The position numbers and the translations under genes were made by a program. This document shows positions 1-64,000 of a stretch of 64,000 nt of DNA, one piece after another (position 1 is the first letter of the stretch; each line of letters opens with the position of its first letter). Source of the stretch: Polyangiales bacterium (GTDB taxonomy: Bacteria > Myxococcota_A > Polyangia > Polyangiales > Ga0077539); the NCBI GenBank assembly GCA_044229975.1, contig JBGARZ010000013.1, positions 32,001 through 96,000 on the forward strand, written 5' to 3'. The notes beneath the pieces were generated by a model, which ran no database searches, was not told the DNA's origin, and saw only the letters and a list, made by a program, of their open reading frames with translations.

Positions 1-1705
1 CCACGCCCGCCGAGAGCTTGTAGCGCGCGTCGTCGTCCGAGTCGGCCGAGCGGATCGTGTGGATGTGGAAGTCGCCGCAGAGCACGCCCGGCGTGGTCAC
101 CACGCGGCGCAGCGAGGCCGTGACCGGCGTCGTCATCCCCGCGGTCACCGTCACCATCGTGTCCGACAGCTCGTAGAACGGCCCTCGCGACACCACCACC
201 CGGTACTGCCCCGGGGGCGCCGGCAGCGTCACCCGACCGCTCGTCGGAAACGCCACGTGCAGCCGGCCGAACTCCGGCACCTGCTCGCCGTGGCTCTCGG
301 GCAGCGACGGCGGCGTCGCCCCGATGGGGATCACCTGCACCCGCGCCGGCAGGAGGTCGTTGGAGACCGCGTCGCGCGTCTCGACGGAGATCGATCCCGC
401 GGCCGGAAACTGGAGCGTCGCCGTGGTCTGCTCGTTGGCCACGGGCACCGCCGGGGTCGGCGCGCTGCCCGCCCGCCACGCCAGCATCCGAACGGCGCCT
501 GCGGGGACGCGCAGCTCGACGCGGCCCATGGCGTCGGCGGTGGCGCGGTCGAGGTACGTCGCGCCGTCGGGCGAGGTGACGTGCACCCGCGCGCCCGCGA
601 CAGGCTGACCCGCGGCGTCGGTGACGGTCACCGTGACGGGTCGCAGCGTCGTGCCGCGCGAGGCCGCGATGGTGCGCTGTAGCCCGTCGAGGCCGGGGCC
701 GCCGATGGCGATGCGGGCGTAGTGGACGCGGGTGCGGCTGCACGCCCCGAAGGTGAGCGACGGCGTGGAGTACATGTTGAAGCCCGACACGGCGAGCAGG
801 GGCGTGAGCATCCCGCGGGACTCGGGGATCATCCACGCCCAGCTCGTGGCCTGCTCGTCGATCCACCCCACGAAGGGCGTCGGCCCCGCGGCGCCGCTGG
901 CCTCGGTGAAGCCGCGGCCGGGGACGAAGAGCCCGACGCGGTTGGCCCCGAAGAAGCCGTTGAGGACGGTGCGCGCCACCGTGGTGTCGAGCCGCGGGAC
1001 GTCGAAGGTGATGTAGACCTCGACGACGTCGCTGTCGCCGCGGAGCTCGTAGTCCACCGCCGTGTTGACGTCCGCGTAGTCGGCCGGAGCGATGTTGTAG
1101 GCAAACTCGTTGATGAAGGGGATCGGTGCGAGCGGGCCCACCGCGCGCACCACGGCGGGCATCCCGTCGCGGCCGTCGCGCAGCACCGTCACCGACTCCG
1201 CGCGCTGCGCGAAGCGCCCGAGGCCCATGGACACCTCGCCGAAGTCCCCGGCGTCGACGAGGCGCCCGTCGCGCACGGCCGTCACGCCCACGGGCCTGCC
1301 GCCCCAGACGTCATAGCCCGCCGACGGGCGCGCGGTCTCGATGAGCAGCGCGACGCGGCTGTTGGCCAGCACGTAGTCGCCCGCCTGCCAGGTGTTGAGC
1401 CCCGTCCGGTCGACCGGCAGCATCGCCGTCGTGAGGCGCCCCGCGCGCGCCGCCCCCGCCGGGACCATCACCGGGTCGGGCGCCCCCTCGGCCGAGCCCC
1501 GCTCGAAGGGTGGCGGAGCGCTCGGACACTCGGTCGGACCGGTGTCCTCCAACGCACCACCGTCGTCGAGCGCGTCGGCGGTCGCGCCGTCCATGGAGGA
1601 AGCCCCATCGGAGCCGCCCGCGTCGCGTGCCGGCTCGGCCGGAGAGTCATCACTGCACGACGCCAGCACCGTCAGTCCCACGAGCCCAAACCACCCTGCG
1701 CGCAT
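1..1705 (-). CDS. CehA/McbA-like PHP-family metallohydrolase lipoprotein with carboxypeptidase-regulatory-like domains (3' end runs off the window)
   Basis: Not in the ORF track because no stop lies in the window. Manual translation from ATG at 1705 gives MRAGWFGLVGLTVLASC (lipobox) ... GDYVLANSRVALLI ... PGQYRVVVSRGPFYE ... GDFHIHTIRSADS (PHP HxH motif). The frame is open to position 2. Confidence 0.8.
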   Translation of the reverse strand, partial: MRAGWFGLVGLTVLASCSDDSPAEPARDAGGSDGASSMDGATADALDDGGALEDTGPTECPSAPPPFERGSAEGAPDPVMVPAGAARAGRLTTAMLPVDRTGLNTWQAGDYVLANSRVALLIETARPSAGYDVWGGRPVGVTAVRDGRLVDAGDFGEVSMGLGRFAQRAESVTVLRDGRDGMPAVVRAVGPLAPIPFINEFAYNIAPADYADVNTAVDYELRGDSDVVEVYITFDVPRLDTTVARTVLNGFFGANRVGLFVPGRGFTEASGAAGPTPFVGWIDEQATSWAWMIPESRGMLTPLLAVSGFNMYSTPSLTFGACSRTRVHYARIAIGGPGLDGLQRTIAASRGTTLRPVTVTVTDAAGQPVAGARVHVTSPDGATYLDRATADAMGRVELRVPAGAVRMLAWRAGSAPTPAVPVANEQTTATLQFPAAGSISVETRDAVSNDLLPARVQVIPIGATPPSLPESHGEQVPEFGRLHVAFPTSGRVTLPAPPGQYRVVVSRGPFYELSDTMVTVTAGMTTPVTASLRRVVTTPGVLCGDFHIHTIRSADSDDDARYKLSAGV

Positions 1706-1799
1706 GGCCGCGAGTCTGGCACCCTTCTGTCACAAACAGAACGCTCTCCCGCTTGTCACGGGTGATGGGCGTCGTGGATGTTGTGCCGCACCACTCCCC

Positions 1800-2981
1800 A
1801 TGAGCACCGCGTCGCCCTTCGCCCTCGACCCCACGGTCACCTTCCTCAACCACGGGTCCTTCGGGGCCACGCCGCGCGTCGTGCTCGCCGCGCAGGACGC
1901 CCTTCGCGCCCGAATGGAGGCGCAGCCGGTGCAGTTTCTCGTACGCGACCTGGAGACCCTGCTCGACGAGTCGCGGCGCGCACTCGGGGCCTTCGTCGAC
2001 GCTCCGCCCGACGACCTGGTGTTTGTCCCCAACGCCACGCACGCGGTCAACGCGGTGCTGCAATCGCTGGTGCTCTCGCCCGGCGACGAGGTCGTCGTGA
2101 CCAACCACGGCTACGCCGCCTGCACCAACGCCGCGCGCTACGCCGCCGAGCGATCGGGGGCGCGCGTGGTCACGGCGGAGGTCCCCTTTCCGCTGCGCTC
2201 TCCCGGCGCGGTGCTCGACGCCATCACGCGCGTGATGAGCGGCCGCACCCGCCTCGTGCTGGTCGACCACGTCACGTCTCCGACGGCGCTGGTGTTTCCG
2301 GTCGAGGACATCGTCCACGTGTGTCAGCGCGCCGGGGTCGACGTGCTCGTCGACGGGGCCCACGCGCCTGGCATGGTGCCGCTGTCGCTGCGCTCGCTGG
2401 GCGCGGCGTTCTACACGGGCAACCTGCACAAGTGGGTGTGCGCGCCGAAGGGAGCGGCCTTCCTGCACGTCCACCCGAGCCAGCAGCACCGGGTGCGCCC
2501 GCTGGTGATCTCCCACGGCGCGAGCTCGACACGCACCGACCGCTCGCGCCTCTCCATCGAGTTCAATTGGATGGGCACCGTCGACCCCACGGCGACGCTC
2601 TGCATCCCCGACGCGCTGCGCTTCATGGGCGCTCTCTTGCCGGGCGGATGGGACGCCCTCTACGACGCCAACCACACGCTCGCGCTCGACGCCCGCGCGG
2701 TGCTCTGCGAGGCGCTCGGCGTCGCGGAGCCCGCGCCCGCCTCGATGATCGGATCGATGGCCACGGTGCCGTTGCCCGCCGCGCGCTTCCGTCCCACGCG
2801 CAGCCGCGAGCCCGTCTACGACGACGGCCTGCAAGAGCGGTTGTGGGAGCAGCACCGCATCGAGGTGCCGGTGATGCCCTGGGGGACGCCGCCCGGGTTG
2901 CTGCTGCGGGTGAGCGCGCAGAGCGCCTACAACGACCTCGCGCAGTACCGGAAGCTGGCCGAGGCCCTCAGCCGGGTGTAG
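1800..2981 (+). CDS. Class V PLP-dependent aminotransferase (isopenicillin N epimerase / cysteine lyase-like)
   Basis: FLNHGSFGATP, FVPNAT, VDGAHAPG and GNLHKW (PLP lysine). Start placed at ATG 1800. Confidence 0.9.
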   Translation: MSTASPFALDPTVTFLNHGSFGATPRVVLAAQDALRARMEAQPVQFLVRDLETLLDESRRALGAFVDAPPDDLVFVPNATHAVNAVLQSLVLSPGDEVVVTNHGYAACTNAARYAAERSGARVVTAEVPFPLRSPGAVLDAITRVMSGRTRLVLVDHVTSPTALVFPVEDIVHVCQRAGVDVLVDGAHAPGMVPLSLRSLGAAFYTGNLHKWVCAPKGAAFLHVHPSQQHRVRPLVISHGASSTRTDRSRLSIEFNWMGTVDPTATLCIPDALRFMGALLPGGWDALYDANHTLALDARAVLCEALGVAEPAPASMIGSMATVPLPAARFRPTRSREPVYDDGLQERLWEQHRIEVPVMPWGTPPGLLLRVSAQSAYNDLAQYRKLAEALSRV

Positions 2982-3426
2982 CGCCCCAGCGGTAGCGGGC
3001 GATGGCGGCGCGCGCGCCCTGCGTGCAGAGGTCGAGCACACGATCGAAGTCCGAAGGCCCGCCGTAATAGGGATCGGGCACGGGCGCGTCGCCGAGGAGG
3101 AGGGCGAGCTTCGCGCGGTGCGCCGCGGGGCAGCGGGCGCGCAGCTCGGCGAGGTTGTCGTCGTCCATGCACCAGAGGTGATCGAAGCGGACAAAGTCGT
3201 CGGCGTGGACGGCCCGCGCGCGATGCGCCGAGAGGTCGATGCCGCGGAGCTTCGCGTGGCGGACGGAGCGAGCGTCCGCGGAGGCGCCCAGGTGGTACGA
3301 GGCGGTGCCCGCGCTCTCGACGTGGACGTCCGTAGCGCCGACGAGGGCGAGCTCGTGGCGCAGCACGGCGGCGGCGGTGGGCGAGCGGCAGATGTTTCCC
3401 AGACAGACCATGAGCACGGAGGTCAT
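2968..3426 (-). CDS. Low molecular weight protein-tyrosine phosphatase
   Basis: VCLGNICRSP P-loop and VPDPYYG. Confidence 0.93.
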   Translation of the reverse strand: MTSVLMVCLGNICRSPTAAAVLRHELALVGATDVHVESAGTASYHLGASADARSVRHAKLRGIDLSAHRARAVHADDFVRFDHLWCMDDDNLAELRARCPAAHRAKLALLLGDAPVPDPYYGGPSDFDRVLDLCTQGARAAIARYRWGATPG

Positions 3427-3636
3427 CGCGCGGAGGGTTCTACTACCGTCCGATGGTCTCTGGCATCACGTCCAAACGCTGGCCCACCAGCGGAAACGCG
3501 ACGTCGTGCGGCGAGCTTCGCGAGGCCGACGGGCTCGCGGCGGGTGTGTCGCGTCCAACTTCGACGCGAGTCCAACGCACCACGAAATGCGGGCGAAACC
3601 GCGGTGGCGTCGATGGAGTGGGTGCGCCGTCTGCGG

Positions 3637-3652
3637 TGGCACGCGTGGTGCT
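3637..3652 (+). promoter_or_regulatory. Putative sigma54 (-24/-12) promoter of hcp
   Basis: TGGCACG-CGTG-GTGCT matches TGGCACG-N4-TTGCW with exact GG/GC spacing, about 85 bp upstream of the hcp ATG. Confidence 0.55.
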
Positions 3653-3736
3653 CAAGGTCTCTCCGCCGAACGCAGCGGGTTGCAGGCACCCGGCGCTCGA
3701 AGATCCCTACCCAGAAGACCTGCACGAGAGACCATC

Positions 3737-4228
3737 ATGGCCGAAACCGTACATCTCTACCTCAAGGCGAACGGCGCGGAGATCAAGGGCGAGAGCACGC
3801 AGACGAGCCTCGGGCGCGCCGACTCCATCGAGTGCGTGTACTACGAGCAGGCCACGAAGACGGTGCGGGAGAAGGGCTCGGGGCTCGCGCTCGGCCGTCG
3901 GCAGTACGAGCCGATGATCATCCGCAAGCGCATCGATCGCTCGTCGCCGCTGCTGGTGAAGGCGATGGCGGACAACCAGCGCATCGAGGCGAAGTTCAAG
4001 TTCTTCCGCCCGTCGCCCGCGGGCGACGGGACGACGGAGCAGTTCTACACGGTGGAGATCAGCGGCGGGCGCATCGCGTCGGTGAAGCAGATCGTGCCCG
4101 ACTCGCTCGTCCCGGCGACCTCCACCGAGCCGCCGCTCGAGGAGATCACCATCGTCGTCCACACCATCCGGTGGGCGTACGAGCCCACCGGCGCCGAACA
4201 CCAGGACAGCTGGGACCAGAACGCCTGA
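3737..4228 (+). CDS. hcp: Type VI secretion system tube protein Hcp (TssD), orphan
   Basis: MAETVHLYLKANGAEIKGES, GRRQYEPMIIRKRIDRSSPLL, EQFYTVEISGGRIASV, EEITIVVHTIRW and C-terminal DSW are typical of Hcp. Confidence 0.92.
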   Translation: MAETVHLYLKANGAEIKGESTQTSLGRADSIECVYYEQATKTVREKGSGLALGRRQYEPMIIRKRIDRSSPLLVKAMADNQRIEAKFKFFRPSPAGDGTTEQFYTVEISGGRIASVKQIVPDSLVPATSTEPPLEEITIVVHTIRWAYEPTGAEHQDSWDQNA

Positions 4229-4319
4229 GCGGGATCGGACGGGGGTAACGCGCACGAGGAGACGGTCGCCCCGACGATGCGTCGTCGCGGGCGGCCGATG
4301 ACTCGACGACCCTCACGCC

Positions 4320-4634
4320 ATGGCGCTCGTGATGAAGAACATCGAGGCCCGCGTGCGAGCGGCGGTGGCCGGGCGACGCCCCCCGTCTCGGTCGTGGAGC
4401 CACACTTCCCGGTCCTGCCAGAGTTTCGAGGCACCTCGTACTCGCAGCGCTACGAGCTGTTGTTGAGGAAGCTCGTCCTGGAGCAGCTCTACGACCGGGC
4501 CGCCTTCCTGATGTCGACGGAAGCTCAGGGTCTCCCGGGGTATCTACGCAGAGCCCGCCGCCGACCTGACCATGCGACGGTTGCTCGCTGGCCTCGTCGC
4601 GCACGTGGCGGCAGAGGCAGCAGGCGCGGGATGA
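4320..4634 (+). pseudogene. PaeR7I/XhoI-family type II restriction endonuclease remnant (internal deletion and frameshifts)
   Basis: An N-terminus-like MALVMKNIEARVRAAV is followed in another frame by C-terminal PHFPVLPEFRGTSYSQRYELLLRKLVLEQLYDRAAFL, then by GIYAEPAADLTMRRLLAGLVAHVAAEAAG*. The catalytic core is absent. The stop overlaps the MTase ATG (ATGA). Confidence 0.75.
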
Positions 4635-5503
4635 CGACGCAGCTCTCGATGAACTTCCCGGTCTCGCTTCCCGCCAACGCCTATGCCTACGGCGAGCGGG
4701 CGAGCGGCGAGACGCACGGCGTCGTCCTGACCCGTCGACACATCGTCGACCTGATGCTCGACCTCGCGGGGTGCACCGCCGACCGCGACCTCACGGCCCT
4801 CACGCTGCTCCAACCGGCTTGCGGTCTTGGCGCCTTCCTCGTTCCCGCGGTGGAGAGGCTGCTCGACGCCGCAGAGCGATTGGGGCGCTCGCCCGACAAG
4901 CTCCAACACGCCATCCGCGCCTTCGACGTCGACCCCGCTCACGTCGCCGAATCGCGGGAGCGCCTTCACGAAGTCCTCACCCGACGCGGCGTCTCCCGGT
5001 CTCGAGCAAAGGCGCTCGTCGAAGCCTGGATCACTCCATGGGGACTTCCTCCTCGCCTCGTTGAAATCCGGTTTCGACGTCGTGATTGGCAACCCTCCCT
5101 ACGTCCGCATCGAGCAGATCGCGCCGACCCTCCAGGCGGAGTACCGCGCGCGCTACACCACTCTCCATGACCGCGCCGACCTCTACGTCGCGTTCATCGA
5201 GCGAGGCCTCCATCTGCTCGCGCCAGACGGGGTCCTCTGCTTCATCTGCGCCGACCGTTGGGTGCTCAACAAGTACGGCGCACCCCTGCGCGGCCTCATC
5301 GCAAAGCACTACCTCCGCTTTCAGGCGCAGTACCTGCGGCGCATTCGCGTGCCCGCCCCAAGGACAACATCGCAGCGCCGCTGCGACGGTCGTTGCGCGA
5401 TGCGTTCCGTCGCAGGGACTTCCAGCGGCTGGATGCGTTGGCGTTGCAGGTCTTCGGACTGGAGTCGCTGCCGGAGTTCAACTTCGTCGACAGCCGCCGG
5501 TAG
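4631..5503 (+). pseudogene. PaeR7I/Eco57I-like N6-adenine DNA methyltransferase remnant
   Basis: LLQPACGLGAFL (motif I), a frameshift near 5035, then GDFLL...FDVVIGNPPYVR (motif IV) and DLYVAFIERGL. The sequence jumps at about 5312 to C-terminal YLRFQAQYLRRIRVP and frameshifts again. Confidence 0.8.
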
Positions 5504-5512
5504 ACGCCTGGC

Positions 5513-6592
5513 TCACCGCCCCTGCCGTGACGGCCAGCGCTCTGCCATGCGCTTCGCCTGCGGCGGGTCGGTGAGCACCAGCAGGTGGTCGCCCGCCCCG
5601 ATGACCGTGTCGCCCTTCGGATGCGTCAGCACCTCGAACGTCGCGCCCTTCGCCTTGCCCAACCCCACCAGCAGCGGCCCGTCGAACTCCAGCAGCGTCG
5701 CGCGCACCTCGGCCACGGTGCGCCCCGCGAAGGGTTCCGCGCTGTACTGCCGCAGGTCGAAGCCATCTGCGCCGGTGCTCACGTCTTCGAGCATCCGCGC
5801 CACCTCCGGCTCGAAGGCCGCGCTCGCCACCAGGCGCCCCGAGAACTCCGCCGGCGACGCCACATAGGTCACCCCGCTCGCGATGAGCGTCTTGCGCAGC
5901 TCCGGCGCGTGAACCGCCACCACGATGCGCAGCTCGGGGTTGATCGCGCGGAGGTTGAGCGTCGCCACGATGTTGCGCGTGTCGTCGTCGAAGGCCACCA
6001 CCGCGCTCTCGGCCGCCCGCGCGTTGAGCCGCTCGTCGAGCACGTCCTGCGTCGCGTCGCCGGACGTCACGAACAACACCCCGTCGCCCGCCATCGCCCT
6101 CGCCCGCGAGATCTCGTCGAGCTTGCTGCACAGCAGCGCGACCTTCCGCTCCGCCGCGAGCAGCTCGGTCACCGCCGAGCGCGCGATGTCGCCGAAGCCG
6201 CAGACCACCACATGCCCCTTCAGGGTCGTCCCGATGAGCCCCTCTCGCTCCATGCGCCTCACCTCCGCGACGGCGTCGTTGATCGCCGTCAGTAGAAACC
6301 CGATGGTCGTCAGCGTCAGCAGGATGAACACCCCGGTGATGGCCCGCCCCGCCGACGTCACCGGGTACACGTCGCCGTAGCCCACCGTCGCGAGCGTCAC
6401 CACGCCGAACCACGCCGCGTCCGCCAGCGTCTCGATCTTCGATCCCGGCGCGCCGCGCTCGGCCAACCACACCGACAGCGTCTGTGCCGCGCAGAGCACC
6501 GTGAACGCCACCGTCACCGGCGCCACCCGCTGCCGCGTCAGCGCCCACGCCACCCCCCACCGGCCGCGCTTCTTCGGCGCTCGCATGCTCAC
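5513..6592 (-). CDS. Potassium channel with TrkA-N/RCK domain
   Basis: TLATVGYGD selectivity filter between two TM helices, and HVVVCGFGDIA Rossmann motif. Confidence 0.9.
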   Translation of the reverse strand: MSMRAPKKRGRWGVAWALTRQRVAPVTVAFTVLCAAQTLSVWLAERGAPGSKIETLADAAWFGVVTLATVGYGDVYPVTSAGRAITGVFILLTLTTIGFLLTAINDAVAEVRRMEREGLIGTTLKGHVVVCGFGDIARSAVTELLAAERKVALLCSKLDEISRARAMAGDGVLFVTSGDATQDVLDERLNARAAESAVVAFDDDTRNIVATLNLRAINPELRIVVAVHAPELRKTLIASGVTYVASPAEFSGRLVASAAFEPEVARMLEDVSTGADGFDLRQYSAEPFAGRTVAEVRATLLEFDGPLLVGLGKAKGATFEVLTHPKGDTVIGAGDHLLVLTDPPQAKRMAERWPSRQGR

Positions 6593-6696
6593 GAAGCTAC
6601 ATCCCTCCCATGGTGTCGGCGGTATCTCACGGCGCGGCGGAGCGCCATACTACGGACAGCCCGCGCGGCGACAGAAGCGTGATACACGGCCCAGCC

Positions 6697-7431
6697 GTGA
6701 GCGCACGACACGTCCTCCTCGACAGCCCCGCCCTCGGGCGCAAGGCGCACCTCTGGCGCTTCGGCGAAGTCGGCCGACCGCTGCTGGTCTTCCCCTCCAA
6801 CGCCGGGGTCGCCCACGAGTGGCAGCAGAGCGGAATGATCGACGCACTCGGCCCCCTCCTCGCCGAACGGAGGCTCAAGATCTACTGCCCCGAGACCAAC
6901 GTCTCCCGCAGCTTCTCGGGCAAGGGCAGCCTCGACGAGCGCATGGCCCACCACCGCGCCTACGAGCGCTTCGTCCTCGACACGCTCGTCCCCTTCATCC
7001 GCCGCGACTGCAACTCACCGGGCGCTCCGATCGTCACCACCGGGTGCAGCGTCGGCGCGCTGTACGCGTCGCTCTTCGTGCTCAAGCACCCGGAGACCTT
7101 CCCGCAGGCGCTCTGCCTCTCCGGGCGCTACCGCGCGAGCCGACTCTTCGACGGCGCCTCCAACGAGGACGTCTACTTCAATGACCCGCTCGCCTTCCTG
7201 CCCAACCTCGAAGGCGCGGCGCTGGAGCGCGTCCGTCGGCAGGCGCACATCATCGCCGTGGTCGGGCGGGGCGCGCACGAGGCGGGCTGCATCCCCGAGA
7301 CCGTCGAGCTCGGCGCCAACCTGCGGCGCAAGGGCATCCCCCACCACCTCGCCCTCTGGGGCCACGACAGCGCCCACGACTATACCTGGTGGCGTAAGCA
7401 GGCCGTCCACTACCTCAGCCAGATCTTCTGA
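6697..7431 (+). CDS. Esterase-family alpha/beta hydrolase
   Basis: GRPLLVFPS, TGCSVGA nucleophile elbow, LSGRY and WGHDSAHDYTWW. GTG start inferred. Confidence 0.8.
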   Translation: MSARHVLLDSPALGRKAHLWRFGEVGRPLLVFPSNAGVAHEWQQSGMIDALGPLLAERRLKIYCPETNVSRSFSGKGSLDERMAHHRAYERFVLDTLVPFIRRDCNSPGAPIVTTGCSVGALYASLFVLKHPETFPQALCLSGRYRASRLFDGASNEDVYFNDPLAFLPNLEGAALERVRRQAHIIAVVGRGAHEAGCIPETVELGANLRRKGIPHHLALWGHDSAHDYTWWRKQAVHYLSQIF

Positions 7432-7467
7432 CGGCGCCGCGGTAGGCTACGAGCCATCCCCCCGCCC

Positions 7468-8769
7468 ATGGACCAAGACACCCTCCCCAGGCCCGCCAAC
7501 CCGGCCCCGCTCGCGCAGACCGTCATCGCGCCCACCGACCGGGCGCCCTCGCACGACGGCAACACCCAGGTCGAACGCGCTGACGCCGCGGTCGAGATCG
7601 TCGCCACGGCTGGAGGCGCGCGGTCGACCATCCTGCCGAGGGTGGAGTTTGTCGGGGAGGTCCCGCGGCTGGTGGTCGAAGCGAGGGAGCGCTTCGAGGC
7701 CGCGAAGGTGCTCGGGCGCGGCGGCGGCGGCGAGGTGCTGCTCGCGCGCGACAACGACATCGACCGCCCGGTGGCCCTCAAGCGACTGCTCCCCGAGCTG
7801 GCGGGCGGAGCGTCCATCGTCGCCCGCTTCGTCGAGGAGATCAGGGTGCTCGGCCGCCTCGACCACCCCAACATCGTGCCCATCCACGACGTCGGGCTCG
7901 ACGCCGACGGCCGCTACTTCTACGTGATGAAGTTCGTCGACGGCGAGACCCTCGAACACGTCATCGAGAAGCTCGCCGCGGGCGACCCCGATTACCATCG
8001 GCAGTACTCCTTCGAGCGGCGCACGGAGGTGTTTCTCCAGATCTTGCGGGGGGTGCAGTACGCCCACGCGCAGGGCGTCCTGCACCGCGACCTCAAGCCC
8101 GCCAACGTCATGATCGGGCGCTTCGGCGAGGTCGTCGTGATGGACTGGGGCCTCGCCCGCAGCCGCGAGGAGTCCAAGCGCTTCCCCGTCGACGACAAGC
8201 ACAGGACGCTCACCGCGCCGAAGCGCGGCAACGGCAACGACAAGCTCCAGACCATGGAGGGCTCGCTGCTCGGAACGCCCGCGTACATGTCCCCCGAGCA
8301 GGCCCGCGGCGAGGTCGCCAACCTCGACGAGCGCAGCGACGTGTACTCGCTGAGCGTGATGTTCCACGAGCTGCTCACGCTGCGGCACTACCTCCATGAC
8401 AAGCAGGGCGTGACCGAGTGCATCGCCGGCGTGCTGCGCGACCCGGTGCCACCCGCGGGGCACGCGACCCACGCCCACCAGCGCGGCGTGCCGGCCGAGC
8501 TCGGGCACTTCCTCACCCCCGGCGTCGCCAAGAACGCCGATGAGCGCTACCGCTCCATCACCGCGATGATCGACGTGCTCCAGTCCATCCGCGACGGCAA
8601 GGTGCCGGTGCATTGCAGCTCGACGTTCATGAAGCGCATGGGCGCCGAGACGATGCACGCCGTCGATCGCAACCCGCGGCGGCTCATGGTCATCGCCACG
8701 GTGGTGCTGCTGCTCGGGCTCGTCGGGCTCGTCGCCGTCGTCTGGTGGACGCACCTCGCGATGCAGTGA
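7468..8769 (+). CDS. Hanks-type Ser/Thr protein kinase with C-terminal TM helix
   Basis: [37 protein letters not shown] and a hydrophobic C-terminus. Confidence 0.93.
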
Positions 8770-8810
8770 GCCTCTGGCTCGCACCCGCGGTCGGTGCCAG
8801 AGTCGGCGCC

Positions 8811-9458
8811 ATGTTCTTCTCCGACAAGACCAGGATGCCCTCCCCCGACGACGCGCTGCCGGGTCGCGCCGCGCGCATGCCCGTCCCCGCGAAGCACACC
8901 GTGCTCGACGCACCGCTCGACGCGGCCTTCCCCGGAATGGCCACCGCGATGTTCGGCCTCGGGTGCTTCTGGGGCGCCGAGCGCAAGTTCTGGAAGGTGC
9001 CCGGCGTGGTCTCCACCGCGGTGGGCTACGCCGCGGGGTACACGCCCAACCCTACTTACGAAGAGGTCTGCACCGGGCGCACCGGCCACAACGAGGTCGT
9101 GCGCGTGGTGTATGACCCCGCGAAGGTCTCCTACGAGACGCTGCTCAAGACCTTCTGGGAGAACCACGACCCCACCCAGGGCATGCGCCAGGGCGGCGAC
9201 GTCGGCACCCAGTATCGCTCCGGCATCTACGTCTTCGACGACGCTCAGCGCGCCGCGGCGGAGAGCTCGAAGTCGGCCTACGGCGCCGCGCTCAAGATCG
9301 CCGGCAAGGGAACCATCACCACCGAGGTGCTCCCCGCGCCGACGTTCTATTTCGCCGAGGACTACCACCAGCAGTACCTGGACAAGAATCCAGGCGGTTA
9401 CTGCGGCCTCGGTGGCACCGGTGTCGTGTGCCCTATCGGCACCGGCGTCCACGCCTAG
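8811..9458 (+). CDS. msrA: Peptide-methionine (S)-S-oxide reductase
   Basis: [25 protein letters not shown] and AEDYHQQY. Confidence 0.96.
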
Positions 9459-9579
9459 ACTCGCGCGTCAGTCGCGACCTCACCGACGCATCGCGCCAAC
9501 GCACCTCGTCATCGGTTGATATCGGGCGCGCTCGTTGCGCCGTGCCCTAGCGTCCGAAATTGAGATATGAGGCGCGCCC

Positions 9580-11166
9580 ATGAGCGCGTTGGCCACCTGG
9601 GAAGCCTCCTCCGAGGCACCGGTCTTCCTCCCGGCAGAGCTGCCCGGTGCGGTGCGCCGAGTGCGCGAGACGGTGCACATCGTCCGTGATCCCGGCGGGC
9701 GTCTCGGCCTCGCCTTCGGAGGAACCACCGGCCGCGGAACGTACCCGCTCGTCGCGACGCTGCCGCCGATGTTCCCGGAGTGGTTGGGCGATCGGGCCTT
9801 CGTCGAGGCCCACGGTCTGCGCTTCCCCTACGTGACCGGCGAGATGGCCAACGGCATCGCGACCGTGCGCATGGCGCTCGAAGCAGGCCGCGCTGGAATG
9901 CTCGGCTTCTTCGGCGCCGCGGGCCTCTCGTTCGAACGTGTCGAAGCGTCGGTGACCGAGCTCGCGCGCGAGGCGGCGGGGAAGTTTCCGTGGGGCGTCA
10001 ACCTCATCCACTCGCCCAACGAGCCCGCGTTGGAAGAGCGCGTCGCGGCCCTGCTCATCGAGCGCGACGTGAAGCTGGTCTCCGCGTCGGCCTTCATGGG
10101 TCTCACGCCCGCCGTCGTGCGGCTCGCCTATGCGGGCGTTCGCACCGACGCATCGGGAACGGTCGTTCGTCCGCGCACCCTCTTCGCCAAGATCTCGCGC
10201 GCCGAAGTCGCGCGACGCTTCCTCGCACCGGCGCCCGCGGACATGGTTCGGGCGCTCGTCGCGAAGGGATGGCTCACCGAAGCCGAAGCGGCGCTCGCGG
10301 CGCGCTTGCCCGTCGCCGAGGTGCTCACCGTCGAAGCCGACAGCGGCGGCCACACCGACAACCAGTGCCTCACCGCGCTCCTGCCGACGATGCTGCTGGT
10401 GCGCGACGAGCTCGTCGCCAGGCACGAGTACACGCGGCCCATCCACGTCGGCGCGGCGGGCGGCATCGGGACGCCGTCGGGCGTCGCGGCGGCGTTGCAG
10501 CTCGGCGCGGCCTTCGTGATGACCGGCTCGGTCAACCAGGCGGCCGTGGAGTCGGGCCTGTCCGAGTCGGGCAAGCAGCTCCTCGCGCTGGCCGACATCC
10601 CCGACGTGGCGATGTGCCCGGCGGCGGACATGTTCGAGCTCGGGGTGCAGGTGCAGGTGCTCAAGCGGGGAACGATGTTCGCCGCGCGCGCGCAGAAGCT
10701 CTACGACGCGTATCGCGCGTACGACTCGCTCGACGCCATCCCGGCGGATGTGCGGGCGCGCATCGAGAAGGACACCCTGCGCGCGAGCTGCGACGAGGTG
10801 TGGGCCGAGTGCGAGCGCTTCTGGTCGCGGCGCGATCCCCACGAGCTGGAGCGCGGGCGCACCGACCCCAAGCACAAGATGGCGCTGGTGTTTCGCTGGT
10901 ACCTCGGCAAGGCCAGCCGGTGGGCCATCGAGGGCGATGCGACGCGCGTCGCCGACTACCAGATCTGGTGCGGCCCCGTGATGGGCGCCTTCAACCGCTG
11001 GGCGGCGGGCACCTTCCTCGCCGAACCCAGGAACCGCACCGTCGCGCAGATCGGCCGCAACCTCCTCGAAGGGGCGGCGGTCATCACGCGCGTGCAGCAG
11101 CTACGAGCGTGCGGGGTGTCCGTCCCCGCCGTGGCCTTCGACTTCCGACCGCGACGTCTCGCTTGA
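9580..11166 (+). CDS. pfaD: PUFA synthase enoyl reductase (PfaD / myxobacterial Pfa1)
   Basis: GEMANGIA, VEADSGGHTDN, GAAGGIGTP, TGSVNQ, PAADMFELG and DYQIWCGP. Confidence 0.95.
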   Translation: MSALATWEASSEAPVFLPAELPGAVRRVRETVHIVRDPGGRLGLAFGGTTGRGTYPLVATLPPMFPEWLGDRAFVEAHGLRFPYVTGEMANGIATVRMALEAGRAGMLGFFGAAGLSFERVEASVTELAREAAGKFPWGVNLIHSPNEPALEERVAALLIERDVKLVSASAFMGLTPAVVRLAYAGVRTDASGTVVRPRTLFAKISRAEVARRFLAPAPADMVRALVAKGWLTEAEAALAARLPVAEVLTVEADSGGHTDNQCLTALLPTMLLVRDELVARHEYTRPIHVGAAGGIGTPSGVAAALQLGAAFVMTGSVNQAAVESGLSESGKQLLALADIPDVAMCPAADMFELGVQVQVLKRGTMFAARAQKLYDAYRAYDSLDAIPADVRARIEKDTLRASCDEVWAECERFWSRRDPHELERGRTDPKHKMALVFRWYLGKASRWAIEGDATRVADYQIWCGPVMGAFNRWAAGTFLAEPRNRTVAQIGRNLLEGAAVITRVQQLRACGVSVPAVAFDFRPRRLA

Positions 11167-11179
11167 ACAAGGACCTCCG

Positions 11180-14100
11180 ATGACCACCCGCCACCAGATT
11201 CCCATCGCCGTCGTCGGCATGGGCGCGCTGCTCCCCGGATCGACCGACCTCGCCGGAGCCTGGCGCGACATCGTCACCGGCAAGGACCTCTTGAGCGATG
11301 TTCCGCCCGGTCACTGGCTGATCGAGGACTACTACGACGCCGACCCCCACGCGCCCGACAAGACCTACGCGAAGCGCGGCGGCTTTCTCCCCGATGTGCC
11401 CTTCGACCCGATGGAGTTCGGTGTCCCGCCGTCCATCGTCCCGGCGACGGACACCGCGCAACTGCTCGCGCTGATGGTGGCGCAGCGCACGCTCGAAGAC
11501 GCGACCGGCGGCGACATCGCCTCGCTCGACAAGGAGCGCGTCTCGACGCTCATGGGCGTCACCAGCGCGCAGGAGTTGTTGGGTGAGATGAACAGCCGCC
11601 TCCAGCGCCCGGTGTGGGTGAAGGCGCTGCGCGAGGCGGGTCTCGGTGAGACCGAGGTGCAGTCCATCTGCGACCGCATCAGCGCCAGCTATGTTCCGTG
11701 GCAGGAGTCGTCCTTCCCTGGGTTGTTGGGCAACGTGGTGGCAGGGCGCATCGCCAACCGCTTCGACCTGCGCGGCACCAACGCCGTCACCGACGCGGCC
11801 TGCGCGAGCTCGCTCGCGGCGCTGTCCATGGGCATCAACGAGCTTCAGCTCGGCCAGGCCGACCTCGTCCTCGGCGGCGGCGTCGACACCATGAACGACA
11901 TCTTCATGTTCATGTGCTTCTCCAAGACGCCTGCGTTGTCGGCGTCTGGTGACTGCCGCCCGTTCTCCGACGCCGCCGACGGAACGATGCTGGGCGAGGG
12001 CCTGGTGATGTTCGCGCTCATGCGTCTCGACGACGCCGAGAAGCAGGGCAAGCGCATCTACGCCGTCATCAAGGGCGTCGGCTCTTCCTCCGACGGTCGC
12101 GCCAAGAGCGTGTACGCGCCCGTTCCCGAGGGTCAGGCGCGGGCGCTGCGGCGCACGTACGAAGTGGCTGGCTACGGCCCCGAGACGGTGGAGCTCGTCG
12201 AGGCCCACGGCACCGGAACCAAGGCGGGCGACGCCGCGGAGTTCGAGGGTCTCGCGACGGTGTTCGGGGAGGCGAAGAAGGGCCCCGCGTGGTGCGCGCT
12301 CGGCTCCATCAAGTCGCAGATCGGCCACACCAAGTCGGCCGCCGGCGCCGCGGGTCTGATGAAGGCCGTGCTCGCGCTGCACCACAAGGTGCTGCCGCCC
12401 ACCATCAAGATCGATCGCCCCAACCCCAAGATGGGCCTGGAGACCAGCGCGTTCTATCTCAACACCCAGAGCCGCCCGTGGATTCGCGACGCGTCGCACC
12501 CGCGGCGCGCGTCGGTGTCGAGCTTCGGCTTCGGCGGCAGCAACTTCCACGTCGCGCTGGAGGAGTACGTCGGACCCGGCAAGCGCCCCGCGCGCAGCTC
12601 GACGCGCCCGACGGAGCTGTTCATCTTCTCGGCGGCGACACCCGCGGCAGTGGTCGCAGCAGCCAAGAGCTTCGCGAGCGTCGAGGGTGACCTCGCGCTG
12701 CGTGCGCGGGAGAGCCGGGCGAGCTTCAAGGCAGCCGAGCCGTCGCGCTTGTCGGTGGTGGCCTCGTCGCTGGCCGATCTGCTCGCGCAGGTCGAAGCGT
12801 CGGCGGAAGCCATCGCGAAGGGCGCGGCGCTGTCGACCCCGGCGGGTCTGACCTTCACCGACGGCGCGACCAGCGGGTCGGTGGGCTTCCTCTTCCCCGG
12901 ACAGGGATCGCAGTACGTCGGCATGGGCGCCGACGTGGCCATGGAGTTCGACGCCGCGCGCGACGCGTGGGACCGCTCGGCCGCCCTGCGCTTCGACGGC
13001 AAGACGCTGCACGAGATGGTGTTTGCGCAGCCGGTGTTCAGCGACGAGGCGCGCGAGGCGCAGCAGGTCGCGCTGACGGCGACGGAGTGGGCGCAGCCTG
13101 CGATCGGTGCGGCGAGCCTGGCGCTGTTGGGCGTGTTGCGCGCGCTGGGCGTGAAGCCCGACGCGGTCGCGGGTCACTCGTACGGCGAGGTGACGGCCCT
13201 GCACGCGGCGGGTGTGCTCGACGAGGCGGCGTTTGTCGGCGTGTCGCGCAAGCGCGGCGAGCTGATGCGCGACGCCGCGTCGACGACGGCGGGCGCGATG
13301 ACGGCGGTGGTGGCGAAGGCCGAGGAGCTGCGGCCGCTCATGGCGCAGTGGGGCCTCGACGTGGTGCTCGCCAACCACAACGGGCCGAAGCAGGCGGTGC
13401 TGTCGGGTCCGACGGCGGCCATCGCGGCGGCCGAGGAGAAGCTCACCGCGGCCAAGATCGGCTTCAAGCGGCTCGGGGTCGCGACGGCGTTTCACAGCTC
13501 GGTGGTGGCGGCGTCGTGTGTTCCGTTTGGCGAGCACCTCGCGACGGTGGACTTCGGTGCGCCCGCGATGCCCGTGTACGGCAACGCGTCGGCGGCGCCG
13601 TACCCCACGGATGCGAAGTCGATGCGCGCGATTCTCGGCGGGCAGATCGCCCAGCCGGTGCGCTTCGTCGAGGAGATCGAGGCGATGTACGCGGCGGGGG
13701 TTCGCACCTTCGTCGAGGTGGGTCCGTCGGCGGTGCTCACTGACCTCGTGGGGCGCATCCTCAAGGGGCGCCCGCACCTCGCCATCGCGCTCGACCGCAA
13801 GGGCAAGCACGGCGTGACCGCCCTGCAAGAGTCCCTCGGTCGCCTCGCGGTGGCGGGCGTGAAGCTCGACTTCGTGGGCCTGGAGGGTGAAGTGCCCGCG
13901 GCGCCGAAGGCGAAGAAGAAGCCCGCGATGACGCTGTCGCTCAACGGCTCCAACTACGCCAAGCCGTATCCGCCGAAGGGCGGCGCGGCGGAGCTGCCGA
14001 AGCCCAACCCCGAGCGTCAGCCCGAGGTGATTCGCATCGTGGAGCGGGTGGAAGTGCCCGTGGAGGTTCCGGTGGCCGCGAGCGCGGCGCCGGTGGGCGA

Positions 14101-17100
14101 CGACGTGCAGCACGCGTGGGTGCGCGCGTACCAGGACATGCAGCGCCAGACGGCCGACGCGCACGCGTCGTATCAGCGGGCGACGGCGGACTCGCACGCG
14201 GCGTTCTTGCGGGCGGCCGAGACGTCGATGTCGACGCTTGCGACCATGTTGACGGGTGTTGCGACAGCCCATCCGGTCCCTGCGACGTACAGCCCACCCG
14301 TTGCGATGCAGGCACAGCCCGTTGCGGCGCCCTCCCAGGTCATTGTTGCGCCTGTCCGGCCCGTTGTTGCGCCCTCCCAGGCGGCTGTTGCGCCCGTGCA
14401 ACCCGTTGCGACGCCCGTTCAACCGGTTGCGGCGCAGGCGAAGCCCGCTGCGGTGGCCGTCGACCTCGAGAAACTCATGATGGAGATCGTCGCCGAGAAG
14501 ACGGGCTACCCCGTCGCGATGCTCGCCGTCTCCATGGAGCTCGAAGCCGACCTCGGCATCGACTCCATCAAGCGCGTCGAGATCCTCTCCACGATGCGCG
14601 AGCGCGCTCCCGGCCTCGGCGAAGTGAACCCCAATGAGCTCGCCAAGCTCCGCACGCTCGGTCAGATCGTCGACCACATGCGCGGGCGCCTCGGCAGCGT
14701 CGCAGCGGCAGCTCCTGTCGCAGCAGCGGCTCCCGCCGTGGATCTTGAGAAGCTGATGATGGAGATCGTCGCCGAGAAGACGGGCTACCCCGTGGCGATG
14801 CTGGGCGTTCAGATGGAGCTGGAGGCCGACCTGGGCATCGACTCCATCAAGCGCGTGGAGATTCTCTCCACGATGCGTGAGCGCGCGCCGGGTCTGGGTG
14901 AGGTCAATCCCAACGAGCTCGCCAAGCTGCGGACGCTCGGGCAGATCGTCGATCACATGCGCGGCACCCTCGGTGCGGCGGCGCCCAAGGCGGCTCCGGT
15001 CGCGGCGGCTCCGGCCGTCGATCTGGAGAAGCTGATGATGGAGATCGTCGCGGAGAAGACGGGCTACCCCGTCGCGATGCTCGGCCTCTCCATGGAGCTC
15101 GAAGCCGACCTCGGCATCGACTCCATCAAGCGCGTCGAGATCCTCTCGACGATGCGCGAGCGCGCGCCGGGTCTCGGCGAAGTGAACCCCAACGAGCTCG
15201 CCAAGCTCCGCACGCTCGGACAGATCGTCGATCACATGCGCGGCAGCTCGGCGGCCCCGGCCGCGACGACGACCGCGACGGCAACCGTGACGAAGGCGGC
15301 GCCCATCCGGCGGCTGGCGGTGCGATCGCGGGCGGTTGTTCGGCCGGGCGTCGCGGTGGCGGGCCTGCTCGGCGCGCGCAAGCTCGTGGTGACCTCGGAC
15401 GGCGGCGCGCTCGCGGGCCTCGTGGTCGCGCGACTCGCGGCGGCGGGCGTGGCGGCGGAGCTGGTGACCGACGTCCCCGCGGACGCAGACGCCGCGGTGC
15501 TGCTGGGCGGGATGCGCGCGGTGACGACGCGCGACGAGGCGCTGGCGGTGCATCGCGAGGCGTTCCGCGCGGCGCGGGCGGTGGCGGCGAAGTTCACGGC
15601 GAGGGGGGGGCTCTTCGTGACGGTGCAGGACACCGGCGGCGACTTCGGCCTGTCGGGTCGATCGCCCCTGCGCGCCTGGACGGCGGGCGTCGCGGCGCTC
15701 GCTCGCACCGCGGCCCGCGAGTGGCCCAAGGCGCACGTTCGGGCGCTCGACGTGGAGCGCGCGACGCGCAGCGACGCGGAGGTGGCGCAGGTCATCGTCG
15801 ACGAGCTGCTGCTGGGCGGTTCGTGCGTCGAAGTGGGCCTCGGCGCGGACGGCTCACGCGTGACGCTCGACTCGGTGGAAGCACCCGTCGACGGAACGCC
15901 CGTCACCCTCGACGCGACCTCCGTGGTGCTCGCCTCGGGCGGAGCGCGCGGTGTCACGGCGGCCTCGCTGGAGGCGCTGGCGAAGGCCACGAAGGCGACG
16001 ATGGTGCTGCTCGGTCGCACCGCGCTCGCGGACGAAGGCGCGGCGACCAAGGGCGCGCGCGACGAGGCGGGGCTCAAGCGGGCGCTGCTCGAAGACGCCG
16101 CCGCCAGGGGCGCGAAGGTGACCCCGGCGGAGGTCGGCGCGAAGGCGCAGGCGATCCTGGCGACGCGCGAGGTGCGCGCGACGATGGCGTCGATGGAGGC
16201 GGCCGGGTCGAAGGTTCGCTACCTCGCGGTGGACGTGCAGGACGCGGCGAAGCTCGCGGCGGCGCTCGACGGCGTGCGGAAGGACTTCGGTCCCATCACG
16301 GCGCTGGTGCACGGCGCGGGCGTGCTCGCGGACAAGCTGCTCGCCGAGAAGACCGATGCGCAGTTCGATCGGGTGTTCGACACGAAGGTGCTGGGCCTCG
16401 CGGCGCTGCTCGACGCGACGGCGGGTGATCCGCTGCGGTCGATCGAGCTGTTCTCGTCGGTGGCGGCGCGCGCGGGCAACCCGGGCCAGTCGGACTACGC
16501 GATGGCCAACGAGGTGCTCAACGCCGTCGCGTGCGCCGAGCGGGCGAAGCGGCCGGGCTGCGCCGTGTCGTCGGTGGGCTGGGGGCCGTGGGAGGGCGGC
16601 ATGGTCACGTCGTCGCTCAAGGCGCACTTCGAGAAGGCGGGCGTGACGTTGGTTCCGCTCGCGACGGGGGCGCGCATCTTCATCGACGAGCTCACGCACC
16701 GCGCGACGGACGGCGTGCTGGTGGTGGGCGCCACGGCGGGCGACGACGCGCTGGGCGTGAGCGGCGAGCGCGTGAGCGAGACCGAGGTGCTGGTGAGCGC
16801 GAAGACGCACCCCGAGGTGGGCGATCACCGCATCGCGGGCGCGCCGGTGCTGCCGGTGGCGCTGGCGGTGGAGTTTCTCGTGCGCGGCGCGGCGGACTTC
16901 GCGGGCGGCGGACGGCCCCTCGCGGTGCGCGACGTGAAGGTGCTGCGCGGCGTGCGGCTGGAGCACTACGACGGACGCGGTGATCGGTTGGTGGTGCGCG
17001 CTCGCGTGGCGGGCGACGTCATCGCGGTGGAGCTGCGCGGGCCCAACGACGCATTGCACTACTCGGCGCTGGTGGACGCACGGGATGACGCCACGCCGCT

Positions 17101-17581
17101 CGCGCTCGGGCGCAACCCGGCGGGGCTCACGCCGTGGGTCGCGCGGGCGGAGATCTACGACGGGCACGTGCTCTTCCATGGGCCGCGGTTCCAGGTGATC
17201 CGCGGGGTGGATGGGGTGTCGGACGAGGGGCTCGTGGCGCGGGTCGAAGGGCTCGTCGCGCGCGGCTGGACCTCGGACGACTTCCGCACCGATCCGGCGG
17301 TGACCGACGGCGCGCTCCAGGCCGCGGTGCTCTGGGCGGAGGGTCCGCTCGGTGGGGCGGCGTTGCCGATGTCCGTCGGGGCGATGCGCCTCGCGGGGCC
17401 GGGGCCGGCGAGCAGCGAGCTGCGGGCGACGGTGCGGGCGCGCTCGGTGAGCGGGGCGCGCGCGACGTGCGACGTGTTCGTGACGGGCGCGGACGGCGAG
17501 ACGTTTGCGGTGCTCGAAGAGGTGGCGCTGGTGCAGCGGCCCGGAGAGCCCGGTCGCGCGGTAACTCCGGCAGCGGTCTAG
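11180..17581 (+). CDS. pfaA: PUFA synthase KS-MAT-(ACP)3-KR-DH (PfaA / myxobacterial Pfa2)
   Basis: KS: DAACASS, EAHGTGT, GHTK. MAT: GHSYG, AFHS. Three ACPs with LGIDSIKRVEIL. KR: GGARGV, YAMAN. DH: DHRIAGAPVLP. Confidence 0.95.
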   Translation: MTTRHQIPIAVVGMGALLPGSTDLAGAWRDIVTGKDLLSDVPPGHWLIEDYYDADPHAPDKTYAKRGGFLPDVPFDPMEFGVPPSIVPATDTAQLLALMVAQRTLEDATGGDIASLDKERVSTLMGVTSAQELLGEMNSRLQRPVWVKALREAGLGETEVQSICDRISASYVPWQESSFPGLLGNVVAGRIANRFDLRGTNAVTDAACASSLAALSMGINELQLGQADLVLGGGVDTMNDIFMFMCFSKTPALSASGDCRPFSDAADGTMLGEGLVMFALMRLDDAEKQGKRIYAVIKGVGSSSDGRAKSVYAPVPEGQARALRRTYEVAGYGPETVELVEAHGTGTKAGDAAEFEGLATVFGEAKKGPAWCALGSIKSQIGHTKSAAGAAGLMKAVLALHHKVLPPTIKIDRPNPKMGLETSAFYLNTQSRPWIRDASHPRRASVSSFGFGGSNFHVALEEYVGPGKRPARSSTRPTELFIFSAATPAAVVAAAKSFASVEGDLALRARESRASFKAAEPSRLSVVASSLADLLAQVEASAEAIAKGAALSTPAGLTFTDGATSGSVGFLFPGQGSQYVGMGADVAMEFDAARDAWDRSAALRFDGKTLHEMVFAQPVFSDEAREAQQVALTATEWAQPAIGAASLALLGVLRALGVKPDAVAGHSYGEVTALHAAGVLDEAAFVGVSRKRGELMRDAASTTAGAMTAVVAKAEELRPLMAQWGLDVVLANHNGPKQAVLSGPTAAIAAAEEKLTAAKIGFKRLGVATAFHSSVVAASCVPFGEHLATVDFGAPAMPVYGNASAAPYPTDAKSMRAILGGQIAQPVRFVEEIEAMYAAGVRTFVEVGPSAVLTDLVGRILKGRPHLAIALDRKGKHGVTALQESLGRLAVAGVKLDFVGLEGEVPAAPKAKKKPAMTLSLNGSNYAKPYPPKGGAAELPKPNPERQPEVIRIVERVEVPVEVPVAASAAPVGDDVQHAWVRAYQDMQRQTADAHASYQRATADSHAAFLRAAETSMSTLATMLTGVATAHPVPATYSPPVAMQAQPVAAPSQVIVAPVRPVVAPSQAAVAPVQPVATPVQPVAAQAKPAAVAVDLEKLMMEIVAEKTGYPVAMLAVSMELEADLGIDSIKRVEILSTMRERAPGLGEVNPNELAKLRTLGQIVDHMRGRLGSVAAAAPVAAAAPAVDLEKLMMEIVAEKTGYPVAMLGVQMELEADLGIDSIKRVEILSTMRERAPGLGEVNPNELAKLRTLGQIVDHMRGTLGAAAPKAAPVAAAPAVDLEKLMMEIVAEKTGYPVAMLGLSMELEADLGIDSIKRVEILSTMRERAPGLGEVNPNELAKLRTLGQIVDHMRGSSAAPAATTTATATVTKAAPIRRLAVRSRAVVRPGVAVAGLLGARKLVVTSDGGALAGLVVARLAAAGVAAELVTDVPADADAAVLLGGMRAVTTRDEALAVHREAFRAARAVAAKFTARGGLFVTVQDTGGDFGLSGRSPLRAWTAGVAALARTAAREWPKAHVRALDVERATRSDAEVAQVIVDELLLGGSCVEVGLGADGSRVTLDSVEAPVDGTPVTLDATSVVLASGGARGVTAASLEALAKATKATMVLLGRTALADEGAATKGARDEAGLKRALLEDAAARGAKVTPAEVGAKAQAILATREVRATMASMEAAGSKVRYLAVDVQDAAKLAAALDGVRKDFGPITALVHGAGVLADKLLAEKTDAQFDRVFDTKVLGLAALLDATAGDPLRSIELFSSVAARAGNPGQSDYAMANEVLNAVACAERAKRPGCAVSSVGWGPWEGGMVTSSLKAHFEKAGVTLVPLATGARIFIDELTHRATDGVLVVGATAGDDALGVSGERVSETEVLVSAKTHPEVGDHRIAGAPVLPVALAVEFLVRGAADFAGGGRPLAVRDVKVLRGVRLEHYDGRGDRLVVRARVAGDVIAVELRGPNDALHYSALVDARDDATPLALGRNPAGLTPWVARAEIYDGHVLFHGPRFQVIRGVDGVSDEGLVARVEGLVARGWTSDDFRTDPAVTDGALQAAVLWAEGPLGGAALPMSVGAMRLAGPGPASSELRATVRARSVSGARATCDVFVTGADGETFAVLEEVALVQRPGEPGRAVTPAAV
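14459..15243 (+). repeat. Three tandem near-identical ACP-coding repeats in pfa2
   Basis: VDLEKLMMEIVAEKTGYPVAML...LGQIVDHMRG occurs three times, differing mainly at synonymous sites. Confidence 0.95.
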
Positions 17582-17850
17582 TGCCTTGGCACAAGGGATG
17601 TGACGTGTTGGGGCCGTTGGTTCTGCGAGGGTTGGCCGCAAGGGCGCAAGGGTCGCAAGGGAGTGATCCTGGGATGCGGTCTCGTGCTCCCCATGGCCTG
17701 AGATCAAACCTCTCCGCGCCACATTTCGTGATCCCGCTGAAAACGGGTCATCGCCTGACCCTCACTCCTCCTTGCGACCCTTGCGCCCTTGCGGCTGATT
17801 TCCTGCGGCCACTGCCCCAAACCTTCATGTCCCCCGTGGAACGGTACTAG
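17578..17850. mobile_element. MITE/REP-like palindromic insertion flanked by CTAG, between pfa2 and pfa3
   Basis: Ends CTAGTGCC...GGTACTAG. Perfect 26-bp inverted repeat GCCGCAAGGGCGCAAGGGTCGCAAGG at 17635-17660 / 17770-17795, with further degenerate pairing outside it. Confidence 0.7.
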
Positions 17851-17853
17851 TCG

Positions 17854-20800
17854 ATGCCCTTCGAACCGATCGCCGTCGTCGGACGGTCGTGCGTGCTTCC
17901 GGGCGCGCTCGACCCGACCGCCCTCTGGAACAACGTTCGGGCGGGGCGCGACCTCGTGGCGCCAGCTCCCGAGGGGCGCTGGTCGCTGCCGCGCAACGAC
18001 GCCATGGGAACGACCGCGAGCCACGCCGACCGCACCTGGACGGACGCAGGCGGCTACGTCACGGGCTTCGACGCGGTGTTCGATCCGACGGGGTTCAGGG
18101 TCGCGGCGGACGAGGTGCGGGCGCTCGACGCGGTGTTCCGGTGGACGCTGCACGGCGTGCGTGAGGCGCTGCGAAGCGCGAAGCGCGAGGGCACGGCGAC
18201 GACGGGCCTCGTGATGGGCAACCTGTCGTTTCCGTCGGCCTCGATGGCGGCCTACGCGGAGCACCTGTGGCTGGTCGATCAGGGGCTCGCGACCGGTGCC
18301 GGGCCGCACCCGCGCAACCGCTTCACGTCGGGGATGCCCGCGCTGTACGCGGCGAAGGCGCTGGGGCTCGGCGCGGGTGCGCTGGCGCTCGACGCGGCGT
18401 GTGCGTCGTCGCTCTACGCCATCAAGCTGGCGTGCGATCGGCTCCAGGCGCGCGAGGTCGACACCATGGTCGCGGGCGCGGTGAGCGCGGCCGACGATCT
18501 GTTCATCCACATCGGGTTCTGCGCGCTGTCGGCCATGAGCCGAACGGGTCGCAGCCGTCCCTTCGACAAGGCGGCCGATGGTCTGGTGCCCGCGGAGGGT
18601 GCGGCCTTCGTGGTGCTGCGACGGTTGTCCGACGCGGTGCGCGACGGGGACACCATCCTCGGCGTGATTCGCGGAGTGGGCCTCTCCAACGACGGGCGCG
18701 GCCGGGGGCTGCTGGCGCCGAGCGAAGAGGGCCAGGTCAGGGCGATGCGGGCGGCGTGGGCGAGCGCGGGTCTCGCGCCGTCGGACGTCGGGCTCGTCGA
18801 GTGCCACGCGACCGGAACGCCCGTGGGCGACGCCGTCGAAGTGCACAGCATGGCGGAGGTGTTCGCGGGGGCGCGAGACGTCCCCATCGGGTCGCTGAAG
18901 AGCAACCTGGGGCACCTCATCACGGCGGCCGGAGCGGCGGGTCTGCTCAAGGTGATCGCGGCGATGGAAGCGGGCGAACGACCGCCGACGCTGCACGCCG
19001 ACGACGCGATCGATGCGCTGGCGGGGACGCCGTTCAGGTTGCTGCGGGAGCCGGAGCGGTGGATGGGGCCGAAGCGCGCGACGGTGAGCGCGTTCGGGTT
19101 CGGCGGCAACAACGCGCATTTGATTGTTGAAGCGTTTGATGGGGCGTCGCCCGCGATCGCCACGCGCACGACGAAGCCCGCGGCGGTCGCCATCGTGGGC
19201 ATCGGGGCGCGCGTCGGGTCGGGGGATGGGCGCGGGGATTTTGTTCGCACGTTGATGAGCGGGCGGGTCGACGACCAGGCGCGCGAGAGCGTGGTGGTCG
19301 ACGCGGAGGGGCTGCGCTTTCCGCCGAAGGATCTGGAGAAGACCCACGCGCAACAGCTCATGGTGCTGGAAGCGGCGCGCGAGGCCGCGGCCGTGGGTGG
19401 ACTCGATCGCGAGACCACAGCGGTGATCGTCGGCATGGGGACCGACCCGGCGGTGGCGAGGCACGGCGCGCGTTGGCGGCTGGGCGCGCGGACGGCGGGC
19501 GCCGAAGGGGTCGACGCGACGTGGATCGCGCAGGCGAAGGACGCGCTCGCGCCGACGCTGGAGGCCGCGGGCGTGGTCGGGACGATGCCCAACATGCCGG
19601 CCAACCGGGTGTGCAGTCAGCTCGACCTCGGCGGGATGGGCTTCACCGTCTCGGCGGAAGAGGGCTCGGGGCTCGCGGCGCTTCGCATCGCCGCGCACGC
19701 GCTGCGGGCGGGTGAGATCGACGCCGCGCTCGTGGGTGCGGTGGACCTCTCGCACGACCTGGTTCATGCGGCGGCGCTACACGCGCTGGGTGTCGATCGA
19801 CCGTCGGGTGATGCCGCGGTGGTGCTGACGCTGCGACGACTCGACGACGCGCGGGCGGACGGGCAGCCGGTGCTCGCGGTGCTCGACGAGGGCGACGGCG
19901 AGGCGGTGGAGACGGTCGGGCTGTTTGGTCACGCGCACGCGGCGACGTCGCTGGTGGACGTGGCGGCGGCGGCGCTGGCGGTGGGGCACGGGTTCAGGTT
20001 CGGCGCGGGGACGGCGGGGCGCGCGTGGTTGGGCGAGCGGAAGGCGCGCGTCGAGACGACGGTGCTCGATGGCGCGAACGCGTCGGTGACGCTGCGCGGG
20101 GACGGGGCGGTTCCGTTGTTCACGGCGGGCGCGCTGGTGTTGCGGGTGTACTCGGGTGGCGACCGCGCCGCGGTGGCGCAAGCGCTCGCGGCGGGCAGGG
20201 AGTCGTCCGCGGGGCCGGCGCGGCTGGTGCTCGTGGGGACGAGCGAGGAGATGCCTGCGCGCGTCGAGGCGGCGCAGCGGGCGCTCGCGGGTGGTGGAGC
20301 GATGCCCGAGGGGGCGGCGTTCGGCGAGCGGGCGGTGGGTGGGGATGTGGCGTCGGTGTTTACCGGCGCGGCGGCGGGGTATGTGGGCATGGGCCGCGAC
20401 CTGACGCTGGCCTTCCCTGCCCTGGTGGAGAAGCTCGGTCGGCGCTCGTCGGGCGTGATCGCGGCGACGCGGTGGGCCTTCGATGGCGGCGACAAGCACC
20501 CGCTCGATCAGTTGTGGGGGACGACGTACCTCTGCCAGTTGCACGCGCTGCTGGTGTCGGATGTCTTCGGGCTGAAACCGCGCGCGACGCTCGGCTACTC
20601 CTCGGGCGAGACCAACGCCCTCTTCGCCGCCCACCTCTGGAACGACTTCGACGCCATGATGTCCGCCTCACGCGAGGCGCCCCTCTTCAAGGACGACCTC
20701 TGCGGGGAGTTCAGGGCGTGCCGAACACTGTGGGGACTGCCCGACGGTCGATGGCAGGCGTACTCCGTGGTGGCACCCGTCGAGCGTGTCCGCGAGGCGC

Positions 20801-23800
20801 TGGCGGGCGAGGCCAACGCGCACCTCACCATCATCAACGCGCCGGACGAGTGTGTGATCGGCGGCGAGTCCCTCGCGCTGGCGAGGGTGGTCGCGAAGCT
20901 TGGCGGCGAGCGCTGCTTCCCGATGGACTACGAGATGGCCGCGCACTGCCCCGAGATCGGCGTGGTGCGCGACGCGTGGTGGTCGCTGCACCACCGCGCG
21001 GTGACGCCCGCAAACGGGCTGCGCTTCTACTCCAACGGGACGGGGCACTCGTTTGCGCCGACGAGCGACGCCGTGGCCGACGCGATCACCGCGCAGGCGG
21101 TGCACACGCTCGACCTGCCGCGCACCATCGTGAAGATGTGGGAGGACGGCGTTCGGGTGTTCATCGAGCACGGTCCGCGTGGGGCGTGCTCGGGGTGGAT
21201 CAAGAAGATCCTCGGGGCGCGCGAGCACATCGCGGTGCCGCTCGACCTGGCCGGGCGCAACGGCGTGCGGCAGGCCGCGCAGGCGCTCGCGGCGCTGATC
21301 GCGGCAGGCGTGGACGTCGATGCGAGTGGGTTTCTCGCGGCGGTGGAGCGAGCGGCGACGCCGACGAAGGTGGCGGGGCGGGCGCTGACGTTCGCGGCGC
21401 ACCCGAAGGCGGTGCGCTTTCCGCCACGCGCGGAGGGTGAGCGGATGGAGCCCGCGCCCGCGCTGCCGTCGATGCTGGCGGATCTGTTGGCGAGGCCGCC
21501 GCGCCCGGTGACGGATGCCGAGGTGGTCGAAGCGACGGAGATGGTCGCGGCGGTGGCGAAGCCCGCGGCGGTGACGGTGAGCGCGCCGACGATGGTGGCG
21601 CCGAAGGGGCGAGCGTCGGTGGAGGCGCTGGCGCATCTGGCGGCGTTCCAGGGGCAGCTCGCGACGATGCACCGGGCGATGATCGAGGAGCAGGCGGCGC
21701 AGCACGAGCGCTTCCTCGACTTCCGCCAGCGCTCCGAGGCGCAGTTGTTGGCGATGATGGGCTCCCCTCCGGGAGCACCCACTCACGCCCCGGCCTCCGT
21801 CCTTACCCGAAGGGACGAGCCCGCCCACGTCCCGGAACGCGCCGAGACGGCCACGCGGTCGCTCCCCTCCGCTCCGCTCCGGGTAAGGCCGGTTATCGCG
21901 GACGTGCTCGAACCGACGCCCGCCGTCGCGTCGACGCCCGTCGCCCTCCCCGGCCCGAAGTTCGACCGCGCCCAGCTCGAAGTCCTCGCGGGCGGCAAGA
22001 TCTCCTCCGTCTTCGGCCCTCTCTTCGAGGCGCAGGACGGCTTCCATCGGCAGGTGCGGATGCCCATGCCGCCGCTGCTCTTCGCCGATCGCGTGACGGG
22101 CATCGACGCCGTCGCGGGCTCCATGAAGCTCGGAACCATCTGGACCGAGACCGACGTCCGCGCCGACGCGTGGTACCTCGGCCCCGACGGTCGCATGCCC
22201 GGCGGCGTGATGATCGAGAGCGGCCAGGCCGACCTGCTCCTCATCTCGTGGCTCGGCGTCGACCTGCTCAACCAGAGCGAACGCGTCTACCGCCTCCTCG
22301 GCTGCGAGCTCACCTATCACGGCGAGCTCCCGCGCGCGGGCGACACCCTCGTCTACGACATCCACATCGACGGCCACGCCAACCAGGGGCCCATCCGCCT
22401 CTTCTTCTTCCACTACGACTGCCGCGTGAACGGCGAGCTCCGCCTCTCCGTCCGCCACGGCCAGGCCGGCTTCTTCACCGACGCCGAGCTCGCCGACTCG
22501 GGCGGCATCCTCTGGAGTCCCGACGACAGCGCGCCCGCCGCCGACGCCCGCCTCGACGCGCCGCCGCGCCTCACCGAGCGCCGCCGCTTCTCCCACGAGC
22601 AGCTCGTCGCGTTCTCCGAGGGCCGCACCCACGAGTGCTTCGGCCCCGGCTTCGAGGCCACCCTCGCCCACGTCGCGACGCCGCGCATCGCGCCCGGCCG
22701 CCTGCTCTTCCCGCAGGAGGTCGTCGCCTTCGACCCCACGGGCGGCCCGTGGCAGCGCGGCTACCTCCGCGCCGAGCAGGCCATCCACGCCGACGACTGG
22801 TACTTCGAAGGCCACTTCAAGAACGACCCCTGCATGCCGGGGACGCTCATGTTCGAGGGCTGCCTCGCGACCATGGCGTTTCACCTCGCGGCGCTCGGCT
22901 TCACCATCGACCGCGACGGCTGGCGCTTCGAGCCGGTGACCGAGCTCAAGTACCTCATGCGCTGCCGCGGTCAGGTCACGCGCACGTCGCGCAAGCTCAC
23001 CTACGAGGTGTTCGTGAGCGAGGTGCACGACGGCCCGCTGCCGACGCTCTACGCCGACCTGCTCTGCACCGTCGACGGCCTCAAGGCCTTCCACGCGCGC
23101 CGCGTCGGGATGCGACTCATTCCGGCGTGGCCGCTCGACCACTGGGAGTCGCTCTCCACGCACCGCGAGCAGGAGACCGGTGAGCCCGTCGCGCTCGCGT
23201 CTCTCGGCGGGCTCGCGGGACACGTCGACACGGGCCGTGTTGCCTCCGTCGACGGCTTCTCCTTCGGCTACGCGTCGCTCATCGCGTGCGCGTGGGGCCG
23301 TCCGTCGCGCGCGTTTGGCCCCTTCTACGAGCGCTTCGACTCGACCCGCCGCGTCGCGCGCCTGCCCGGTCCGCCGTACCACTTCATGTCGCGCATCACC
23401 GACCTCGACGCCCCGATGGGTGCGCTCGTCGCCGGTGGCAGCATCGCGTGCGAGTACGACGTTCCTGCGTCGGTCTGGTACTTCGCTGAAAACGGCGCTC
23501 CCGTGATGCCGCTCGCGGTGCTGATGGAGGCGGCGCTGCAACCGTGCGGATGGTTCGCGAGCTACATCGGCAGCGCGCTCACCACCGACGTCGACCTGCT
23601 CTTCCGCAACCTCGACGGCACCGGAACCATGCACCGCGACCTCACCCCCGGGTCGGGTCCGCTGCGGACGAAGGTGAAGCTGAAGTCCGTCTCGCGGACG
23701 GCGGGCATGATCATCGTGTCCTTCCTCGTCTCGTGCTCGCAGAACGGCGACGCCGTCTACGACATGGACACCGTCTTCGGCTTCTTCCCGAAAGAAGCCT

Positions 23801-26439
23801 TCGAGAATCAAGCCGGCCTGCCCACCACCGACGAAGAGCGCGCCCGCCTCGCGTCGCCGAACACCCTCGACGTCGACCTCACCACGCGTCCTGCGCGCTA
23901 CTGCGGAAGCGCTCCGCGGCTGGCGGGCCCGATGTTGTTGATGCTCGACCGGGTGACGGCCTTCGACCCGACGGGCGGCAAGAAGGGCCTCGGTTGGTTG
24001 CGCGCCGAGAAGGACGTCGACGCGGCGGAGTGGTTCTTCAAGGCGCACTTCTTCCAGGACCCGGTGCAGCCCGGATCGCTCGGCATCGAGGCGCTCGCGC
24101 AGCTCATCCAGTTCTTCATGCTGGAGACGGGCATGGCGGCCGACGTCGTTCATCCGCGCTTCGAGGCGCTGATGACGGGCCGACCGCTCGCGTGGAAGTA
24201 CCGCGGCCAGGTCGTCCCCAAGAACAAGCTCATCCAGAGCGACATCGAGATCGTCGAAGTGGGACGCGACGCGCTCGGCCCGTACGCGGTCGCCGACTGC
24301 TCACTGTGGGTCGACGGCAAGCGCATCTATCAAGCGCGCAACTTCGGCATGCGCATCGTCGCGGGTGATCCGCCGCCGAGCCGCGAAGAGACGCTCGACC
24401 CCGCGCGCGACACCTGGCTCAACGACCATCGCCCGACGTGGACCGTCCCCGCGCTGCCGATGATGTCCATGGTCGATCGGCTCGCCTCCGTCGACACCCA
24501 GCCCGCGACGGTCATCCGCGACGTTCGCGCGCTGCGCTGGCTCGCCTTCGCGGGTGGTCCGCAGAGGCTGCGCGTCGAGCACACCGGCGATGCCACGCGT
24601 CTGCTCGCGTGGCGTGACGCCGCCAACCCAGCGCTCTCCCGCTTCGAGCCCGTCGCGGAAGGCATCGTCTCCCACGAGCCCGTCGGCGCCGCGCCCGTCG
24701 CCTGGGCGCCGCTCGCCGATGCCGTCGATGAGGGCGATCCCTACGAGTCCGGTCGCCTCTTCCACGGTCCGTCGTTCCGGTGTGTCACCTCGTGGCGCCT
24801 CGGTCCCACGGGCGCCTCTGCCGTCGTCGACGCGGCCCGCTGCACCGTCCCGCGCGGAACGCTCCACCAGGGTCTCCTCGACGCGATGACCCACGCCATC
24901 CCGCACGACTCGCTCTGGCGCTGGTCGTCGGAGATCCCGCGCGACGTCGCGGCGTACCCGCACCGCGTCGCCGAGCTGCGCCTCTTCGCCCCGCTGCCCG
25001 ACGTCGGAACCCTCCGTATCGAAGCCCGCTTCGACGGCTTCGATGGTGACCCGCGCTTCCCCGTGACCGACGTTCAGCTCATCGCGGGCGATCGTGTTCT
25101 CGCGACGATGCGCCTCGTCGAAGTGCTGCTCCCCAAAGGGTCGCTCGGCGTCACCGAGCCGCTCGCCCGCCGCGCCTTCCTCGAAGGCCATGCGATGCCC
25201 GGCGTCTCCATGTCGCGCGTCGACGGCGCCGTCACCACGCTCGACGACGCCGAGCTGCGCACCCTCGACTGGCTGCCCAACACGGTCGCGCGCATCTATC
25301 ACCTCGACCGCCCCGCCGACGCCACCGCCGACGTCGCGGTGAAGGAGCACGTCGCCCGCGCGGCCTTCGTCCACCCCGCCACGGTGCGCGTCGCCTACGA
25401 CGGTGGCTTCGCCGCGGTGCGCCCGTTTCGCAAGCACCCGGTGACGGTCACCCGCGACGGATCGCGCGTCGCCGTGCGCGACGCCGCGCCGCCCATCAAT
25501 GACTTCAGCGCCCCCAAGCGCTTCTGGCGCGAGCGCCTCAACACCAACGGCTGGCTCGCGGAGGACATCTTCTTCGGGCTCATCGACCGCTTCGTCGGCG
25601 ACGTGGTCATCACCGACCCGGCGGGCTTCGCGACGCTGCGCGGACGACCGTGCCTCTTCCTGGCCAACCACCAGATCGGCATCGAGTCGCTGCTCTTCTC
25701 GCTGCTCATCACCTCGCTCACGGACACCACGCTCGTCACGGTGGCCAAGGCCGAGCACCGCACCACCTGGATCGGTCGGCTCATCGCGAGCTCGTTCTCG
25801 CGGCCAGGGCTCGTCGACCCGGGGGTCATCACCTTCTTCGACCGCGACGACCCGTCGTCGCTCCAGACCATCGCGCGCACGCTCGGCGAAGACCTGCTCG
25901 CGGGCCGCCGCAACGCGCTCATCCACGTCGAGGGCACGCGCTCGCTCGCCGCCCGCCACGAGGTGCTGAAGATCGGCTCGACCTTCCTCGACCTCGCCGT
26001 CGCCACCGGAACGCTCATCGTCCCGGTTCGCTTCGCGGGCGCGCTGCCGGTGGAGCCGCTCACCGCGCGCACCGACTTCCCCGTCGGGTTTGGCCGCCAG
26101 GACTACTGGGTCGGCCCGGCCATTCCGCCGGAGGTCATCGCGGCCATTCCCTTGAAGGAACGTCGTGACTTCGTGCGCGCGGCCATCAACCAGCTCGGTC
26201 CGCCGCTGGCCGAGGAGGTTCCGCACGCGCCCGACCCCGCGCTCGAAGCGTCCATCGAGTCGCTGCGCCTCGCGACGGGAGCGCCCCTCGCCGCCGCCGT
26301 GTTGCGCCGCCTGCTGGAGCAGGTCGGCGATATCTCGGACGAGGCGCGCGTCGTGCTCGCGGGCGGTCCGTTCGCCGACACTCCCGACGGCAGGTGGCTC
26401 GCGCACTTCGCGCAGCTCGTCGCACCGGAGAAGCTGTGA
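17854..26439 (+). CDS. pfaC: PUFA synthase KS-CLF-AT-FabA-like DHs-PKS-like DH-acylglycerolphosphate acyltransferase (PfaB/C fusion, myxobacterial Pfa3)
   Basis: KS: DAACASS, ECHATGT. CLF lacks the Cys (SAEEGS). AT: GYSSG. FabA DHs: FEGHFKNDPCMPG and FKAHFFQDPVQPG. PKS-type DH: DHRPTWTVPALP. C-terminal LANHQIGIE ... IHVEGTRS acyltransferase. Confidence 0.93.
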   Translation: MPFEPIAVVGRSCVLPGALDPTALWNNVRAGRDLVAPAPEGRWSLPRNDAMGTTASHADRTWTDAGGYVTGFDAVFDPTGFRVAADEVRALDAVFRWTLHGVREALRSAKREGTATTGLVMGNLSFPSASMAAYAEHLWLVDQGLATGAGPHPRNRFTSGMPALYAAKALGLGAGALALDAACASSLYAIKLACDRLQAREVDTMVAGAVSAADDLFIHIGFCALSAMSRTGRSRPFDKAADGLVPAEGAAFVVLRRLSDAVRDGDTILGVIRGVGLSNDGRGRGLLAPSEEGQVRAMRAAWASAGLAPSDVGLVECHATGTPVGDAVEVHSMAEVFAGARDVPIGSLKSNLGHLITAAGAAGLLKVIAAMEAGERPPTLHADDAIDALAGTPFRLLREPERWMGPKRATVSAFGFGGNNAHLIVEAFDGASPAIATRTTKPAAVAIVGIGARVGSGDGRGDFVRTLMSGRVDDQARESVVVDAEGLRFPPKDLEKTHAQQLMVLEAAREAAAVGGLDRETTAVIVGMGTDPAVARHGARWRLGARTAGAEGVDATWIAQAKDALAPTLEAAGVVGTMPNMPANRVCSQLDLGGMGFTVSAEEGSGLAALRIAAHALRAGEIDAALVGAVDLSHDLVHAAALHALGVDRPSGDAAVVLTLRRLDDARADGQPVLAVLDEGDGEAVETVGLFGHAHAATSLVDVAAAALAVGHGFRFGAGTAGRAWLGERKARVETTVLDGANASVTLRGDGAVPLFTAGALVLRVYSGGDRAAVAQALAAGRESSAGPARLVLVGTSEEMPARVEAAQRALAGGGAMPEGAAFGERAVGGDVASVFTGAAAGYVGMGRDLTLAFPALVEKLGRRSSGVIAATRWAFDGGDKHPLDQLWGTTYLCQLHALLVSDVFGLKPRATLGYSSGETNALFAAHLWNDFDAMMSASREAPLFKDDLCGEFRACRTLWGLPDGRWQAYSVVAPVERVREALAGEANAHLTIINAPDECVIGGESLALARVVAKLGGERCFPMDYEMAAHCPEIGVVRDAWWSLHHRAVTPANGLRFYSNGTGHSFAPTSDAVADAITAQAVHTLDLPRTIVKMWEDGVRVFIEHGPRGACSGWIKKILGAREHIAVPLDLAGRNGVRQAAQALAALIAAGVDVDASGFLAAVERAATPTKVAGRALTFAAHPKAVRFPPRAEGERMEPAPALPSMLADLLARPPRPVTDAEVVEATEMVAAVAKPAAVTVSAPTMVAPKGRASVEALAHLAAFQGQLATMHRAMIEEQAAQHERFLDFRQRSEAQLLAMMGSPPGAPTHAPASVLTRRDEPAHVPERAETATRSLPSAPLRVRPVIADVLEPTPAVASTPVALPGPKFDRAQLEVLAGGKISSVFGPLFEAQDGFHRQVRMPMPPLLFADRVTGIDAVAGSMKLGTIWTETDVRADAWYLGPDGRMPGGVMIESGQADLLLISWLGVDLLNQSERVYRLLGCELTYHGELPRAGDTLVYDIHIDGHANQGPIRLFFFHYDCRVNGELRLSVRHGQAGFFTDAELADSGGILWSPDDSAPAADARLDAPPRLTERRRFSHEQLVAFSEGRTHECFGPGFEATLAHVATPRIAPGRLLFPQEVVAFDPTGGPWQRGYLRAEQAIHADDWYFEGHFKNDPCMPGTLMFEGCLATMAFHLAALGFTIDRDGWRFEPVTELKYLMRCRGQVTRTSRKLTYEVFVSEVHDGPLPTLYADLLCTVDGLKAFHARRVGMRLIPAWPLDHWESLSTHREQETGEPVALASLGGLAGHVDTGRVASVDGFSFGYASLIACAWGRPSRAFGPFYERFDSTRRVARLPGPPYHFMSRITDLDAPMGALVAGGSIACEYDVPASVWYFAENGAPVMPLAVLMEAALQPCGWFASYIGSALTTDVDLLFRNLDGTGTMHRDLTPGSGPLRTKVKLKSVSRTAGMIIVSFLVSCSQNGDAVYDMDTVFGFFPKEAFENQAGLPTTDEERARLASPNTLDVDLTTRPARYCGSAPRLAGPMLLMLDRVTAFDPTGGKKGLGWLRAEKDVDAAEWFFKAHFFQDPVQPGSLGIEALAQLIQFFMLETGMAADVVHPRFEALMTGRPLAWKYRGQVVPKNKLIQSDIEIVEVGRDALGPYAVADCSLWVDGKRIYQARNFGMRIVAGDPPPSREETLDPARDTWLNDHRPTWTVPALPMMSMVDRLASVDTQPATVIRDVRALRWLAFAGGPQRLRVEHTGDATRLLAWRDAANPALSRFEPVAEGIVSHEPVGAAPVAWAPLADAVDEGDPYESGRLFHGPSFRCVTSWRLGPTGASAVVDAARCTVPRGTLHQGLLDAMTHAIPHDSLWRWSSEIPRDVAAYPHRVAELRLFAPLPDVGTLRIEARFDGFDGDPRFPVTDVQLIAGDRVLATMRLVEVLLPKGSLGVTEPLARRAFLEGHAMPGVSMSRVDGAVTTLDDAELRTLDWLPNTVARIYHLDRPADATADVAVKEHVARAAFVHPATVRVAYDGGFAAVRPFRKHPVTVTRDGSRVAVRDAAPPINDFSAPKRFWRERLNTNGWLAEDIFFGLIDRFVGDVVITDPAGFATLRGRPCLFLANHQIGIESLLFSLLITSLTDTTLVTVAKAEHRTTWIGRLIASSFSRPGLVDPGVITFFDRDDPSSLQTIARTLGEDLLAGRRNALIHVEGTRSLAARHEVLKIGSTFLDLAVATGTLIVPVRFAGALPVEPLTARTDFPVGFGRQDYWVGPAIPPEVIAAIPLKERRDFVRAAINQLGPPLAEEVPHAPDPALEASIESLRLATGAPLAAAVLRRLLEQVGDISDEARVVLAGGPFADTPDGRWLAHFAQLVAPEKL
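21773..21909. repeat. Degenerate palindrome inside the pfa3 AT-DH linker
   Basis: GAGCAC...CCTTACCCG (21801-21809) pairs with CGGGTAAGG (21880-21888)...GTGCTC. Codon usage is locally atypical. Confidence 0.45.
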
Positions 26440-26448
26440 ACCACCGTT

Positions 26449-26705
26449 CGCCGTGCGCCGGGGTTCACCGTGCAGGCTCCGGATCCATCGCGCGCGGTTC
26501 ACCCCGGGCAATGGTAGGGGGTCACCCCATCGCTCCGCGACGGGGTTACAGGAGGGATCCTTCCCGGCTCCTGATGCCCCCCACTTCCAACGATCGCACT
26601 TGCTGCAGCCCCGTCGCGAAGCGATGGGGTGACCCCCTACCATTGCCCGGCGTGAACCGCGCGCGATGGACCCGGAGCCTGCACGGTGAACCCCGGCGCA
26701 CGGCG
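26449..26705. repeat. Long inverted repeat (103-bp arms, 51-bp loop), REPIN/MITE-like
   Basis: 26449-26551 is the reverse complement of 26603-26705 with 5 mismatches. The arms contain GTAG followed by GGGGTCACCCC. Confidence 0.92.
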
Positions 26706-26716
26706 CAAGGACAACC

Positions 26717-29700
26717 ATGACCCACCGCCCATTCCGTCGCGTCGGCGTCGTCAACCGCGCCGAGGCCGCCACCCGCTTTCTCCGCGGCGCCCGCGCCTGG
26801 TCGCTGCTCCACGACCTCCCCCTCGAAGTCGTCGCCTTCTACACCGACCCCGACGCGGGCGCTCCGTTCGTGCGTGACGCCGACGCCGAGGTCGCCCTCG
26901 GTCCCGCCATGGTCGCCGCGCCCGATGGGCGACGCCGATCGGCCTACCTCGACATCCCCACCATCGTCGCGCGCCTCGTCGAGAGCGGCTGCGACGCCGT
27001 CTGGCCCGGCTGGGGCTTCCTCAGCGAAAACCCCGCCTTCGTCGACGCCGTCACCGCCGCAGGCATCGTCTTCATCGGACCGCCCGCCGAAGCCATGCGC
27101 CGCCTCGGCGACAAGATCGCCGCCAAGCGCCTCGCCGAAGCCAACGGCGTCCCCGTCACCCCGTGGAGCCACGGCCCCGTCGCGGACGCCGCCGAAGCGA
27201 AGCGCCACGCCGAGCGCATCGGCTACCCCGTTCTCGTCAAAGCCGTCGCAGGCGGCGGCGGGCGTGGCATCCGCGTCGTCACTGATCCCACGCAGCTCGA
27301 AGCGGCCTTCCGCAGCGCCTCCGACGAAGCCCGCGCTGCTTTCGGTGATGCGTCATTGCTCGTCGAGGCGCTGCTCCCCGAGGCGCGCCACGTCGAGGTG
27401 CAGGTGCTCGCCGACGCCCACGGCAACGTGCACGCCGTCGGAACGCGCGACTGCTCCATGCAGCGCCGCCACCAGAAGGTCATCGAGGAAGGCCCCGCGC
27501 CGTTGCTCCCCGCCGCCACGCTCGACGGCGTGTGCCGCAGCGCCGTCGCGGTCGCCCGCGCGAGCGGGTACGTCAACGCAGGCACGGCGGAGTTTCTCGT
27601 CACGCCCGACGGCGAGCGCTTCGTCTTCCTCGAAATGAACACCCGCCTCCAGGTGGAGCACCCCGTCACCGAGTGCACCACCGGCCTCGACCTCGTCGGC
27701 GCGCAGATCGACGTCGCCATGGGCGCCCGCATCGAGAGCACTCCCCCGACGCGCGGGCACGCCATCGAGGTGCGCCTCAACGCCGAAGACCCGGAGCACA
27801 ACTTCGCGCCCAGCGCCGGTCGCCTGCACCGCTTCGATCTCCCGCACGGGCCGGGCGTCCGCGTCGACTCCGGCTTCGAGGCGGGCGGGACCGTTCCCAC
27901 CGAGTTCGACTCCATGCTCGCGAAGCTCATCGTCACGGGCGCCACCCGCGACGAGGCCCTCGCGCGCCTCGCCGACGCCCTCACGCGCACCACCATCGCC
28001 ATCGAGGGCGGAGCGTCCAACCGCGCGCTGCTGCTCGACCTCGTGCGCTCGCCCGAGTTCCGCCGCGGCCCGGTCACCACCCGATGGCTCGACCGCTGGG
28101 TCAACGAGCGGCCCTCTGGGCTCGACCGCGCGGGCGCCGCCGTCGCCCTCGTCGCGGGCGCCATCATCGAGTGCGAGCACGTCCGCCGACGCCACGTCGT
28201 CAACTTCCTCCGGCAGGCGCGCGGCAGCGGCGTCCCCACCAGCGCGCCCGTCTCCGAGCCCCGCGGCGTGCGCTTCACCGTCGACGGAACCAGCGTCGCC
28301 CTGGAGGTCGCCACCATCGGCCCGCGCCGCTTCCGCGTGAGCGACGGCAGCGGCGCCGTCGAGGCCCGCTTCGAGTTCACCGACCGCTCCACCGGGACGC
28401 TCACCGTCGCTGGACGGCGTCATCGTGTGGTGGTCGTTCGTAGCGCGCGCGAGCTCTCCATCGAGGTCGACGGCGTGGCGCACAGCCTCCGCCGCGCTTC
28501 GGACGGCCGCGTCGTCGCGCCGCTCCCTGCCGTGGTCGCTGGGGTCGACGTGAAGGCCGGAGAGTCCGTCACGGCCGGCCAGCGTCTCGCGACGCTGGAG
28601 GTGATGAAGATGGAGTTCGCGGTGGAGTCGCCCGTCGACGGCGTGGTGACCCGCGTGCTCGTGGATCAGGGCGTTCACGTCAGCGCGGGGGATGCCATCG
28701 CCTTCGTGGTGGCTGCGCGCGACAGCATGTCCATCGCCGCACCCGACGTGCTCAAGCCCGTCGCCGGTCGCCGGCCCGCCGACGACTGGGGCGACCCCGT
28801 CGCCGTCCTGCGCGGAACCCTCCTCGGCTACGAGCTCCCCGCCCCGGCCGTCACCGCCGCGCTCGCTGCGCTGCGCGACCACGGCGCGACCTTCCCCCTC
28901 GCCCGCCTGCTCGACCTGCTGGAGGTCCACGTCGCGCGCGAGGCCCTCTTCGACCGCGCCCTCCTCGCCGACGGAACGGCCGCCGTCGACGCCTTCGCCG
29001 AGTACCTCCGCCTGCCCGTGAGGGACGGTCTCGTCGAGGGCTTCGAGCCGCTGCTGGTGCGTGCGCTCGCCTGCTACGAGGTCCGCTCGCTCGCTGTCAC
29101 GCCCATCCTGGAGAGCGCGCTCCTGCGCATCGCTCAAGCGCGCCGCGCCCGTGACGACCACGGCGTCATCCTCCTCGCCGCTCTCTCGGCGCTCGACCGC
29201 CTCGCCGACGCGGGCGCCACCGACGACACCGCGCGCGCCCTCTTCGAGCGCCTCTCGACGCTCGAAGCCGCCCGCAACCCGCGCCTCGCCGACGCCGCGT
29301 GGACAGCAGCCTACCTGCTCTGCGACCGCGTCGACCACGTCGACCCGACGCCGCTCGCGCCCGGCCCCGAGCTCCACGAGGAGCTGGGCCGACTGTCACT
29401 CTTCGACCTCACATGGATTCCGTCCGCGACCGGCGCCCGCGTCGCCCTCGCCCGCGCGCACTCCGACCCCGGTGACGCGCGGCTGATCGGGTTCGTCCAG
29501 CTCCAGCGCTTGCCCGCGCCGGGTGAAGACCTCGACCGCTGCTACCTGGAGACGGTTCATACGCTGCGACGGACGGTGAGCGCGCCGGAGCAGCTCGGCG
29601 TGAAGCTGGGCGGCGCACGACTGCTGGTGGCCTTCAACGATCCGCTGCCGACCGACCGCGGGCCCTTCGAAGAGGCCGCCCGCGCGCTGGCCGCACCCGC

Positions 29701-31552
29701 CACGGGCCTCGGCCTGGAGGTGCTGGTGCTGCGCGGATCGACCCCCGACGGACGCCGCGTTGCGGGCCGTTGGACGGCGCCGAGCGGTCACGGCGGAGCG
29801 CTCGCCATCGGCGACCCCGACCCGACGCCGGTGCGCCCGGTGGGTGCGTACGAACGACGGGTGTTCGACGCGCGTCGGCGCGGTGGCTTCGTCCCGCACG
29901 AGCTCTTCCGCGTGCTGGCGCGCGAGGACGCCGACGGTCCGCTGCCTCCCGGTCGCTTCGTCGAGCTCGACCTCGACGCCTCGGGCGCGCTCGTGGCCGT
30001 CGATCGCGGCCGCGGCGAAAACACCGCCAACCTGCTCGTGGGCCGCGTGGTCAACCGCTATGCGCCCTTCGAGGACGGCCTCACGCGCGTTCTCATCGTC
30101 GGCGACCCGGGTCGCGCGATGGGCTCGCTCGCCGAGCCCGAGTGCCGTCGCATCGTGGCGGCGTTTGATCTCGCAGAGCGCGAGGGCCTGCCCGTCGAGT
30201 GGATCCCGGTGTCGTCGGGCGCGAAGATCGCCATGGACAGCGGCACCGAGAACCTCGACTGGACCGCGCGGGTGCTCGCTCGCATCGTCCACTTCACGCA
30301 GCGCGGCGGCACCGTGCACGTGCTCGTCGACGGCGTGTGCGTCGGCGCGCAGAGCTACTGGAACGCCGAAGCCACCATGCTCCAGCACTGCCGCGGCGCG
30401 CTGTTGATGACGCCCCGCGGGGCGATGCTGCTGACGGGCAAGCGCGCGCTGGAGCTCGCCGGGTCGGTGTCAGCGGAGGACAACCTCGCCATTGGCGGCT
30501 TCGAGCGGGTGATGGGCCCCAACGGCGAGGCGCAGTACTTCGCGGCCGACATCGTGTCGGCCTACCGAACGCTCTTCCGCCTCTACACCTTCACGCACGT
30601 GATGCCCGGAGAGCGATCGCCGCGCCGGCTCACGACGAGTGATCCGGTGACGCGAGACTTTGGTACGGCGCCGTACGAACCCGCGGCCGACGGGTTTACG
30701 CGGGTGGGAGAGATCTTCGACGAGGCGAGCAACCCGGGGCGCAAGCGACCGTTCGCGATTCGCCCGGTGCTGCGTGCGGTGCTCGATCAGGACCACGAGC
30801 CGCTGGAGCGCTGGGCCCCGATGGAGGGCGCCGAGAGCGCGGTGGTGTTCGACGGCTCGCTCGGTGGGGTTCCGGTGACGTGCATCGGCGTGGAGTCGCG
30901 GCCGGTGCGACGGCGCGGAGAAGCGGCGCCCGATGGTCCGTCGCAGTGGACGGCGGGGACGCTGTTTCCGCTGTCGTCGAAGAAGGTGGCGCGCGCGCTC
31001 AACGCGGCGTCGGGCGTGCGGCCCGCGGTGGTGCTGGCCAACCTGTCGGGCTTCGACGGGTCGCCGGAGTCGCTGCGCGAGTTGCAGCTGGAGTACGGCG
31101 CGGAGATCGGGCGCGCGGTGGTGAACTTCCGCGGGCGGCTGATCTTCTGCGTGATCTCGCGCTACCACGGCGGGGCGTACGTGGTGTTCTCGCGGGCGCT
31201 CAACGAGGGGTTGGATGCGATGGCGCTGTCGGGCTCGTACGCGAGCGTGATCGGCGGGGCGCCGGCGGCGGAGGTGGTGTTCCCGGGCGTGGTGCGGAAG
31301 AGGGCGGCGGCCGATCGGGACGTGGTGGCGGCGCGGGCGCTGCTGGAGGTGGGGACGGACGCCGAGCAGGCCGCGGCGCTGCTGCGCTACGAGCAGGCGC
31401 TGAAGGAGGCGACGATGCGCGAGCGGGCCGCGGTGGCGCGCGAGTTCGACGCGGTGCACACGGTGGAGCGCGCGAGGGACGTCGGGTCGATCGGCGCGAT
31501 CGTGGGCGCGGCGGGGCTGCGCGAGGAGCTGGCGCGGCGCATCGGGGGGTGA
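26717..31552 (+). CDS. Single-chain biotin-dependent acyl-CoA carboxylase (BC-BCCP-CT fusion)
   Basis: BC: WPGWGFLSEN, GGGGRG, QRRHQKVIEE, EMNTRLQVEHPVTE. BCCP: EVMKME. CT: SSGAKIAMDSG, LANLSGFDGSPES, SRYHGGAY. Confidence 0.93.
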   Translation: MTHRPFRRVGVVNRAEAATRFLRGARAWSLLHDLPLEVVAFYTDPDAGAPFVRDADAEVALGPAMVAAPDGRRRSAYLDIPTIVARLVESGCDAVWPGWGFLSENPAFVDAVTAAGIVFIGPPAEAMRRLGDKIAAKRLAEANGVPVTPWSHGPVADAAEAKRHAERIGYPVLVKAVAGGGGRGIRVVTDPTQLEAAFRSASDEARAAFGDASLLVEALLPEARHVEVQVLADAHGNVHAVGTRDCSMQRRHQKVIEEGPAPLLPAATLDGVCRSAVAVARASGYVNAGTAEFLVTPDGERFVFLEMNTRLQVEHPVTECTTGLDLVGAQIDVAMGARIESTPPTRGHAIEVRLNAEDPEHNFAPSAGRLHRFDLPHGPGVRVDSGFEAGGTVPTEFDSMLAKLIVTGATRDEALARLADALTRTTIAIEGGASNRALLLDLVRSPEFRRGPVTTRWLDRWVNERPSGLDRAGAAVALVAGAIIECEHVRRRHVVNFLRQARGSGVPTSAPVSEPRGVRFTVDGTSVALEVATIGPRRFRVSDGSGAVEARFEFTDRSTGTLTVAGRRHRVVVVRSARELSIEVDGVAHSLRRASDGRVVAPLPAVVAGVDVKAGESVTAGQRLATLEVMKMEFAVESPVDGVVTRVLVDQGVHVSAGDAIAFVVAARDSMSIAAPDVLKPVAGRRPADDWGDPVAVLRGTLLGYELPAPAVTAALAALRDHGATFPLARLLDLLEVHVAREALFDRALLADGTAAVDAFAEYLRLPVRDGLVEGFEPLLVRALACYEVRSLAVTPILESALLRIAQARRARDDHGVILLAALSALDRLADAGATDDTARALFERLSTLEAARNPRLADAAWTAAYLLCDRVDHVDPTPLAPGPELHEELGRLSLFDLTWIPSATGARVALARAHSDPGDARLIGFVQLQRLPAPGEDLDRCYLETVHTLRRTVSAPEQLGVKLGGARLLVAFNDPLPTDRGPFEEAARALAAPATGLGLEVLVLRGSTPDGRRVAGRWTAPSGHGGALAIGDPDPTPVRPVGAYERRVFDARRRGGFVPHELFRVLAREDADGPLPPGRFVELDLDASGALVAVDRGRGENTANLLVGRVVNRYAPFEDGLTRVLIVGDPGRAMGSLAEPECRRIVAAFDLAEREGLPVEWIPVSSGAKIAMDSGTENLDWTARVLARIVHFTQRGGTVHVLVDGVCVGAQSYWNAEATMLQHCRGALLMTPRGAMLLTGKRALELAGSVSAEDNLAIGGFERVMGPNGEAQYFAADIVSAYRTLFRLYTFTHVMPGERSPRRLTTSDPVTRDFGTAPYEPAADGFTRVGEIFDEASNPGRKRPFAIRPVLRAVLDQDHEPLERWAPMEGAESAVVFDGSLGGVPVTCIGVESRPVRRRGEAAPDGPSQWTAGTLFPLSSKKVARALNAASGVRPAVVLANLSGFDGSPESLRELQLEYGAEIGRAVVNFRGRLIFCVISRYHGGAYVVFSRALNEGLDAMALSGSYASVIGGAPAAEVVFPGVVRKRAAADRDVVAARALLEVGTDAEQAAALLRYEQALKEATMRERAAVAREFDAVHTVERARDVGSIGAIVGAAGLREELARRIGG
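31459..31540 (+). repeat. Direct repeat copy 1 (carboxylase 3' end), left island boundary
   Basis: 82 bp, 71/82 identical to 35508-35589 by manual alignment. The first 24 bp are exact. Confidence 0.9.
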
Positions 31553-31885
31553 TGAAGGGTGGAGGAGCGGAGCACGCTGAGACGGCACCCTTCTCGGAAA
31601 GGCCACCCGGCCGATGGGTCCAACGATACGCCCTTGTCGGCGCGAGTCCGCGCGGGTTTTCAGACCGCCTTCTTGCGCGTGGTTCCCACCTCGTGGCCGC
31701 TCCCAGAGCTCCCTAACATCGCCCGGGCGACCATCACGCTGACGCGATCTGCAAAGCCCTACGTGGCTCGGCATGGATCGTGACGAGTTCGCCGCGCTAG
31801 TGACCCTGTTGGTCGGGCTGACTCAACGCGAATCCGATTGTGTTGTGGTTTAGGATGCGTGACGTTGGCTACACGTGATGCCGTC

Positions 31886-32995
31886 ATGAACTCCCGGCCC
31901 CCGTCATCGCCGCTTGATGCCCTGAACGCGGTTTGTCCGTACTACACGATGTTTCCACTCTCGTTTCCGCTGCGACAGCTTCGCAACGCCAAACGGAATG
32001 ACTGGGTGCTCGATCCGTTCTGTGGTCGAGGAACGACTGTCCTAGCCGCGAGGAAACTCGGCCTCCCCGTCGTGGGAGTCGACAGCAATCCCGTCGCTGC
32101 CGCGATCGCGGAAGCGAAGCTCGTCAGCGTGTCGGCCGAGCGGATAGTGACCGTTTGCCGGGAGCTCATCGAGGCGGGTTCAAACGACGAGGTCGCACCG
32201 CGCGGCCTCTTCTGGAGGCTTTGCTTCACGGATCCCACGCTGCGCGCGCTACTTCGACTGAGAACTGCGCTGTTGCGCGACTGCCGAACCCCAGCCCGAA
32301 AGGCGCTTCGCGCAATCCTGCTTGGCAGCCTTCACGGACCTCGGAACAAGGGGTTCCCTTCTTATTTCTCGAATCAGATGCCACGGACCTATGCCGCCAA
32401 GCCTGACTATGCGGTCCGTTATTGGCAAAAACACGGATTGAAACCAATCGACGTCGATCTCGTCGACCTCGTCCGACGAAAAGCTGCTCGCTACTATCCG
32501 GAGCGACTCGCACCGGCGCGGGGGCGGATTGTGCAAGCCGACAGCAGAACAGGCTCCTTGGAGGGTGATCGCCCGATCAACTGGGTGATCACCTCACCGC
32601 CGTACTATGGGATGCGGACCTACGTCCCTGACCAGTGGCTTCGGAGCTGGTTTCTGGGCGGACCGGCCACGGTTGACTACTCCATGGAAGGCCAACTCTT
32701 GCACAGGTCCGCCGATGTGTTCACCGACGAACTTGCAACTGTTTGGAACAACGTCGCGCGTCACTGCGCCCCGAGAGCTTCCATGGTGGTGCGATTCGGC
32801 GGCATTCAAGACCGCGACGTTGAGCCACGCGATCTGCTCCGGCGGTCCATCGCTCTGTCCGATGTGGGCTGGAGGCTCAAGACGACGAAGTCAGCCGGCT
32901 TCGCGACGGCCGGGAAGCGACAGGCGGCGCAGTTTGGCGAGTCATTGAAGAACGGCGTCGAAGAATTTGACTTTCATCTAAGGCTAGAGGGCTGA
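31886..32995 (+). CDS. Site-specific DNA methyltransferase (N4-cytosine/N6-adenine type)
   Basis: YYTMFP, VLDPFCGRGTT (SAM binding), GVDSNPVA and VITSPPYY (SPPY catalytic motif). Confidence 0.88.
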   Translation: MNSRPPSSPLDALNAVCPYYTMFPLSFPLRQLRNAKRNDWVLDPFCGRGTTVLAARKLGLPVVGVDSNPVAAAIAEAKLVSVSAERIVTVCRELIEAGSNDEVAPRGLFWRLCFTDPTLRALLRLRTALLRDCRTPARKALRAILLGSLHGPRNKGFPSYFSNQMPRTYAAKPDYAVRYWQKHGLKPIDVDLVDLVRRKAARYYPERLAPARGRIVQADSRTGSLEGDRPINWVITSPPYYGMRTYVPDQWLRSWFLGGPATVDYSMEGQLLHRSADVFTDELATVWNNVARHCAPRASMVVRFGGIQDRDVEPRDLLRRSIALSDVGWRLKTTKSAGFATAGKRQAAQFGESLKNGVEEFDFHLRLEG

Positions 32996-32997
32996 CC

Positions 32998-34329
32998 ATG
33001 ACAAAGTCCACACCAAAGGGAACTACGTCCAAGGGACCAGCGACTGAGGTGCCGACGACAGGGAAAGCCAAGTCGTGGCTGCTCCCTTGGGAGATTGTGT
33101 CGCCTCCAATGGACACATCTGCCGTCACCGCGTCCGACGAGGACCTGAATGTCCGTTACGTTAAGGGAGAGATCCGAATAGTCACTGAGCAGGCGCGATA
33201 TTCTATCGGTACCGTGCGGCAGATGCTCGCCACCGAGGTTGAAGGCGGCGACGGCGCAGGCGAGAAGCAATATCAACTCGATCCCGAATACCAACGTCGG
33301 CACCGATGGTCCAAACGACAGAAGTCCCGACTCATCGAGTCGTTCCTAATGAATATCCCTGTCCCACCAGTTTTTATTTACGAAAGAGACTTCAACAAAT
33401 ATGAAGTAATGGACGGACGTCAACGCCTGACAGCCATTAACGACTTCTATGCCGGCGCCTTCGCGCTGACCGAACTCGAATACTGGAAGGAACTCGATGG
33501 CCGCAAATACTCTGAACTTCCATCCAAAATCCGCGATGGAATCGACCGAAGGTACCTATCTGCCATCGTTCTACTCAAGGAGTCGGGTGGCAGTGACGCG
33601 GACTCTGGCGTGCGCGAAGCGCGGCTCAAGAAGCTGGTTTTCGCGAGGCTTAACAGTGGAGGCGTCGATCTCGAAGGCCAGGAACTCCGCAACGCCATAT
33701 ATGGAGGCCCGTTAAACAAGCTCTGTTTGGAACTCTCCCGCTACCAACCCTTCCGAGACATGTGGGGCTTTCCATCCATGGATGTTCTCGACGCAGATGA
33801 CACCTCGTCCGATGACGAAGACGACGGAGAAAACTCTCATCCTGTGTCGAGGCGAGCGATCGAGCGGGTGCGCAGGATGGAGGATGTCGAGCTGGTTCTC
33901 GAGTTCTTCGCTTACCGACACATCAACAAATTTCCCGGCGCACTGAATAAAAAGAAGGAGTTTCTCGACTGGTTCATTGGCGCATTCCGATTCTCCGGAC
34001 CGCAACTAGAAGAATATGCGGCGCTGTTCCGCGACACCATCGATCTACTGTCCTCGATTTTGGGGGAGACAGCGTTCCATAGCTGGCGCCAACAACCCAT
34101 GAAGGTCGTCTATGACCCCATGATGTTCGTGGCTAGCCGATACCATTCCCCTGTTGACCGGGACCTACTTGTTCAGGGAAAGAATGTTGTCAGCGCGAAG
34201 GTAAAGGCGATGTTCGATGCCAACAAGGAGATTTTTGGCGGAAGGAAGACCAACGACTCTTACATCGCCAAGCGAAACGATGCTGTCGCCAACGTGTTTG
34301 CGGCGGTGCTCTCTGAACTCCGGCGATGA
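32998..34329 (+). CDS. DUF262 (GmrS/ParB-like) domain protein
   Basis: PEYQRRHRW, LIESFLMNIPVPPVF, VMDGRQRLTAI and FARLNSGG. Confidence 0.9.
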   Translation: MTKSTPKGTTSKGPATEVPTTGKAKSWLLPWEIVSPPMDTSAVTASDEDLNVRYVKGEIRIVTEQARYSIGTVRQMLATEVEGGDGAGEKQYQLDPEYQRRHRWSKRQKSRLIESFLMNIPVPPVFIYERDFNKYEVMDGRQRLTAINDFYAGAFALTELEYWKELDGRKYSELPSKIRDGIDRRYLSAIVLLKESGGSDADSGVREARLKKLVFARLNSGGVDLEGQELRNAIYGGPLNKLCLELSRYQPFRDMWGFPSMDVLDADDTSSDDEDDGENSHPVSRRAIERVRRMEDVELVLEFFAYRHINKFPGALNKKKEFLDWFIGAFRFSGPQLEEYAALFRDTIDLLSSILGETAFHSWRQQPMKVVYDPMMFVASRYHSPVDRDLLVQGKNVVSAKVKAMFDANKEIFGGRKTNDSYIAKRNDAVANVFAAVLSELRR

Positions 34330-34341
34330 GAGGGTTGAACG

Positions 34342-35406
34342 ATGCGCGCGACCCTCGAAGACTTCCTGAAGCGAATCTCAGATCTCCTCACGCTCTTGAA
34401 GGACGGCGCGCGGGTGGAAGAGCACCTGAAGTCGCGGAATGATCCGGCCCTCGCCGAGTATCTGCGCGTGCGACGAACCTTCGACTATGCGGGATTGGTG
34501 GTTCTGTTATACGCGCACTTCGAGCAATTCGTGGAAAACCTTGTCTGGTCCTATGCTGACGCTATGTCGAAGAATCTGGTGTATGTGAAGTTGCCAGAAG
34601 GCCTCAAGACGCGGCACCTTGAAATTTCAGTCGACTTACTCGCGAGGAAGCGGATCGGGTCCGGACGTTACGAGAACCTGACCGAACTTGGCGTCGTCCG
34701 GAACCTTTTTGAGTGCGCTCACGACAACCGCCCGGCCAACCTCACACGCGAAGCCTTAGTCCATCACGAGAGAAACCTCCGGGCAGATGTGATCACGGAC
34801 CTCTTTGCGGGCGTTGGTATCAACGACGTCAACGCGCGTGCCTGCAAGGCTGATGCGTTGATGAAGTGGGCAGAAGCCTTGGAGGGTAGCGCCCGACCCA
34901 TTCCTACCTCGCAGGTGGCGGCGAAACTCAATAGGCTCGTTGATCTCCGAAACGACATCGCCCACCGCGGAACGACAGATGACATTACTACGTTTGACAA
35001 CATTACCGAATTGGTGATCTTCGTGGAGGCATACGGACGCGCACTGCACGCAACCGTTGTCACCCACCACCTCCGAACTCTTCTGAAGGATTCGTCACCG
35101 CTCACCATCACTGAGGGACCGTTGAAGGAAGGACGCGTCGTCGTTGTAACGAACCCGCCAGTTGCATTGCGGAAATGGCAAGCCGTATGCGCCTTTGCCG
35201 GCGACCCGAACACGGATGCACGGTGGGGCTACGTCGAGAGCCTCCAGATCAACGACGAAGAAGTCGATGAAGCGCCTCTCGGTGCCGCTGAAGTCGGGCT
35301 CATGCTCACCTTCGAGTGTTTCAAGAACACCGCGCTACATCCTTTGGCCATGCCGGACCCGTTGCTCTGGCCGCCTCCGGCTTCGTCTTCGAATGACGCG
35401 GCCTGA
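34342..35406 (+). CDS. HEPN nuclease (RiboL-PSP / MAE_28990-like) with C-terminal beta-barrel
   Basis: VVLLYAHFEQFVE and RNDIAH (Rx4H). The C-terminal VESLQINDEEVDEA...EVGL resembles EF-Tu domain II. Confidence 0.8.
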   Translation: MRATLEDFLKRISDLLTLLKDGARVEEHLKSRNDPALAEYLRVRRTFDYAGLVVLLYAHFEQFVENLVWSYADAMSKNLVYVKLPEGLKTRHLEISVDLLARKRIGSGRYENLTELGVVRNLFECAHDNRPANLTREALVHHERNLRADVITDLFAGVGINDVNARACKADALMKWAEALEGSARPIPTSQVAAKLNRLVDLRNDIAHRGTTDDITTFDNITELVIFVEAYGRALHATVVTHHLRTLLKDSSPLTITEGPLKEGRVVVVTNPPVALRKWQAVCAFAGDPNTDARWGYVESLQINDEEVDEAPLGAAEVGLMLTFECFKNTALHPLAMPDPLLWPPPASSSNDAA

Positions 35407-35507
35407 TTTGTGCTGGTTTGGACTCCGCGATAGGCGTCTTGGTGGCCTGAAGGGGCGGGGGTTTGGCGCCGTCGATCTAGCTTCCCCCGGTCGGTCGCCG
35501 GAGTCGC

Positions 35508-35589
35508 CACGGTGGAGCGCGCGAGGGACGTGGGCTCGATTGGCGCGATCGTAACGGCGACGCGGCTGCGCGAGGAGCAGGCGCAGCGC
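35508..35589 (+). repeat. Direct repeat copy 2 (diverged carboxylase 3' end), right island boundary
   Basis: Encodes TVERARDVGSIGAIVTATRLREEQAQR versus TVERARDVGSIGAIVGAAGLREELARR in the gene. Confidence 0.9.
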
Positions 35590-35597
35590 GACGCCGT

Positions 35598-36146
35598 TCA
35601 CCCGCTGGTCGTGAGGCTCACGCTGACCACTGCGACGGTCCGGCGCCCCGCGGCGACGGGCGCGATGAGGTCGCCGCGCGCCTGGAGGCAGGCGGTGAAG
35701 CGCGGGCCGGGGCTACGAGCGACGCGCGCGATGGTGACGACTCCGCGGCGGTCGACGGCCAGACTGATCTCCACGCGGGCGGATGACACGGCGGGGTTCA
35801 CCCGGAGCAGCTCCTGCCAGCAGGTGTTGACGATGCGGGAGTCGTTGAACGCCTGAACGACGCGGCCCGTCCGGCGCATCTGCCGCGTTTGTTCGAGGTC
35901 GCAGGGGGAGCCCGGGGGCCAGCGAAAGAAGGGCGCCAACGGACGCCCGTCCATCCTCGGAGAAAACCACGGGTCGATGTCGGGCCCCCTCTCGGGTTGG
36001 GGGAGCGGTTCACCACAGCGTCGTAGTGTCGCCGCATCGGGGCGTGGCTCCGCGCGACGGTGACGGCGTCGCTGCTGCTGAGCGTCGGCGTCACCGCCGA
36101 GGAACGCCAGCGTCAGCCACGCCGCGATCGCTGCGGCCCCGCGCAT
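35598..36146 (-). CDS. Secreted protein, AgmX/PglI C-terminal (TonB-C-like) domain
   Basis: Signal peptide ending ADA, then CWQELLRVNP...VEISLAVDRRGVV...ACL. The start overlaps the upstream stop (TGATG). Confidence 0.6.
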   Translation of the reverse strand: MRGAAAIAAWLTLAFLGGDADAQQQRRRHRRAEPRPDAATLRRCGEPLPQPERGPDIDPWFSPRMDGRPLAPFFRWPPGSPCDLEQTRQMRRTGRVVQAFNDSRIVNTCWQELLRVNPAVSSARVEISLAVDRRGVVTIARVARSPGPRFTACLQARGDLIAPVAAGRRTVAVVSVSLTTSG

Positions 36147-37216
36147 CAACCCCTCCGCGAGGCGGCGACGGTCGCCTCTGTCGGTCCCTCCGCGTCGGCC
36201 GCGGGCGCGTCCCCGGCGAGCTCGATGCGCACCCCGGACGGCGCACCGGCGTCTCGGCCCCGCGACGACTCGGCGCGGAGCAGCCGACCGAGCGCGAAGG
36301 CGTTCTCCGTCGCGTGCGAGACCACCACGGGGCGGCCGAGCGTGGCCGCATCGAAGCTCAGGCTGTACGCGTCCTCGCTCACTGCGCCGATGGCGCCCCA
36401 GGGGATCCACCCCGCTGAGATCGGGGCGGCGCGGTAGTGGGCGTTCGGGACGGACGCCGGGTCGTAGCTGGTGAGCGGCGCCACGCCCTGCGACGAGACC
36501 GCGACGCCGCCGGTGCGACGCGCGTTACGCCACGTCGACAGCGAGCGCAGCATGAACCCGCCCGACGCCACGAGGAAGATGACCGCCCGGACGGCGCCCA
36601 CGCCGTTGGAGCGCTCGCCCGCCATGAACGCGGCGAGCATCCCCAGCGCGGCGAGCATGAAGAAGCCGAAGAGCGTCACCGCCCCGAGCGGAAACTTCGC
36701 CCGGTCGACGAAGGAGAGCGTCTCACCCGCCCGAAGCCGCTCGCCCATACGCGCGGCGACCGCGTCGGCGACGAGCTCGGCGGGACCCTGCACGTCGCGG
36801 TAGAGCGCGTGGACCACCACCGGCGCGCCGCTGCCTGCGGCGAAGGTGACGCTCGCCGGCGCGTTGGGACTGAACGCCCGGCGCGGGTCGAACCAGGCGA
36901 ACCCGACCCGCGTGACGTCGCGGTACTCGACGCGCTGCGAGCGAGCGCCCCGCCAGCCAACGAGGTAGTCGGCGAAGAACTCGACGCGGTCCTTCCAGCG
37001 GAGCGCGAACGAGCCGATCACCCCCGCGAGGATGGCCCCGGCGGCGGCAAAGCTGAGCCACGGGACGTGGGTGGCCGCACCGACGATCAGCCCGAGCCAC
37101 GGCAGCATGATCGCCGCGAGCAGGTGGTTCAGCGCCAGGGTCAAGCGGCGCTGCGCGGGCAACACCACGAGCGGCGTCGGGCCGCCGCCGGGAGCGCCCG
37201 TGTCCGCCGACGTCAT
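36146..37216 (-). CDS. Hypothetical membrane protein (about 4 TM)
   Basis: Two pairs of hydrophobic helices and GC-rich codon usage. Confidence 0.65.
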   Translation of the reverse strand: MTSADTGAPGGGPTPLVVLPAQRRLTLALNHLLAAIMLPWLGLIVGAATHVPWLSFAAAGAILAGVIGSFALRWKDRVEFFADYLVGWRGARSQRVEYRDVTRVGFAWFDPRRAFSPNAPASVTFAAGSGAPVVVHALYRDVQGPAELVADAVAARMGERLRAGETLSFVDRAKFPLGAVTLFGFFMLAALGMLAAFMAGERSNGVGAVRAVIFLVASGGFMLRSLSTWRNARRTGGVAVSSQGVAPLTSYDPASVPNAHYRAAPISAGWIPWGAIGAVSEDAYSLSFDAATLGRPVVVSHATENAFALGRLLRAESSRGRDAGAPSGVRIELAGDAPAADAEGPTEATVAASRRG

Positions 37217-37317
37217 CGCTCTTCCCCGTGCAGCACGGCCAAAGTCTGGACGCGTCACCCTCGCGTGTGAAGCTCGAAGCGACCGCCCGACCAGAGCGGG
37301 TATCTTCGCGCGCGACG

Positions 37318-38283
37318 ATGACGCGACCGCCAACCACCCGATCACCAACCGCTCCGAGCACCACGAGGCGCTGGCAGCTCCTCGCGATCTGCGTCGGCCT
37401 CTTCTCGTCGTCGTGTGACACCGCCACCCCTTTGCCCGACGCGTCCGCCTTGCTCGATGCATCACGCGATGCGCCGTCGGTCGATGCCCCGAGGCCGCCC
37501 TGCGCTCCGCGCGACAACGTGCTGCTCTGCGGCGCTCCGTTGCTCATCGCACACCGCGGCGGCGGCGCCCTGCGGCCCGAGGAGACCCTCGCGGCGTTCG
37601 CAAACGCCGCCGCGCTCCACGCCGACGTGCTTGAGCTCGACGTGCACTCGACCGCCGACGGCGAGGTCGTGTGCATGCACGACGACACGGTCGACCGCAC
37701 CACCAACGGCACCGGCGCATTGCACGGGCTCACGCTCGCCCAGGTGCGCGCGCTCGACGCCGGCTATCGGTTCACGACCGACCGCGGAGCGACCTTTCCG
37801 TATCGCGGGATGGGCATCACCGTTCCGACGCTGGCCGAGGTGCTCGCGGCACACCCGACCGCGTGGTTCTCGATCGAGATCAAACAGACCGAGCCCAACA
37901 TCGTCGACCGGGTGCTGACGATCGTCGACGCGAACCGCGCCGCAGGCCGCGTCGTGCTCGTGTCGTTCAACGATTCAGTGGTCCGCGAGATCCGGGCGCG
38001 ACGACCCGATGTCGTCACGGGGATGAGCCTCGCGGAGTTCGTCGCCTTCGCGGGGCTGCGGTCGTCGGTCGAAGCCACCTACGCGCCGCCGACGACCATT
38101 TCCCAGCTCCCGGCAGCCAGCGTCAACGCGGAGGTCGTCGCGCGCGCCGGGCGCCTCGGGGTGCGCCTCCACGCGTGGACGGTCAACGATCGCGAGACGA
38201 TGGTGAGGCTCCTCGACCTCGGCGTGCACGGCATCATGACCGACGACCCAGCGCTCCTCGCCGACGTGCTCGCGCACCGCTGA
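37318..38283 (+). CDS. Glycerophosphodiester phosphodiesterase (probable lipoprotein)
   Basis: IAHRGG, PEET, LELDVH, HDDTVDRTT, IEIK, AWTVND and GIMTDDP. Confidence 0.92.
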   Translation: MTRPPTTRSPTAPSTTRRWQLLAICVGLFSSSCDTATPLPDASALLDASRDAPSVDAPRPPCAPRDNVLLCGAPLLIAHRGGGALRPEETLAAFANAAALHADVLELDVHSTADGEVVCMHDDTVDRTTNGTGALHGLTLAQVRALDAGYRFTTDRGATFPYRGMGITVPTLAEVLAAHPTAWFSIEIKQTEPNIVDRVLTIVDANRAAGRVVLVSFNDSVVREIRARRPDVVTGMSLAEFVAFAGLRSSVEATYAPPTTISQLPAASVNAEVVARAGRLGVRLHAWTVNDRETMVRLLDLGVHGIMTDDPALLADVLAHR

Positions 38284-38457
38284 CCGAACCATTCCCGAAG
38301 TCACTCCCGCCACGGCGCGTCCACTCGATTGCGCCCGTGGAGTGCGACTTGTCATGCGTCGCAAATCCACCCGCAGCGCCCGCGCCGTAGCAAAACTCCC
38401 CGGCGCGCGAGCCTGTGAACAACGCGCCGGTTTTCTTGTTCACAGACGGAGAACGCG

Positions 38458-40419
38458 ATGCATCGAAACACACTGAAATTCGCCGCTGGTCTGTTGGTCC
38501 TCACCGCCGTCGGCTGCGGCGACGACCCCGCGACCGACGCTGGCACCGACGCGGCCGTCCTCGACGTCGGCGGGAGCGATGTCGTCGATGCCGGTCAGCC
38601 CGACGTCCAGCGTCTCGACGCGGGGCAGCCCGATGTCGGAACGCTCGACGCGGGTCAGCTCGACGCAGGGCAGCCCGATGTCGGAACGCCCGATGCGGGA
38701 CAGCCCGATGTCGGAACGCCCGACGCAGGGCAGCCCGACGTTCCTGCGCCGACGCCCGGCGACACCTGGGCGCTCACCTCCACGGGTCGCCTGATCTCCT
38801 TCGACCGCGCGACGGGCATGGTCCGCACCACCACAACCATCACGGGTCTCGGCGCCGGTGAGACCGCCGCGGGCCTCGACATCCGTCCCCGCAACGGCGC
38901 GCTCGTGCTGCTCACCCGCGACGCCTCCAACATGGGCCGCCTCTACGACGTGGCGCTCGCCACCGGCGCCGCGTCGTCGGTGCGCATGCTCAGCGCCGCG
39001 CTGACGGGCACGCGCTTCGGCGTCGACTTCAACCCAGCCGCCGACGCGCTGCGCATCGTGAGCGACATGGGACAGAACCTCCGCGTGAACCCCACGACCG
39101 GCGCGACCACCGTCGACGGCGTGCTCAACCCGGTGACCACCACGGTCGCGTCGGCCGCGTACACCAACAGCCAGGACGACACCTGCCGCACGCAGCTCTT
39201 CGTCATCGACACCGGCACCGATCGGCTGCGCCTGCAGAACCCACCCAACGCGGGCACCCTCACGGACGTCGGCACCGGCCTCGGCGTCGACGCCACCGGC
39301 GCCGTCGGCTTCGACATCGTCACCACGCTCAACGCGAGCTCGCAGCTCGTCAACGCCGGCCTCGCGACGCTCACCGTCGGCGGCGCGACGCGCATCTACG
39401 ACGTCGACCTCACGACCGGCGTGGCGAGCGGCCCGCGCGCGTTCACGGGCCTCGCCTCGGGCGAAGACGTGATCGACATCGCGGCGCCCACGCCGGCCGC
39501 CACGGCGACGCCGGTTCAGGACCCGGGCGAGTACTGGGGCCTCACGGAGGGCGGTCAGCTCGTGAGCTTCAACCGCGCCGCGCCCCGTAACTTCTGCACG
39601 ACCTCGGCGATCACCGGCCTCGTGGCGGGTGAGACCATCGTCGGCATCGACACCCGCGCGGCGACCATCGTGGGACAGGCGAAGCTCTACGGCATCGGCC
39701 GTCGCGACGCGACCGTCGCGGGCGCGCGTCTGCTCGCCTTCGACGTGACCAACCCCCGCGCCGTGACCGTGACCGGCTCGGCGCTCCTCTCGCCGGCGAC
39801 GGGCACCGCCTTCGCGGGCCTCACCGGGACGAGCTTCGCGGTGGACTTCAACCCCGCCGCCGACCTCCTGCGCGTGATCGGCAGCGACGGGCAGAACCTC
39901 CGCATCGTGCCGCCGGGCCGAGTCCTCGCGACGCCCGCGATCCTCGATCCGGCGTACACCACCTTCACCGATGGGCCCCTCAATGATGGCGCCACCACCC
40001 CGGCGGCCGTCGCGGGCGTGACCGAAGCCGCGTACTTCAACAACGACGAGGACGCGCTCACGACGACCACGCTCTACGCCCTCGACACCACGCTCGATCG
40101 GCTCCTGCTCATCGGCGCCAACCCGAGCGTGTCGGGCGCGTGCCCCACGACGCCCGGCAACCCCAACTGCGGCGTGGTCACGGCCGTTGGCTCGTTCGGG
40201 CTCGCGTCCACCGACGTGGTCGCCTCGGGCGGCTTCGAGATCTCCACCGCGGGCAACCTCGCCGTCGCGGCGCTTCGCATCGAGGCCGCCGCGACCTCGA
40301 CCCTCTACGACATCAACCTGATGACCGGGGCGGCGACCGTTCCTGCGGGCATCGGCACCAACGACCCGGTGGGCACGACCAACCGCATCGTCGGTCTCAC
40401 CCGCCGCGTCGTTCCGTAG
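38458..40419 (+). CDS. Lipoprotein with two DUF4394-like domains
   Basis: Lipobox AVGC, and two copies of the GxDxR...DFNPAADxLR...GQNLR...AAYxN module. Confidence 0.85.
   Translation: MHRNTLKFAAGLLVLTAVGCGDDPATDAGTDAAVLDVGGSDVVDAGQPDVQRLDAGQPDVGTLDAGQLDAGQPDVGTPDAGQPDVGTPDAGQPDVPAPTPGDTWALTSTGRLISFDRATGMVRTTTTITGLGAGETAAGLDIRPRNGALVLLTRDASNMGRLYDVALATGAASSVRMLSAALTGTRFGVDFNPAADALRIVSDMGQNLRVNPTTGATTVDGVLNPVTTTVASAAYTNSQDDTCRTQLFVIDTGTDRLRLQNPPNAGTLTDVGTGLGVDATGAVGFDIVTTLNASSQLVNAGLATLTVGGATRIYDVDLTTGVASGPRAFTGLASGEDVIDIAAPTPAATATPVQDPGEYWGLTEGGQLVSFNRAAPRNFCTTSAITGLVAGETIVGIDTRAATIVGQAKLYGIGRRDATVAGARLLAFDVTNPRAVTVTGSALLSPATGTAFAGLTGTSFAVDFNPAADLLRVIGSDGQNLRIVPPGRVLATPAILDPAYTTFTDGPLNDGATTPAAVAGVTEAAYFNNDEDALTTTTLYALDTTLDRLLLIGANPSVSGACPTTPGNPNCGVVTAVGSFGLASTDVVASGGFEISTAGNLAVAALRIEAAATSTLYDINLMTGAATVPAGIGTNDPVGTTNRIVGLTRRVVP
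38587..38742 (+). repeat. Coding tandem repeat (about 30 bp; DAGQPDVGTP)
   Basis: GACGCxGGGCAGCCCGATGTCGGAACGCCC-like unit repeated about 5 times. Confidence 0.85.
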
Positions 40420-40435
40420 GCCCTCTACCCTTGAC

Positions 40436-40467
40436 CCCCCGCGAGAGCTCAGCGCCTCTCGCGGGGG
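40436..40467. terminator. Hairpin between convergent genes
   Basis: CCCCCGCGAGAG, 8-nt loop, CTCTCGCGGGGG (12-bp perfect stem). No U tract. Confidence 0.55.
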
Positions 40468-40489
40468 AGTCGGCGCTGCCCTGCCAGAT

Positions 40490-40978
40490 TCAGCCGCGAC
40501 GCGCCTGCTCGATGGCGGCGACGTCGATCTTCGTCATCCCCATCATCGCCTGAAAGACACGCTTCGCGACGGCGGGATCCTTGTCGGCCATCCCTTCGGT
40601 CAACGCGGCGGGCGTGATCTGCCAGGAGATACCCCAGCGGTCCTTGCACCAGCCGCACTGGCTCTCCTGCCCCCCGTTGCCGACGATCGCGTCCCAGTAA
40701 CGATCGGTCTCGGCCTGGTCGGCCGTGCTGACCTGGAAGGAAAACGCCTCGCTGTGCTTGAACTGCGGGCCACCGTTGAGGCCGATGCAGGGAATGCCGA
40801 GCACCGTGAACTGCACCACCAGGGCGTCGCCCTGCTTGCCATCGGGGTAATCCCCCGGCGCGCGCTGCGTCCAGCCGACATGGCTGTCAGGAAAGGTCTT
40901 GGCATAGAACTGCGCGGCCGCCTCGGCGTCGCGCTCGTACCACAGACAGAGGGTGACCTTGGGTGCGGTGGTTGCCAT
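40490..40978 (-). CDS. VOC family protein (PhnB / 3-demethylubiquinone methyltransferase-like)
   Basis: LNGGPQF, EAFSFQV and CGWCKDRWGISWQI. Confidence 0.9.
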   Translation of the reverse strand: MATTAPKVTLCLWYERDAEAAAQFYAKTFPDSHVGWTQRAPGDYPDGKQGDALVVQFTVLGIPCIGLNGGPQFKHSEAFSFQVSTADQAETDRYWDAIVGNGGQESQCGWCKDRWGISWQITPAALTEGMADKDPAVAKRVFQAMMGMTKIDVAAIEQARRG

Positions 40979-41011
40979 GTTCGTTGTCTTCTTTCTTTGT
41001 TGAGTGGGGAG

Positions 41012-41812
41012 TCAGTTGTCTTGAGGGCCGACGACGCCAAACGCCGCGCCTTGGGGGTCGATGGCCGTGACGATCCAGTCGCCGCCCGGCACCTGGTGCG
41101 GGCCCATGGTGACTTTGCCTCCGCCCGCCTCAATGGCGCGTTTTGCCTTCTCGACCGACGGAACGCCGAAGTACAGCACCCACGCCGCGGGTTCGCTGGC
41201 CTGCTGCTGCGACATGATCGCGCCGAGCCGGACGCCACCATGGTCGATGAAGCAGTAGTCGCCCATCGCGCCCATGGGCATGACCTCATTGAACTCGAAG
41301 CCGAAGTGCTTGGCGTAGAACGCCTTTGCACGCGATAGATCCGGGCTGGCGAGCTCGTTCCAGCGAACGTGCTGGGCGGCTGTGGGATGGAAGACATCGC
41401 TGACGGCATCGGGCTTGTCCGCTGGCGGCACCGGGTTCATCACATAGAACGGCGTGCCCATCGGGTCGGTCACCATCGCGATCTGCCCGACCGGCAGCTC
41501 CTTCTTCGGCATGACGGTCTTGCCACCATCAGCCTCGATGGCCTTCGTCGCGGCGTCGACGTCCTTCACGTGCAGATAGCCGAGCCACGCCGGGTGCGCG
41601 CCGCCGGCCTGCATTCCGGCCGTGAGCTGCAACACGCCTCCCAGGTGGCCGCCGTCGCTGCGGCCGATCATCCGGTAGTCCTGCCCGTCAGGCGGTGGTT
41701 GCGCGGCGATGGTCCATCCCACGACGTCACCGTAGAACCTCGCGGCGGCGTTGGCGTCCGTGGTCATCAGCTCGTACCAGATGAAGCTTCCCGGTTTATG
41801 GGCCATGGTCAT
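41012..41812 (-). CDS. Two-domain VOC/glyoxalase family protein
   Basis: FIWYELMTTD...DPMG and WNELASPD...DPQGAAFG. Confidence 0.9.
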   Translation of the reverse strand: MTMAHKPGSFIWYELMTTDANAAARFYGDVVGWTIAAQPPPDGQDYRMIGRSDGGHLGGVLQLTAGMQAGGAHPAWLGYLHVKDVDAATKAIEADGGKTVMPKKELPVGQIAMVTDPMGTPFYVMNPVPPADKPDAVSDVFHPTAAQHVRWNELASPDLSRAKAFYAKHFGFEFNEVMPMGAMGDYCFIDHGGVRLGAIMSQQQASEPAAWVLYFGVPSVEKAKRAIEAGGGKVTMGPHQVPGGDWIVTAIDPQGAAFGVVGPQDN

Positions 41813-41822
41813 TCTCTCCGTG

Positions 41823-42461
41823 TCAGACAGACGTCTTTGGGTGGAACAAGAGTGCGAGGTAGTTCTTGAGATGGGCGAGCGCGTCGAGCAGCGGCGTGCG
41901 GTCGCCTTGTGCCTTGGAGAGCACGAAGCCGCCCTGCACCACCGTCTGCGTGTAGAGCGCGAGGCTCTCCGCCGTCACCGGCACGCGCGTCCCGTGTTGT
42001 TCGATGGCCGCGCGGAAGTCGTCGACGAGGCGCTCGGCGTGGGCGTTGATGGTCGCGCCGCACGCGGCACGGATGGGATCGGACGTCGCGAAGGTCTCCT
42101 GCACGGTCGTCCCGACAAAGCAGGTAAACGCCTCCAGGGGCCCATCGGCGATGGCCGCCCGGAAGTCGAGATAGCCGTTGATGCGGTCGAGCGCGTCGGC
42201 GTGATCGTGGTAGCCCGCGTTGGCGAACAGCGGTGACGTGACGGTATTCCAATACTCAGCCGCCGCGACGCCGAGCTCTTCCTTCGACGCGAAGTGATGA
42301 AAGAAGGCCCCTTTGGTCACGCCGACCGCCTTGCAGAGCTGGTCGATGCTCGTCGCGGCCCACCCCTGCTTGCGAACCAGCGACAGCGTGGCGTCGAGCA
42401 GCGCCGTGCGGGCGTCACCACGCAGCGGCGGCTTGGGCTTTTTCGTCGCGGCCTTCGCCAT
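41823..42461 (-). CDS. TetR/AcrR family regulator (NemR/LmrA-like)
   Basis: GWAATSIDQLCKAVGVTKGAFFHHFASKE helix-turn-helix. Confidence 0.92.
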   Translation of the reverse strand: MAKAATKKPKPPLRGDARTALLDATLSLVRKQGWAATSIDQLCKAVGVTKGAFFHHFASKEELGVAAAEYWNTVTSPLFANAGYHDHADALDRINGYLDFRAAIADGPLEAFTCFVGTTVQETFATSDPIRAACGATINAHAERLVDDFRAAIEQHGTRVPVTAESLALYTQTVVQGGFVLSKAQGDRTPLLDALAHLKNYLALLFHPKTSV

Positions 42462-42471
42462 GGACGGAGCA

Positions 42472-42497
42472 CATACCAACCGGTCGGTATGCGTCAA
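42472..42497 (-). promoter_or_regulatory. TetR operator palindrome overlapping a sigma70-like promoter
   Basis: CATACCAACCGGTCGGTATG (20 bp, one mismatched pair) lies immediately after a minus-strand TTGACG -35 hexamer. Confidence 0.7.
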
Positions 42498-42542
42498 GTC
42501 TTCGGTGGAATTTGCCGAAGCGGCCCGCTGTTTCTGCGGTTG

Positions 42543-43667
42543 TTACGGCGGGGCGGGCGCCGGGCAGCCGAAGGCCGCGACGAGCCGGGAGCCGCCGGTC
42601 GCGTCGGTGACCCGGTTGCACGTCTGTCCGTAGAAGCGGATTTCGCGGTGCGTGTCGTCGGTCCAGTCCCAGCCGTCGCGATGGCTCGGGTCGAGAACGA
42701 GGCTCGCGCCGTCGAGGCGCAGGTCGACGAGCGTCGGGTCGGTCGGCGCGGCGTCGAGGGCGAAGCGGCAATCGGCGATGCCCGAGGTGATGGTGCTGAG
42801 CTCGCGCACGAGGTCGTCGCCCGTGTTGGCGGCGTAGAACCGCGGTGACGTCGCGCGCGCCCGGCCTCCCTCGTCGGCCATCGCGTCGAGGATGGCGGTG
42901 TAGGCCTCGGCGCCGTTGAGCCCGAGCACATACGTGAAGATCCCCTGCTGACGAAACGTGCGGATCGTCGCGATGGTGCGGGTGTCGTCGAGACAGTTGA
43001 TGGCGGCGGAGGGGTTTCTCCGCGGGTCGCACGTGACCGACCCCGAGGTGCAGCGACACGTTGCCGGGTCGAGCGCGGTGTTGCAGTTGGGGGCGCCGTC
43101 GGTCGCCAGGATGATGTACCGCTCGCCCTCGCGATCGGGGTTGTTGACGAACCATCGCCCCGCCACCTCCTCGGCGCCCGCCGTGGGCGTCGGCCCCGAG
43201 GGCTGCGTGGCGAACAGGCGACCCATGATGGCCCGCGCGGCGCCGAGGCGCGGCTCCAGGTCGAGGGTGGTGCGGAGCGCGCAGGTCCCCGCCGCGTTGG
43301 ACTGCGGGAAGGTGACGAGTCCGAGGGAGACGTTCTGCTCGATGCGGGGCAGCGCGCGCTCCAACGCGGTGAGCAGGGCGCCCTACTTGCGAACGCCGTC
43401 GAGGGTGTTGTCGTTCATGCTGCCGGAGCGGTCGACGACCAGGATGGCGCTCGCCCGGCGACGCGTGAGCGACATCGCCGTGCCCCCGCACGTGGGCATC
43501 TCGCGCAGCGGAATCGCGTCGCGGACGCTCGTCACGAAGCGCTCATCGATGCCGCTGTCGAAGCCGAAGTCGCCCAGGGTCGGCGGTCGCGACTCGCCCG
43601 AACAGGCGAGCGCGGCCGCGGCGAGCACAGCGACGAGGTCAGCGCGACGCGGTCGAGTGCACACCAT
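42543..43667 (-). pseudogene. VWA-domain lipoprotein interrupted by an in-frame TAG
   Basis: Lipobox ALAC and DRSGSM MIDAS, then GVRK*GALLTALERAL continues in frame to LATDGAPNC. Stop at 43383-43385. Confidence 0.8.
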
Positions 43668-43757
43668 CGGTCGACGATACCCCAAGGCGGGTCAGCGCAT
43701 GGTGATGAGGCCGTTGCCGACAGCACCTTCCGCGCGCTCGTGCGTCGGAGGGGACCG

Positions 43758-44198
43758 ATGCCTACCTCACTGCTGCCTTGCTCTGGTTGTCGCCGTCACG
43801 TCTGGTCGACGGAGGCAGCGTGTCCGTTCTGCCGGTGCGCGCTCGGAGACCGGTCGAACGTGCCCGTTGTGCCCGAACCCCCGCGGCGCATGGGCCGGGC
43901 GGAGCTGTTCGCCTTCACGGCGGCGTTCTTGAGCGCGTGTCAGACGGGGACGGCGCCGCAGGACGCGCCTGATCCAGCGGACGTCGGCGTCGTCCGAGCG
44001 ACCGACGCAGGAACAACCGCAGACATCGCGACGCCACCGGTCGACGCGGGCACGGCCGACGTCACGGACGCGGCGGTGTTGCCGTGCGACGTCGTGGCGC
44101 CCGACGCGAGTCGACCGCGCCGGGTGCGGCACCACCCTCGCCCGCGGTTGCCCCCGATGCTCCCGCAGCCCTGCTACGGCATGCCCTTCGACGATTGA
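43758..44198 (+). CDS. Small myxobacterial-type protein with CxxC-H-CPFC zinc ribbon and C-terminal YGxP
   Basis: GGAGG RBS; CSGCRRHV...CPFC; FLSAC; DAG-rich linker; PCYGMP. Confidence 0.65.
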   Translation: MPTSLLPCSGCRRHVWSTEAACPFCRCALGDRSNVPVVPEPPRRMGRAELFAFTAAFLSACQTGTAPQDAPDPADVGVVRATDAGTTADIATPPVDAGTADVTDAAVLPCDVVAPDASRPRRVRHHPRPRLPPMLPQPCYGMPFDD

Positions 44199-44396
44199 TC
44201 GTCGGGCGGGGACGACGTTGGACGCCGGCATCGCAGCCGCGGCAGGGCCATGAGGTCGCCGCCGTGGCGACACGGCTTGCGGCTCGGCGTGTGGTGCATC
44301 GTCGCGGGCAACGCGACGACCTGAACGTCCATCAACTCAGGCTGAGTCCTCACTGGGCGCGCGCGGCGAAGCGACGACGCCGGGCGACCATGGGGA

Positions 44397-44620
44397 ATGA
44401 CTCTTTCGTCGGTCCCGGCCTCGTCCCGGGTGCTCGTGGCGGGTGCACGTGTCTGCGGTCTCGGAACAGCGTGGCGGCTCGCGCAGGCGGGCACATCTGC
44501 GTCGGAGACGATGGCCCTCGCGCGCCGACGCCTCGACGCCGAGCTGGTTCTCTTCCGCGCGGACGATGCGGTGAGCGAGCGCTCGGACTTCGGGGCGGGC
44601 ATCTACCGTCGCGTCGGTCA
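44397..44620 (+). pseudogene. Possible remnant of an FAD-dependent oxidoreductase
   Basis: RVLVAGARVCGLGTAWRLAQAG resembles a degenerate GxGxxG FAD motif. No full domain follows. Confidence 0.3.
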
Positions 44621-44649
44621 TCGAGGCGCACCTCGACGCCGGCGCGGGT

Positions 44650-45429
44650 TCAGCGCGGGAGGCCGACCACGCTCGTCAGGTACATCGGGCGCCACGGGAT
44701 GCGCGTGCGCTCCACGCGGAAGCGGTAGTCGTCGCGCTGGAGGGGGGCGACTAGCACCTCCAGCTCGGCGACGGAGTAGGCGCGCAGGCACGACGCGAAG
44801 CCGTCCCAGGTGATGGCCGCGGGGAGCACGGGCACCGCGTAGGTGAGCGCGAGCGCGGCGGCGCGGGCAGGTCGCACGAAGGCGGAGAGGGCATAGACGG
44901 TGAGGGGAAGACCCGCGACGATGACGGCGCCCTGCGCGCTGCGCTCGACGACCTCGAAGGTCACGATGGGCTGGCGCTGCTGGGCGGCGTCGGCGAACAC
45001 CGCGCGAGCGACCGCGGGCGGCAGGTGGTGCAGGGCGTTGAAGAGGGTGCGAACACCGGTAAGGTCGGCGGGCACCGCGGAGGCGTCGGTGGGGGTGCGG
45101 CGACCGCGGGCGCGACCGGGGAGGTCGGACTCGGCGCGCGCGAAAGCATCGGCGTTGGGGTAGAGGTCGGTGAGCACGGCGGAGACGTCGCGGCCGTGGT
45201 GGTCACGCAGGCGGCGCACGAGGGAGACGACGGGGCCGCCGCCGCCGGAGCAGAGGTCGACGAGGCGGTCGGTGCCCGCGGCGTCCATCGCTTCGACGAC
45301 GAGCGGCGCCGCGGCGGCGGAGACGTTGAGGGCCTCCGAGGCGACGCGAAGAAAGCCGGTCATGGCGTCCCGCAACGGGACCGGAAACCAGGGGTAGTCC
45401 TCGAGTTCGGCGGCGGCGATGCGGGGCAT
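44650..45429 (-). CDS. Class I SAM-dependent methyltransferase-like protein
   Basis: ELEDYPWFP, VDLCSGGGGP, LTDLYPN, FNALHH and WDGFASCLRAYS. Confidence 0.8.
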   Translation of the reverse strand: MPRIAAAELEDYPWFPVPLRDAMTGFLRVASEALNVSAAAAPLVVEAMDAAGTDRLVDLCSGGGGPVVSLVRRLRDHHGRDVSAVLTDLYPNADAFARAESDLPGRARGRRTPTDASAVPADLTGVRTLFNALHHLPPAVARAVFADAAQQRQPIVTFEVVERSAQGAVIVAGLPLTVYALSAFVRPARAAALALTYAVPVLPAAITWDGFASCLRAYSVAELEVLVAPLQRDDYRFRVERTRIPWRPMYLTSVVGLPR

Positions 45430-45554
45430 TGGGGTGGTGGGAGGGTATCGCCGTCGGGACGATCGCGAGGAGTGGTTCGCATCGTTCCAAGCCACCGACC
45501 GGGTAGCGCGTTGGAGTACCGCGTCTGTTCAAGATGGTCTGTACACTCGTGATC

Positions 45555-45959
45555 ATGGCCCGACGCTCCTCCTCTCTCCCATTGAGCGAACTCCGCGGCC
45601 GCTTGAGTGGATTGGTGCGGAACACCGACCGCCTCGGCGAGGTCGCCCTCACGGCGCGCGAAGAAGTGCATACCTGCCGTGTGTCGCCCGAGCGAATCGC
45701 ACGCATGGAGACACCCGCTGCGAACCGACCGCGACCCGTCAAAGGTACCCTCCAACTCAGGAGTGACCTCGACGAGGGAAGTCGCGACGCCACGACGGCC
45801 TGGAAGGCATCGGCTGGAACTCTGTCGCGATTGGAAAAGCGCACGTGCTTGCGGGGCAACCCGGAGTCGATCGTGCATTGCGACTGGTCGGCAGAATGGA
45901 AGCCCGCTCTTTGCTCTACCTCGCCCGTTGAGGGCCCGCGTCGGCGAAAGCGTCGCTGA
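45555..45959 (+). CDS. Possible Phd/YefM-like antitoxin (degenerate or orphan)
   Basis: SLPLSELRGRLSGLVR...EVALT and RPVKGTLQLRSDLDE. A TGTACA palindrome lies at 45540-45545. Codon usage is atypical. Confidence 0.35.
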   Translation: MARRSSSLPLSELRGRLSGLVRNTDRLGEVALTAREEVHTCRVSPERIARMETPAANRPRPVKGTLQLRSDLDEGSRDATTAWKASAGTLSRLEKRTCLRGNPESIVHCDWSAEWKPALCSTSPVEGPRRRKRR

Positions 45960-45977
45960 CTCGTGTACCCTCGCGTC

Positions 45978-46493
45978 GTGCGTCACACGCTTCGCGCCGC
46001 CCTCCTCGCGCTGATGTTCGCCGCTGGACCGGCCTGCGTCCCGCAGGGCACCGGCATCCGCGTCTACGAAGACCCCTTCGCCGGACGGACGCGAGCGTTC
46101 GTGGTTCATCTCGACGGCGGGCACCTCACCTCCGTGGGCGCCACGCACACGCGCTCGACCACGAAGCTGGAGGTCACCCTCTCCGACCCGAGCGTGGTGC
46201 GGCGGTCGGTCCCCGCGGAGACGGCGGTGGCGTTTCGACTGGGAGAGCAGACCCTCTCGCTGACGACCGAGGCCGAGGCAGTGCCCGTGATCGGCGCGAG
46301 CCGGGACAACGGCACCATCACGCAGTGGCATCTCGCTCTGTCGCTGACCCCTGAGCAGGCGGCGCGCTTCGGGGCCGCGCCGTTGCGTTCGTTCAGCCTG
46401 GAGATCGGTGGCTTTCCGCATCAGGTGACGGTGCCCGAGAGCCACGCGCAGACCCTGCAACAGAACATGCGGGCCGTGCTCGCCAGCGACTGA
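45978..46493 (+). CDS. Hypothetical lipoprotein
   Basis: Hydrophobic N-terminus ending GPAC and typical codon usage. Confidence 0.6.
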   Translation: MRHTLRAALLALMFAAGPACVPQGTGIRVYEDPFAGRTRAFVVHLDGGHLTSVGATHTRSTTKLEVTLSDPSVVRRSVPAETAVAFRLGEQTLSLTTEAEAVPVIGASRDNGTITQWHLALSLTPEQAARFGAAPLRSFSLEIGGFPHQVTVPESHAQTLQQNMRAVLASD

Positions 46494-46589
46494 GCGGCAC
46501 CGCGATCCACCGTGGCGCCCGCGCGTCGGTCGGCGCGTCGACGCCTCGCGCCATGGGCCCGCGCGGCCTCCATGGCGCGCCCGTCACAG

Positions 46590-46606
46590 CTGGCATCTGC
46601 CTTGCG
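46590..46606 (+). promoter_or_regulatory. Putative sigma54 (-24/-12) promoter
   Basis: CTGGCATCTGCCTTGCG: GG-N10-GC spacing with TGGCA and TTGC. Confidence 0.6.
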
Positions 46607-46717
46607 CTGGCGCCTCACGATGCCTTCGTTGGAGAGACAGGCGATGACCCAGCCACCCCGAGACGGCCTCCGACCTCCGACCTCCGCGCCTGACCTTCCG
46701 CGCCGATGGGAGGCGTC

Positions 46718-47818
46718 GTGAGCACCTCCATCCGCTGGCTCGAAGGCCCCTCCATCGACGTCCCGTTCTACATGGGCGCGGCCCTCGCGGGCTGGGCGAT
46801 GCTGCTGCTCCACGTCGTCGTCGGCGTGCCCGCGTTTCACCTCTACTGGTTCTGGATCCTCTTCCTCGATGGTCCACACCTCTGGGCCACCATCTCGCGC
46901 ACCTACCTCGATCGCGAAGAGCGTCGCACCCGCGGCCCGCTCTTCATCGGCGCCTTCGCGTGGGCGCTGCTCCCCATCGCCACGCTCGCCTGGGGTCACG
47001 TCACCGGCAACCGCGTGCCCTTCGCGCTCTTCCTCGTCTTCGCGCAGCTCTGGGCGTACTGGCACGTCGTCCGGCAGCACTACGGCTTCCTCTCGCTCTA
47101 CCAGCGCAAGGGCGGTCAACCCGCCGGCGCGCAGAACCCCTTCGACGCCGCCGTCTTCTACGTCGTGATGCTCGCGCCCTTCGCGTCGTGGGCGCTGCGG
47201 CACCCGACCGCGCGCACCAGCCTCGGCCTCGGTCCCGCCCTCGGCACCGTCGAGCGCGGGCTCGTGTGGTCGCTCGGCGCCCTCATCGCCGCGGCCGTCG
47301 TCGCCTACGTCGTGAAGGAGCTGCGCCGCCGCAAGACCATCAACTTCGGCAAGAACCTCTTCCTCGCCTCCTGCGTCCCGCTGCACCTCGCCGTGCTGCT
47401 GCACCCCACGTGGTCGCTCCGCATCGAGCTCGTCGCCCTCGCCGTGATCGTGACCAGCTTCCACAACATCCAGTACAACGCGATCGTGTGGTGCTTCGGA
47501 CGACGCCGCTACGGACGCGACCCGCAGGGCGAGACCTACGGCCTGGCCGCGCGCCTCTTCCGCAACCCCATCGCGTGGTACGCGATCGGCGCCGCGCTCG
47601 CCGTCGTGATGCGATACGCGAGCTGGTCCTTCGACGGCCGCTACTGGCCGCTCACGCCGCACACCCACGCTCGCACCGGGGTCTTCTCGGCCGCCGAGTA
47701 CATCAACGCCCTGTGGTGGGTCGTCGCGATGCACCACTACTATCTCGACCAGAAGATCTGGCGCGTCAGCCGTGACGCCGGGGTGCGCTCCGGGCTCGGC
47801 CTCGCGCCCGCGCCATGA
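46718..47818 (+). CDS. Polytopic membrane protein with multiple conserved-looking His motifs (unknown function)
   Basis: About 9-10 TM segments; DGPHLWAT, WHVVRQHYG, FHNIQY and HHYYLDQKIW. GGGAGG RBS before GTG. Confidence 0.8.
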   Translation: MSTSIRWLEGPSIDVPFYMGAALAGWAMLLLHVVVGVPAFHLYWFWILFLDGPHLWATISRTYLDREERRTRGPLFIGAFAWALLPIATLAWGHVTGNRVPFALFLVFAQLWAYWHVVRQHYGFLSLYQRKGGQPAGAQNPFDAAVFYVVMLAPFASWALRHPTARTSLGLGPALGTVERGLVWSLGALIAAAVVAYVVKELRRRKTINFGKNLFLASCVPLHLAVLLHPTWSLRIELVALAVIVTSFHNIQYNAIVWCFGRRRYGRDPQGETYGLAARLFRNPIAWYAIGAALAVVMRYASWSFDGRYWPLTPHTHARTGVFSAAEYINALWWVVAMHHYYLDQKIWRVSRDAGVRSGLGLAPAP

Positions 47819-47837
47819 AGACCCCGATGGAGACCCC

Positions 47838-49181
47838 GTGAAGCTGTCCGAGCACCTCAGCGGGTTTCGCGCCGCGAAGTCCCAGAGCCGCGCCCTCGAC
47901 CCGGCGCTCCCGCAGCTCGCGCGGTCGCCCGTCGCCAACCTCTGGACCTTCCGTCAAAACGCCCTCGATCTCCTGCGCGCCGCATCCGCGGTGGGCGACA
48001 CCGTGCGCGTCGACCTGCTCTACAAGCCGACGGTGTTCGTTCAGCACCCCGACGCGGTGCGCGAGATCTTCGAGCAGCCCGACGTGTGGAAGCGCGGCGA
48101 GGGCCTCGTGCCGCTCATCGGCCGCAACGTGCTCACCACCAACGGCGACGAGTGGCTCTTCAACCGCCAGATGGTGCAGCCGTCGTTTCACCCGCAGATG
48201 ACCGCGCGGGCGAGCACCGCGTTCGCGCGTGACGCAGCGGGAGCCATCGAGTCGTGGAAGGCCCACGCGCGCTCGGACGCGCCCTTCGACGTGGCCCGGC
48301 ACGCGGTGCGTCTCTTCGCGAAGTGGGCGACGCCGCAGTTCGGGTTTCAGCTCACCGACGACGAGGCCGACCGCTACCCCGACGCGCTCCTGCGCTTGCA
48401 GCGCTGGGGCTTTCGTCAGGTCGCGGGCGGCACCACGTCGTCGGCCCAGGCCACCGAAGACCTCGCGCTCCTCGACGGCATCATCACCCGCGCGCTCGCC
48501 ACCCCCGCCACGCCGGGCGAGCCGCCGACCTACCTCGAACGCTTCCGCCAGGACCACGACATCGACCGCGCCCGCGTCCGCGACAGCCTGATGCTCGCGC
48601 TCATCGCGTCGGCCGACAATCCGCCCAACGTGTTCGCGTACACGACGTGGCTGCTCGCGCGAAACCCCGCCCAGCAGGACGCAGCGCGCGCCGAGATCGC
48701 CTCTGTCCTCGGTAGCGAAGCGCCCACCGTCGACGCCCTCGACCGCCTGCCGCTGCTCGAACGCGTCGTGCAGGAGTCCATGCGCGTCCTGCCTGCCGTG
48801 TGGTTTCTCGCGCGCATCGCGCAGACCAACACGGTGCTCCGCGGCTACCGCATCCCCGAAGGAACCATGGCCTTCCCCTCCCCCTACTTCGTGCACCGCC
48901 ACGCCTCGACGTGGGACGCGCCGGAGGTGTTCCGCCCCGACCGCTTCCTCCCCGCCGAGGTCGAGAAGCGATCGCGCTACGCCTATCTCCCCTTTGGCTC
49001 AGGGCCCCGCATGTGCGTCGGCGCGCGGCTCTCGACGCTGGAGATCCGCATGCTGCTGGTGCTCTTCCTCCAGCGCTTTCGCGCGCTGCCGGTGAGCGAC
49101 GAGCCGCTGCCCCTCGAAGGCTTCTTCGCGCTGCGCTCTCGCCATGGCGTCCCCGTCCGACTCGCCACGGTAGACGCCTGA
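47838..49181 (+). CDS. Cytochrome P450 with atypical I-helix
   Basis: ESMR (ExxR), FRPDRF and PFGSGPRMCVG heme motif. I-helix reads IASADNPPN. Confidence 0.93.
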   Translation: MKLSEHLSGFRAAKSQSRALDPALPQLARSPVANLWTFRQNALDLLRAASAVGDTVRVDLLYKPTVFVQHPDAVREIFEQPDVWKRGEGLVPLIGRNVLTTNGDEWLFNRQMVQPSFHPQMTARASTAFARDAAGAIESWKAHARSDAPFDVARHAVRLFAKWATPQFGFQLTDDEADRYPDALLRLQRWGFRQVAGGTTSSAQATEDLALLDGIITRALATPATPGEPPTYLERFRQDHDIDRARVRDSLMLALIASADNPPNVFAYTTWLLARNPAQQDAARAEIASVLGSEAPTVDALDRLPLLERVVQESMRVLPAVWFLARIAQTNTVLRGYRIPEGTMAFPSPYFVHRHASTWDAPEVFRPDRFLPAEVEKRSRYAYLPFGSGPRMCVGARLSTLEIRMLLVLFLQRFRALPVSDEPLPLEGFFALRSRHGVPVRLATVDA

Positions 49182-51178
49182 TGGACCCGGTCGCCTACGC
49201 CCTGATGCGCTCGGGGTTGTTCTCGTCGCTCGCCCCCGAAGCCTTCGGCGCGCTGCTGCGCGACGTCGAGCGTGTCGAGGTCGCTGGCGGTGACATCGTG
49301 GTGCGCGCGGGCGAGTCGGCCGACGCCTTCTACGTCATCGTCTCCGGCGCGGTGCACGTCTTCATCCACGCCGCCGACGGCGCCGAGGTCGCCCTCGCCG
49401 AGCTTCGCCCCGGCGACCACTTCGGCGAGCAGGCCCTTCTCGCCGGTCGGGTTCGCAACGCGAGCGTGCGCGGCCTCGCACCCCACTCGCTGCTCGCGCG
49501 CGTGGGCGTCGACCAGCTCGACGCGCTCTGCGCCAACGCGCCCGGGTTGCGCCACGAGCTCGAAGCCCTCGGCCAGCGGCAGGTGCAGGAGCAGCTCTCC
49601 CGCGGCACCGACCTCGTGCGCAGCCTCCTCGCGACGCTCGAAGCGCGCGCCGAGACGCTCGACCGCGAAAACGGCGACGTGCTCTTCCGACAGGGCGACC
49701 CCACCGGCGCGGCGTACGTGGTGCTCGCGGGGGCGGTGGAGGTCTTCGAGGAGCGCGAGGGCGCGTCGGTGCGCGTCGCGTCGGCGGGCCCGGGCGTGTG
49801 CGTCGGCGAGCGCGACGAGGTGACCCGGCGCCTGACGGCCGTGGTCGATGGGACGACGCGGTTGCTGAAGGTTCCGCGCGACGCGCTGGCGCTGGCGGCG
49901 GGTTCGGGCAAGGCGCGCGACCACCTCGCGACGCTCCAGAAGGTGTGGGAACTCCCCCAACGCGGCTTCGTCACCCACTACCTGGGCTCGGTCGACGGCG
50001 CGGCCTGTCTCACGCAGCTCTTCCACCTCGCCGACGGGCGGTCGTTCGTGTCGTCGCACGTGATCGGCTCCGAGGCGGTGCGGCTGCAGGCGTCCGCGGG
50101 CACGACGGCGCGCGTGCTCACCACGCCCGACGAGGCGATTCGCGTAGAGGTCGAGTCCGACGGGCGCATCGTCCGCATCGACGCGCAGGCCAGCCGCCCA
50201 TTGCTTGCGGCGGCCTTCGCGCGGGCCATCGAGGGGCGCCCGCTGTTGCCTGCCGAGGAGGCCACGCTGACGCGCACCGGGGCGCTCGCCGCGGACGACG
50301 AGGGCATCGCGTGCGCGTGCATGCGGGTGACGCGAGCGAGGGTGCGGCTGGCCCTCGCGGAGGGCGTCGCCGACCTCGAAGCGCTCAGTCAGCGAACCGG
50401 CTGCGGGATGTCCTGCGGGTCGTGCATCCCGGGGCTGCTGGAGCTGCTCGGCAAGGCGAGCTTCCTGCCCGTCGTCGTCGCACGAAGGGTGGTGCTTGCA
50501 CCGGGCGTGGTGCGGGTCTTCCTGTCGGGTCGAAGCGGCGAGGCGCTGCCCGTGTCGCGACCCGGTCAGCACGTGGTGCTGCGCGCGACGATCAACGGCC
50601 AGGTGGTCGACCGCCCGTACACGCTGTCGGGCGCGCCGGGTGCGCCGTGGGAGGTGACGGTGAAGCGCGAGCCCACCGGGCGCTTCTCGGTGTGGCTGTG
50701 CGACGTGGCCCAGCCCGGCACCGCCCTCGAAGCCTCCGCCCCGCGCGGAACCTACGTCTGGGACGAAGGCCCCGCCCCGGTCGTCTGTTTGACGAGCGGC
50801 ATCGGCGTGACACCCGCGCTCTGCTTCGCGCGCACCGTGATCCGCCGAGGGTTGCCACACCGCGTGCTGATCGACTGGTCGACGCGCCACGAGGCCGACG
50901 CCGCGGTGCTCGGCGAGCTCTCGGAAGCCGCGTGCGCAAACCTCACCATCCGCCCTCGCTACACGTCGCGCGCCGGGCGCATCACGCGCGCCGACGTGCA
51001 CGCGCTGGCGCGGCGCTTTCCGACGGCGGCGTTCTTCCTGTGCGGATCGGAGGGCTACATGACCGCGGTCTCGGAGGCGCTCGCGGCGGCCGGGGTGCCC
51101 GCAGCGCGCGTTCACGTCGAGCACTTCGACGCGGCGGGTGTGGCCGCTGCCGTGGCCGCGCCCGAGGGGGTCGCTTGA
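49181..51178 (+). CDS. 2x cyclic-nucleotide-binding + BFD-like [2Fe-2S] + FAD/NAD(P)-binding oxidoreductase fusion
   Basis: FYVIVSG...FGEQALL...RNASV; second cNMP domain LFRQGD...VVLAG; CACMRV...CGMSCGSC; PGQHV, RPYTL, GRFS, SGIGVTP, LCGS, HVEHF. TGATG overlap with the P450. Confidence 0.88.
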   Translation: MDPVAYALMRSGLFSSLAPEAFGALLRDVERVEVAGGDIVVRAGESADAFYVIVSGAVHVFIHAADGAEVALAELRPGDHFGEQALLAGRVRNASVRGLAPHSLLARVGVDQLDALCANAPGLRHELEALGQRQVQEQLSRGTDLVRSLLATLEARAETLDRENGDVLFRQGDPTGAAYVVLAGAVEVFEEREGASVRVASAGPGVCVGERDEVTRRLTAVVDGTTRLLKVPRDALALAAGSGKARDHLATLQKVWELPQRGFVTHYLGSVDGAACLTQLFHLADGRSFVSSHVIGSEAVRLQASAGTTARVLTTPDEAIRVEVESDGRIVRIDAQASRPLLAAAFARAIEGRPLLPAEEATLTRTGALAADDEGIACACMRVTRARVRLALAEGVADLEALSQRTGCGMSCGSCIPGLLELLGKASFLPVVVARRVVLAPGVVRVFLSGRSGEALPVSRPGQHVVLRATINGQVVDRPYTLSGAPGAPWEVTVKREPTGRFSVWLCDVAQPGTALEASAPRGTYVWDEGPAPVVCLTSGIGVTPALCFARTVIRRGLPHRVLIDWSTRHEADAAVLGELSEAACANLTIRPRYTSRAGRITRADVHALARRFPTAAFFLCGSEGYMTAVSEALAAAGVPAARVHVEHFDAAGVAAAVAAPEGVA

Positions 51179-51897
51179 TTCCGTCATCGCCGCGTCCGCT
51201 CGTGGTGGCGCATCGCGGCGGGCGGTACGCCGACATCGCGGGGGAGCAGACGCTCGCTCACATGGAGCGGGCGATCGCGCTGGGCGCGGACTTCGTCGAG
51301 GTGGACGTGCGGGCGACGTCCGACGACGAGCTCGTGTGCGTGCACGACCCGACGATCGCGGGCGTGACCGTGAGCGCGGTGCCGTACGCCGAGCTGGCAA
51401 GGGCGTGCGAGGCTGCGGGGGTCGTGACGCCGCCGCGGCTCGGTGAGCTGTTGACGTTGTGTCGTGGGCGGGTGCGCGTCGACGTGGAGCTGAAGGTCGC
51501 GGGCACGGAGGCGGGCGTGCTCGCCGTGGCGAAGCGCGCGGGGCCGCTCGATGGGGTGGTGTTCAAGTGCTTTCAGGACGCCGTGGTGCGCGAGCTGAAG
51601 CGGCTCGAACCGTCGTGCGTGGCGGGGCTGCTGCTGGGCGTGCAGCGACCGAAGCGCGGCGCGTGGACGCGGTTGGGTGAGATCTTCCCCGAGTGGCGGC
51701 TGCGGGCGTGCCGCGCGGACTTCGTGTGCCCCAACCATCGGCTGCTACGGGCTGGCTTCGCCTGGCGGATGCGCTTGCAGGGCTATCCCGTGCTGGTGTG
51801 GACGGTGAACGATCGGGCGCAGCTCACGGCACTGGGCGCGGTGGTCGACGGGCTCATCACCGACGAGGTCGAGGTGTGCCTGGCGGGTCGGCGTTGA
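51175..51897 (+). CDS. Glycerophosphodiester phosphodiesterase
   Basis: VAHRGG, VEVDVR, HD, VELK, VWTVND and GLITD. The TTG start overlaps the upstream TGA. Confidence 0.85.
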   Translation: MIPSSPRPLVVAHRGGRYADIAGEQTLAHMERAIALGADFVEVDVRATSDDELVCVHDPTIAGVTVSAVPYAELARACEAAGVVTPPRLGELLTLCRGRVRVDVELKVAGTEAGVLAVAKRAGPLDGVVFKCFQDAVVRELKRLEPSCVAGLLLGVQRPKRGAWTRLGEIFPEWRLRACRADFVCPNHRLLRAGFAWRMRLQGYPVLVWTVNDRAQLTALGAVVDGLITDEVEVCLAGRR

Positions 51898-53122
51898 GCT
51901 TCTCCTCGTAGCCGACCGCGGCCGCTTCGTCGCCCATCGCACGCGCCGCCTTCGACGCCGCCCGCAGCAGCGTGCGCCGCTCGCCGTAGCGGAAGATCCC
52001 CTCCTCGGCCGTGCTGCGCGCCTCGGCGTAGCGCTTCGCCCAGCGCAGGTAGCGCGAGGCCCGCGCGTAGGTGGCGCCGCGGCATCCGGGCTGATCGAAG
52101 GCCACCCGCAGCACGTGCGCCGCGAGCGCGCCGGCGCGTCGCAGCGAGCGGTCGAACGCGGGCGTATCGCGGGTGATCGTCTGCGCCATCATCACCGCCA
52201 GCGGAACCGCCGACCGCCGCTCATCGGGAGCGAGCGCCTCGATGAGCACGCGCACCCGCTCGGGCAGTGACGGGTACGCCCGAGCGAGCCACGCGTGGTC
52301 GACGTCGTACCCGGCGAGGTAGAGGAGCTGCGTGAGCGGGGCGAGGCGTTCGAGGCGGGTGGCGCGGTCGACGGTGGTTCCGACGAAGCCCGCGACGAGC
52401 TCGCCGAGGCGCAGCACCTCCTGCTCTTCGTAGGTGAGCCGCGAGACGTACTCCTTCGGTCGTCCGTCGCGGCACGCGGCGTCGAGCGTGGCGATGGCGC
52501 GCGCCGTGGCGTCAGCCGACGTGGCGCGCTTCTTCGCGGGCGCGACGAGCAGCGGGGCGCAGTGGCGCTTGATCCACGCGAGGTACTCGCGGCCGCCACG
52601 GTCGGTGGTGGAGCGCGCGAGGCGCTCGGCCATGGTGTCGGCGAAGTTGGCGGTGCTCCACTGGTGCCACGCGTCGTCGTCGGGCGTGCCCGAGGGGCCC
52701 CAGAAGAGCGCGACCGGCGCGATGTCGTGAACACCCATGACCCAACGTTCGAGCGCATCGGCGAAGTCTGCGGCGGCTTCGTCGAGGCGCTCGGTGGCGG
52801 CCTGGAAGGCGCGCTGCCACCCGGCGGGGTCGCGCGTCGGGTCGGCGGCCCGCAGCGCCGAGCGCTCGGGCTCCGGGGTGTGGTCGAAGAGCACGGCGAA
52901 GCCATAGGAGTCGCCGCGGCTGCCCAGGCAGACAAACTCGCGACCCCAGTATTGGACGTCATCGAGCGGCGACGGGAGGCCGGCGACGATGCGCGCCCGA
53001 TCGTCCGCGGCGACGGGATCGCGAAACCACACGAACACCGCCTCGGACTTGCCCAGCGACTCCACGTCGGGCGCGCCGTGGTTGACGAAGAGGAAGGGGT
53101 GCGATGCCGACGCGGAGCTCAT
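51857..53122 (-). CDS. Hypothetical protein with C-terminal TPR-like helices
   Basis: Open frame with typical codon usage and a helical repeat-like C-terminus. Confidence 0.6.
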   Translation of the reverse strand: MSSASASHPFLFVNHGAPDVESLGKSEAVFVWFRDPVAADDRARIVAGLPSPLDDVQYWGREFVCLGSRGDSYGFAVLFDHTPEPERSALRAADPTRDPAGWQRAFQAATERLDEAAADFADALERWVMGVHDIAPVALFWGPSGTPDDDAWHQWSTANFADTMAERLARSTTDRGGREYLAWIKRHCAPLLVAPAKKRATSADATARAIATLDAACRDGRPKEYVSRLTYEEQEVLRLGELVAGFVGTTVDRATRLERLAPLTQLLYLAGYDVDHAWLARAYPSLPERVRVLIEALAPDERRSAVPLAVMMAQTITRDTPAFDRSLRRAGALAAHVLRVAFDQPGCRGATYARASRYLRWAKRYAEARSTAEEGIFRYGERRTLLRAASKAARAMGDEAAAVGYEEKLNADPPGTPRPRR

Positions 53123-53272
53123 GGAGGCGATCGTGCGACGCGTGCGAGGGCGAAGTCCATCGGGCTCGCACCCACCAGGCGGGCCTTGACGGATGGGTGC
53201 TCGCGGGAGCCTTGTGGGTGCTCGACCGCGGGCGATCGGGTTCGAGGGCGAAGTGGAAGGGACACTGCGAGC

Positions 53273-54019
53273 GTGCGGAATCCATCGAGGACCTTCGGGG
53301 GACTTGTCGTCGCGGTGGCGAGCGCAGCGGCTTGTGGTGCCGACCCGGCGCCGGCGCCGGTACCAGAGGCGGCGCTGTCGACGGCGCTGCGGCCGCGACA
53401 GACGCCCGCCTACTATGTCGCGCAGGCCAACCTGTACTTCGACACGCTCGACATGCGGGCTGATCCGGCGATCGTTCCCAACTACTCGACGCGGGTCGCG
53501 CGATGGGAGTGGCCGCCCTGGTACCTGCTCACCGGGTACGAGCGCATGCAGATGATCACCGGCACGCGCCTCGCGCTCAGCGTCGAGCCGTCGACGGTGC
53601 CCACGCGCGACTGTCGTGCGTTTGCGGTGCAGCCCTTCGCGCGCTGTCGCGTGTCGTTCTCGTACGAGCGGGGGCTGTGCCCGATCTTCGAGGAGTTCAC
53701 CTTCAACGATCAGGGGGAGATGACCTTCATCGAGGCGTGGTCCGATCAGCCCGGGATGCGACCGACGGAAGACCCGGCTGACCCGTGGGCCGAGGCGCCG
53801 ACGGTGCATCGACTGTCGACGCGCGTGCCCGGGTTGGGCAGCGCCAACGGGCTCATCGTTCCGACGGCGGCGTGGATGGAAGCCGCGGCGGCGCGCGATC
53901 CGGAGCTCGCCGACTTCGTGCGACGGACGAGGGACTTCTATCGGTCGTGGGCGCAGGCGTACGGAGCTGCCGGGCCGACGGCGTTCCCGCGCGGGTGCGG
54001 GTGGACGGTGACACCGTGA
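53273..54019 (+). CDS. Hypothetical lipoprotein
   Basis: Lipobox AAAC; conserved-looking RWEWPPW...GY and PIFEEFTFNDQGEMTFIEAWSD. Confidence 0.7.
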   Translation: MRNPSRTFGGLVVAVASAAACGADPAPAPVPEAALSTALRPRQTPAYYVAQANLYFDTLDMRADPAIVPNYSTRVARWEWPPWYLLTGYERMQMITGTRLALSVEPSTVPTRDCRAFAVQPFARCRVSFSYERGLCPIFEEFTFNDQGEMTFIEAWSDQPGMRPTEDPADPWAEAPTVHRLSTRVPGLGSANGLIVPTAAWMEAAAARDPELADFVRRTRDFYRSWAQAYGAAGPTAFPRGCGWTVTP

Positions 54020-54071
54020 GGGGCCCACCCTCGGCGCGGCGACCGCGACGACGATTCTGCACCACCCCCCG

Positions 54072-54338
54072 TCAGCCCGCTCCCGCCGCGGGCTCGACCT
54101 GCGGAGCAGCGACCGTGAGCATGTGCACGAGCACCCCGACGATGCGCTCGACGTCGCGGGAGTAGTACTCCGCCGTGTCGATCTCCACGGTGTCTCCGGT
54201 CAGCCGCAGGAAGCGCCAGTCGCTGCCGCTCGTGACCGCCCCAAAGACGACGGGCGTCCGACGATCTCGACGCTCGTTGAAGATCCGAGCCGCGTACATC
54301 TCGGCGAGCTCGCGCGCGGTGAACTGGTCGTAGGCCAC
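54072..54338 (-). pseudogene. Internally deleted PD-(D/E)XK / HsdR_N-like nuclease-family gene
   Basis: N-terminal AYDQFT is joined directly to C-terminal AEMYAARIFN...FGAVTSGSDWRFLRL...IDTAEY...ERIVGVL. Confidence 0.55.
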
Positions 54339-54363
54339 CGCGGCAGGCTACGGGTCTTTGCGT

Positions 54364-54612
54364 TCAGCGCACAGCGGGCGCAACGGGCGGCGCTGCGACA
54401 GCCCCATCCGGCGCCGCGGGCGCCGCCATCGTCGGCGCGGCGACGTCCTCCGCGACGACGGCTGGCGGCGGTGTCACCGGAGCGGGCGCGACCACCGCCA
54501 CCGGCGCAGGCGGCGGAGCGGGCGCGACGACCTCGGGAGCCACCGCAGGCGCCTCCCGCTTGCAAGCGAGCACGAGGAACAACAGCACGATCGCAGACGC
54601 AGAGATCTTCAT
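54364..54612 (-). CDS. Small Pro/Ala-rich lipoprotein
   Basis: MKISASAIVLLFLVLAC lipobox followed by a PAV-rich tail. Confidence 0.55.
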   Translation of the reverse strand: MKISASAIVLLFLVLACKREAPAVAPEVVAPAPPPAPVAVVAPAPVTPPPAVVAEDVAAPTMAAPAAPDGAVAAPPVAPAVR

Positions 54613-54916
54613 CGGACACCTCTTCGCGGCCCCGGCGGACGTCGGCGTGGCGCGTGGATCACCCACCGCACATCGAGCGCTACAGGGCGGCGGCCGGAGC
54701 CTCGCGCCGCACCCTCGCGTCGACGATCAGAGCCTGTGCCCGTCGCCGCGCAGAAGCTGTCGACCCTGGGCACTCCCGCGCACTGCGTTGTCGCGATCGT
54801 CGCCGTGTTGTCGCCGCGCGCCCCCGATCGACGACAGTTGCACCGCGACTGCATCGGCTTCTACGCGAGCTGTGCCTCATCTCCCCGACGCCCCGCGGAC
54901 GCGGTACGTCTTCGCC

Positions 54917-55564
54917 ATGAGCCAGCCCTACGTCCTCTACGGCAGCCCCTCCACCGCGAGCCTCTGCGTCCACTGGATGCTGCTCGACCTTGGCGTTCCT
55001 TTCGAGCTGCGCATGCTCGACTTCGACCGCGGGCAACAGCGCGACCCCGACTACCTGCGACTCAACCCGCAGGGCCGCGTCCCCACGCTCATCGTCGACG
55101 GCGCACCCGTCTCCGAGTCAGCGGCCATCTTGATGCTGCTCGCCGAGCGCCACCCCGAGTCGGGCTTCGGTGTCGAGCCGGGTGCACCACAACGCGCGGC
55201 CTACCTCCAGACGATGGTGTCGCTCGCCAACAACCTGCTGCCCGCCTATCGCAACTGGTTCTACGCCGATCAGGACGGCGACCCGACCGGCGCCGAAGCC
55301 ATCCGCGAGCGGGCGCGCATCCAGGTCGAGGCCGCGTGGGACCGCCTCGACGACCAGCTCGCCGACGGACGCACCTTCCTGCTGGGCGAGCGCAAGACCG
55401 CCGCCGATCACCTCGCGACGATGCTCGCGCGCTGGTCGCGCAACATGCCCCGACCCGCGACCTCATGGTCCCGCGTCGGGGCCTACGTCGACCGCATGCG
55501 CCGCGACCCGGGCCTGCGCGAGGTGCACCGCCGCGAGGGCCTCACCGACTGGATCGACGGGTAG
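54917..55564 (+). CDS. Glutathione S-transferase
   Basis: YLRLNPQGRVPTL, SESAAI and FLLGERKTAAD. Confidence 0.93.
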   Translation: MSQPYVLYGSPSTASLCVHWMLLDLGVPFELRMLDFDRGQQRDPDYLRLNPQGRVPTLIVDGAPVSESAAILMLLAERHPESGFGVEPGAPQRAAYLQTMVSLANNLLPAYRNWFYADQDGDPTGAEAIRERARIQVEAAWDRLDDQLADGRTFLLGERKTAADHLATMLARWSRNMPRPATSWSRVGAYVDRMRRDPGLREVHRREGLTDWIDG

Positions 55565-55585
55565 GACCCTCTCGGCGCCTCGTGA

Positions 55586-57550
55586 TCAGTGCGCGAGCCC
55601 CATGTCCGCGTGTGACGTCGCCGCCGGGGCCGCCGACACGGGCATCTCCGCCGCCCGGAACCCCGGCCGCCGCACCCTCACCCGGTAGTTGCCGCGGTCG
55701 ATGTTGCTGAAGCGGTACGCCCCCGACTCGGTGCTCTGCGTGCGCTGCACCACGCGCCCCGCGTGGTCGACCAGCTCGACCTCCGCGTTGGCCGCGCCGC
55801 CCGCGCCCTCCGCGTTGAGCTGCCCCTGCACCTGCGCGTAGTTGGCCTGCTGCGCTTCTGGGGTGTCGTGCACGAAGGGCAGCTCCACGCTCTGGAGCGC
55901 CCGCCCCGAACCATCGACGAAGGCCACCGTCGCCACGTACCTCCCCGCAGGCGCGGGGTCGCCTTGCGTGGGGCGGCCGTTCCAGGTGACGCGCACGGGA
56001 CCCTGCGCCGACGCCTCGTCGTGCTGCCAGATGGCCCGCCCCTCCGGCGTCCGCACCGTCACCCGCACCGTCCCCGCCACCTCGCGCGGCGCCACGTTGC
56101 GCAGCGAGAACACCGTGTTGCCCTCTGTCCACCGTGTCCCCGGCGTCACGAGGTAGTACTGCCCGGTGTAAAGCTCCACCCGTCGGCGCGCCTGCTGGCC
56201 GCGATCGTTGGTCGCCACCACGTCGATGGTGTGCACGCCCGCCGGGAGCCCCGCGAGGTCGACGGTCTGCGCGAGCGCCGCCCCGCACGCCCGGCCCACC
56301 GGGTTGTCGTCGAGGAGCATCTCCACCTGCCTCACTCCGGCGCCGTTGTTGTCCACCGCGCGCGCCCGCACCGTGGGGTTGCCGCTGACGTGCTCGCCGT
56401 CTCGCAACCCGTCCAGCGCGAGCGACATGACGTCGACGCTCACCAGCCCAAAGACCGCCCACATCGCCTCGGCCTTCCCTGCCCCACCGTGCGACCAGCC
56501 GCCGTCTTCCTGCTGGTGCGTGACCAGCCAGCGCGTCCCGCGCGCCACGGTCGCGTCGTCGTCGCTCGCGCCGAGCGAGCGCAGCGCGTGCAGCGTCTGA
56601 CCCGTCGCGAAGGCGTTGGTGTCGCCCGTGCGCTGGTAGCTCCAGCCGCCATCCTCCGCCTGCCGCTCGCGCAGCCGTGAGGCCAGCGCCACGAGGGTCG
56701 CCTCGCTCGGTTGGGCGCCCGCTTCGAGGAGACCCATGACGGCGTAGTTGAGGTCGACGGTCCCCGCGTCGGGGAGGTCGGTGAGTCGGCGGGCCTGCGC
56801 CTGGAGCCACGCCTCGGCCTCGCGCGTCGGGCCGAGCCAGCGCTCGTCGGCGCTGCGCGAGTACGCCTGGTGCCACGTCTGGAGCGCCTGCGTCGTGGCC
56901 TGCAACGGGCCCTGCACCACCGGGAAGCGGGTGTCGTCGTTGCGAACCGATCCGTCGGGGTTCTGGTAGGCGACGAGCTGCTGGGCGACGGCGAGGAGGT
57001 CGTCTCGCAGGGCGCCGTCCTCGGTGCGGTCGTAGCGCGCGAAGGCCGCGCCGCCGAAGGCCCGCGACGTAGCGGGCATCCCGCTGCCACCAACACTGAG
57101 GCCGCCCGTGTTGCGGTGGCCGCCGCGGATCTCCGTGAGACCGCGCAGCACCTCGCGAAACTCGGGCTCGCTGACGTCGTAGCGGTGCTCGCGCCCGACC
57201 GTGAGCGCCTCGAAGGTGACGGCCTGAACGTGGCAGCCGTAGCAGTTGTGCTGCGTCTGCCACGCCACCGCCTCGCGCGACACGAAGCCGAGGCCGCGTT
57301 GGGCCGCGCGGCGTGCGTCGGGGTCGCCGTGGGCCGCGTTGGGCGAGGCGACGCGGGCGTTGCGGGAGGGCTCGCAGGTGGGCAGGTCGACGTGCACGAC
57401 GGCGCGGTGCCCAGGGGCTGCGACGTCACGCGCGGGCTCGACGGCAGCGCGTCGCGAGGCGATGCCCCCGGCGGTGGCGCACCCGGCGAGGAGCGCGATG
57501 ACGACGAGGTTGCCCGGGTGGCGGGCGCGAGCGCGGTTGGACGAGTTCAT
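55586..57550 (-). CDS. Prenyltransferase/squalene-cyclase-repeat lipoprotein with CxxCH, Ig-like, FlgD-like and carboxypeptidase-regulatory-like domains
   Basis: LAGC lipobox; CYGCH; QNPDGS, QAEDGGW and QQEDGGW QW motifs; VTWNGR...PAGRY; GAYRFSNIDRGNYRV. Confidence 0.8.
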   Translation of the reverse strand: MNSSNRARARHPGNLVVIALLAGCATAGGIASRRAAVEPARDVAAPGHRAVVHVDLPTCEPSRNARVASPNAAHGDPDARRAAQRGLGFVSREAVAWQTQHNCYGCHVQAVTFEALTVGREHRYDVSEPEFREVLRGLTEIRGGHRNTGGLSVGGSGMPATSRAFGGAAFARYDRTEDGALRDDLLAVAQQLVAYQNPDGSVRNDDTRFPVVQGPLQATTQALQTWHQAYSRSADERWLGPTREAEAWLQAQARRLTDLPDAGTVDLNYAVMGLLEAGAQPSEATLVALASRLRERQAEDGGWSYQRTGDTNAFATGQTLHALRSLGASDDDATVARGTRWLVTHQQEDGGWSHGGAGKAEAMWAVFGLVSVDVMSLALDGLRDGEHVSGNPTVRARAVDNNGAGVRQVEMLLDDNPVGRACGAALAQTVDLAGLPAGVHTIDVVATNDRGQQARRRVELYTGQYYLVTPGTRWTEGNTVFSLRNVAPREVAGTVRVTVRTPEGRAIWQHDEASAQGPVRVTWNGRPTQGDPAPAGRYVATVAFVDGSGRALQSVELPFVHDTPEAQQANYAQVQGQLNAEGAGGAANAEVELVDHAGRVVQRTQSTESGAYRFSNIDRGNYRVRVRRPGFRAAEMPVSAAPAATSHADMGLAH

Positions 57551-57736
57551 GGCAACGATGGACCTCCGGCGAAGACGGACGACGACGCACGAGCGCGCGG
57601 GCGCCCTGAGTGGTGACGACGGAGGTCACGCGGTCGGACGTCGGGAGTGCGCGCGGTGGTGCATCGGACGCGCGGGGCCGGAGGGCGGTCTAGGAATTAT
57701 TCAAGGGTCGGCCGCGGGTGCTACCGGTACGAGCCT

Positions 57737-58318
57737 ATGGACGCGATCACGTTGGTTCCCGGGCAGACGGCGCTCTTGGTGGTGGACGTGCAGGAGAAGC
57801 TGATGCCCGCGATGCACGCGCCCGACGCCGCGCGGATGCTGCGCGCCGTCGACCTGCTGCTGGAGACGGCGCAGCGGATGAAGCTGCCGGTGTTCGTCAC
57901 CGAGCAGTACCCCGCGGGCCTCGGGCCGACGGTCGCCGCCGTGGGCGCGAAGCTCGCGGGCATGAGCCCGAAGCCGGCGGTGTACGAGAAGACGGTGTTC
58001 TCGGCGCTGGGTCCGCCGGAGGTCGCCAAGGGGCTCGCGGATGCGGGCGTGCGGTCGGTGATCGTGGTCGGCGTCGAGGCGCACGTCTGCGTGTTCATGA
58101 CGGCGCGCGACCTCGCCCGGCGGGGCTTCCATGTGCACGTCCCCTTCGACGCCGTGGCGTCGCGTGACCCTGGGTGCAAGACCACCGCGCTGGCGGCGCT
58201 GGCCACTCAGGGCGTGACGGTGACCACTACCGAGACGGCGGTGTTCGACCTCCTGGGCGACGCCAAGAACCTGCACTTCCGCCCGCTCTCCAAGCTGGTC
58301 AAGGACCTGCTGGGCTGA
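57737..58318 (+). CDS. Isochorismatase-family hydrolase
   Basis: LLVVDVQEKL, TEQYPAGLGPTV, EKTVFS and GVEAHVCV. Confidence 0.92.
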   Translation: MDAITLVPGQTALLVVDVQEKLMPAMHAPDAARMLRAVDLLLETAQRMKLPVFVTEQYPAGLGPTVAAVGAKLAGMSPKPAVYEKTVFSALGPPEVAKGLADAGVRSVIVVGVEAHVCVFMTARDLARRGFHVHVPFDAVASRDPGCKTTALAALATQGVTVTTTETAVFDLLGDAKNLHFRPLSKLVKDLLG

Positions 58319-58332
58319 CGGTCGGGCCGTCG

Positions 58333-59523
58333 TCACTCCTGGCCGTCGATGGCCTCCGCAAACTCCACCAGGAAGAACGCGCACTCCAGCCAGCCGTCGT
58401 CGCCTTCCTTCAAGCTCACCGTGACCTGACCTTCGTCGAGCGTCCCCTCGGCGCTCTCGGCCTCGCCGAGAAACACGGCCGTGGCCGCGCCGTTCTTCCC
58501 CTTGAGGACGAAGGGCAGCTCCTTCTTGATGGCGTTGAAGAGGTCGTCGTCACCCGGCGCACACGAGAACAGGTCACCGATCTCGATCTTGCTGCGCGCG
58601 TCGGGCGCGTCGCCGAGCCCCTCGGCCACGAAGGCCGTGATCAGCTCCAGCGCCGCGAAGTAGTTGGTGTCCGACGACTCGATCCACTCCTGGTCGACCT
58701 TGAGCACCACACCCACCATGCCGCGCGTCGGCTCGATGAGCAGCTCCAGCTTCGCCGTGCGGGCGATGCGCGCGAAGCCGAAGTACCGCTTGGCGATGCG
58801 CCCGACGGGCTTGCCCGTGCGATCGAGCTCCAGCGAAAACCTCCGGCCAAACGGCGTGGCGTCGAGCTCTGGCGTCTTCCATCCGGCCACGCCCGTGCGG
58901 TCGCCCTTCACGAAGCCCACCGGCGCGCTGAAGAGCAATTGCCCCAGGTCGAACACCGCCTTCTGCGTCGCCACGCCGACGTGCAGCCGCCGACCGCCCT
59001 CCTCGTTGCGCACCACGACGGTGGCGCCCTTCTTCGCGAAGGTCGCCGACGCCTCCATGCGCCGCCCGAGAAACACCTCCGTCGCCCCGCCCGCCCCGTC
59101 GCGCGGCACCCACGACAGGGCTTCGAGCACCGCCGCGAAGGTGCGCGTCTGGTCATAGGACACCGCCAGGATGTTGCCGAGGGACTTGCGGTCGTCGGCC
59201 GTCGTCTCGCCCGCCGCGTCGGCGAGGAAGCGCGCGTACGCCGCCATCGCGCCGGCCGCGAGCGTGCGGTCTTGCAGGGCGCGACGGTCGATCCAGAGGC
59301 TCACCACCTCGCTGTGATCGTCCTCGTCGAAGAGGGCTTCGAGCTCCGCGGCGTCGCCCAGGATCTGCGAGCGCCACGCGACCCGCTTCATGCCGCGCAG
59401 CCGAGGGTCGGCCGCGTCGTCACCGCCCGTCACGCGAACGAGGGGGTAGGTCTTGGCGAAGGGCGAGGCTTCGATCTCCGAGGCGGTGCGATCGAGCAGG
59501 AGTCCGCGGGCGTTGGGTCGCAT
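58333..59523 (-). CDS. Hypothetical protein
   Basis: 396-aa ORF with typical codon usage. No motif recognised. Confidence 0.65.
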   Translation of the reverse strand: MRPNARGLLLDRTASEIEASPFAKTYPLVRVTGGDDAADPRLRGMKRVAWRSQILGDAAELEALFDEDDHSEVVSLWIDRRALQDRTLAAGAMAAYARFLADAAGETTADDRKSLGNILAVSYDQTRTFAAVLEALSWVPRDGAGGATEVFLGRRMEASATFAKKGATVVVRNEEGGRRLHVGVATQKAVFDLGQLLFSAPVGFVKGDRTGVAGWKTPELDATPFGRRFSLELDRTGKPVGRIAKRYFGFARIARTAKLELLIEPTRGMVGVVLKVDQEWIESSDTNYFAALELITAFVAEGLGDAPDARSKIEIGDLFSCAPGDDDLFNAIKKELPFVLKGKNGAATAVFLGEAESAEGTLDEGQVTVSLKEGDDGWLECAFFLVEFAEAIDGQE

Positions 59524-59635
59524 AGGGCGCGCGGAGGGTCATCCAGAGCGCGGCCCACCGTCAACGGGCTCGGCGGGTCCATTGGAGAGGGGACCGGCGA
59601 CCGCGAGGGCACCGACCTCCGCACGCAGCCCGCCG

Positions 59636-60943
59636 CTACCTCTGAACAATCGCCGCGAACGACCGCGTCCGCAGCGCGTCCATGGACACGCTCAGCGCCT
59701 GCATCACCTCGTCCTCGGTCGCGGCCCCGCAGTCCACCGCGCGCAGCACGTCGCCCAGCAACCCCTGCCCCGTCGCCGCGTCGTCGAACACCGCCCCCGC
59801 CCTCACCGCGTGCGCCGCTTGATCAATGAACGCCCTCAGCCGCCGCGCCGTCGCCGCAAACCCCGCCCGTGCGTGCGCGATCACCAGCGCGTGCCGCCAC
59901 ATCACCTGCCCCGGGTGCAGGTCCCACCCTTGGTGCACGCCCATCATCGCCGCGTGCCGCCAGTGCTTCGTCATCACCCCGAGCGCGCCCAGCACCGTCG
60001 CCCGGTTCTCCGCGCGCTGTGCATCCGTCAGCTCTGCCCCGCGGTGAACCTCCACGGGCATCACGTTGGTCGCCCCGTCCACCACGCGCACGCCGGTGCC
60101 CGCGAGCGACACCGTCATCAGCGAGCGCGCCAGGTCGCAGTACGGGTGCAGCAACGTCGCCTGCGACGCGCCCACTCCGAGCGACGCCGTGAGATCCCAC
60201 GCGCCCAGGTGCACCGCCGCGCACCGCCCCTCGGCCGCCTGCACCAGGCCGGGCAGCGCCACCGTTCCGTCGTCGCCGATGAGCGCGCGCGGGGTCTCCA
60301 CCATCAACTCGACCCCTACCGACCCGACGGGCCAGCCCAGCGCTCGCTCCAGTCGCGTGAGAACGTCCGCCAACGCCGCCACCTCCGACCGCCGCGACAC
60401 CTTCGGCAGCGTCACCACGAAGCCCGGCACCGGCCCGCCCGCCCTGGCCAGCGTGGTCAGAAACCCGTCCAGCGTCCGCACGGCGCGCCCCGCCGTCTCG
60501 CCCGCGAGGGGCTTCACGCGGATGCCCACCACGCGCGGGAGGGTGTGGTCGTCGCGGCTGCGGGCCATCGCGGTCGCGGCCTCGACGACGAAGCGGTCTT
60601 CCTCGGCGTCGGGGCGCGGGCCGAAGCCGTCCTCGAAGTCGACGCGGTAGTCCTCCACGGGCTCGCGGTGCAGCTTGTCGACGAGCCCCCGGTAGATGCG
60701 GTCGAGGGTGGTGTCGTCAGGCGGCTCGTCGAAGCCGAAGGGCAGCGCCCGCAGGTCGGCGAGCGAACCCACGAGCGTGTCGAGCAGCGCCGTCGCGTGC
60801 CGTCCCACCTTCGCGACGACGTCGTGGGTGTAACGGTGGGCGCCGCCGTAGACCGTGTGGACGGGGTGCCAGTGCGCCCGGTCGTCGATCGGGGATGGCA
60901 CTGCGAGCGCCGGAGCATCCGAGGGGTCGAGGGAGGTCTCCAC
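59636..60943 (-). CDS. HpcH/HpaI aldolase/citrate lyase-family protein (DUF6986-like)
   Basis: PVHTVYGGAH, EPVEDYRVDFEDGFG, ELMVETP, DGATNVMP and QGWDLHPGQ. Confidence 0.85.
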   Translation of the reverse strand: METSLDPSDAPALAVPSPIDDRAHWHPVHTVYGGAHRYTHDVVAKVGRHATALLDTLVGSLADLRALPFGFDEPPDDTTLDRIYRGLVDKLHREPVEDYRVDFEDGFGPRPDAEEDRFVVEAATAMARSRDDHTLPRVVGIRVKPLAGETAGRAVRTLDGFLTTLARAGGPVPGFVVTLPKVSRRSEVAALADVLTRLERALGWPVGSVGVELMVETPRALIGDDGTVALPGLVQAAEGRCAAVHLGAWDLTASLGVGASQATLLHPYCDLARSLMTVSLAGTGVRVVDGATNVMPVEVHRGAELTDAQRAENRATVLGALGVMTKHWRHAAMMGVHQGWDLHPGQVMWRHALVIAHARAGFAATARRLRAFIDQAAHAVRAGAVFDDAATGQGLLGDVLRAVDCGAATEDEVMQALSVSMDALRTRSFAAIVQR

Positions 60944-61069
60944 GGGTGCAATGGTACGGCACCGAACGACCGCGTACAGTCGGCGAAATCCACGGGGCGC
61001 AGCGACGGCGTAGGCGGACGGCGCGCACCCGAAGCACCGGTTGCCAGCGCGCACGAGGCTCCCATCACC

Positions 61070-62392
61070 ATGAACGACACCACCCTCCCCCCGGGCGACC
61101 GCGGCCTCCCACTGCTCGGCGAGACCCTGGCCTTCCTCAAGGACCAGTTTCACTTCGTCGACGAGCGGCGCGCGCGCTTCGGGAAGGTGTTTCGCAGCAG
61201 CATCCTCTTCAAGGACACGGCGCTGCTCGTGGGCGCGGAGGGAGCGCGCATCTTCAACGACGAAGCGAAGGTGCAGCGCGCCGGCGGCATGGCCCCGCAC
61301 ATCGCCGACTTCTTCGGCGGCACGAGCCTCCCCCTCCTCGATGGCCCCGCCCACCTGCGGCGCAAGCAGCAGGTGATGGGAGCGTTCAGCCGCGAGGCGC
61401 TCACGCAGTACATGCCCGTGATGGAGTCGACGGTGGAGCGCTACCTCGCGCGCTGGTCGTCCGCGGGCGACGCGCCCATCACCGAGGGGCTCAAGAACCT
61501 CGCGCTGGAGGTCATCGCGCGCACCATGGTGGGCTCCGACGCAGGGCCTTCCTTCGACGAGAACGTCGCCGACTTCAAGGTGATGGTGAAGGCGTTTACG
61601 GCCATCCCGATCCCGCTGCCCGGGACGGCCTTTGCGAAGGCGAAGTCCGCCCAGGCCCGCATCTTCGATCGCTACCGCGCGGTGCTCGCCGACCGCACCG
61701 CGAAGCCCACCGACGACGGGCTGTCGCGCATGCTGGCGAAGCCCGCCGAGGACGGCTCGCGCATCGACGGCGAAGACGCCCTCAAAGAACTCCACCACTT
61801 CAACCTCGCGGGCTACATCACCTTCGCGCACATGGCCCGCGGCCTCGTCGCCCTCGCGCAGGACGAGACCGTTCGTACGAAGCTCCGCGCCGAGATCGAC
61901 CGGCACCTCGGGGAGAAGCCCGTCACCGTCGAGGCGCTCCACCGCATGCCCTACCTGGAAAGCGTCGCCAAGGAGATGAAGCGCAGCGCGCCCTTCGTGG
62001 CCGTGAGCTTCGGCAAGGCGAAGAGCGACTTCACCATGGAGGGGAAGACCGTCCCCGCGGGGTGGATGGTGATGCTCTGCAACTACGCGAGCGGCAACGA
62101 GGCCGACCTCTTCGCCGACCCGTCGCGCTTCGACCCCGAGCGCTTCGCCGAGGGCCGCGCCGAAGACCTCAAGCACCCGACCGGCTTCTTCCCGCAGGGC
62201 GTGGGCGACCCCCTCAAGGGCCACAAGTGCGCGGGCGTCGACTTCTCCACGCTGCTGATGAAGACGTTCATGGTGCGACTGGCGCGGGACTACGAGGTGA
62301 CGCTCCCCCCGCAGGACCTGTCGTACCAATGGGAGAAGATCCCGCCGGAGTACGCGAGCGGCCTGCGGGCCGTGCTCAAGGCGCGGGCGTAG
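61070..62392 (+). CDS. Cytochrome P450 with extended heme-binding loop
   Basis: LPPGDRGLPLLGET, EMKR, FDPERF and FPQGVGDPLKGHKCAG. Confidence 0.92.
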   Translation: MNDTTLPPGDRGLPLLGETLAFLKDQFHFVDERRARFGKVFRSSILFKDTALLVGAEGARIFNDEAKVQRAGGMAPHIADFFGGTSLPLLDGPAHLRRKQQVMGAFSREALTQYMPVMESTVERYLARWSSAGDAPITEGLKNLALEVIARTMVGSDAGPSFDENVADFKVMVKAFTAIPIPLPGTAFAKAKSAQARIFDRYRAVLADRTAKPTDDGLSRMLAKPAEDGSRIDGEDALKELHHFNLAGYITFAHMARGLVALAQDETVRTKLRAEIDRHLGEKPVTVEALHRMPYLESVAKEMKRSAPFVAVSFGKAKSDFTMEGKTVPAGWMVMLCNYASGNEADLFADPSRFDPERFAEGRAEDLKHPTGFFPQGVGDPLKGHKCAGVDFSTLLMKTFMVRLARDYEVTLPPQDLSYQWEKIPPEYASGLRAVLKARA

Positions 62393-62437
62393 GAGCCACT
62401 GCCTCCACGAGCGCGTGGTGGAGGTGCGGCACGCCGG

Positions 62438-62986
62438 TCAGAAGTAGTAGCGGGCGTGCAGGGTGCCCGACGGGATGAAGTCGGGGTAGAAGCCGTTGCT
62501 CGTCACGAGGACGATGCGCGGGACGAACTCCACCGTGATGTCGATGGGCGCGTGGAGAAACTGCACCGCGAGGCCGATGGCGCCCTCGATGCCCAGGCTG
62601 AACCACGAGCTGCCGCCGAAGCCGAAGCCCGCGTTGATACCAGGGCCGACGAACCACTCCAGCGCCGCGACCGAGCCGCGCGTCAGCACGTTGGGATGGA
62701 AGAGGTAGTCCCCGCGGAGGAAGATGCCGCTGTCGGCGGGCTGGTCGCCCGTGAGGTCGCGCCGGCCGATGTAGCCGTTGCGGTACCAGAACGCGGCCAC
62801 GAACTGGAGCGACCTCCGCGGGTTCATGAAGTACTGCGCCGAGAGGCCGATGTCGGGGTAGCCGAGCGCGAGGCCGAGCCCGAAGTTGCGACCGCCGCCC
62901 ACCTGCGCGTGCGCCGTGGAGGGCGCTGCCAGCGTGAGCGCGAGCGCGGCGGTCGAAGCAACCAGTAGCCCGTTGGTTCTCTTCAT
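62438..62986 (-). CDS. Outer-membrane beta-barrel-like protein (DUF3996-like)
   Basis: Signal peptide ending AHA, FGLGLALG and C-terminal RYYF. Confidence 0.75.
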   Translation of the reverse strand: MKRTNGLLVASTAALALTLAAPSTAHAQVGGGRNFGLGLALGYPDIGLSAQYFMNPRRSLQFVAAFWYRNGYIGRRDLTGDQPADSGIFLRGDYLFHPNVLTRGSVAALEWFVGPGINAGFGFGGSSWFSLGIEGAIGLAVQFLHAPIDITVEFVPRIVLVTSNGFYPDFIPSGTLHARYYF

Positions 62987-63110
62987 CACCCGGCGATCCT
63001 CTTCGGCAATGCACCGCGAGCGCAATAGGCATCCTCGTGAGAGTGTCGGCAGTGCCCCGCGCGGTGAGGTTCTGTTAGGGTCCGCGGGCGTTTTGCAGGA
63101 GGTGTCCATC

Positions 63111-63542
63111 GTGTTCAAGAAGCTGGTCGTCGGTGTGGATTTCACGGAGAAGAGTGACCGCGCGGTCAAGGTCGCGCTCGGGCTCGCGGGCAACGTCGGC
63201 GGCTCGGTGGTGCTGGTGTCGGTCGTCCCCTCACGGGCCGAGCTCATCCCCACGGGCCAGGCCGACGACGCCGTCACGGGCACCCTGGAGCACCGCCTGC
63301 GCGACCTCGCGGCGGACCTCTCCAAGGCCCACGGCCTCTCCATCGACTACGGCGTGGAGGTGGGCGAAGACCCCGCCGCCGAGCTCAATCGCTTCGTCGG
63401 CAAGTGGGGCGGCGACGTCCTCGTCGTCGGCACCTCCGCCCGCACCGGCCTCAACCGCGTGCTCGTGGGCTCCATCGCCGAGCGCCTCTTCCTGCACGCC
63501 ACCGTGCCGGTGCTCGTCATCGGCCCCAGCGCCGTCGTCTGA
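63111..63542 (+). CDS. Universal stress protein
   Basis: AGGAGG RBS; FKKLVVGVDF, VVGT...G and GSIAERL...VPVLVI. Confidence 0.9.
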   Translation: MFKKLVVGVDFTEKSDRAVKVALGLAGNVGGSVVLVSVVPSRAELIPTGQADDAVTGTLEHRLRDLAADLSKAHGLSIDYGVEVGEDPAAELNRFVGKWGGDVLVVGTSARTGLNRVLVGSIAERLFLHATVPVLVIGPSAVV

Positions 63543-63543
63543 C

Positions 63544-64000
63544 CTACCGCCCCGCGTCGCCCACCGCGACCGGGAGCGCCGCGCTCCACAACAATCTTTG
63601 TGATCCGCCGTTCTGGGTTTCGATCCAGGTCGCCTGCGCGATGCCTTCGGGGGAGAGCAATCCCCGCAGCGACGACACCAAACCCGTCGGCGTCGTGATG
63701 ACGTTGCGCGACGTCGCGGGGCGCTCCGGCGCCGACCACACCCGCATCACCAGACGCGCCTGCGGCTGATCGCCGTCCGACCCGAAGGCCATGGCGCCCG
63801 CCCCCGGCAGCGGCACCAGCCACGGCGACGCGTTGGCGAAGAACCACCCCATGTTGGGCGTCTCCCACGTATCCCTCGCCAGGTCGTATGTGTTGAACGC
63901 CGCCCGCCGCTGCCCCGACCCCGGCGCCGCCGGGTTGGTCGTCGTCAGCGACCAGCTCGCGAGAAACCGTCCGCCCCCGAGCGGCACCGCCATCACACCC
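63544..64000 (-). CDS. Hypothetical protein (C-terminal part; start is outside the window)
   Basis: Open reading frame to the window edge with a beta-rich sequence. Confidence 0.5.
   Translation of the reverse strand, partial: GVMAVPLGGGRFLASWSLTTTNPAAPGSGQRRAAFNTYDLARDTWETPNMGWFFANASPWLVPLPGAGAMAFGSDGDQPQARLVMRVWSAPERPATSRNVITTPTGLVSSLRGLLSPEGIAQATWIETQNGGSQRLLWSAALPVAVGDAGR

Follow-up and report, generated by a model that had tools for sequence, protein, structure and literature searches.

A foreign-looking three-gene cassette of a predicted DNA methyltransferase, a DUF262 protein and a HEPN-barrel protein as a candidate defence system

PD-T4-2, a system that defends against T4, consists of two genes in 1540 nt without a methylase, and its HEPN protein is short, at about 165 aa as inferred from Tables S2 and S3 (PMC9519451). 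The supplement of Vassallo 2022 gives its components as 'DUF262, HEPN', and PF18735 is the top HHpred match for PD-T4-2B, in agreement with a preliminary description of the DNA analysed here, which gave PD-T4-2 as a DUF262 and RiboL-PSP-HEPN pair. In Menshen (NsnABC, PMC12065111), NsnA is a ParB-DUF262 protein with a C-terminal DNA-binding region and the output is a predicted RNase; solitary methylases lie near some Menshen loci, and may let ParB-DUF262 target unmodified genomes. An operon type combining HEPN, ParB and methylase genes was published in 2013 in Table 1 of a survey by Anantharaman et al. (PMC3710099). SspABCD-SspE (PMC9646914) couples a DUF262 NTPase to a cognate DNA-marking system, and in PrrC/EcoprrI, as portrayed in the 2013 survey, a HEPN tRNase is associated with a methylation system and freed by unmodified DNA or by inhibition or loss of its restriction-modification (R-M) system (PMC3710099).

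The locus studied here shares features with each of these systems. As in PD-T4-2, a DUF262 gene is followed, after 12 bp, by a RiboL-PSP-HEPN (PF18735) gene, but the HEPN protein is longer, ends in a beta-barrel and is accompanied by a conserved upstream methylase. With PADLOC, the DUF262 protein matched Menshen NsnA best (183 bits over aa 89-437) and PD-T4-2_A at 86 bits, while PD-T4-2_B returned no match for the HEPN protein (E up to 0.1) or for five of its homologues (0.01). Given the missing PD-T4-2_B match, the longer HEPN-barrel protein and the conserved methylase, we rejected membership in PD-T4-2; by analogy, the cassette is a non-member that would resemble, in its working, PD-T4-2 plus a cognate methylase. 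Menshen membership was rejected as well, since the gene after the NsnA-like one encodes a HEPN protein directly behind the sensor, after which the island ends, with neither the NsnB ABC ATPase nor NsnC. Type IV restriction of the GmrSD/BrxU kind was discarded because the DUF262 protein carries PF03235 only, without DUF1524/HNH, and its gene lies between those for a methylase and a HEPN protein. A classical type II R-M system would share a methyltransferase of this kind, whose motifs I and IV are intact at the sequence level, and was rejected because the island holds no adjacent cognate restriction endonuclease and no fourth gene recurs beside the cassette.

Compared by description, the MAE_28990 HEPN operons of the 2013 survey also combine a HEPN gene with genes for a ParB-fold protein and a DNA methylase, and NCBI names sister proteins of the present HEPN after the MAE_28990/MAE_18760 family; the protein passes PF18737 (44.7 bits) but scores higher against PF18735 (85.8 bits). 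SspABCD-SspE differs in that it uses a phosphorothioate mark, which stimulates the NTPase, and has a fused DNA nickase as its effector (PMC9646914). PrrC, in the survey's account, relies on a fused ABC NTPase and a full type I R-M system, whereas the cassette has a separate DUF262 switch and no DNase.

Genomic setting and gene products

Coordinates (Table 1) are positions in the window, the whole 64,000-nt stretch of DNA that was analysed. The three reading frames are open and intact. The preliminary description had proposed a co-directional, tightly spaced operon, which the shared strand and gaps of 2 bp (methylase/DUF262) and 12 bp (DUF262/HEPN) verify, and the motifs it had called intact could all be read from the sequence. 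Its statement that no classical restriction endonuclease is present also stands: the island has no room for one, and PF03235 is the sole Pfam match of the DUF262 protein, with no HNH/DUF1524 nuclease domain. All Pfam scores exceed the curated cut-offs, no NCBIfam family was found for the DUF262 or the HEPN protein, and no sigma-70-like promoter was found for the cassette.

Table 1. Positions of the cassette, its motifs and its flanking repeats in the window
Feature	Position	Strand	Basis
Left copy of 95-nt direct repeat, the 3' end of a fused biotin carboxylase/carboxyltransferase gene (26717-31552)	31446..31540	+	
Low-GC island with the three cassette genes only	31553..35494	.	GC, gene content
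Predicted amino (N4-C/N6-A) DNA methyltransferase, 369 aa	31886..32995	+	PF01555 46.4 bits; PADLOC MTase_II E 1e-14
SAM-binding motif I DPFCGRG (aa 43-49)	32012..32032	+	Identical in 32/32 dereplicated cassettes
Catalytic motif IV TSPPY (aa 236-240)	32591..32605	+	Identical in 32/32 dereplicated cassettes
DUF262 protein (ParB/Srx-fold NTPase) with NsnA-like C-terminal DNA-binding region, 443 aa (P0002)	32998..34329	+	PF03235 87.7 bits; PADLOC NsnA
DGRQR nucleotide-binding motif (aa 139-143)	33412..33426	+	In 32/32 dereplicated cassettes
Predicted RiboL-PSP-type HEPN RNase (about aa 1-247) fused to beta-barrel, 354 aa (P0003)	34342..35406	+	PF18735 85.8 bits; PF18737 44.7 bits (second to PF18735)
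HEPN catalytic motif RNDIAH (Rx4H, aa 203-208)	34948..34965	+	Homologue conservation
EF-Tu domain II / eIF5B-IF2 domain IV / U32-C-like beta-barrel (aa 250-337)	35089..35352	+	Profile, Foldseek, superposition
Right copy of 95-nt direct repeat, a carboxylase 3'-end remnant	35495..35589	+	82% identical

The island has a GC content of 0.58 in a genome of 71% GC (genome median 0.72), a value as low as that of only 7 of 5669 genome windows of the same size, and the GC3 of its genes is 0.63-0.70 vs 0.91 in the two genes upstream. Its low GC, its shifted GC3 and the recurrence of the same three-gene order in dozens of unrelated contigs mark the cassette as more than a chance arrangement, and we regard it as a foreign-looking mobile unit. 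No integrase was found inside the island. A 95-nt direct repeat, missed in the preliminary description, flanks it; translated, the right copy is 62% identical to the carboxylase C-terminus and is likely an old insertion-site duplication. In a comparison with possible empty sites, the loci of relatives, whose carboxylases share about 70% identity, were too short to reveal synteny.

In the methylase, motif I lies near the N-terminus and is followed by a conserved helical insert and then by the SPPY motif IV, an order that we take to be the alpha type. Residues S237-P-P-Y240 are invariant across 124 homologues, and the AlphaFold2 (AF2) model (pLDDT 90) adopts a class I SAM fold. Small-molecule N-methyltransferases are its top fold matches; Dam ranks behind them by E-value and first in TM-score among the matches listed, so that DNA as the substrate rests on the motifs and on the gene partners. 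The SPPY motif goes with N4-cytosine methylation, and N4-cytosine would accordingly be the base methylated here, as inferred from that motif.

In the HEPN protein, R203 and N204 are invariant and H208 is conserved in 99% of 140 homologues, and the AF2 model is confident (pLDDT 95). Its family is large, comprising 714 representatives at an E-value cut-off of 1e-30. A single-sequence homologue search with the protein retrieved only 3 relatives. The preliminary description had missed the C-terminal barrel, and the modelled barrel on a HEPN protein is new to the present analysis; for MAE_18760, the 2013 survey names a 'novel beta rich domain' and gives it no fold assignment (PMC3710099). A profile of the HEPN family matches eIF5B at E 9e-4, the top Foldseek matches of the barrel are U32-C, IF2/eIF5B, aIF2-gamma and EF-Tu, and superposition on EF-Tu residues 208-296 gives Z 8.7 with an rmsd of 2.6 over 81 residues, a Z of about 8.5 being middling. 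Other comparisons returned less: a C-terminal alignment matched PDB entries weakly (EF-G, E 0.083; eIF5B, 0.13; IF2, 1.1), Pfam matches were weak and confined to single members (GTP_EFTU_D4 in 1/34, D2 in 1/34), the ESM Atlas yielded hypothetical clusters only, at 0.77, and the host EF-Tu and IF2 sequences gave no significant match. Barrel position 302 is Q or E in 110 of 140 family members and Q in only 24 of 42 members of the cassette-centred set.

EF-Tu domain II touches the 3' acceptor region of tRNA, a contact exploited by CdiA tRNases, and the likeness of the barrel to this domain suggests tRNA as the HEPN target; from the models, we put the chance that the HEPN reaches tRNA through its barrel at about even. 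A natural fusion of DUF262, HEPN and barrel (P0245) was found. A modelled complex between DUF262 (aa 20-443) and HEPN (aa 1-340) scored 0.00 in two runs, a result that weighs neither way.

Conservation of the three-gene order

Among close relatives of the DUF262 protein with at least 600 nt of upstream DNA, a member of the methylase family lies directly upstream in 42 of 44 (33 of 35 after clustering at 90%). A HEPN gene lies downstream in all 45 evaluable cases. A search of 401 genomes of the host's phylum gave three close matches, each with the three genes in order. Catalytic motifs are intact in every methylase (32/32), DUF262 protein (32/32) and full-length HEPN (22/22) of the dereplicated cassettes, and no fourth gene recurs in their neighbourhoods. 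Outside this lineage, the methylase is absent from 15 of 17 evaluable lower-scoring DUF262-HEPN loci. The preliminary description had named a lack of co-conservation between methylase and pair as a refutation; this refutation failed in the cassette's own lineage, and in the wider family most pairs lack the methylase. Co-divergence is weaker between methylase and DUF262 (rho 0.67) than between DUF262 and HEPN (0.84), relatedness inflating both values.

Proposed mode of action

We favour, with a probability of roughly 0.4, a reading in which the methylase would mark host DNA, the DUF262 protein would sense the presence or absence of the mark at its DNA sites, and unmarked DNA would activate the HEPN RNase, which would cut tRNA with the aid of its EF-Tu-like barrel and thereby halt the infected cell. 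Such a cassette would follow the logic of restriction-modification against phage with an RNA-cutting output. The precedents of PD-T4-2, SspE, PrrC, Menshen and CdiA/EF-Tu speak for this reading. A defence role is very probable. That the methylase is functionally coupled to the pair appears probable from the gene associations and, if it is, unmethylated DNA would be the trigger with slightly better than even odds.

Several observations count against parts of this reading. In the wider family, DUF262-HEPN pairs also survive without this methylase, and PD-T4-2 has none. The characterised DUF262 sensors Dazbog, GmrSD, BrxU and SspE respond to the presence of a modification, which speaks against a trigger by its absence, and the authors of the 2013 survey argue that R-M-linked HEPNs couple to nucleases and not to methylases (PMC3710099), which speaks against the coupling. 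A fuller version, which we hold to be doubtful, is an R-M system without a DNase: the methylase would define self, the DUF262 protein would read the missing methyl group, and the HEPN would be a tRNase whose barrel grips tRNA acceptor ends or baits EF-Tu-binding phage proteins, with one methylase family feeding NurA-HerA, an SF1 helicase and DUF262-HEPN interchangeably.

If true, the favoured reading would answer what DUF262 sensors such as those of PD-T4-2, Menshen and Dazbog read and how self is spared, the cognate methylase providing a defined and testable mark. It would link methylation-based discrimination of self from non-self directly to an RNase output, and a large HEPN family would gain a fold and a likely target for its C-terminal domain. 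At 3.5 kb, the cassette is small and tractable in the laboratory.

Methylase partners and alternative explanations

Relatives of the methylase (n=61) are most often partnered with NurA-HerA (48/61), less often with an SF1 helicase (7/61) or with DUF262-HEPN directly downstream (4/61). These partner counts identify the family as a swappable marking module; in the cassette, the DNA-degrading NurA-HerA pair of the common arrangement is replaced by DUF262-HEPN. Partner types interleave on the methylase tree, with 8 partner changes, and the cassette methylase is 42-58% identical to intact NurA-HerA-linked relatives. Such alternation and interleaving would fit action via a DNA mark better than action via protein contact. 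Judged from gene content, no effector other than the DUF262-HEPN pair is evident for the cassette methylase: neither NurA nor HerA gave a match in the host genome, which is 93% complete. On contig C33, a distant SF1 helicase scored 256 bits vs 1672 for an independent member (L080) and has a host-like GC; it was rejected as the partner of the methylase.

The pair might instead act as a backup in the manner of PrrC, monitoring the methylase protein or its activity and responding to inhibition by anti-restriction proteins or to SAM depletion, having originally guarded a methylase-NurA-HerA or methylase-helicase locus that later lost its nuclease. This idea has the PrrC precedent as given in the 2013 survey (PMC3710099), draws on NurA-HerA being the usual methylase partner, and is illustrated by pairs that adjoin complete methylase-NurA-HerA loci (L019, L078) and a methylase-helicase locus (L080), but we consider it rather unlikely. 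Five-gene loci are rare: of 18 cassettes, 1 has NurA-HerA within 2 kb downstream, and none of 16 has it upstream. HerA was not found in the 93% complete host genome or in four other cassette genomes of unknown completeness, with positive controls detected in 3/3 cases; on these grounds, we rejected a five-gene working unit as the general arrangement. Motifs are moreover intact over deep branches that lack the nuclease, unlike those of a decaying remnant.

A second alternative, which we judge unlikely, reverses the sign of the trigger: the methyl mark would switch the DUF262 NTPase on, either as a host mark that licenses the system, as in SspE, which depends on the phosphorothioate mark of its host and is stimulated by that mark, or because the methylase marks phage DNA and marked or over-marked DNA fires the sensor in a Dazbog- or Pgl-like way. 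Dazbog becomes toxic once a phage cytosine methylase is expressed, and GmrSD and BrxU recognise modified cytosine. However, if a cell methylating its own DNA also harbours an RNase triggered by methyl marks, an additional brake is needed, and no conserved fourth gene offers one; by analogy, the pairing of the methylase family with NurA-HerA, whose HerA has TdpA as its closest solved structure (PDB), would also fit a protective self-mark.

It is quite improbable, in our view, that the pair is an autonomous PD-T4-2-like system sensing a phage feature such as modified bases, with the methylase a co-travelling neighbour defence gene. Defence genes do cluster generally, methylase partners change frequently (8 times on the tree), related pairs without a methylase occur, among them pairs on Nostoc and Shewanella plasmids, and differing methylases flank two sister pairs (on a Tabrizicola plasmid and in G076). 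Yet one clade of the DUF262 tree, supported at SH-aLRT 100 and represented in Actinomycetota, in a MAG classified as Myxococcota and in the host's phylum, has the methylase adjacent in 34 of its 37 rows, nearby in 2 and absent in 1 (L104). The gaps are short, no other neighbour is conserved, and where the methylase lineage changed, the replacement was another member of the same family.

That the cassette is mainly self-maintaining, its loss leading to loss of methylation and to a freed RNase that kills segregants with little anti-phage effect, would suit a mobile low-GC island with a flanking repeat and related pairs on plasmids, but is very improbable as the main role, given that the closest tested relatives, PD-T4-2, Menshen and Dazbog, are all anti-phage, and it is compatible with the favoured reading of a methylation-reading defence cassette.

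The cassette and its setting

Three ORFs on one strand, separated by gaps of 2 and 12 bp, were reproduced at the coordinates of the preliminary description, and its domain calls each lie above curated Pfam cut-offs.

Genes of the methylase-DUF262-HEPN cassette and their Pfam matches above curated cut-offs
Gene	Coordinates	Strand	Pfam match
Methylase (P0001)	31886-32995	+	N6_N4_Mtase
DUF262 protein (P0002)	32998-34329	+	GmrSD_N (DUF262)
HEPN protein (P0003)	34342-35406	+	HEPN_RiboL-PSP; second match HEPN_MAE_28990

With PADLOC, P0001 matches MTase_II models, P0002 matches NsnA best (183 bits, ahead of PD-T4-2_A at 86 bits), and P0003 yields weak CARF-HEPN/Csx1 matches only, with none to the PD-T4-2_B model. 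PD-T4-2 pairs DUF262 with a HEPN of PF18735 and gives protection from T4 (PMC9519451). The link drawn earlier to this system stands as a predicted likeness in working, with a cognate methylase added in the cassette, but not as membership. In Anantharaman 2013, ParB and methylase genes are listed as operon partners of the MAE_28990 HEPN (PMC3710099); one of its supplementary files gave no matches, and its other material may cover this family. The idea of a solitary methylase is raised in the paper on the anti-phage system Menshen (PMC12065111); further sources are 10.64898/2026.02.22.705581, PMC4619093, PMC10853773 and PMC12839542.

The cassette span has a GC content of 0.58 in a 10.0 Mb genome of 0.71, a value as low occurring in 7 of 5669 host-genome windows. 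A 95-nt repeat of the 3′ end of the upstream carboxylase gene lies on both sides of the span, from which we infer an old insertion-site duplication; no integrase was found inside the island. We conclude that the cassette is genuine and mobile, and that its three genes are conserved together as a unit.

Linkage of the three genes

A metagenome scan with a six-sequence DUF262 alignment returned 159 relatives, the best 80 of which were analysed and split at 450 HMM bits, a cut set after the data had been seen. Within these best 80, the 55 relatives above the cut include 44 with at least 600 nt upstream, and the methylase family lies directly upstream in 42 of these (33 of 35 after clustering at 90% identity), while HEPN follows DUF262 in all 45 evaluable loci. 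The exceptions are L104 and L080, the latter with the methylase ~5 kb from DUF262 and an SF1 helicase between. Among the 25 below the cut, HEPN occurs in 17/21 and the methylase in 2/17 evaluable loci, the matches in L119 and L129 being partial (56-58% identity). Co-occurrence of the methylase with the pair, the check put forward in the preliminary description, holds for close DUF262 relatives but mostly fails among more distant ones.

Across the host's phylum, 401 genomes yielded five DUF262 matches besides the host. The three close ones all carry the three genes in order, one scoring identically to locus L077 (probably the same DNA) and one with its HEPN cut by a contig end; the two more distant ones have no methylase upstream, and one of them has a different, 858-aa methylase, convergent and downstream. 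Among the three best plasmid matches, the Tabrizicola pair has a different 708-aa methylase upstream and the Nostoc and Shewanella pairs have none. On the Shewanella baltica plasmid (L144, 2581-6364), the pair is divergent from an adjoining integron integrase.

A quick DUF262 tree was built from 51 selected rows: 32 dereplicated cassettes in which both methylase and DUF262 are full-length, 2 phylum loci, 3 close exceptions and 14 distant relatives. With long branches flagged, one clade (SH-aLRT 100) takes 37 rows, with the methylase adjacent in 34, nearby in 2 and absent in 1, and P0002 is its deepest branch. Pairwise identities, inflated by relatedness, co-vary for methylase-DUF262 (rho 0.67, 32 loci), DUF262-HEPN (0.84, 22 loci) and methylase-HEPN (0.62, 22 loci), and motifs are intact in 32/32 methylases, 32/32 DUF262 proteins and 22/22 full-length HEPNs. 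L079 (2780-5657), L100 (7240-9849), L143 (5195-6232) and L167 (7443-8508) carry an intact DUF262 gene together with a HEPN gene that is interrupted or split.

Of 42 metagenome cassettes, 18 have at least 2 kb of downstream DNA, and 1 of these shows the DNA-degrading pair NurA-HerA there; on the upstream side 0 of 16 have it. Apart from near-identical contigs, the cassettes share no recurrent fourth gene. HerA went undetected in four GTDB cassette genomes (completeness not given) or in the host genome (93% complete; positive controls 3/3). The three genes are thus the usual unit, though five-gene loci exist (L019, L078).

The HEPN barrel and the proposed mechanism

A profile search for the HEPN protein returned 2094 representatives at E<=0.001 (714 at 1e-30). 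P0245 (765 aa) naturally combines DUF262, HEPN and barrel in a single protein. In an alignment of 140 homologues, R203 and N204 never vary and H208 is kept in 99%. The AF2 model of P0003 (pLDDT 95, pTM 0.93) predicts a helical HEPN to ~aa 247, then a beta-barrel spanning 250-337, and the family profile matches eIF5B through its C-terminal part (E 9e-4). Foldseek ranks the U32-peptidase C-terminal domain, IF2/eIF5B, aIF2-gamma and EF-Tu first for the barrel; on realignment to EF-Tu 208-296 it reaches Z 8.7, with an rmsd of 2.6 across 81 residues, and Pbp11 and U32-C do equally well. This Z is a middling value, and a fold in common shows no function. Position 302, Q or E in 110/140 members, aligns with a Glu in eIF5B and was matched to EF-Tu Glu259 by eye only, sequence tests being non-significant. 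Residues of EF-Tu domain II, Glu259 among them, touch the 3′ acceptor region of tRNA, and the CdiA tRNase makes use of them (PMC9071432); EF-Tu-domain-II-like folds are reported in CoCoNuT helicases (PMC11090510). Given these tRNA contacts, tRNA would by analogy be the likeliest HEPN target, and a role of the barrel as an EF-Tu decoy would be the alternative. Because pairs lacking the methylase have a detectable barrel too, it belongs to the wider family. Neither the cassette nor a fusion of HEPN with an EF-Tu-like barrel was found described in the literature covered, which included few subscription journals.

We assign a probability of roughly 0.4 to a mechanism in which the predicted methylase would mark self DNA, the DUF262 protein would read unmarked sites, and the HEPN would cut tRNA and arrest the cell. 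Its weakest step is the polarity, with unmarked DNA as trigger, because those DUF262 sensors that have been tested respond when a mark is present (PMC10952713, bioRxiv 10.1101/2022.08.27.505566 and PMC9646914). It is unlikely that the pair instead guards the methylase; sensing activated by the mark, which the behaviour of those sensors favours, also seems unlikely. That the methylase is a passenger beside the pair we regard as improbable, and addiction only as very improbable.

The methylase family and other loci in window and host

Scanning GTDB with P0001 yielded 61 loci. NurA-like and HerA genes occur together in 48, and one locus, at a contig end, shows HerA without NurA. Members of a 1400-aa SF1-helicase family are present in 7, one of them shorter and sitting next to NurA-HerA. 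The DUF262-HEPN pair comes immediately downstream in 4 (L002, L021, L030, L031), and 2 were unclassified by partner. L019, within the 48, also has a divergent DUF262-HEPN pair. The best PDB match of the partner HerA is TdpA. A quick tree was made of 87 methylases, without L054 and L059; on it the DUF262-HEPN label has to change 8 times, and well-supported branches force 6 or more of these changes. The family thus changes partners.

P0001 has motif I, a conserved helical insert and then SPPY, a motif that would point to N4-cytosine as the methylated base. Best PDB matches of the methylase profile include DNA N4-cytosine and N6-adenine methylases; fold matches of the model are class I SAM enzymes, NNMT being first by E-value and Dam best by TM-score among those listed. 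Motifs and partners point to DNA as the substrate.

A third partner, a ~1420-aa SF1 (UPF1/DNA2-like) helicase whose N-terminal region is unannotated, occurs at L047 (7120-11370), six other loci and L080 (1135-5409), and forms with the methylase a candidate two-gene system. At L003 (857-9598), whose methylase is the nearest relative of P0001 on the trees, a DUF262 protein, NurA-HerA-methylase and a convergent McrBC-like pair are stacked together.

Of SF1 helicases the host genome has only a distant one (1510 aa; contig C33, 206082-210611). It also has a distant methylase relative at host GC (C11, 585642-587981), and a further low-GC patch holds a second DUF262 gene, likewise distant (G000:C23, 367255-369108). 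In the window, 17854-31552 encodes a 2861-aa ketosynthase/FabA/acyltransferase protein, presumably resembling PUFA synthase, then a 1611-aa fused biotin carboxylase-carrier-carboxyltransferase. Between these PKS and carboxylase genes (26444-26710) lies a MITE- or REP-like palindromic element of ~270 nt, with 108-nt arms 94% complementary and many related copies on at least 16 contigs.
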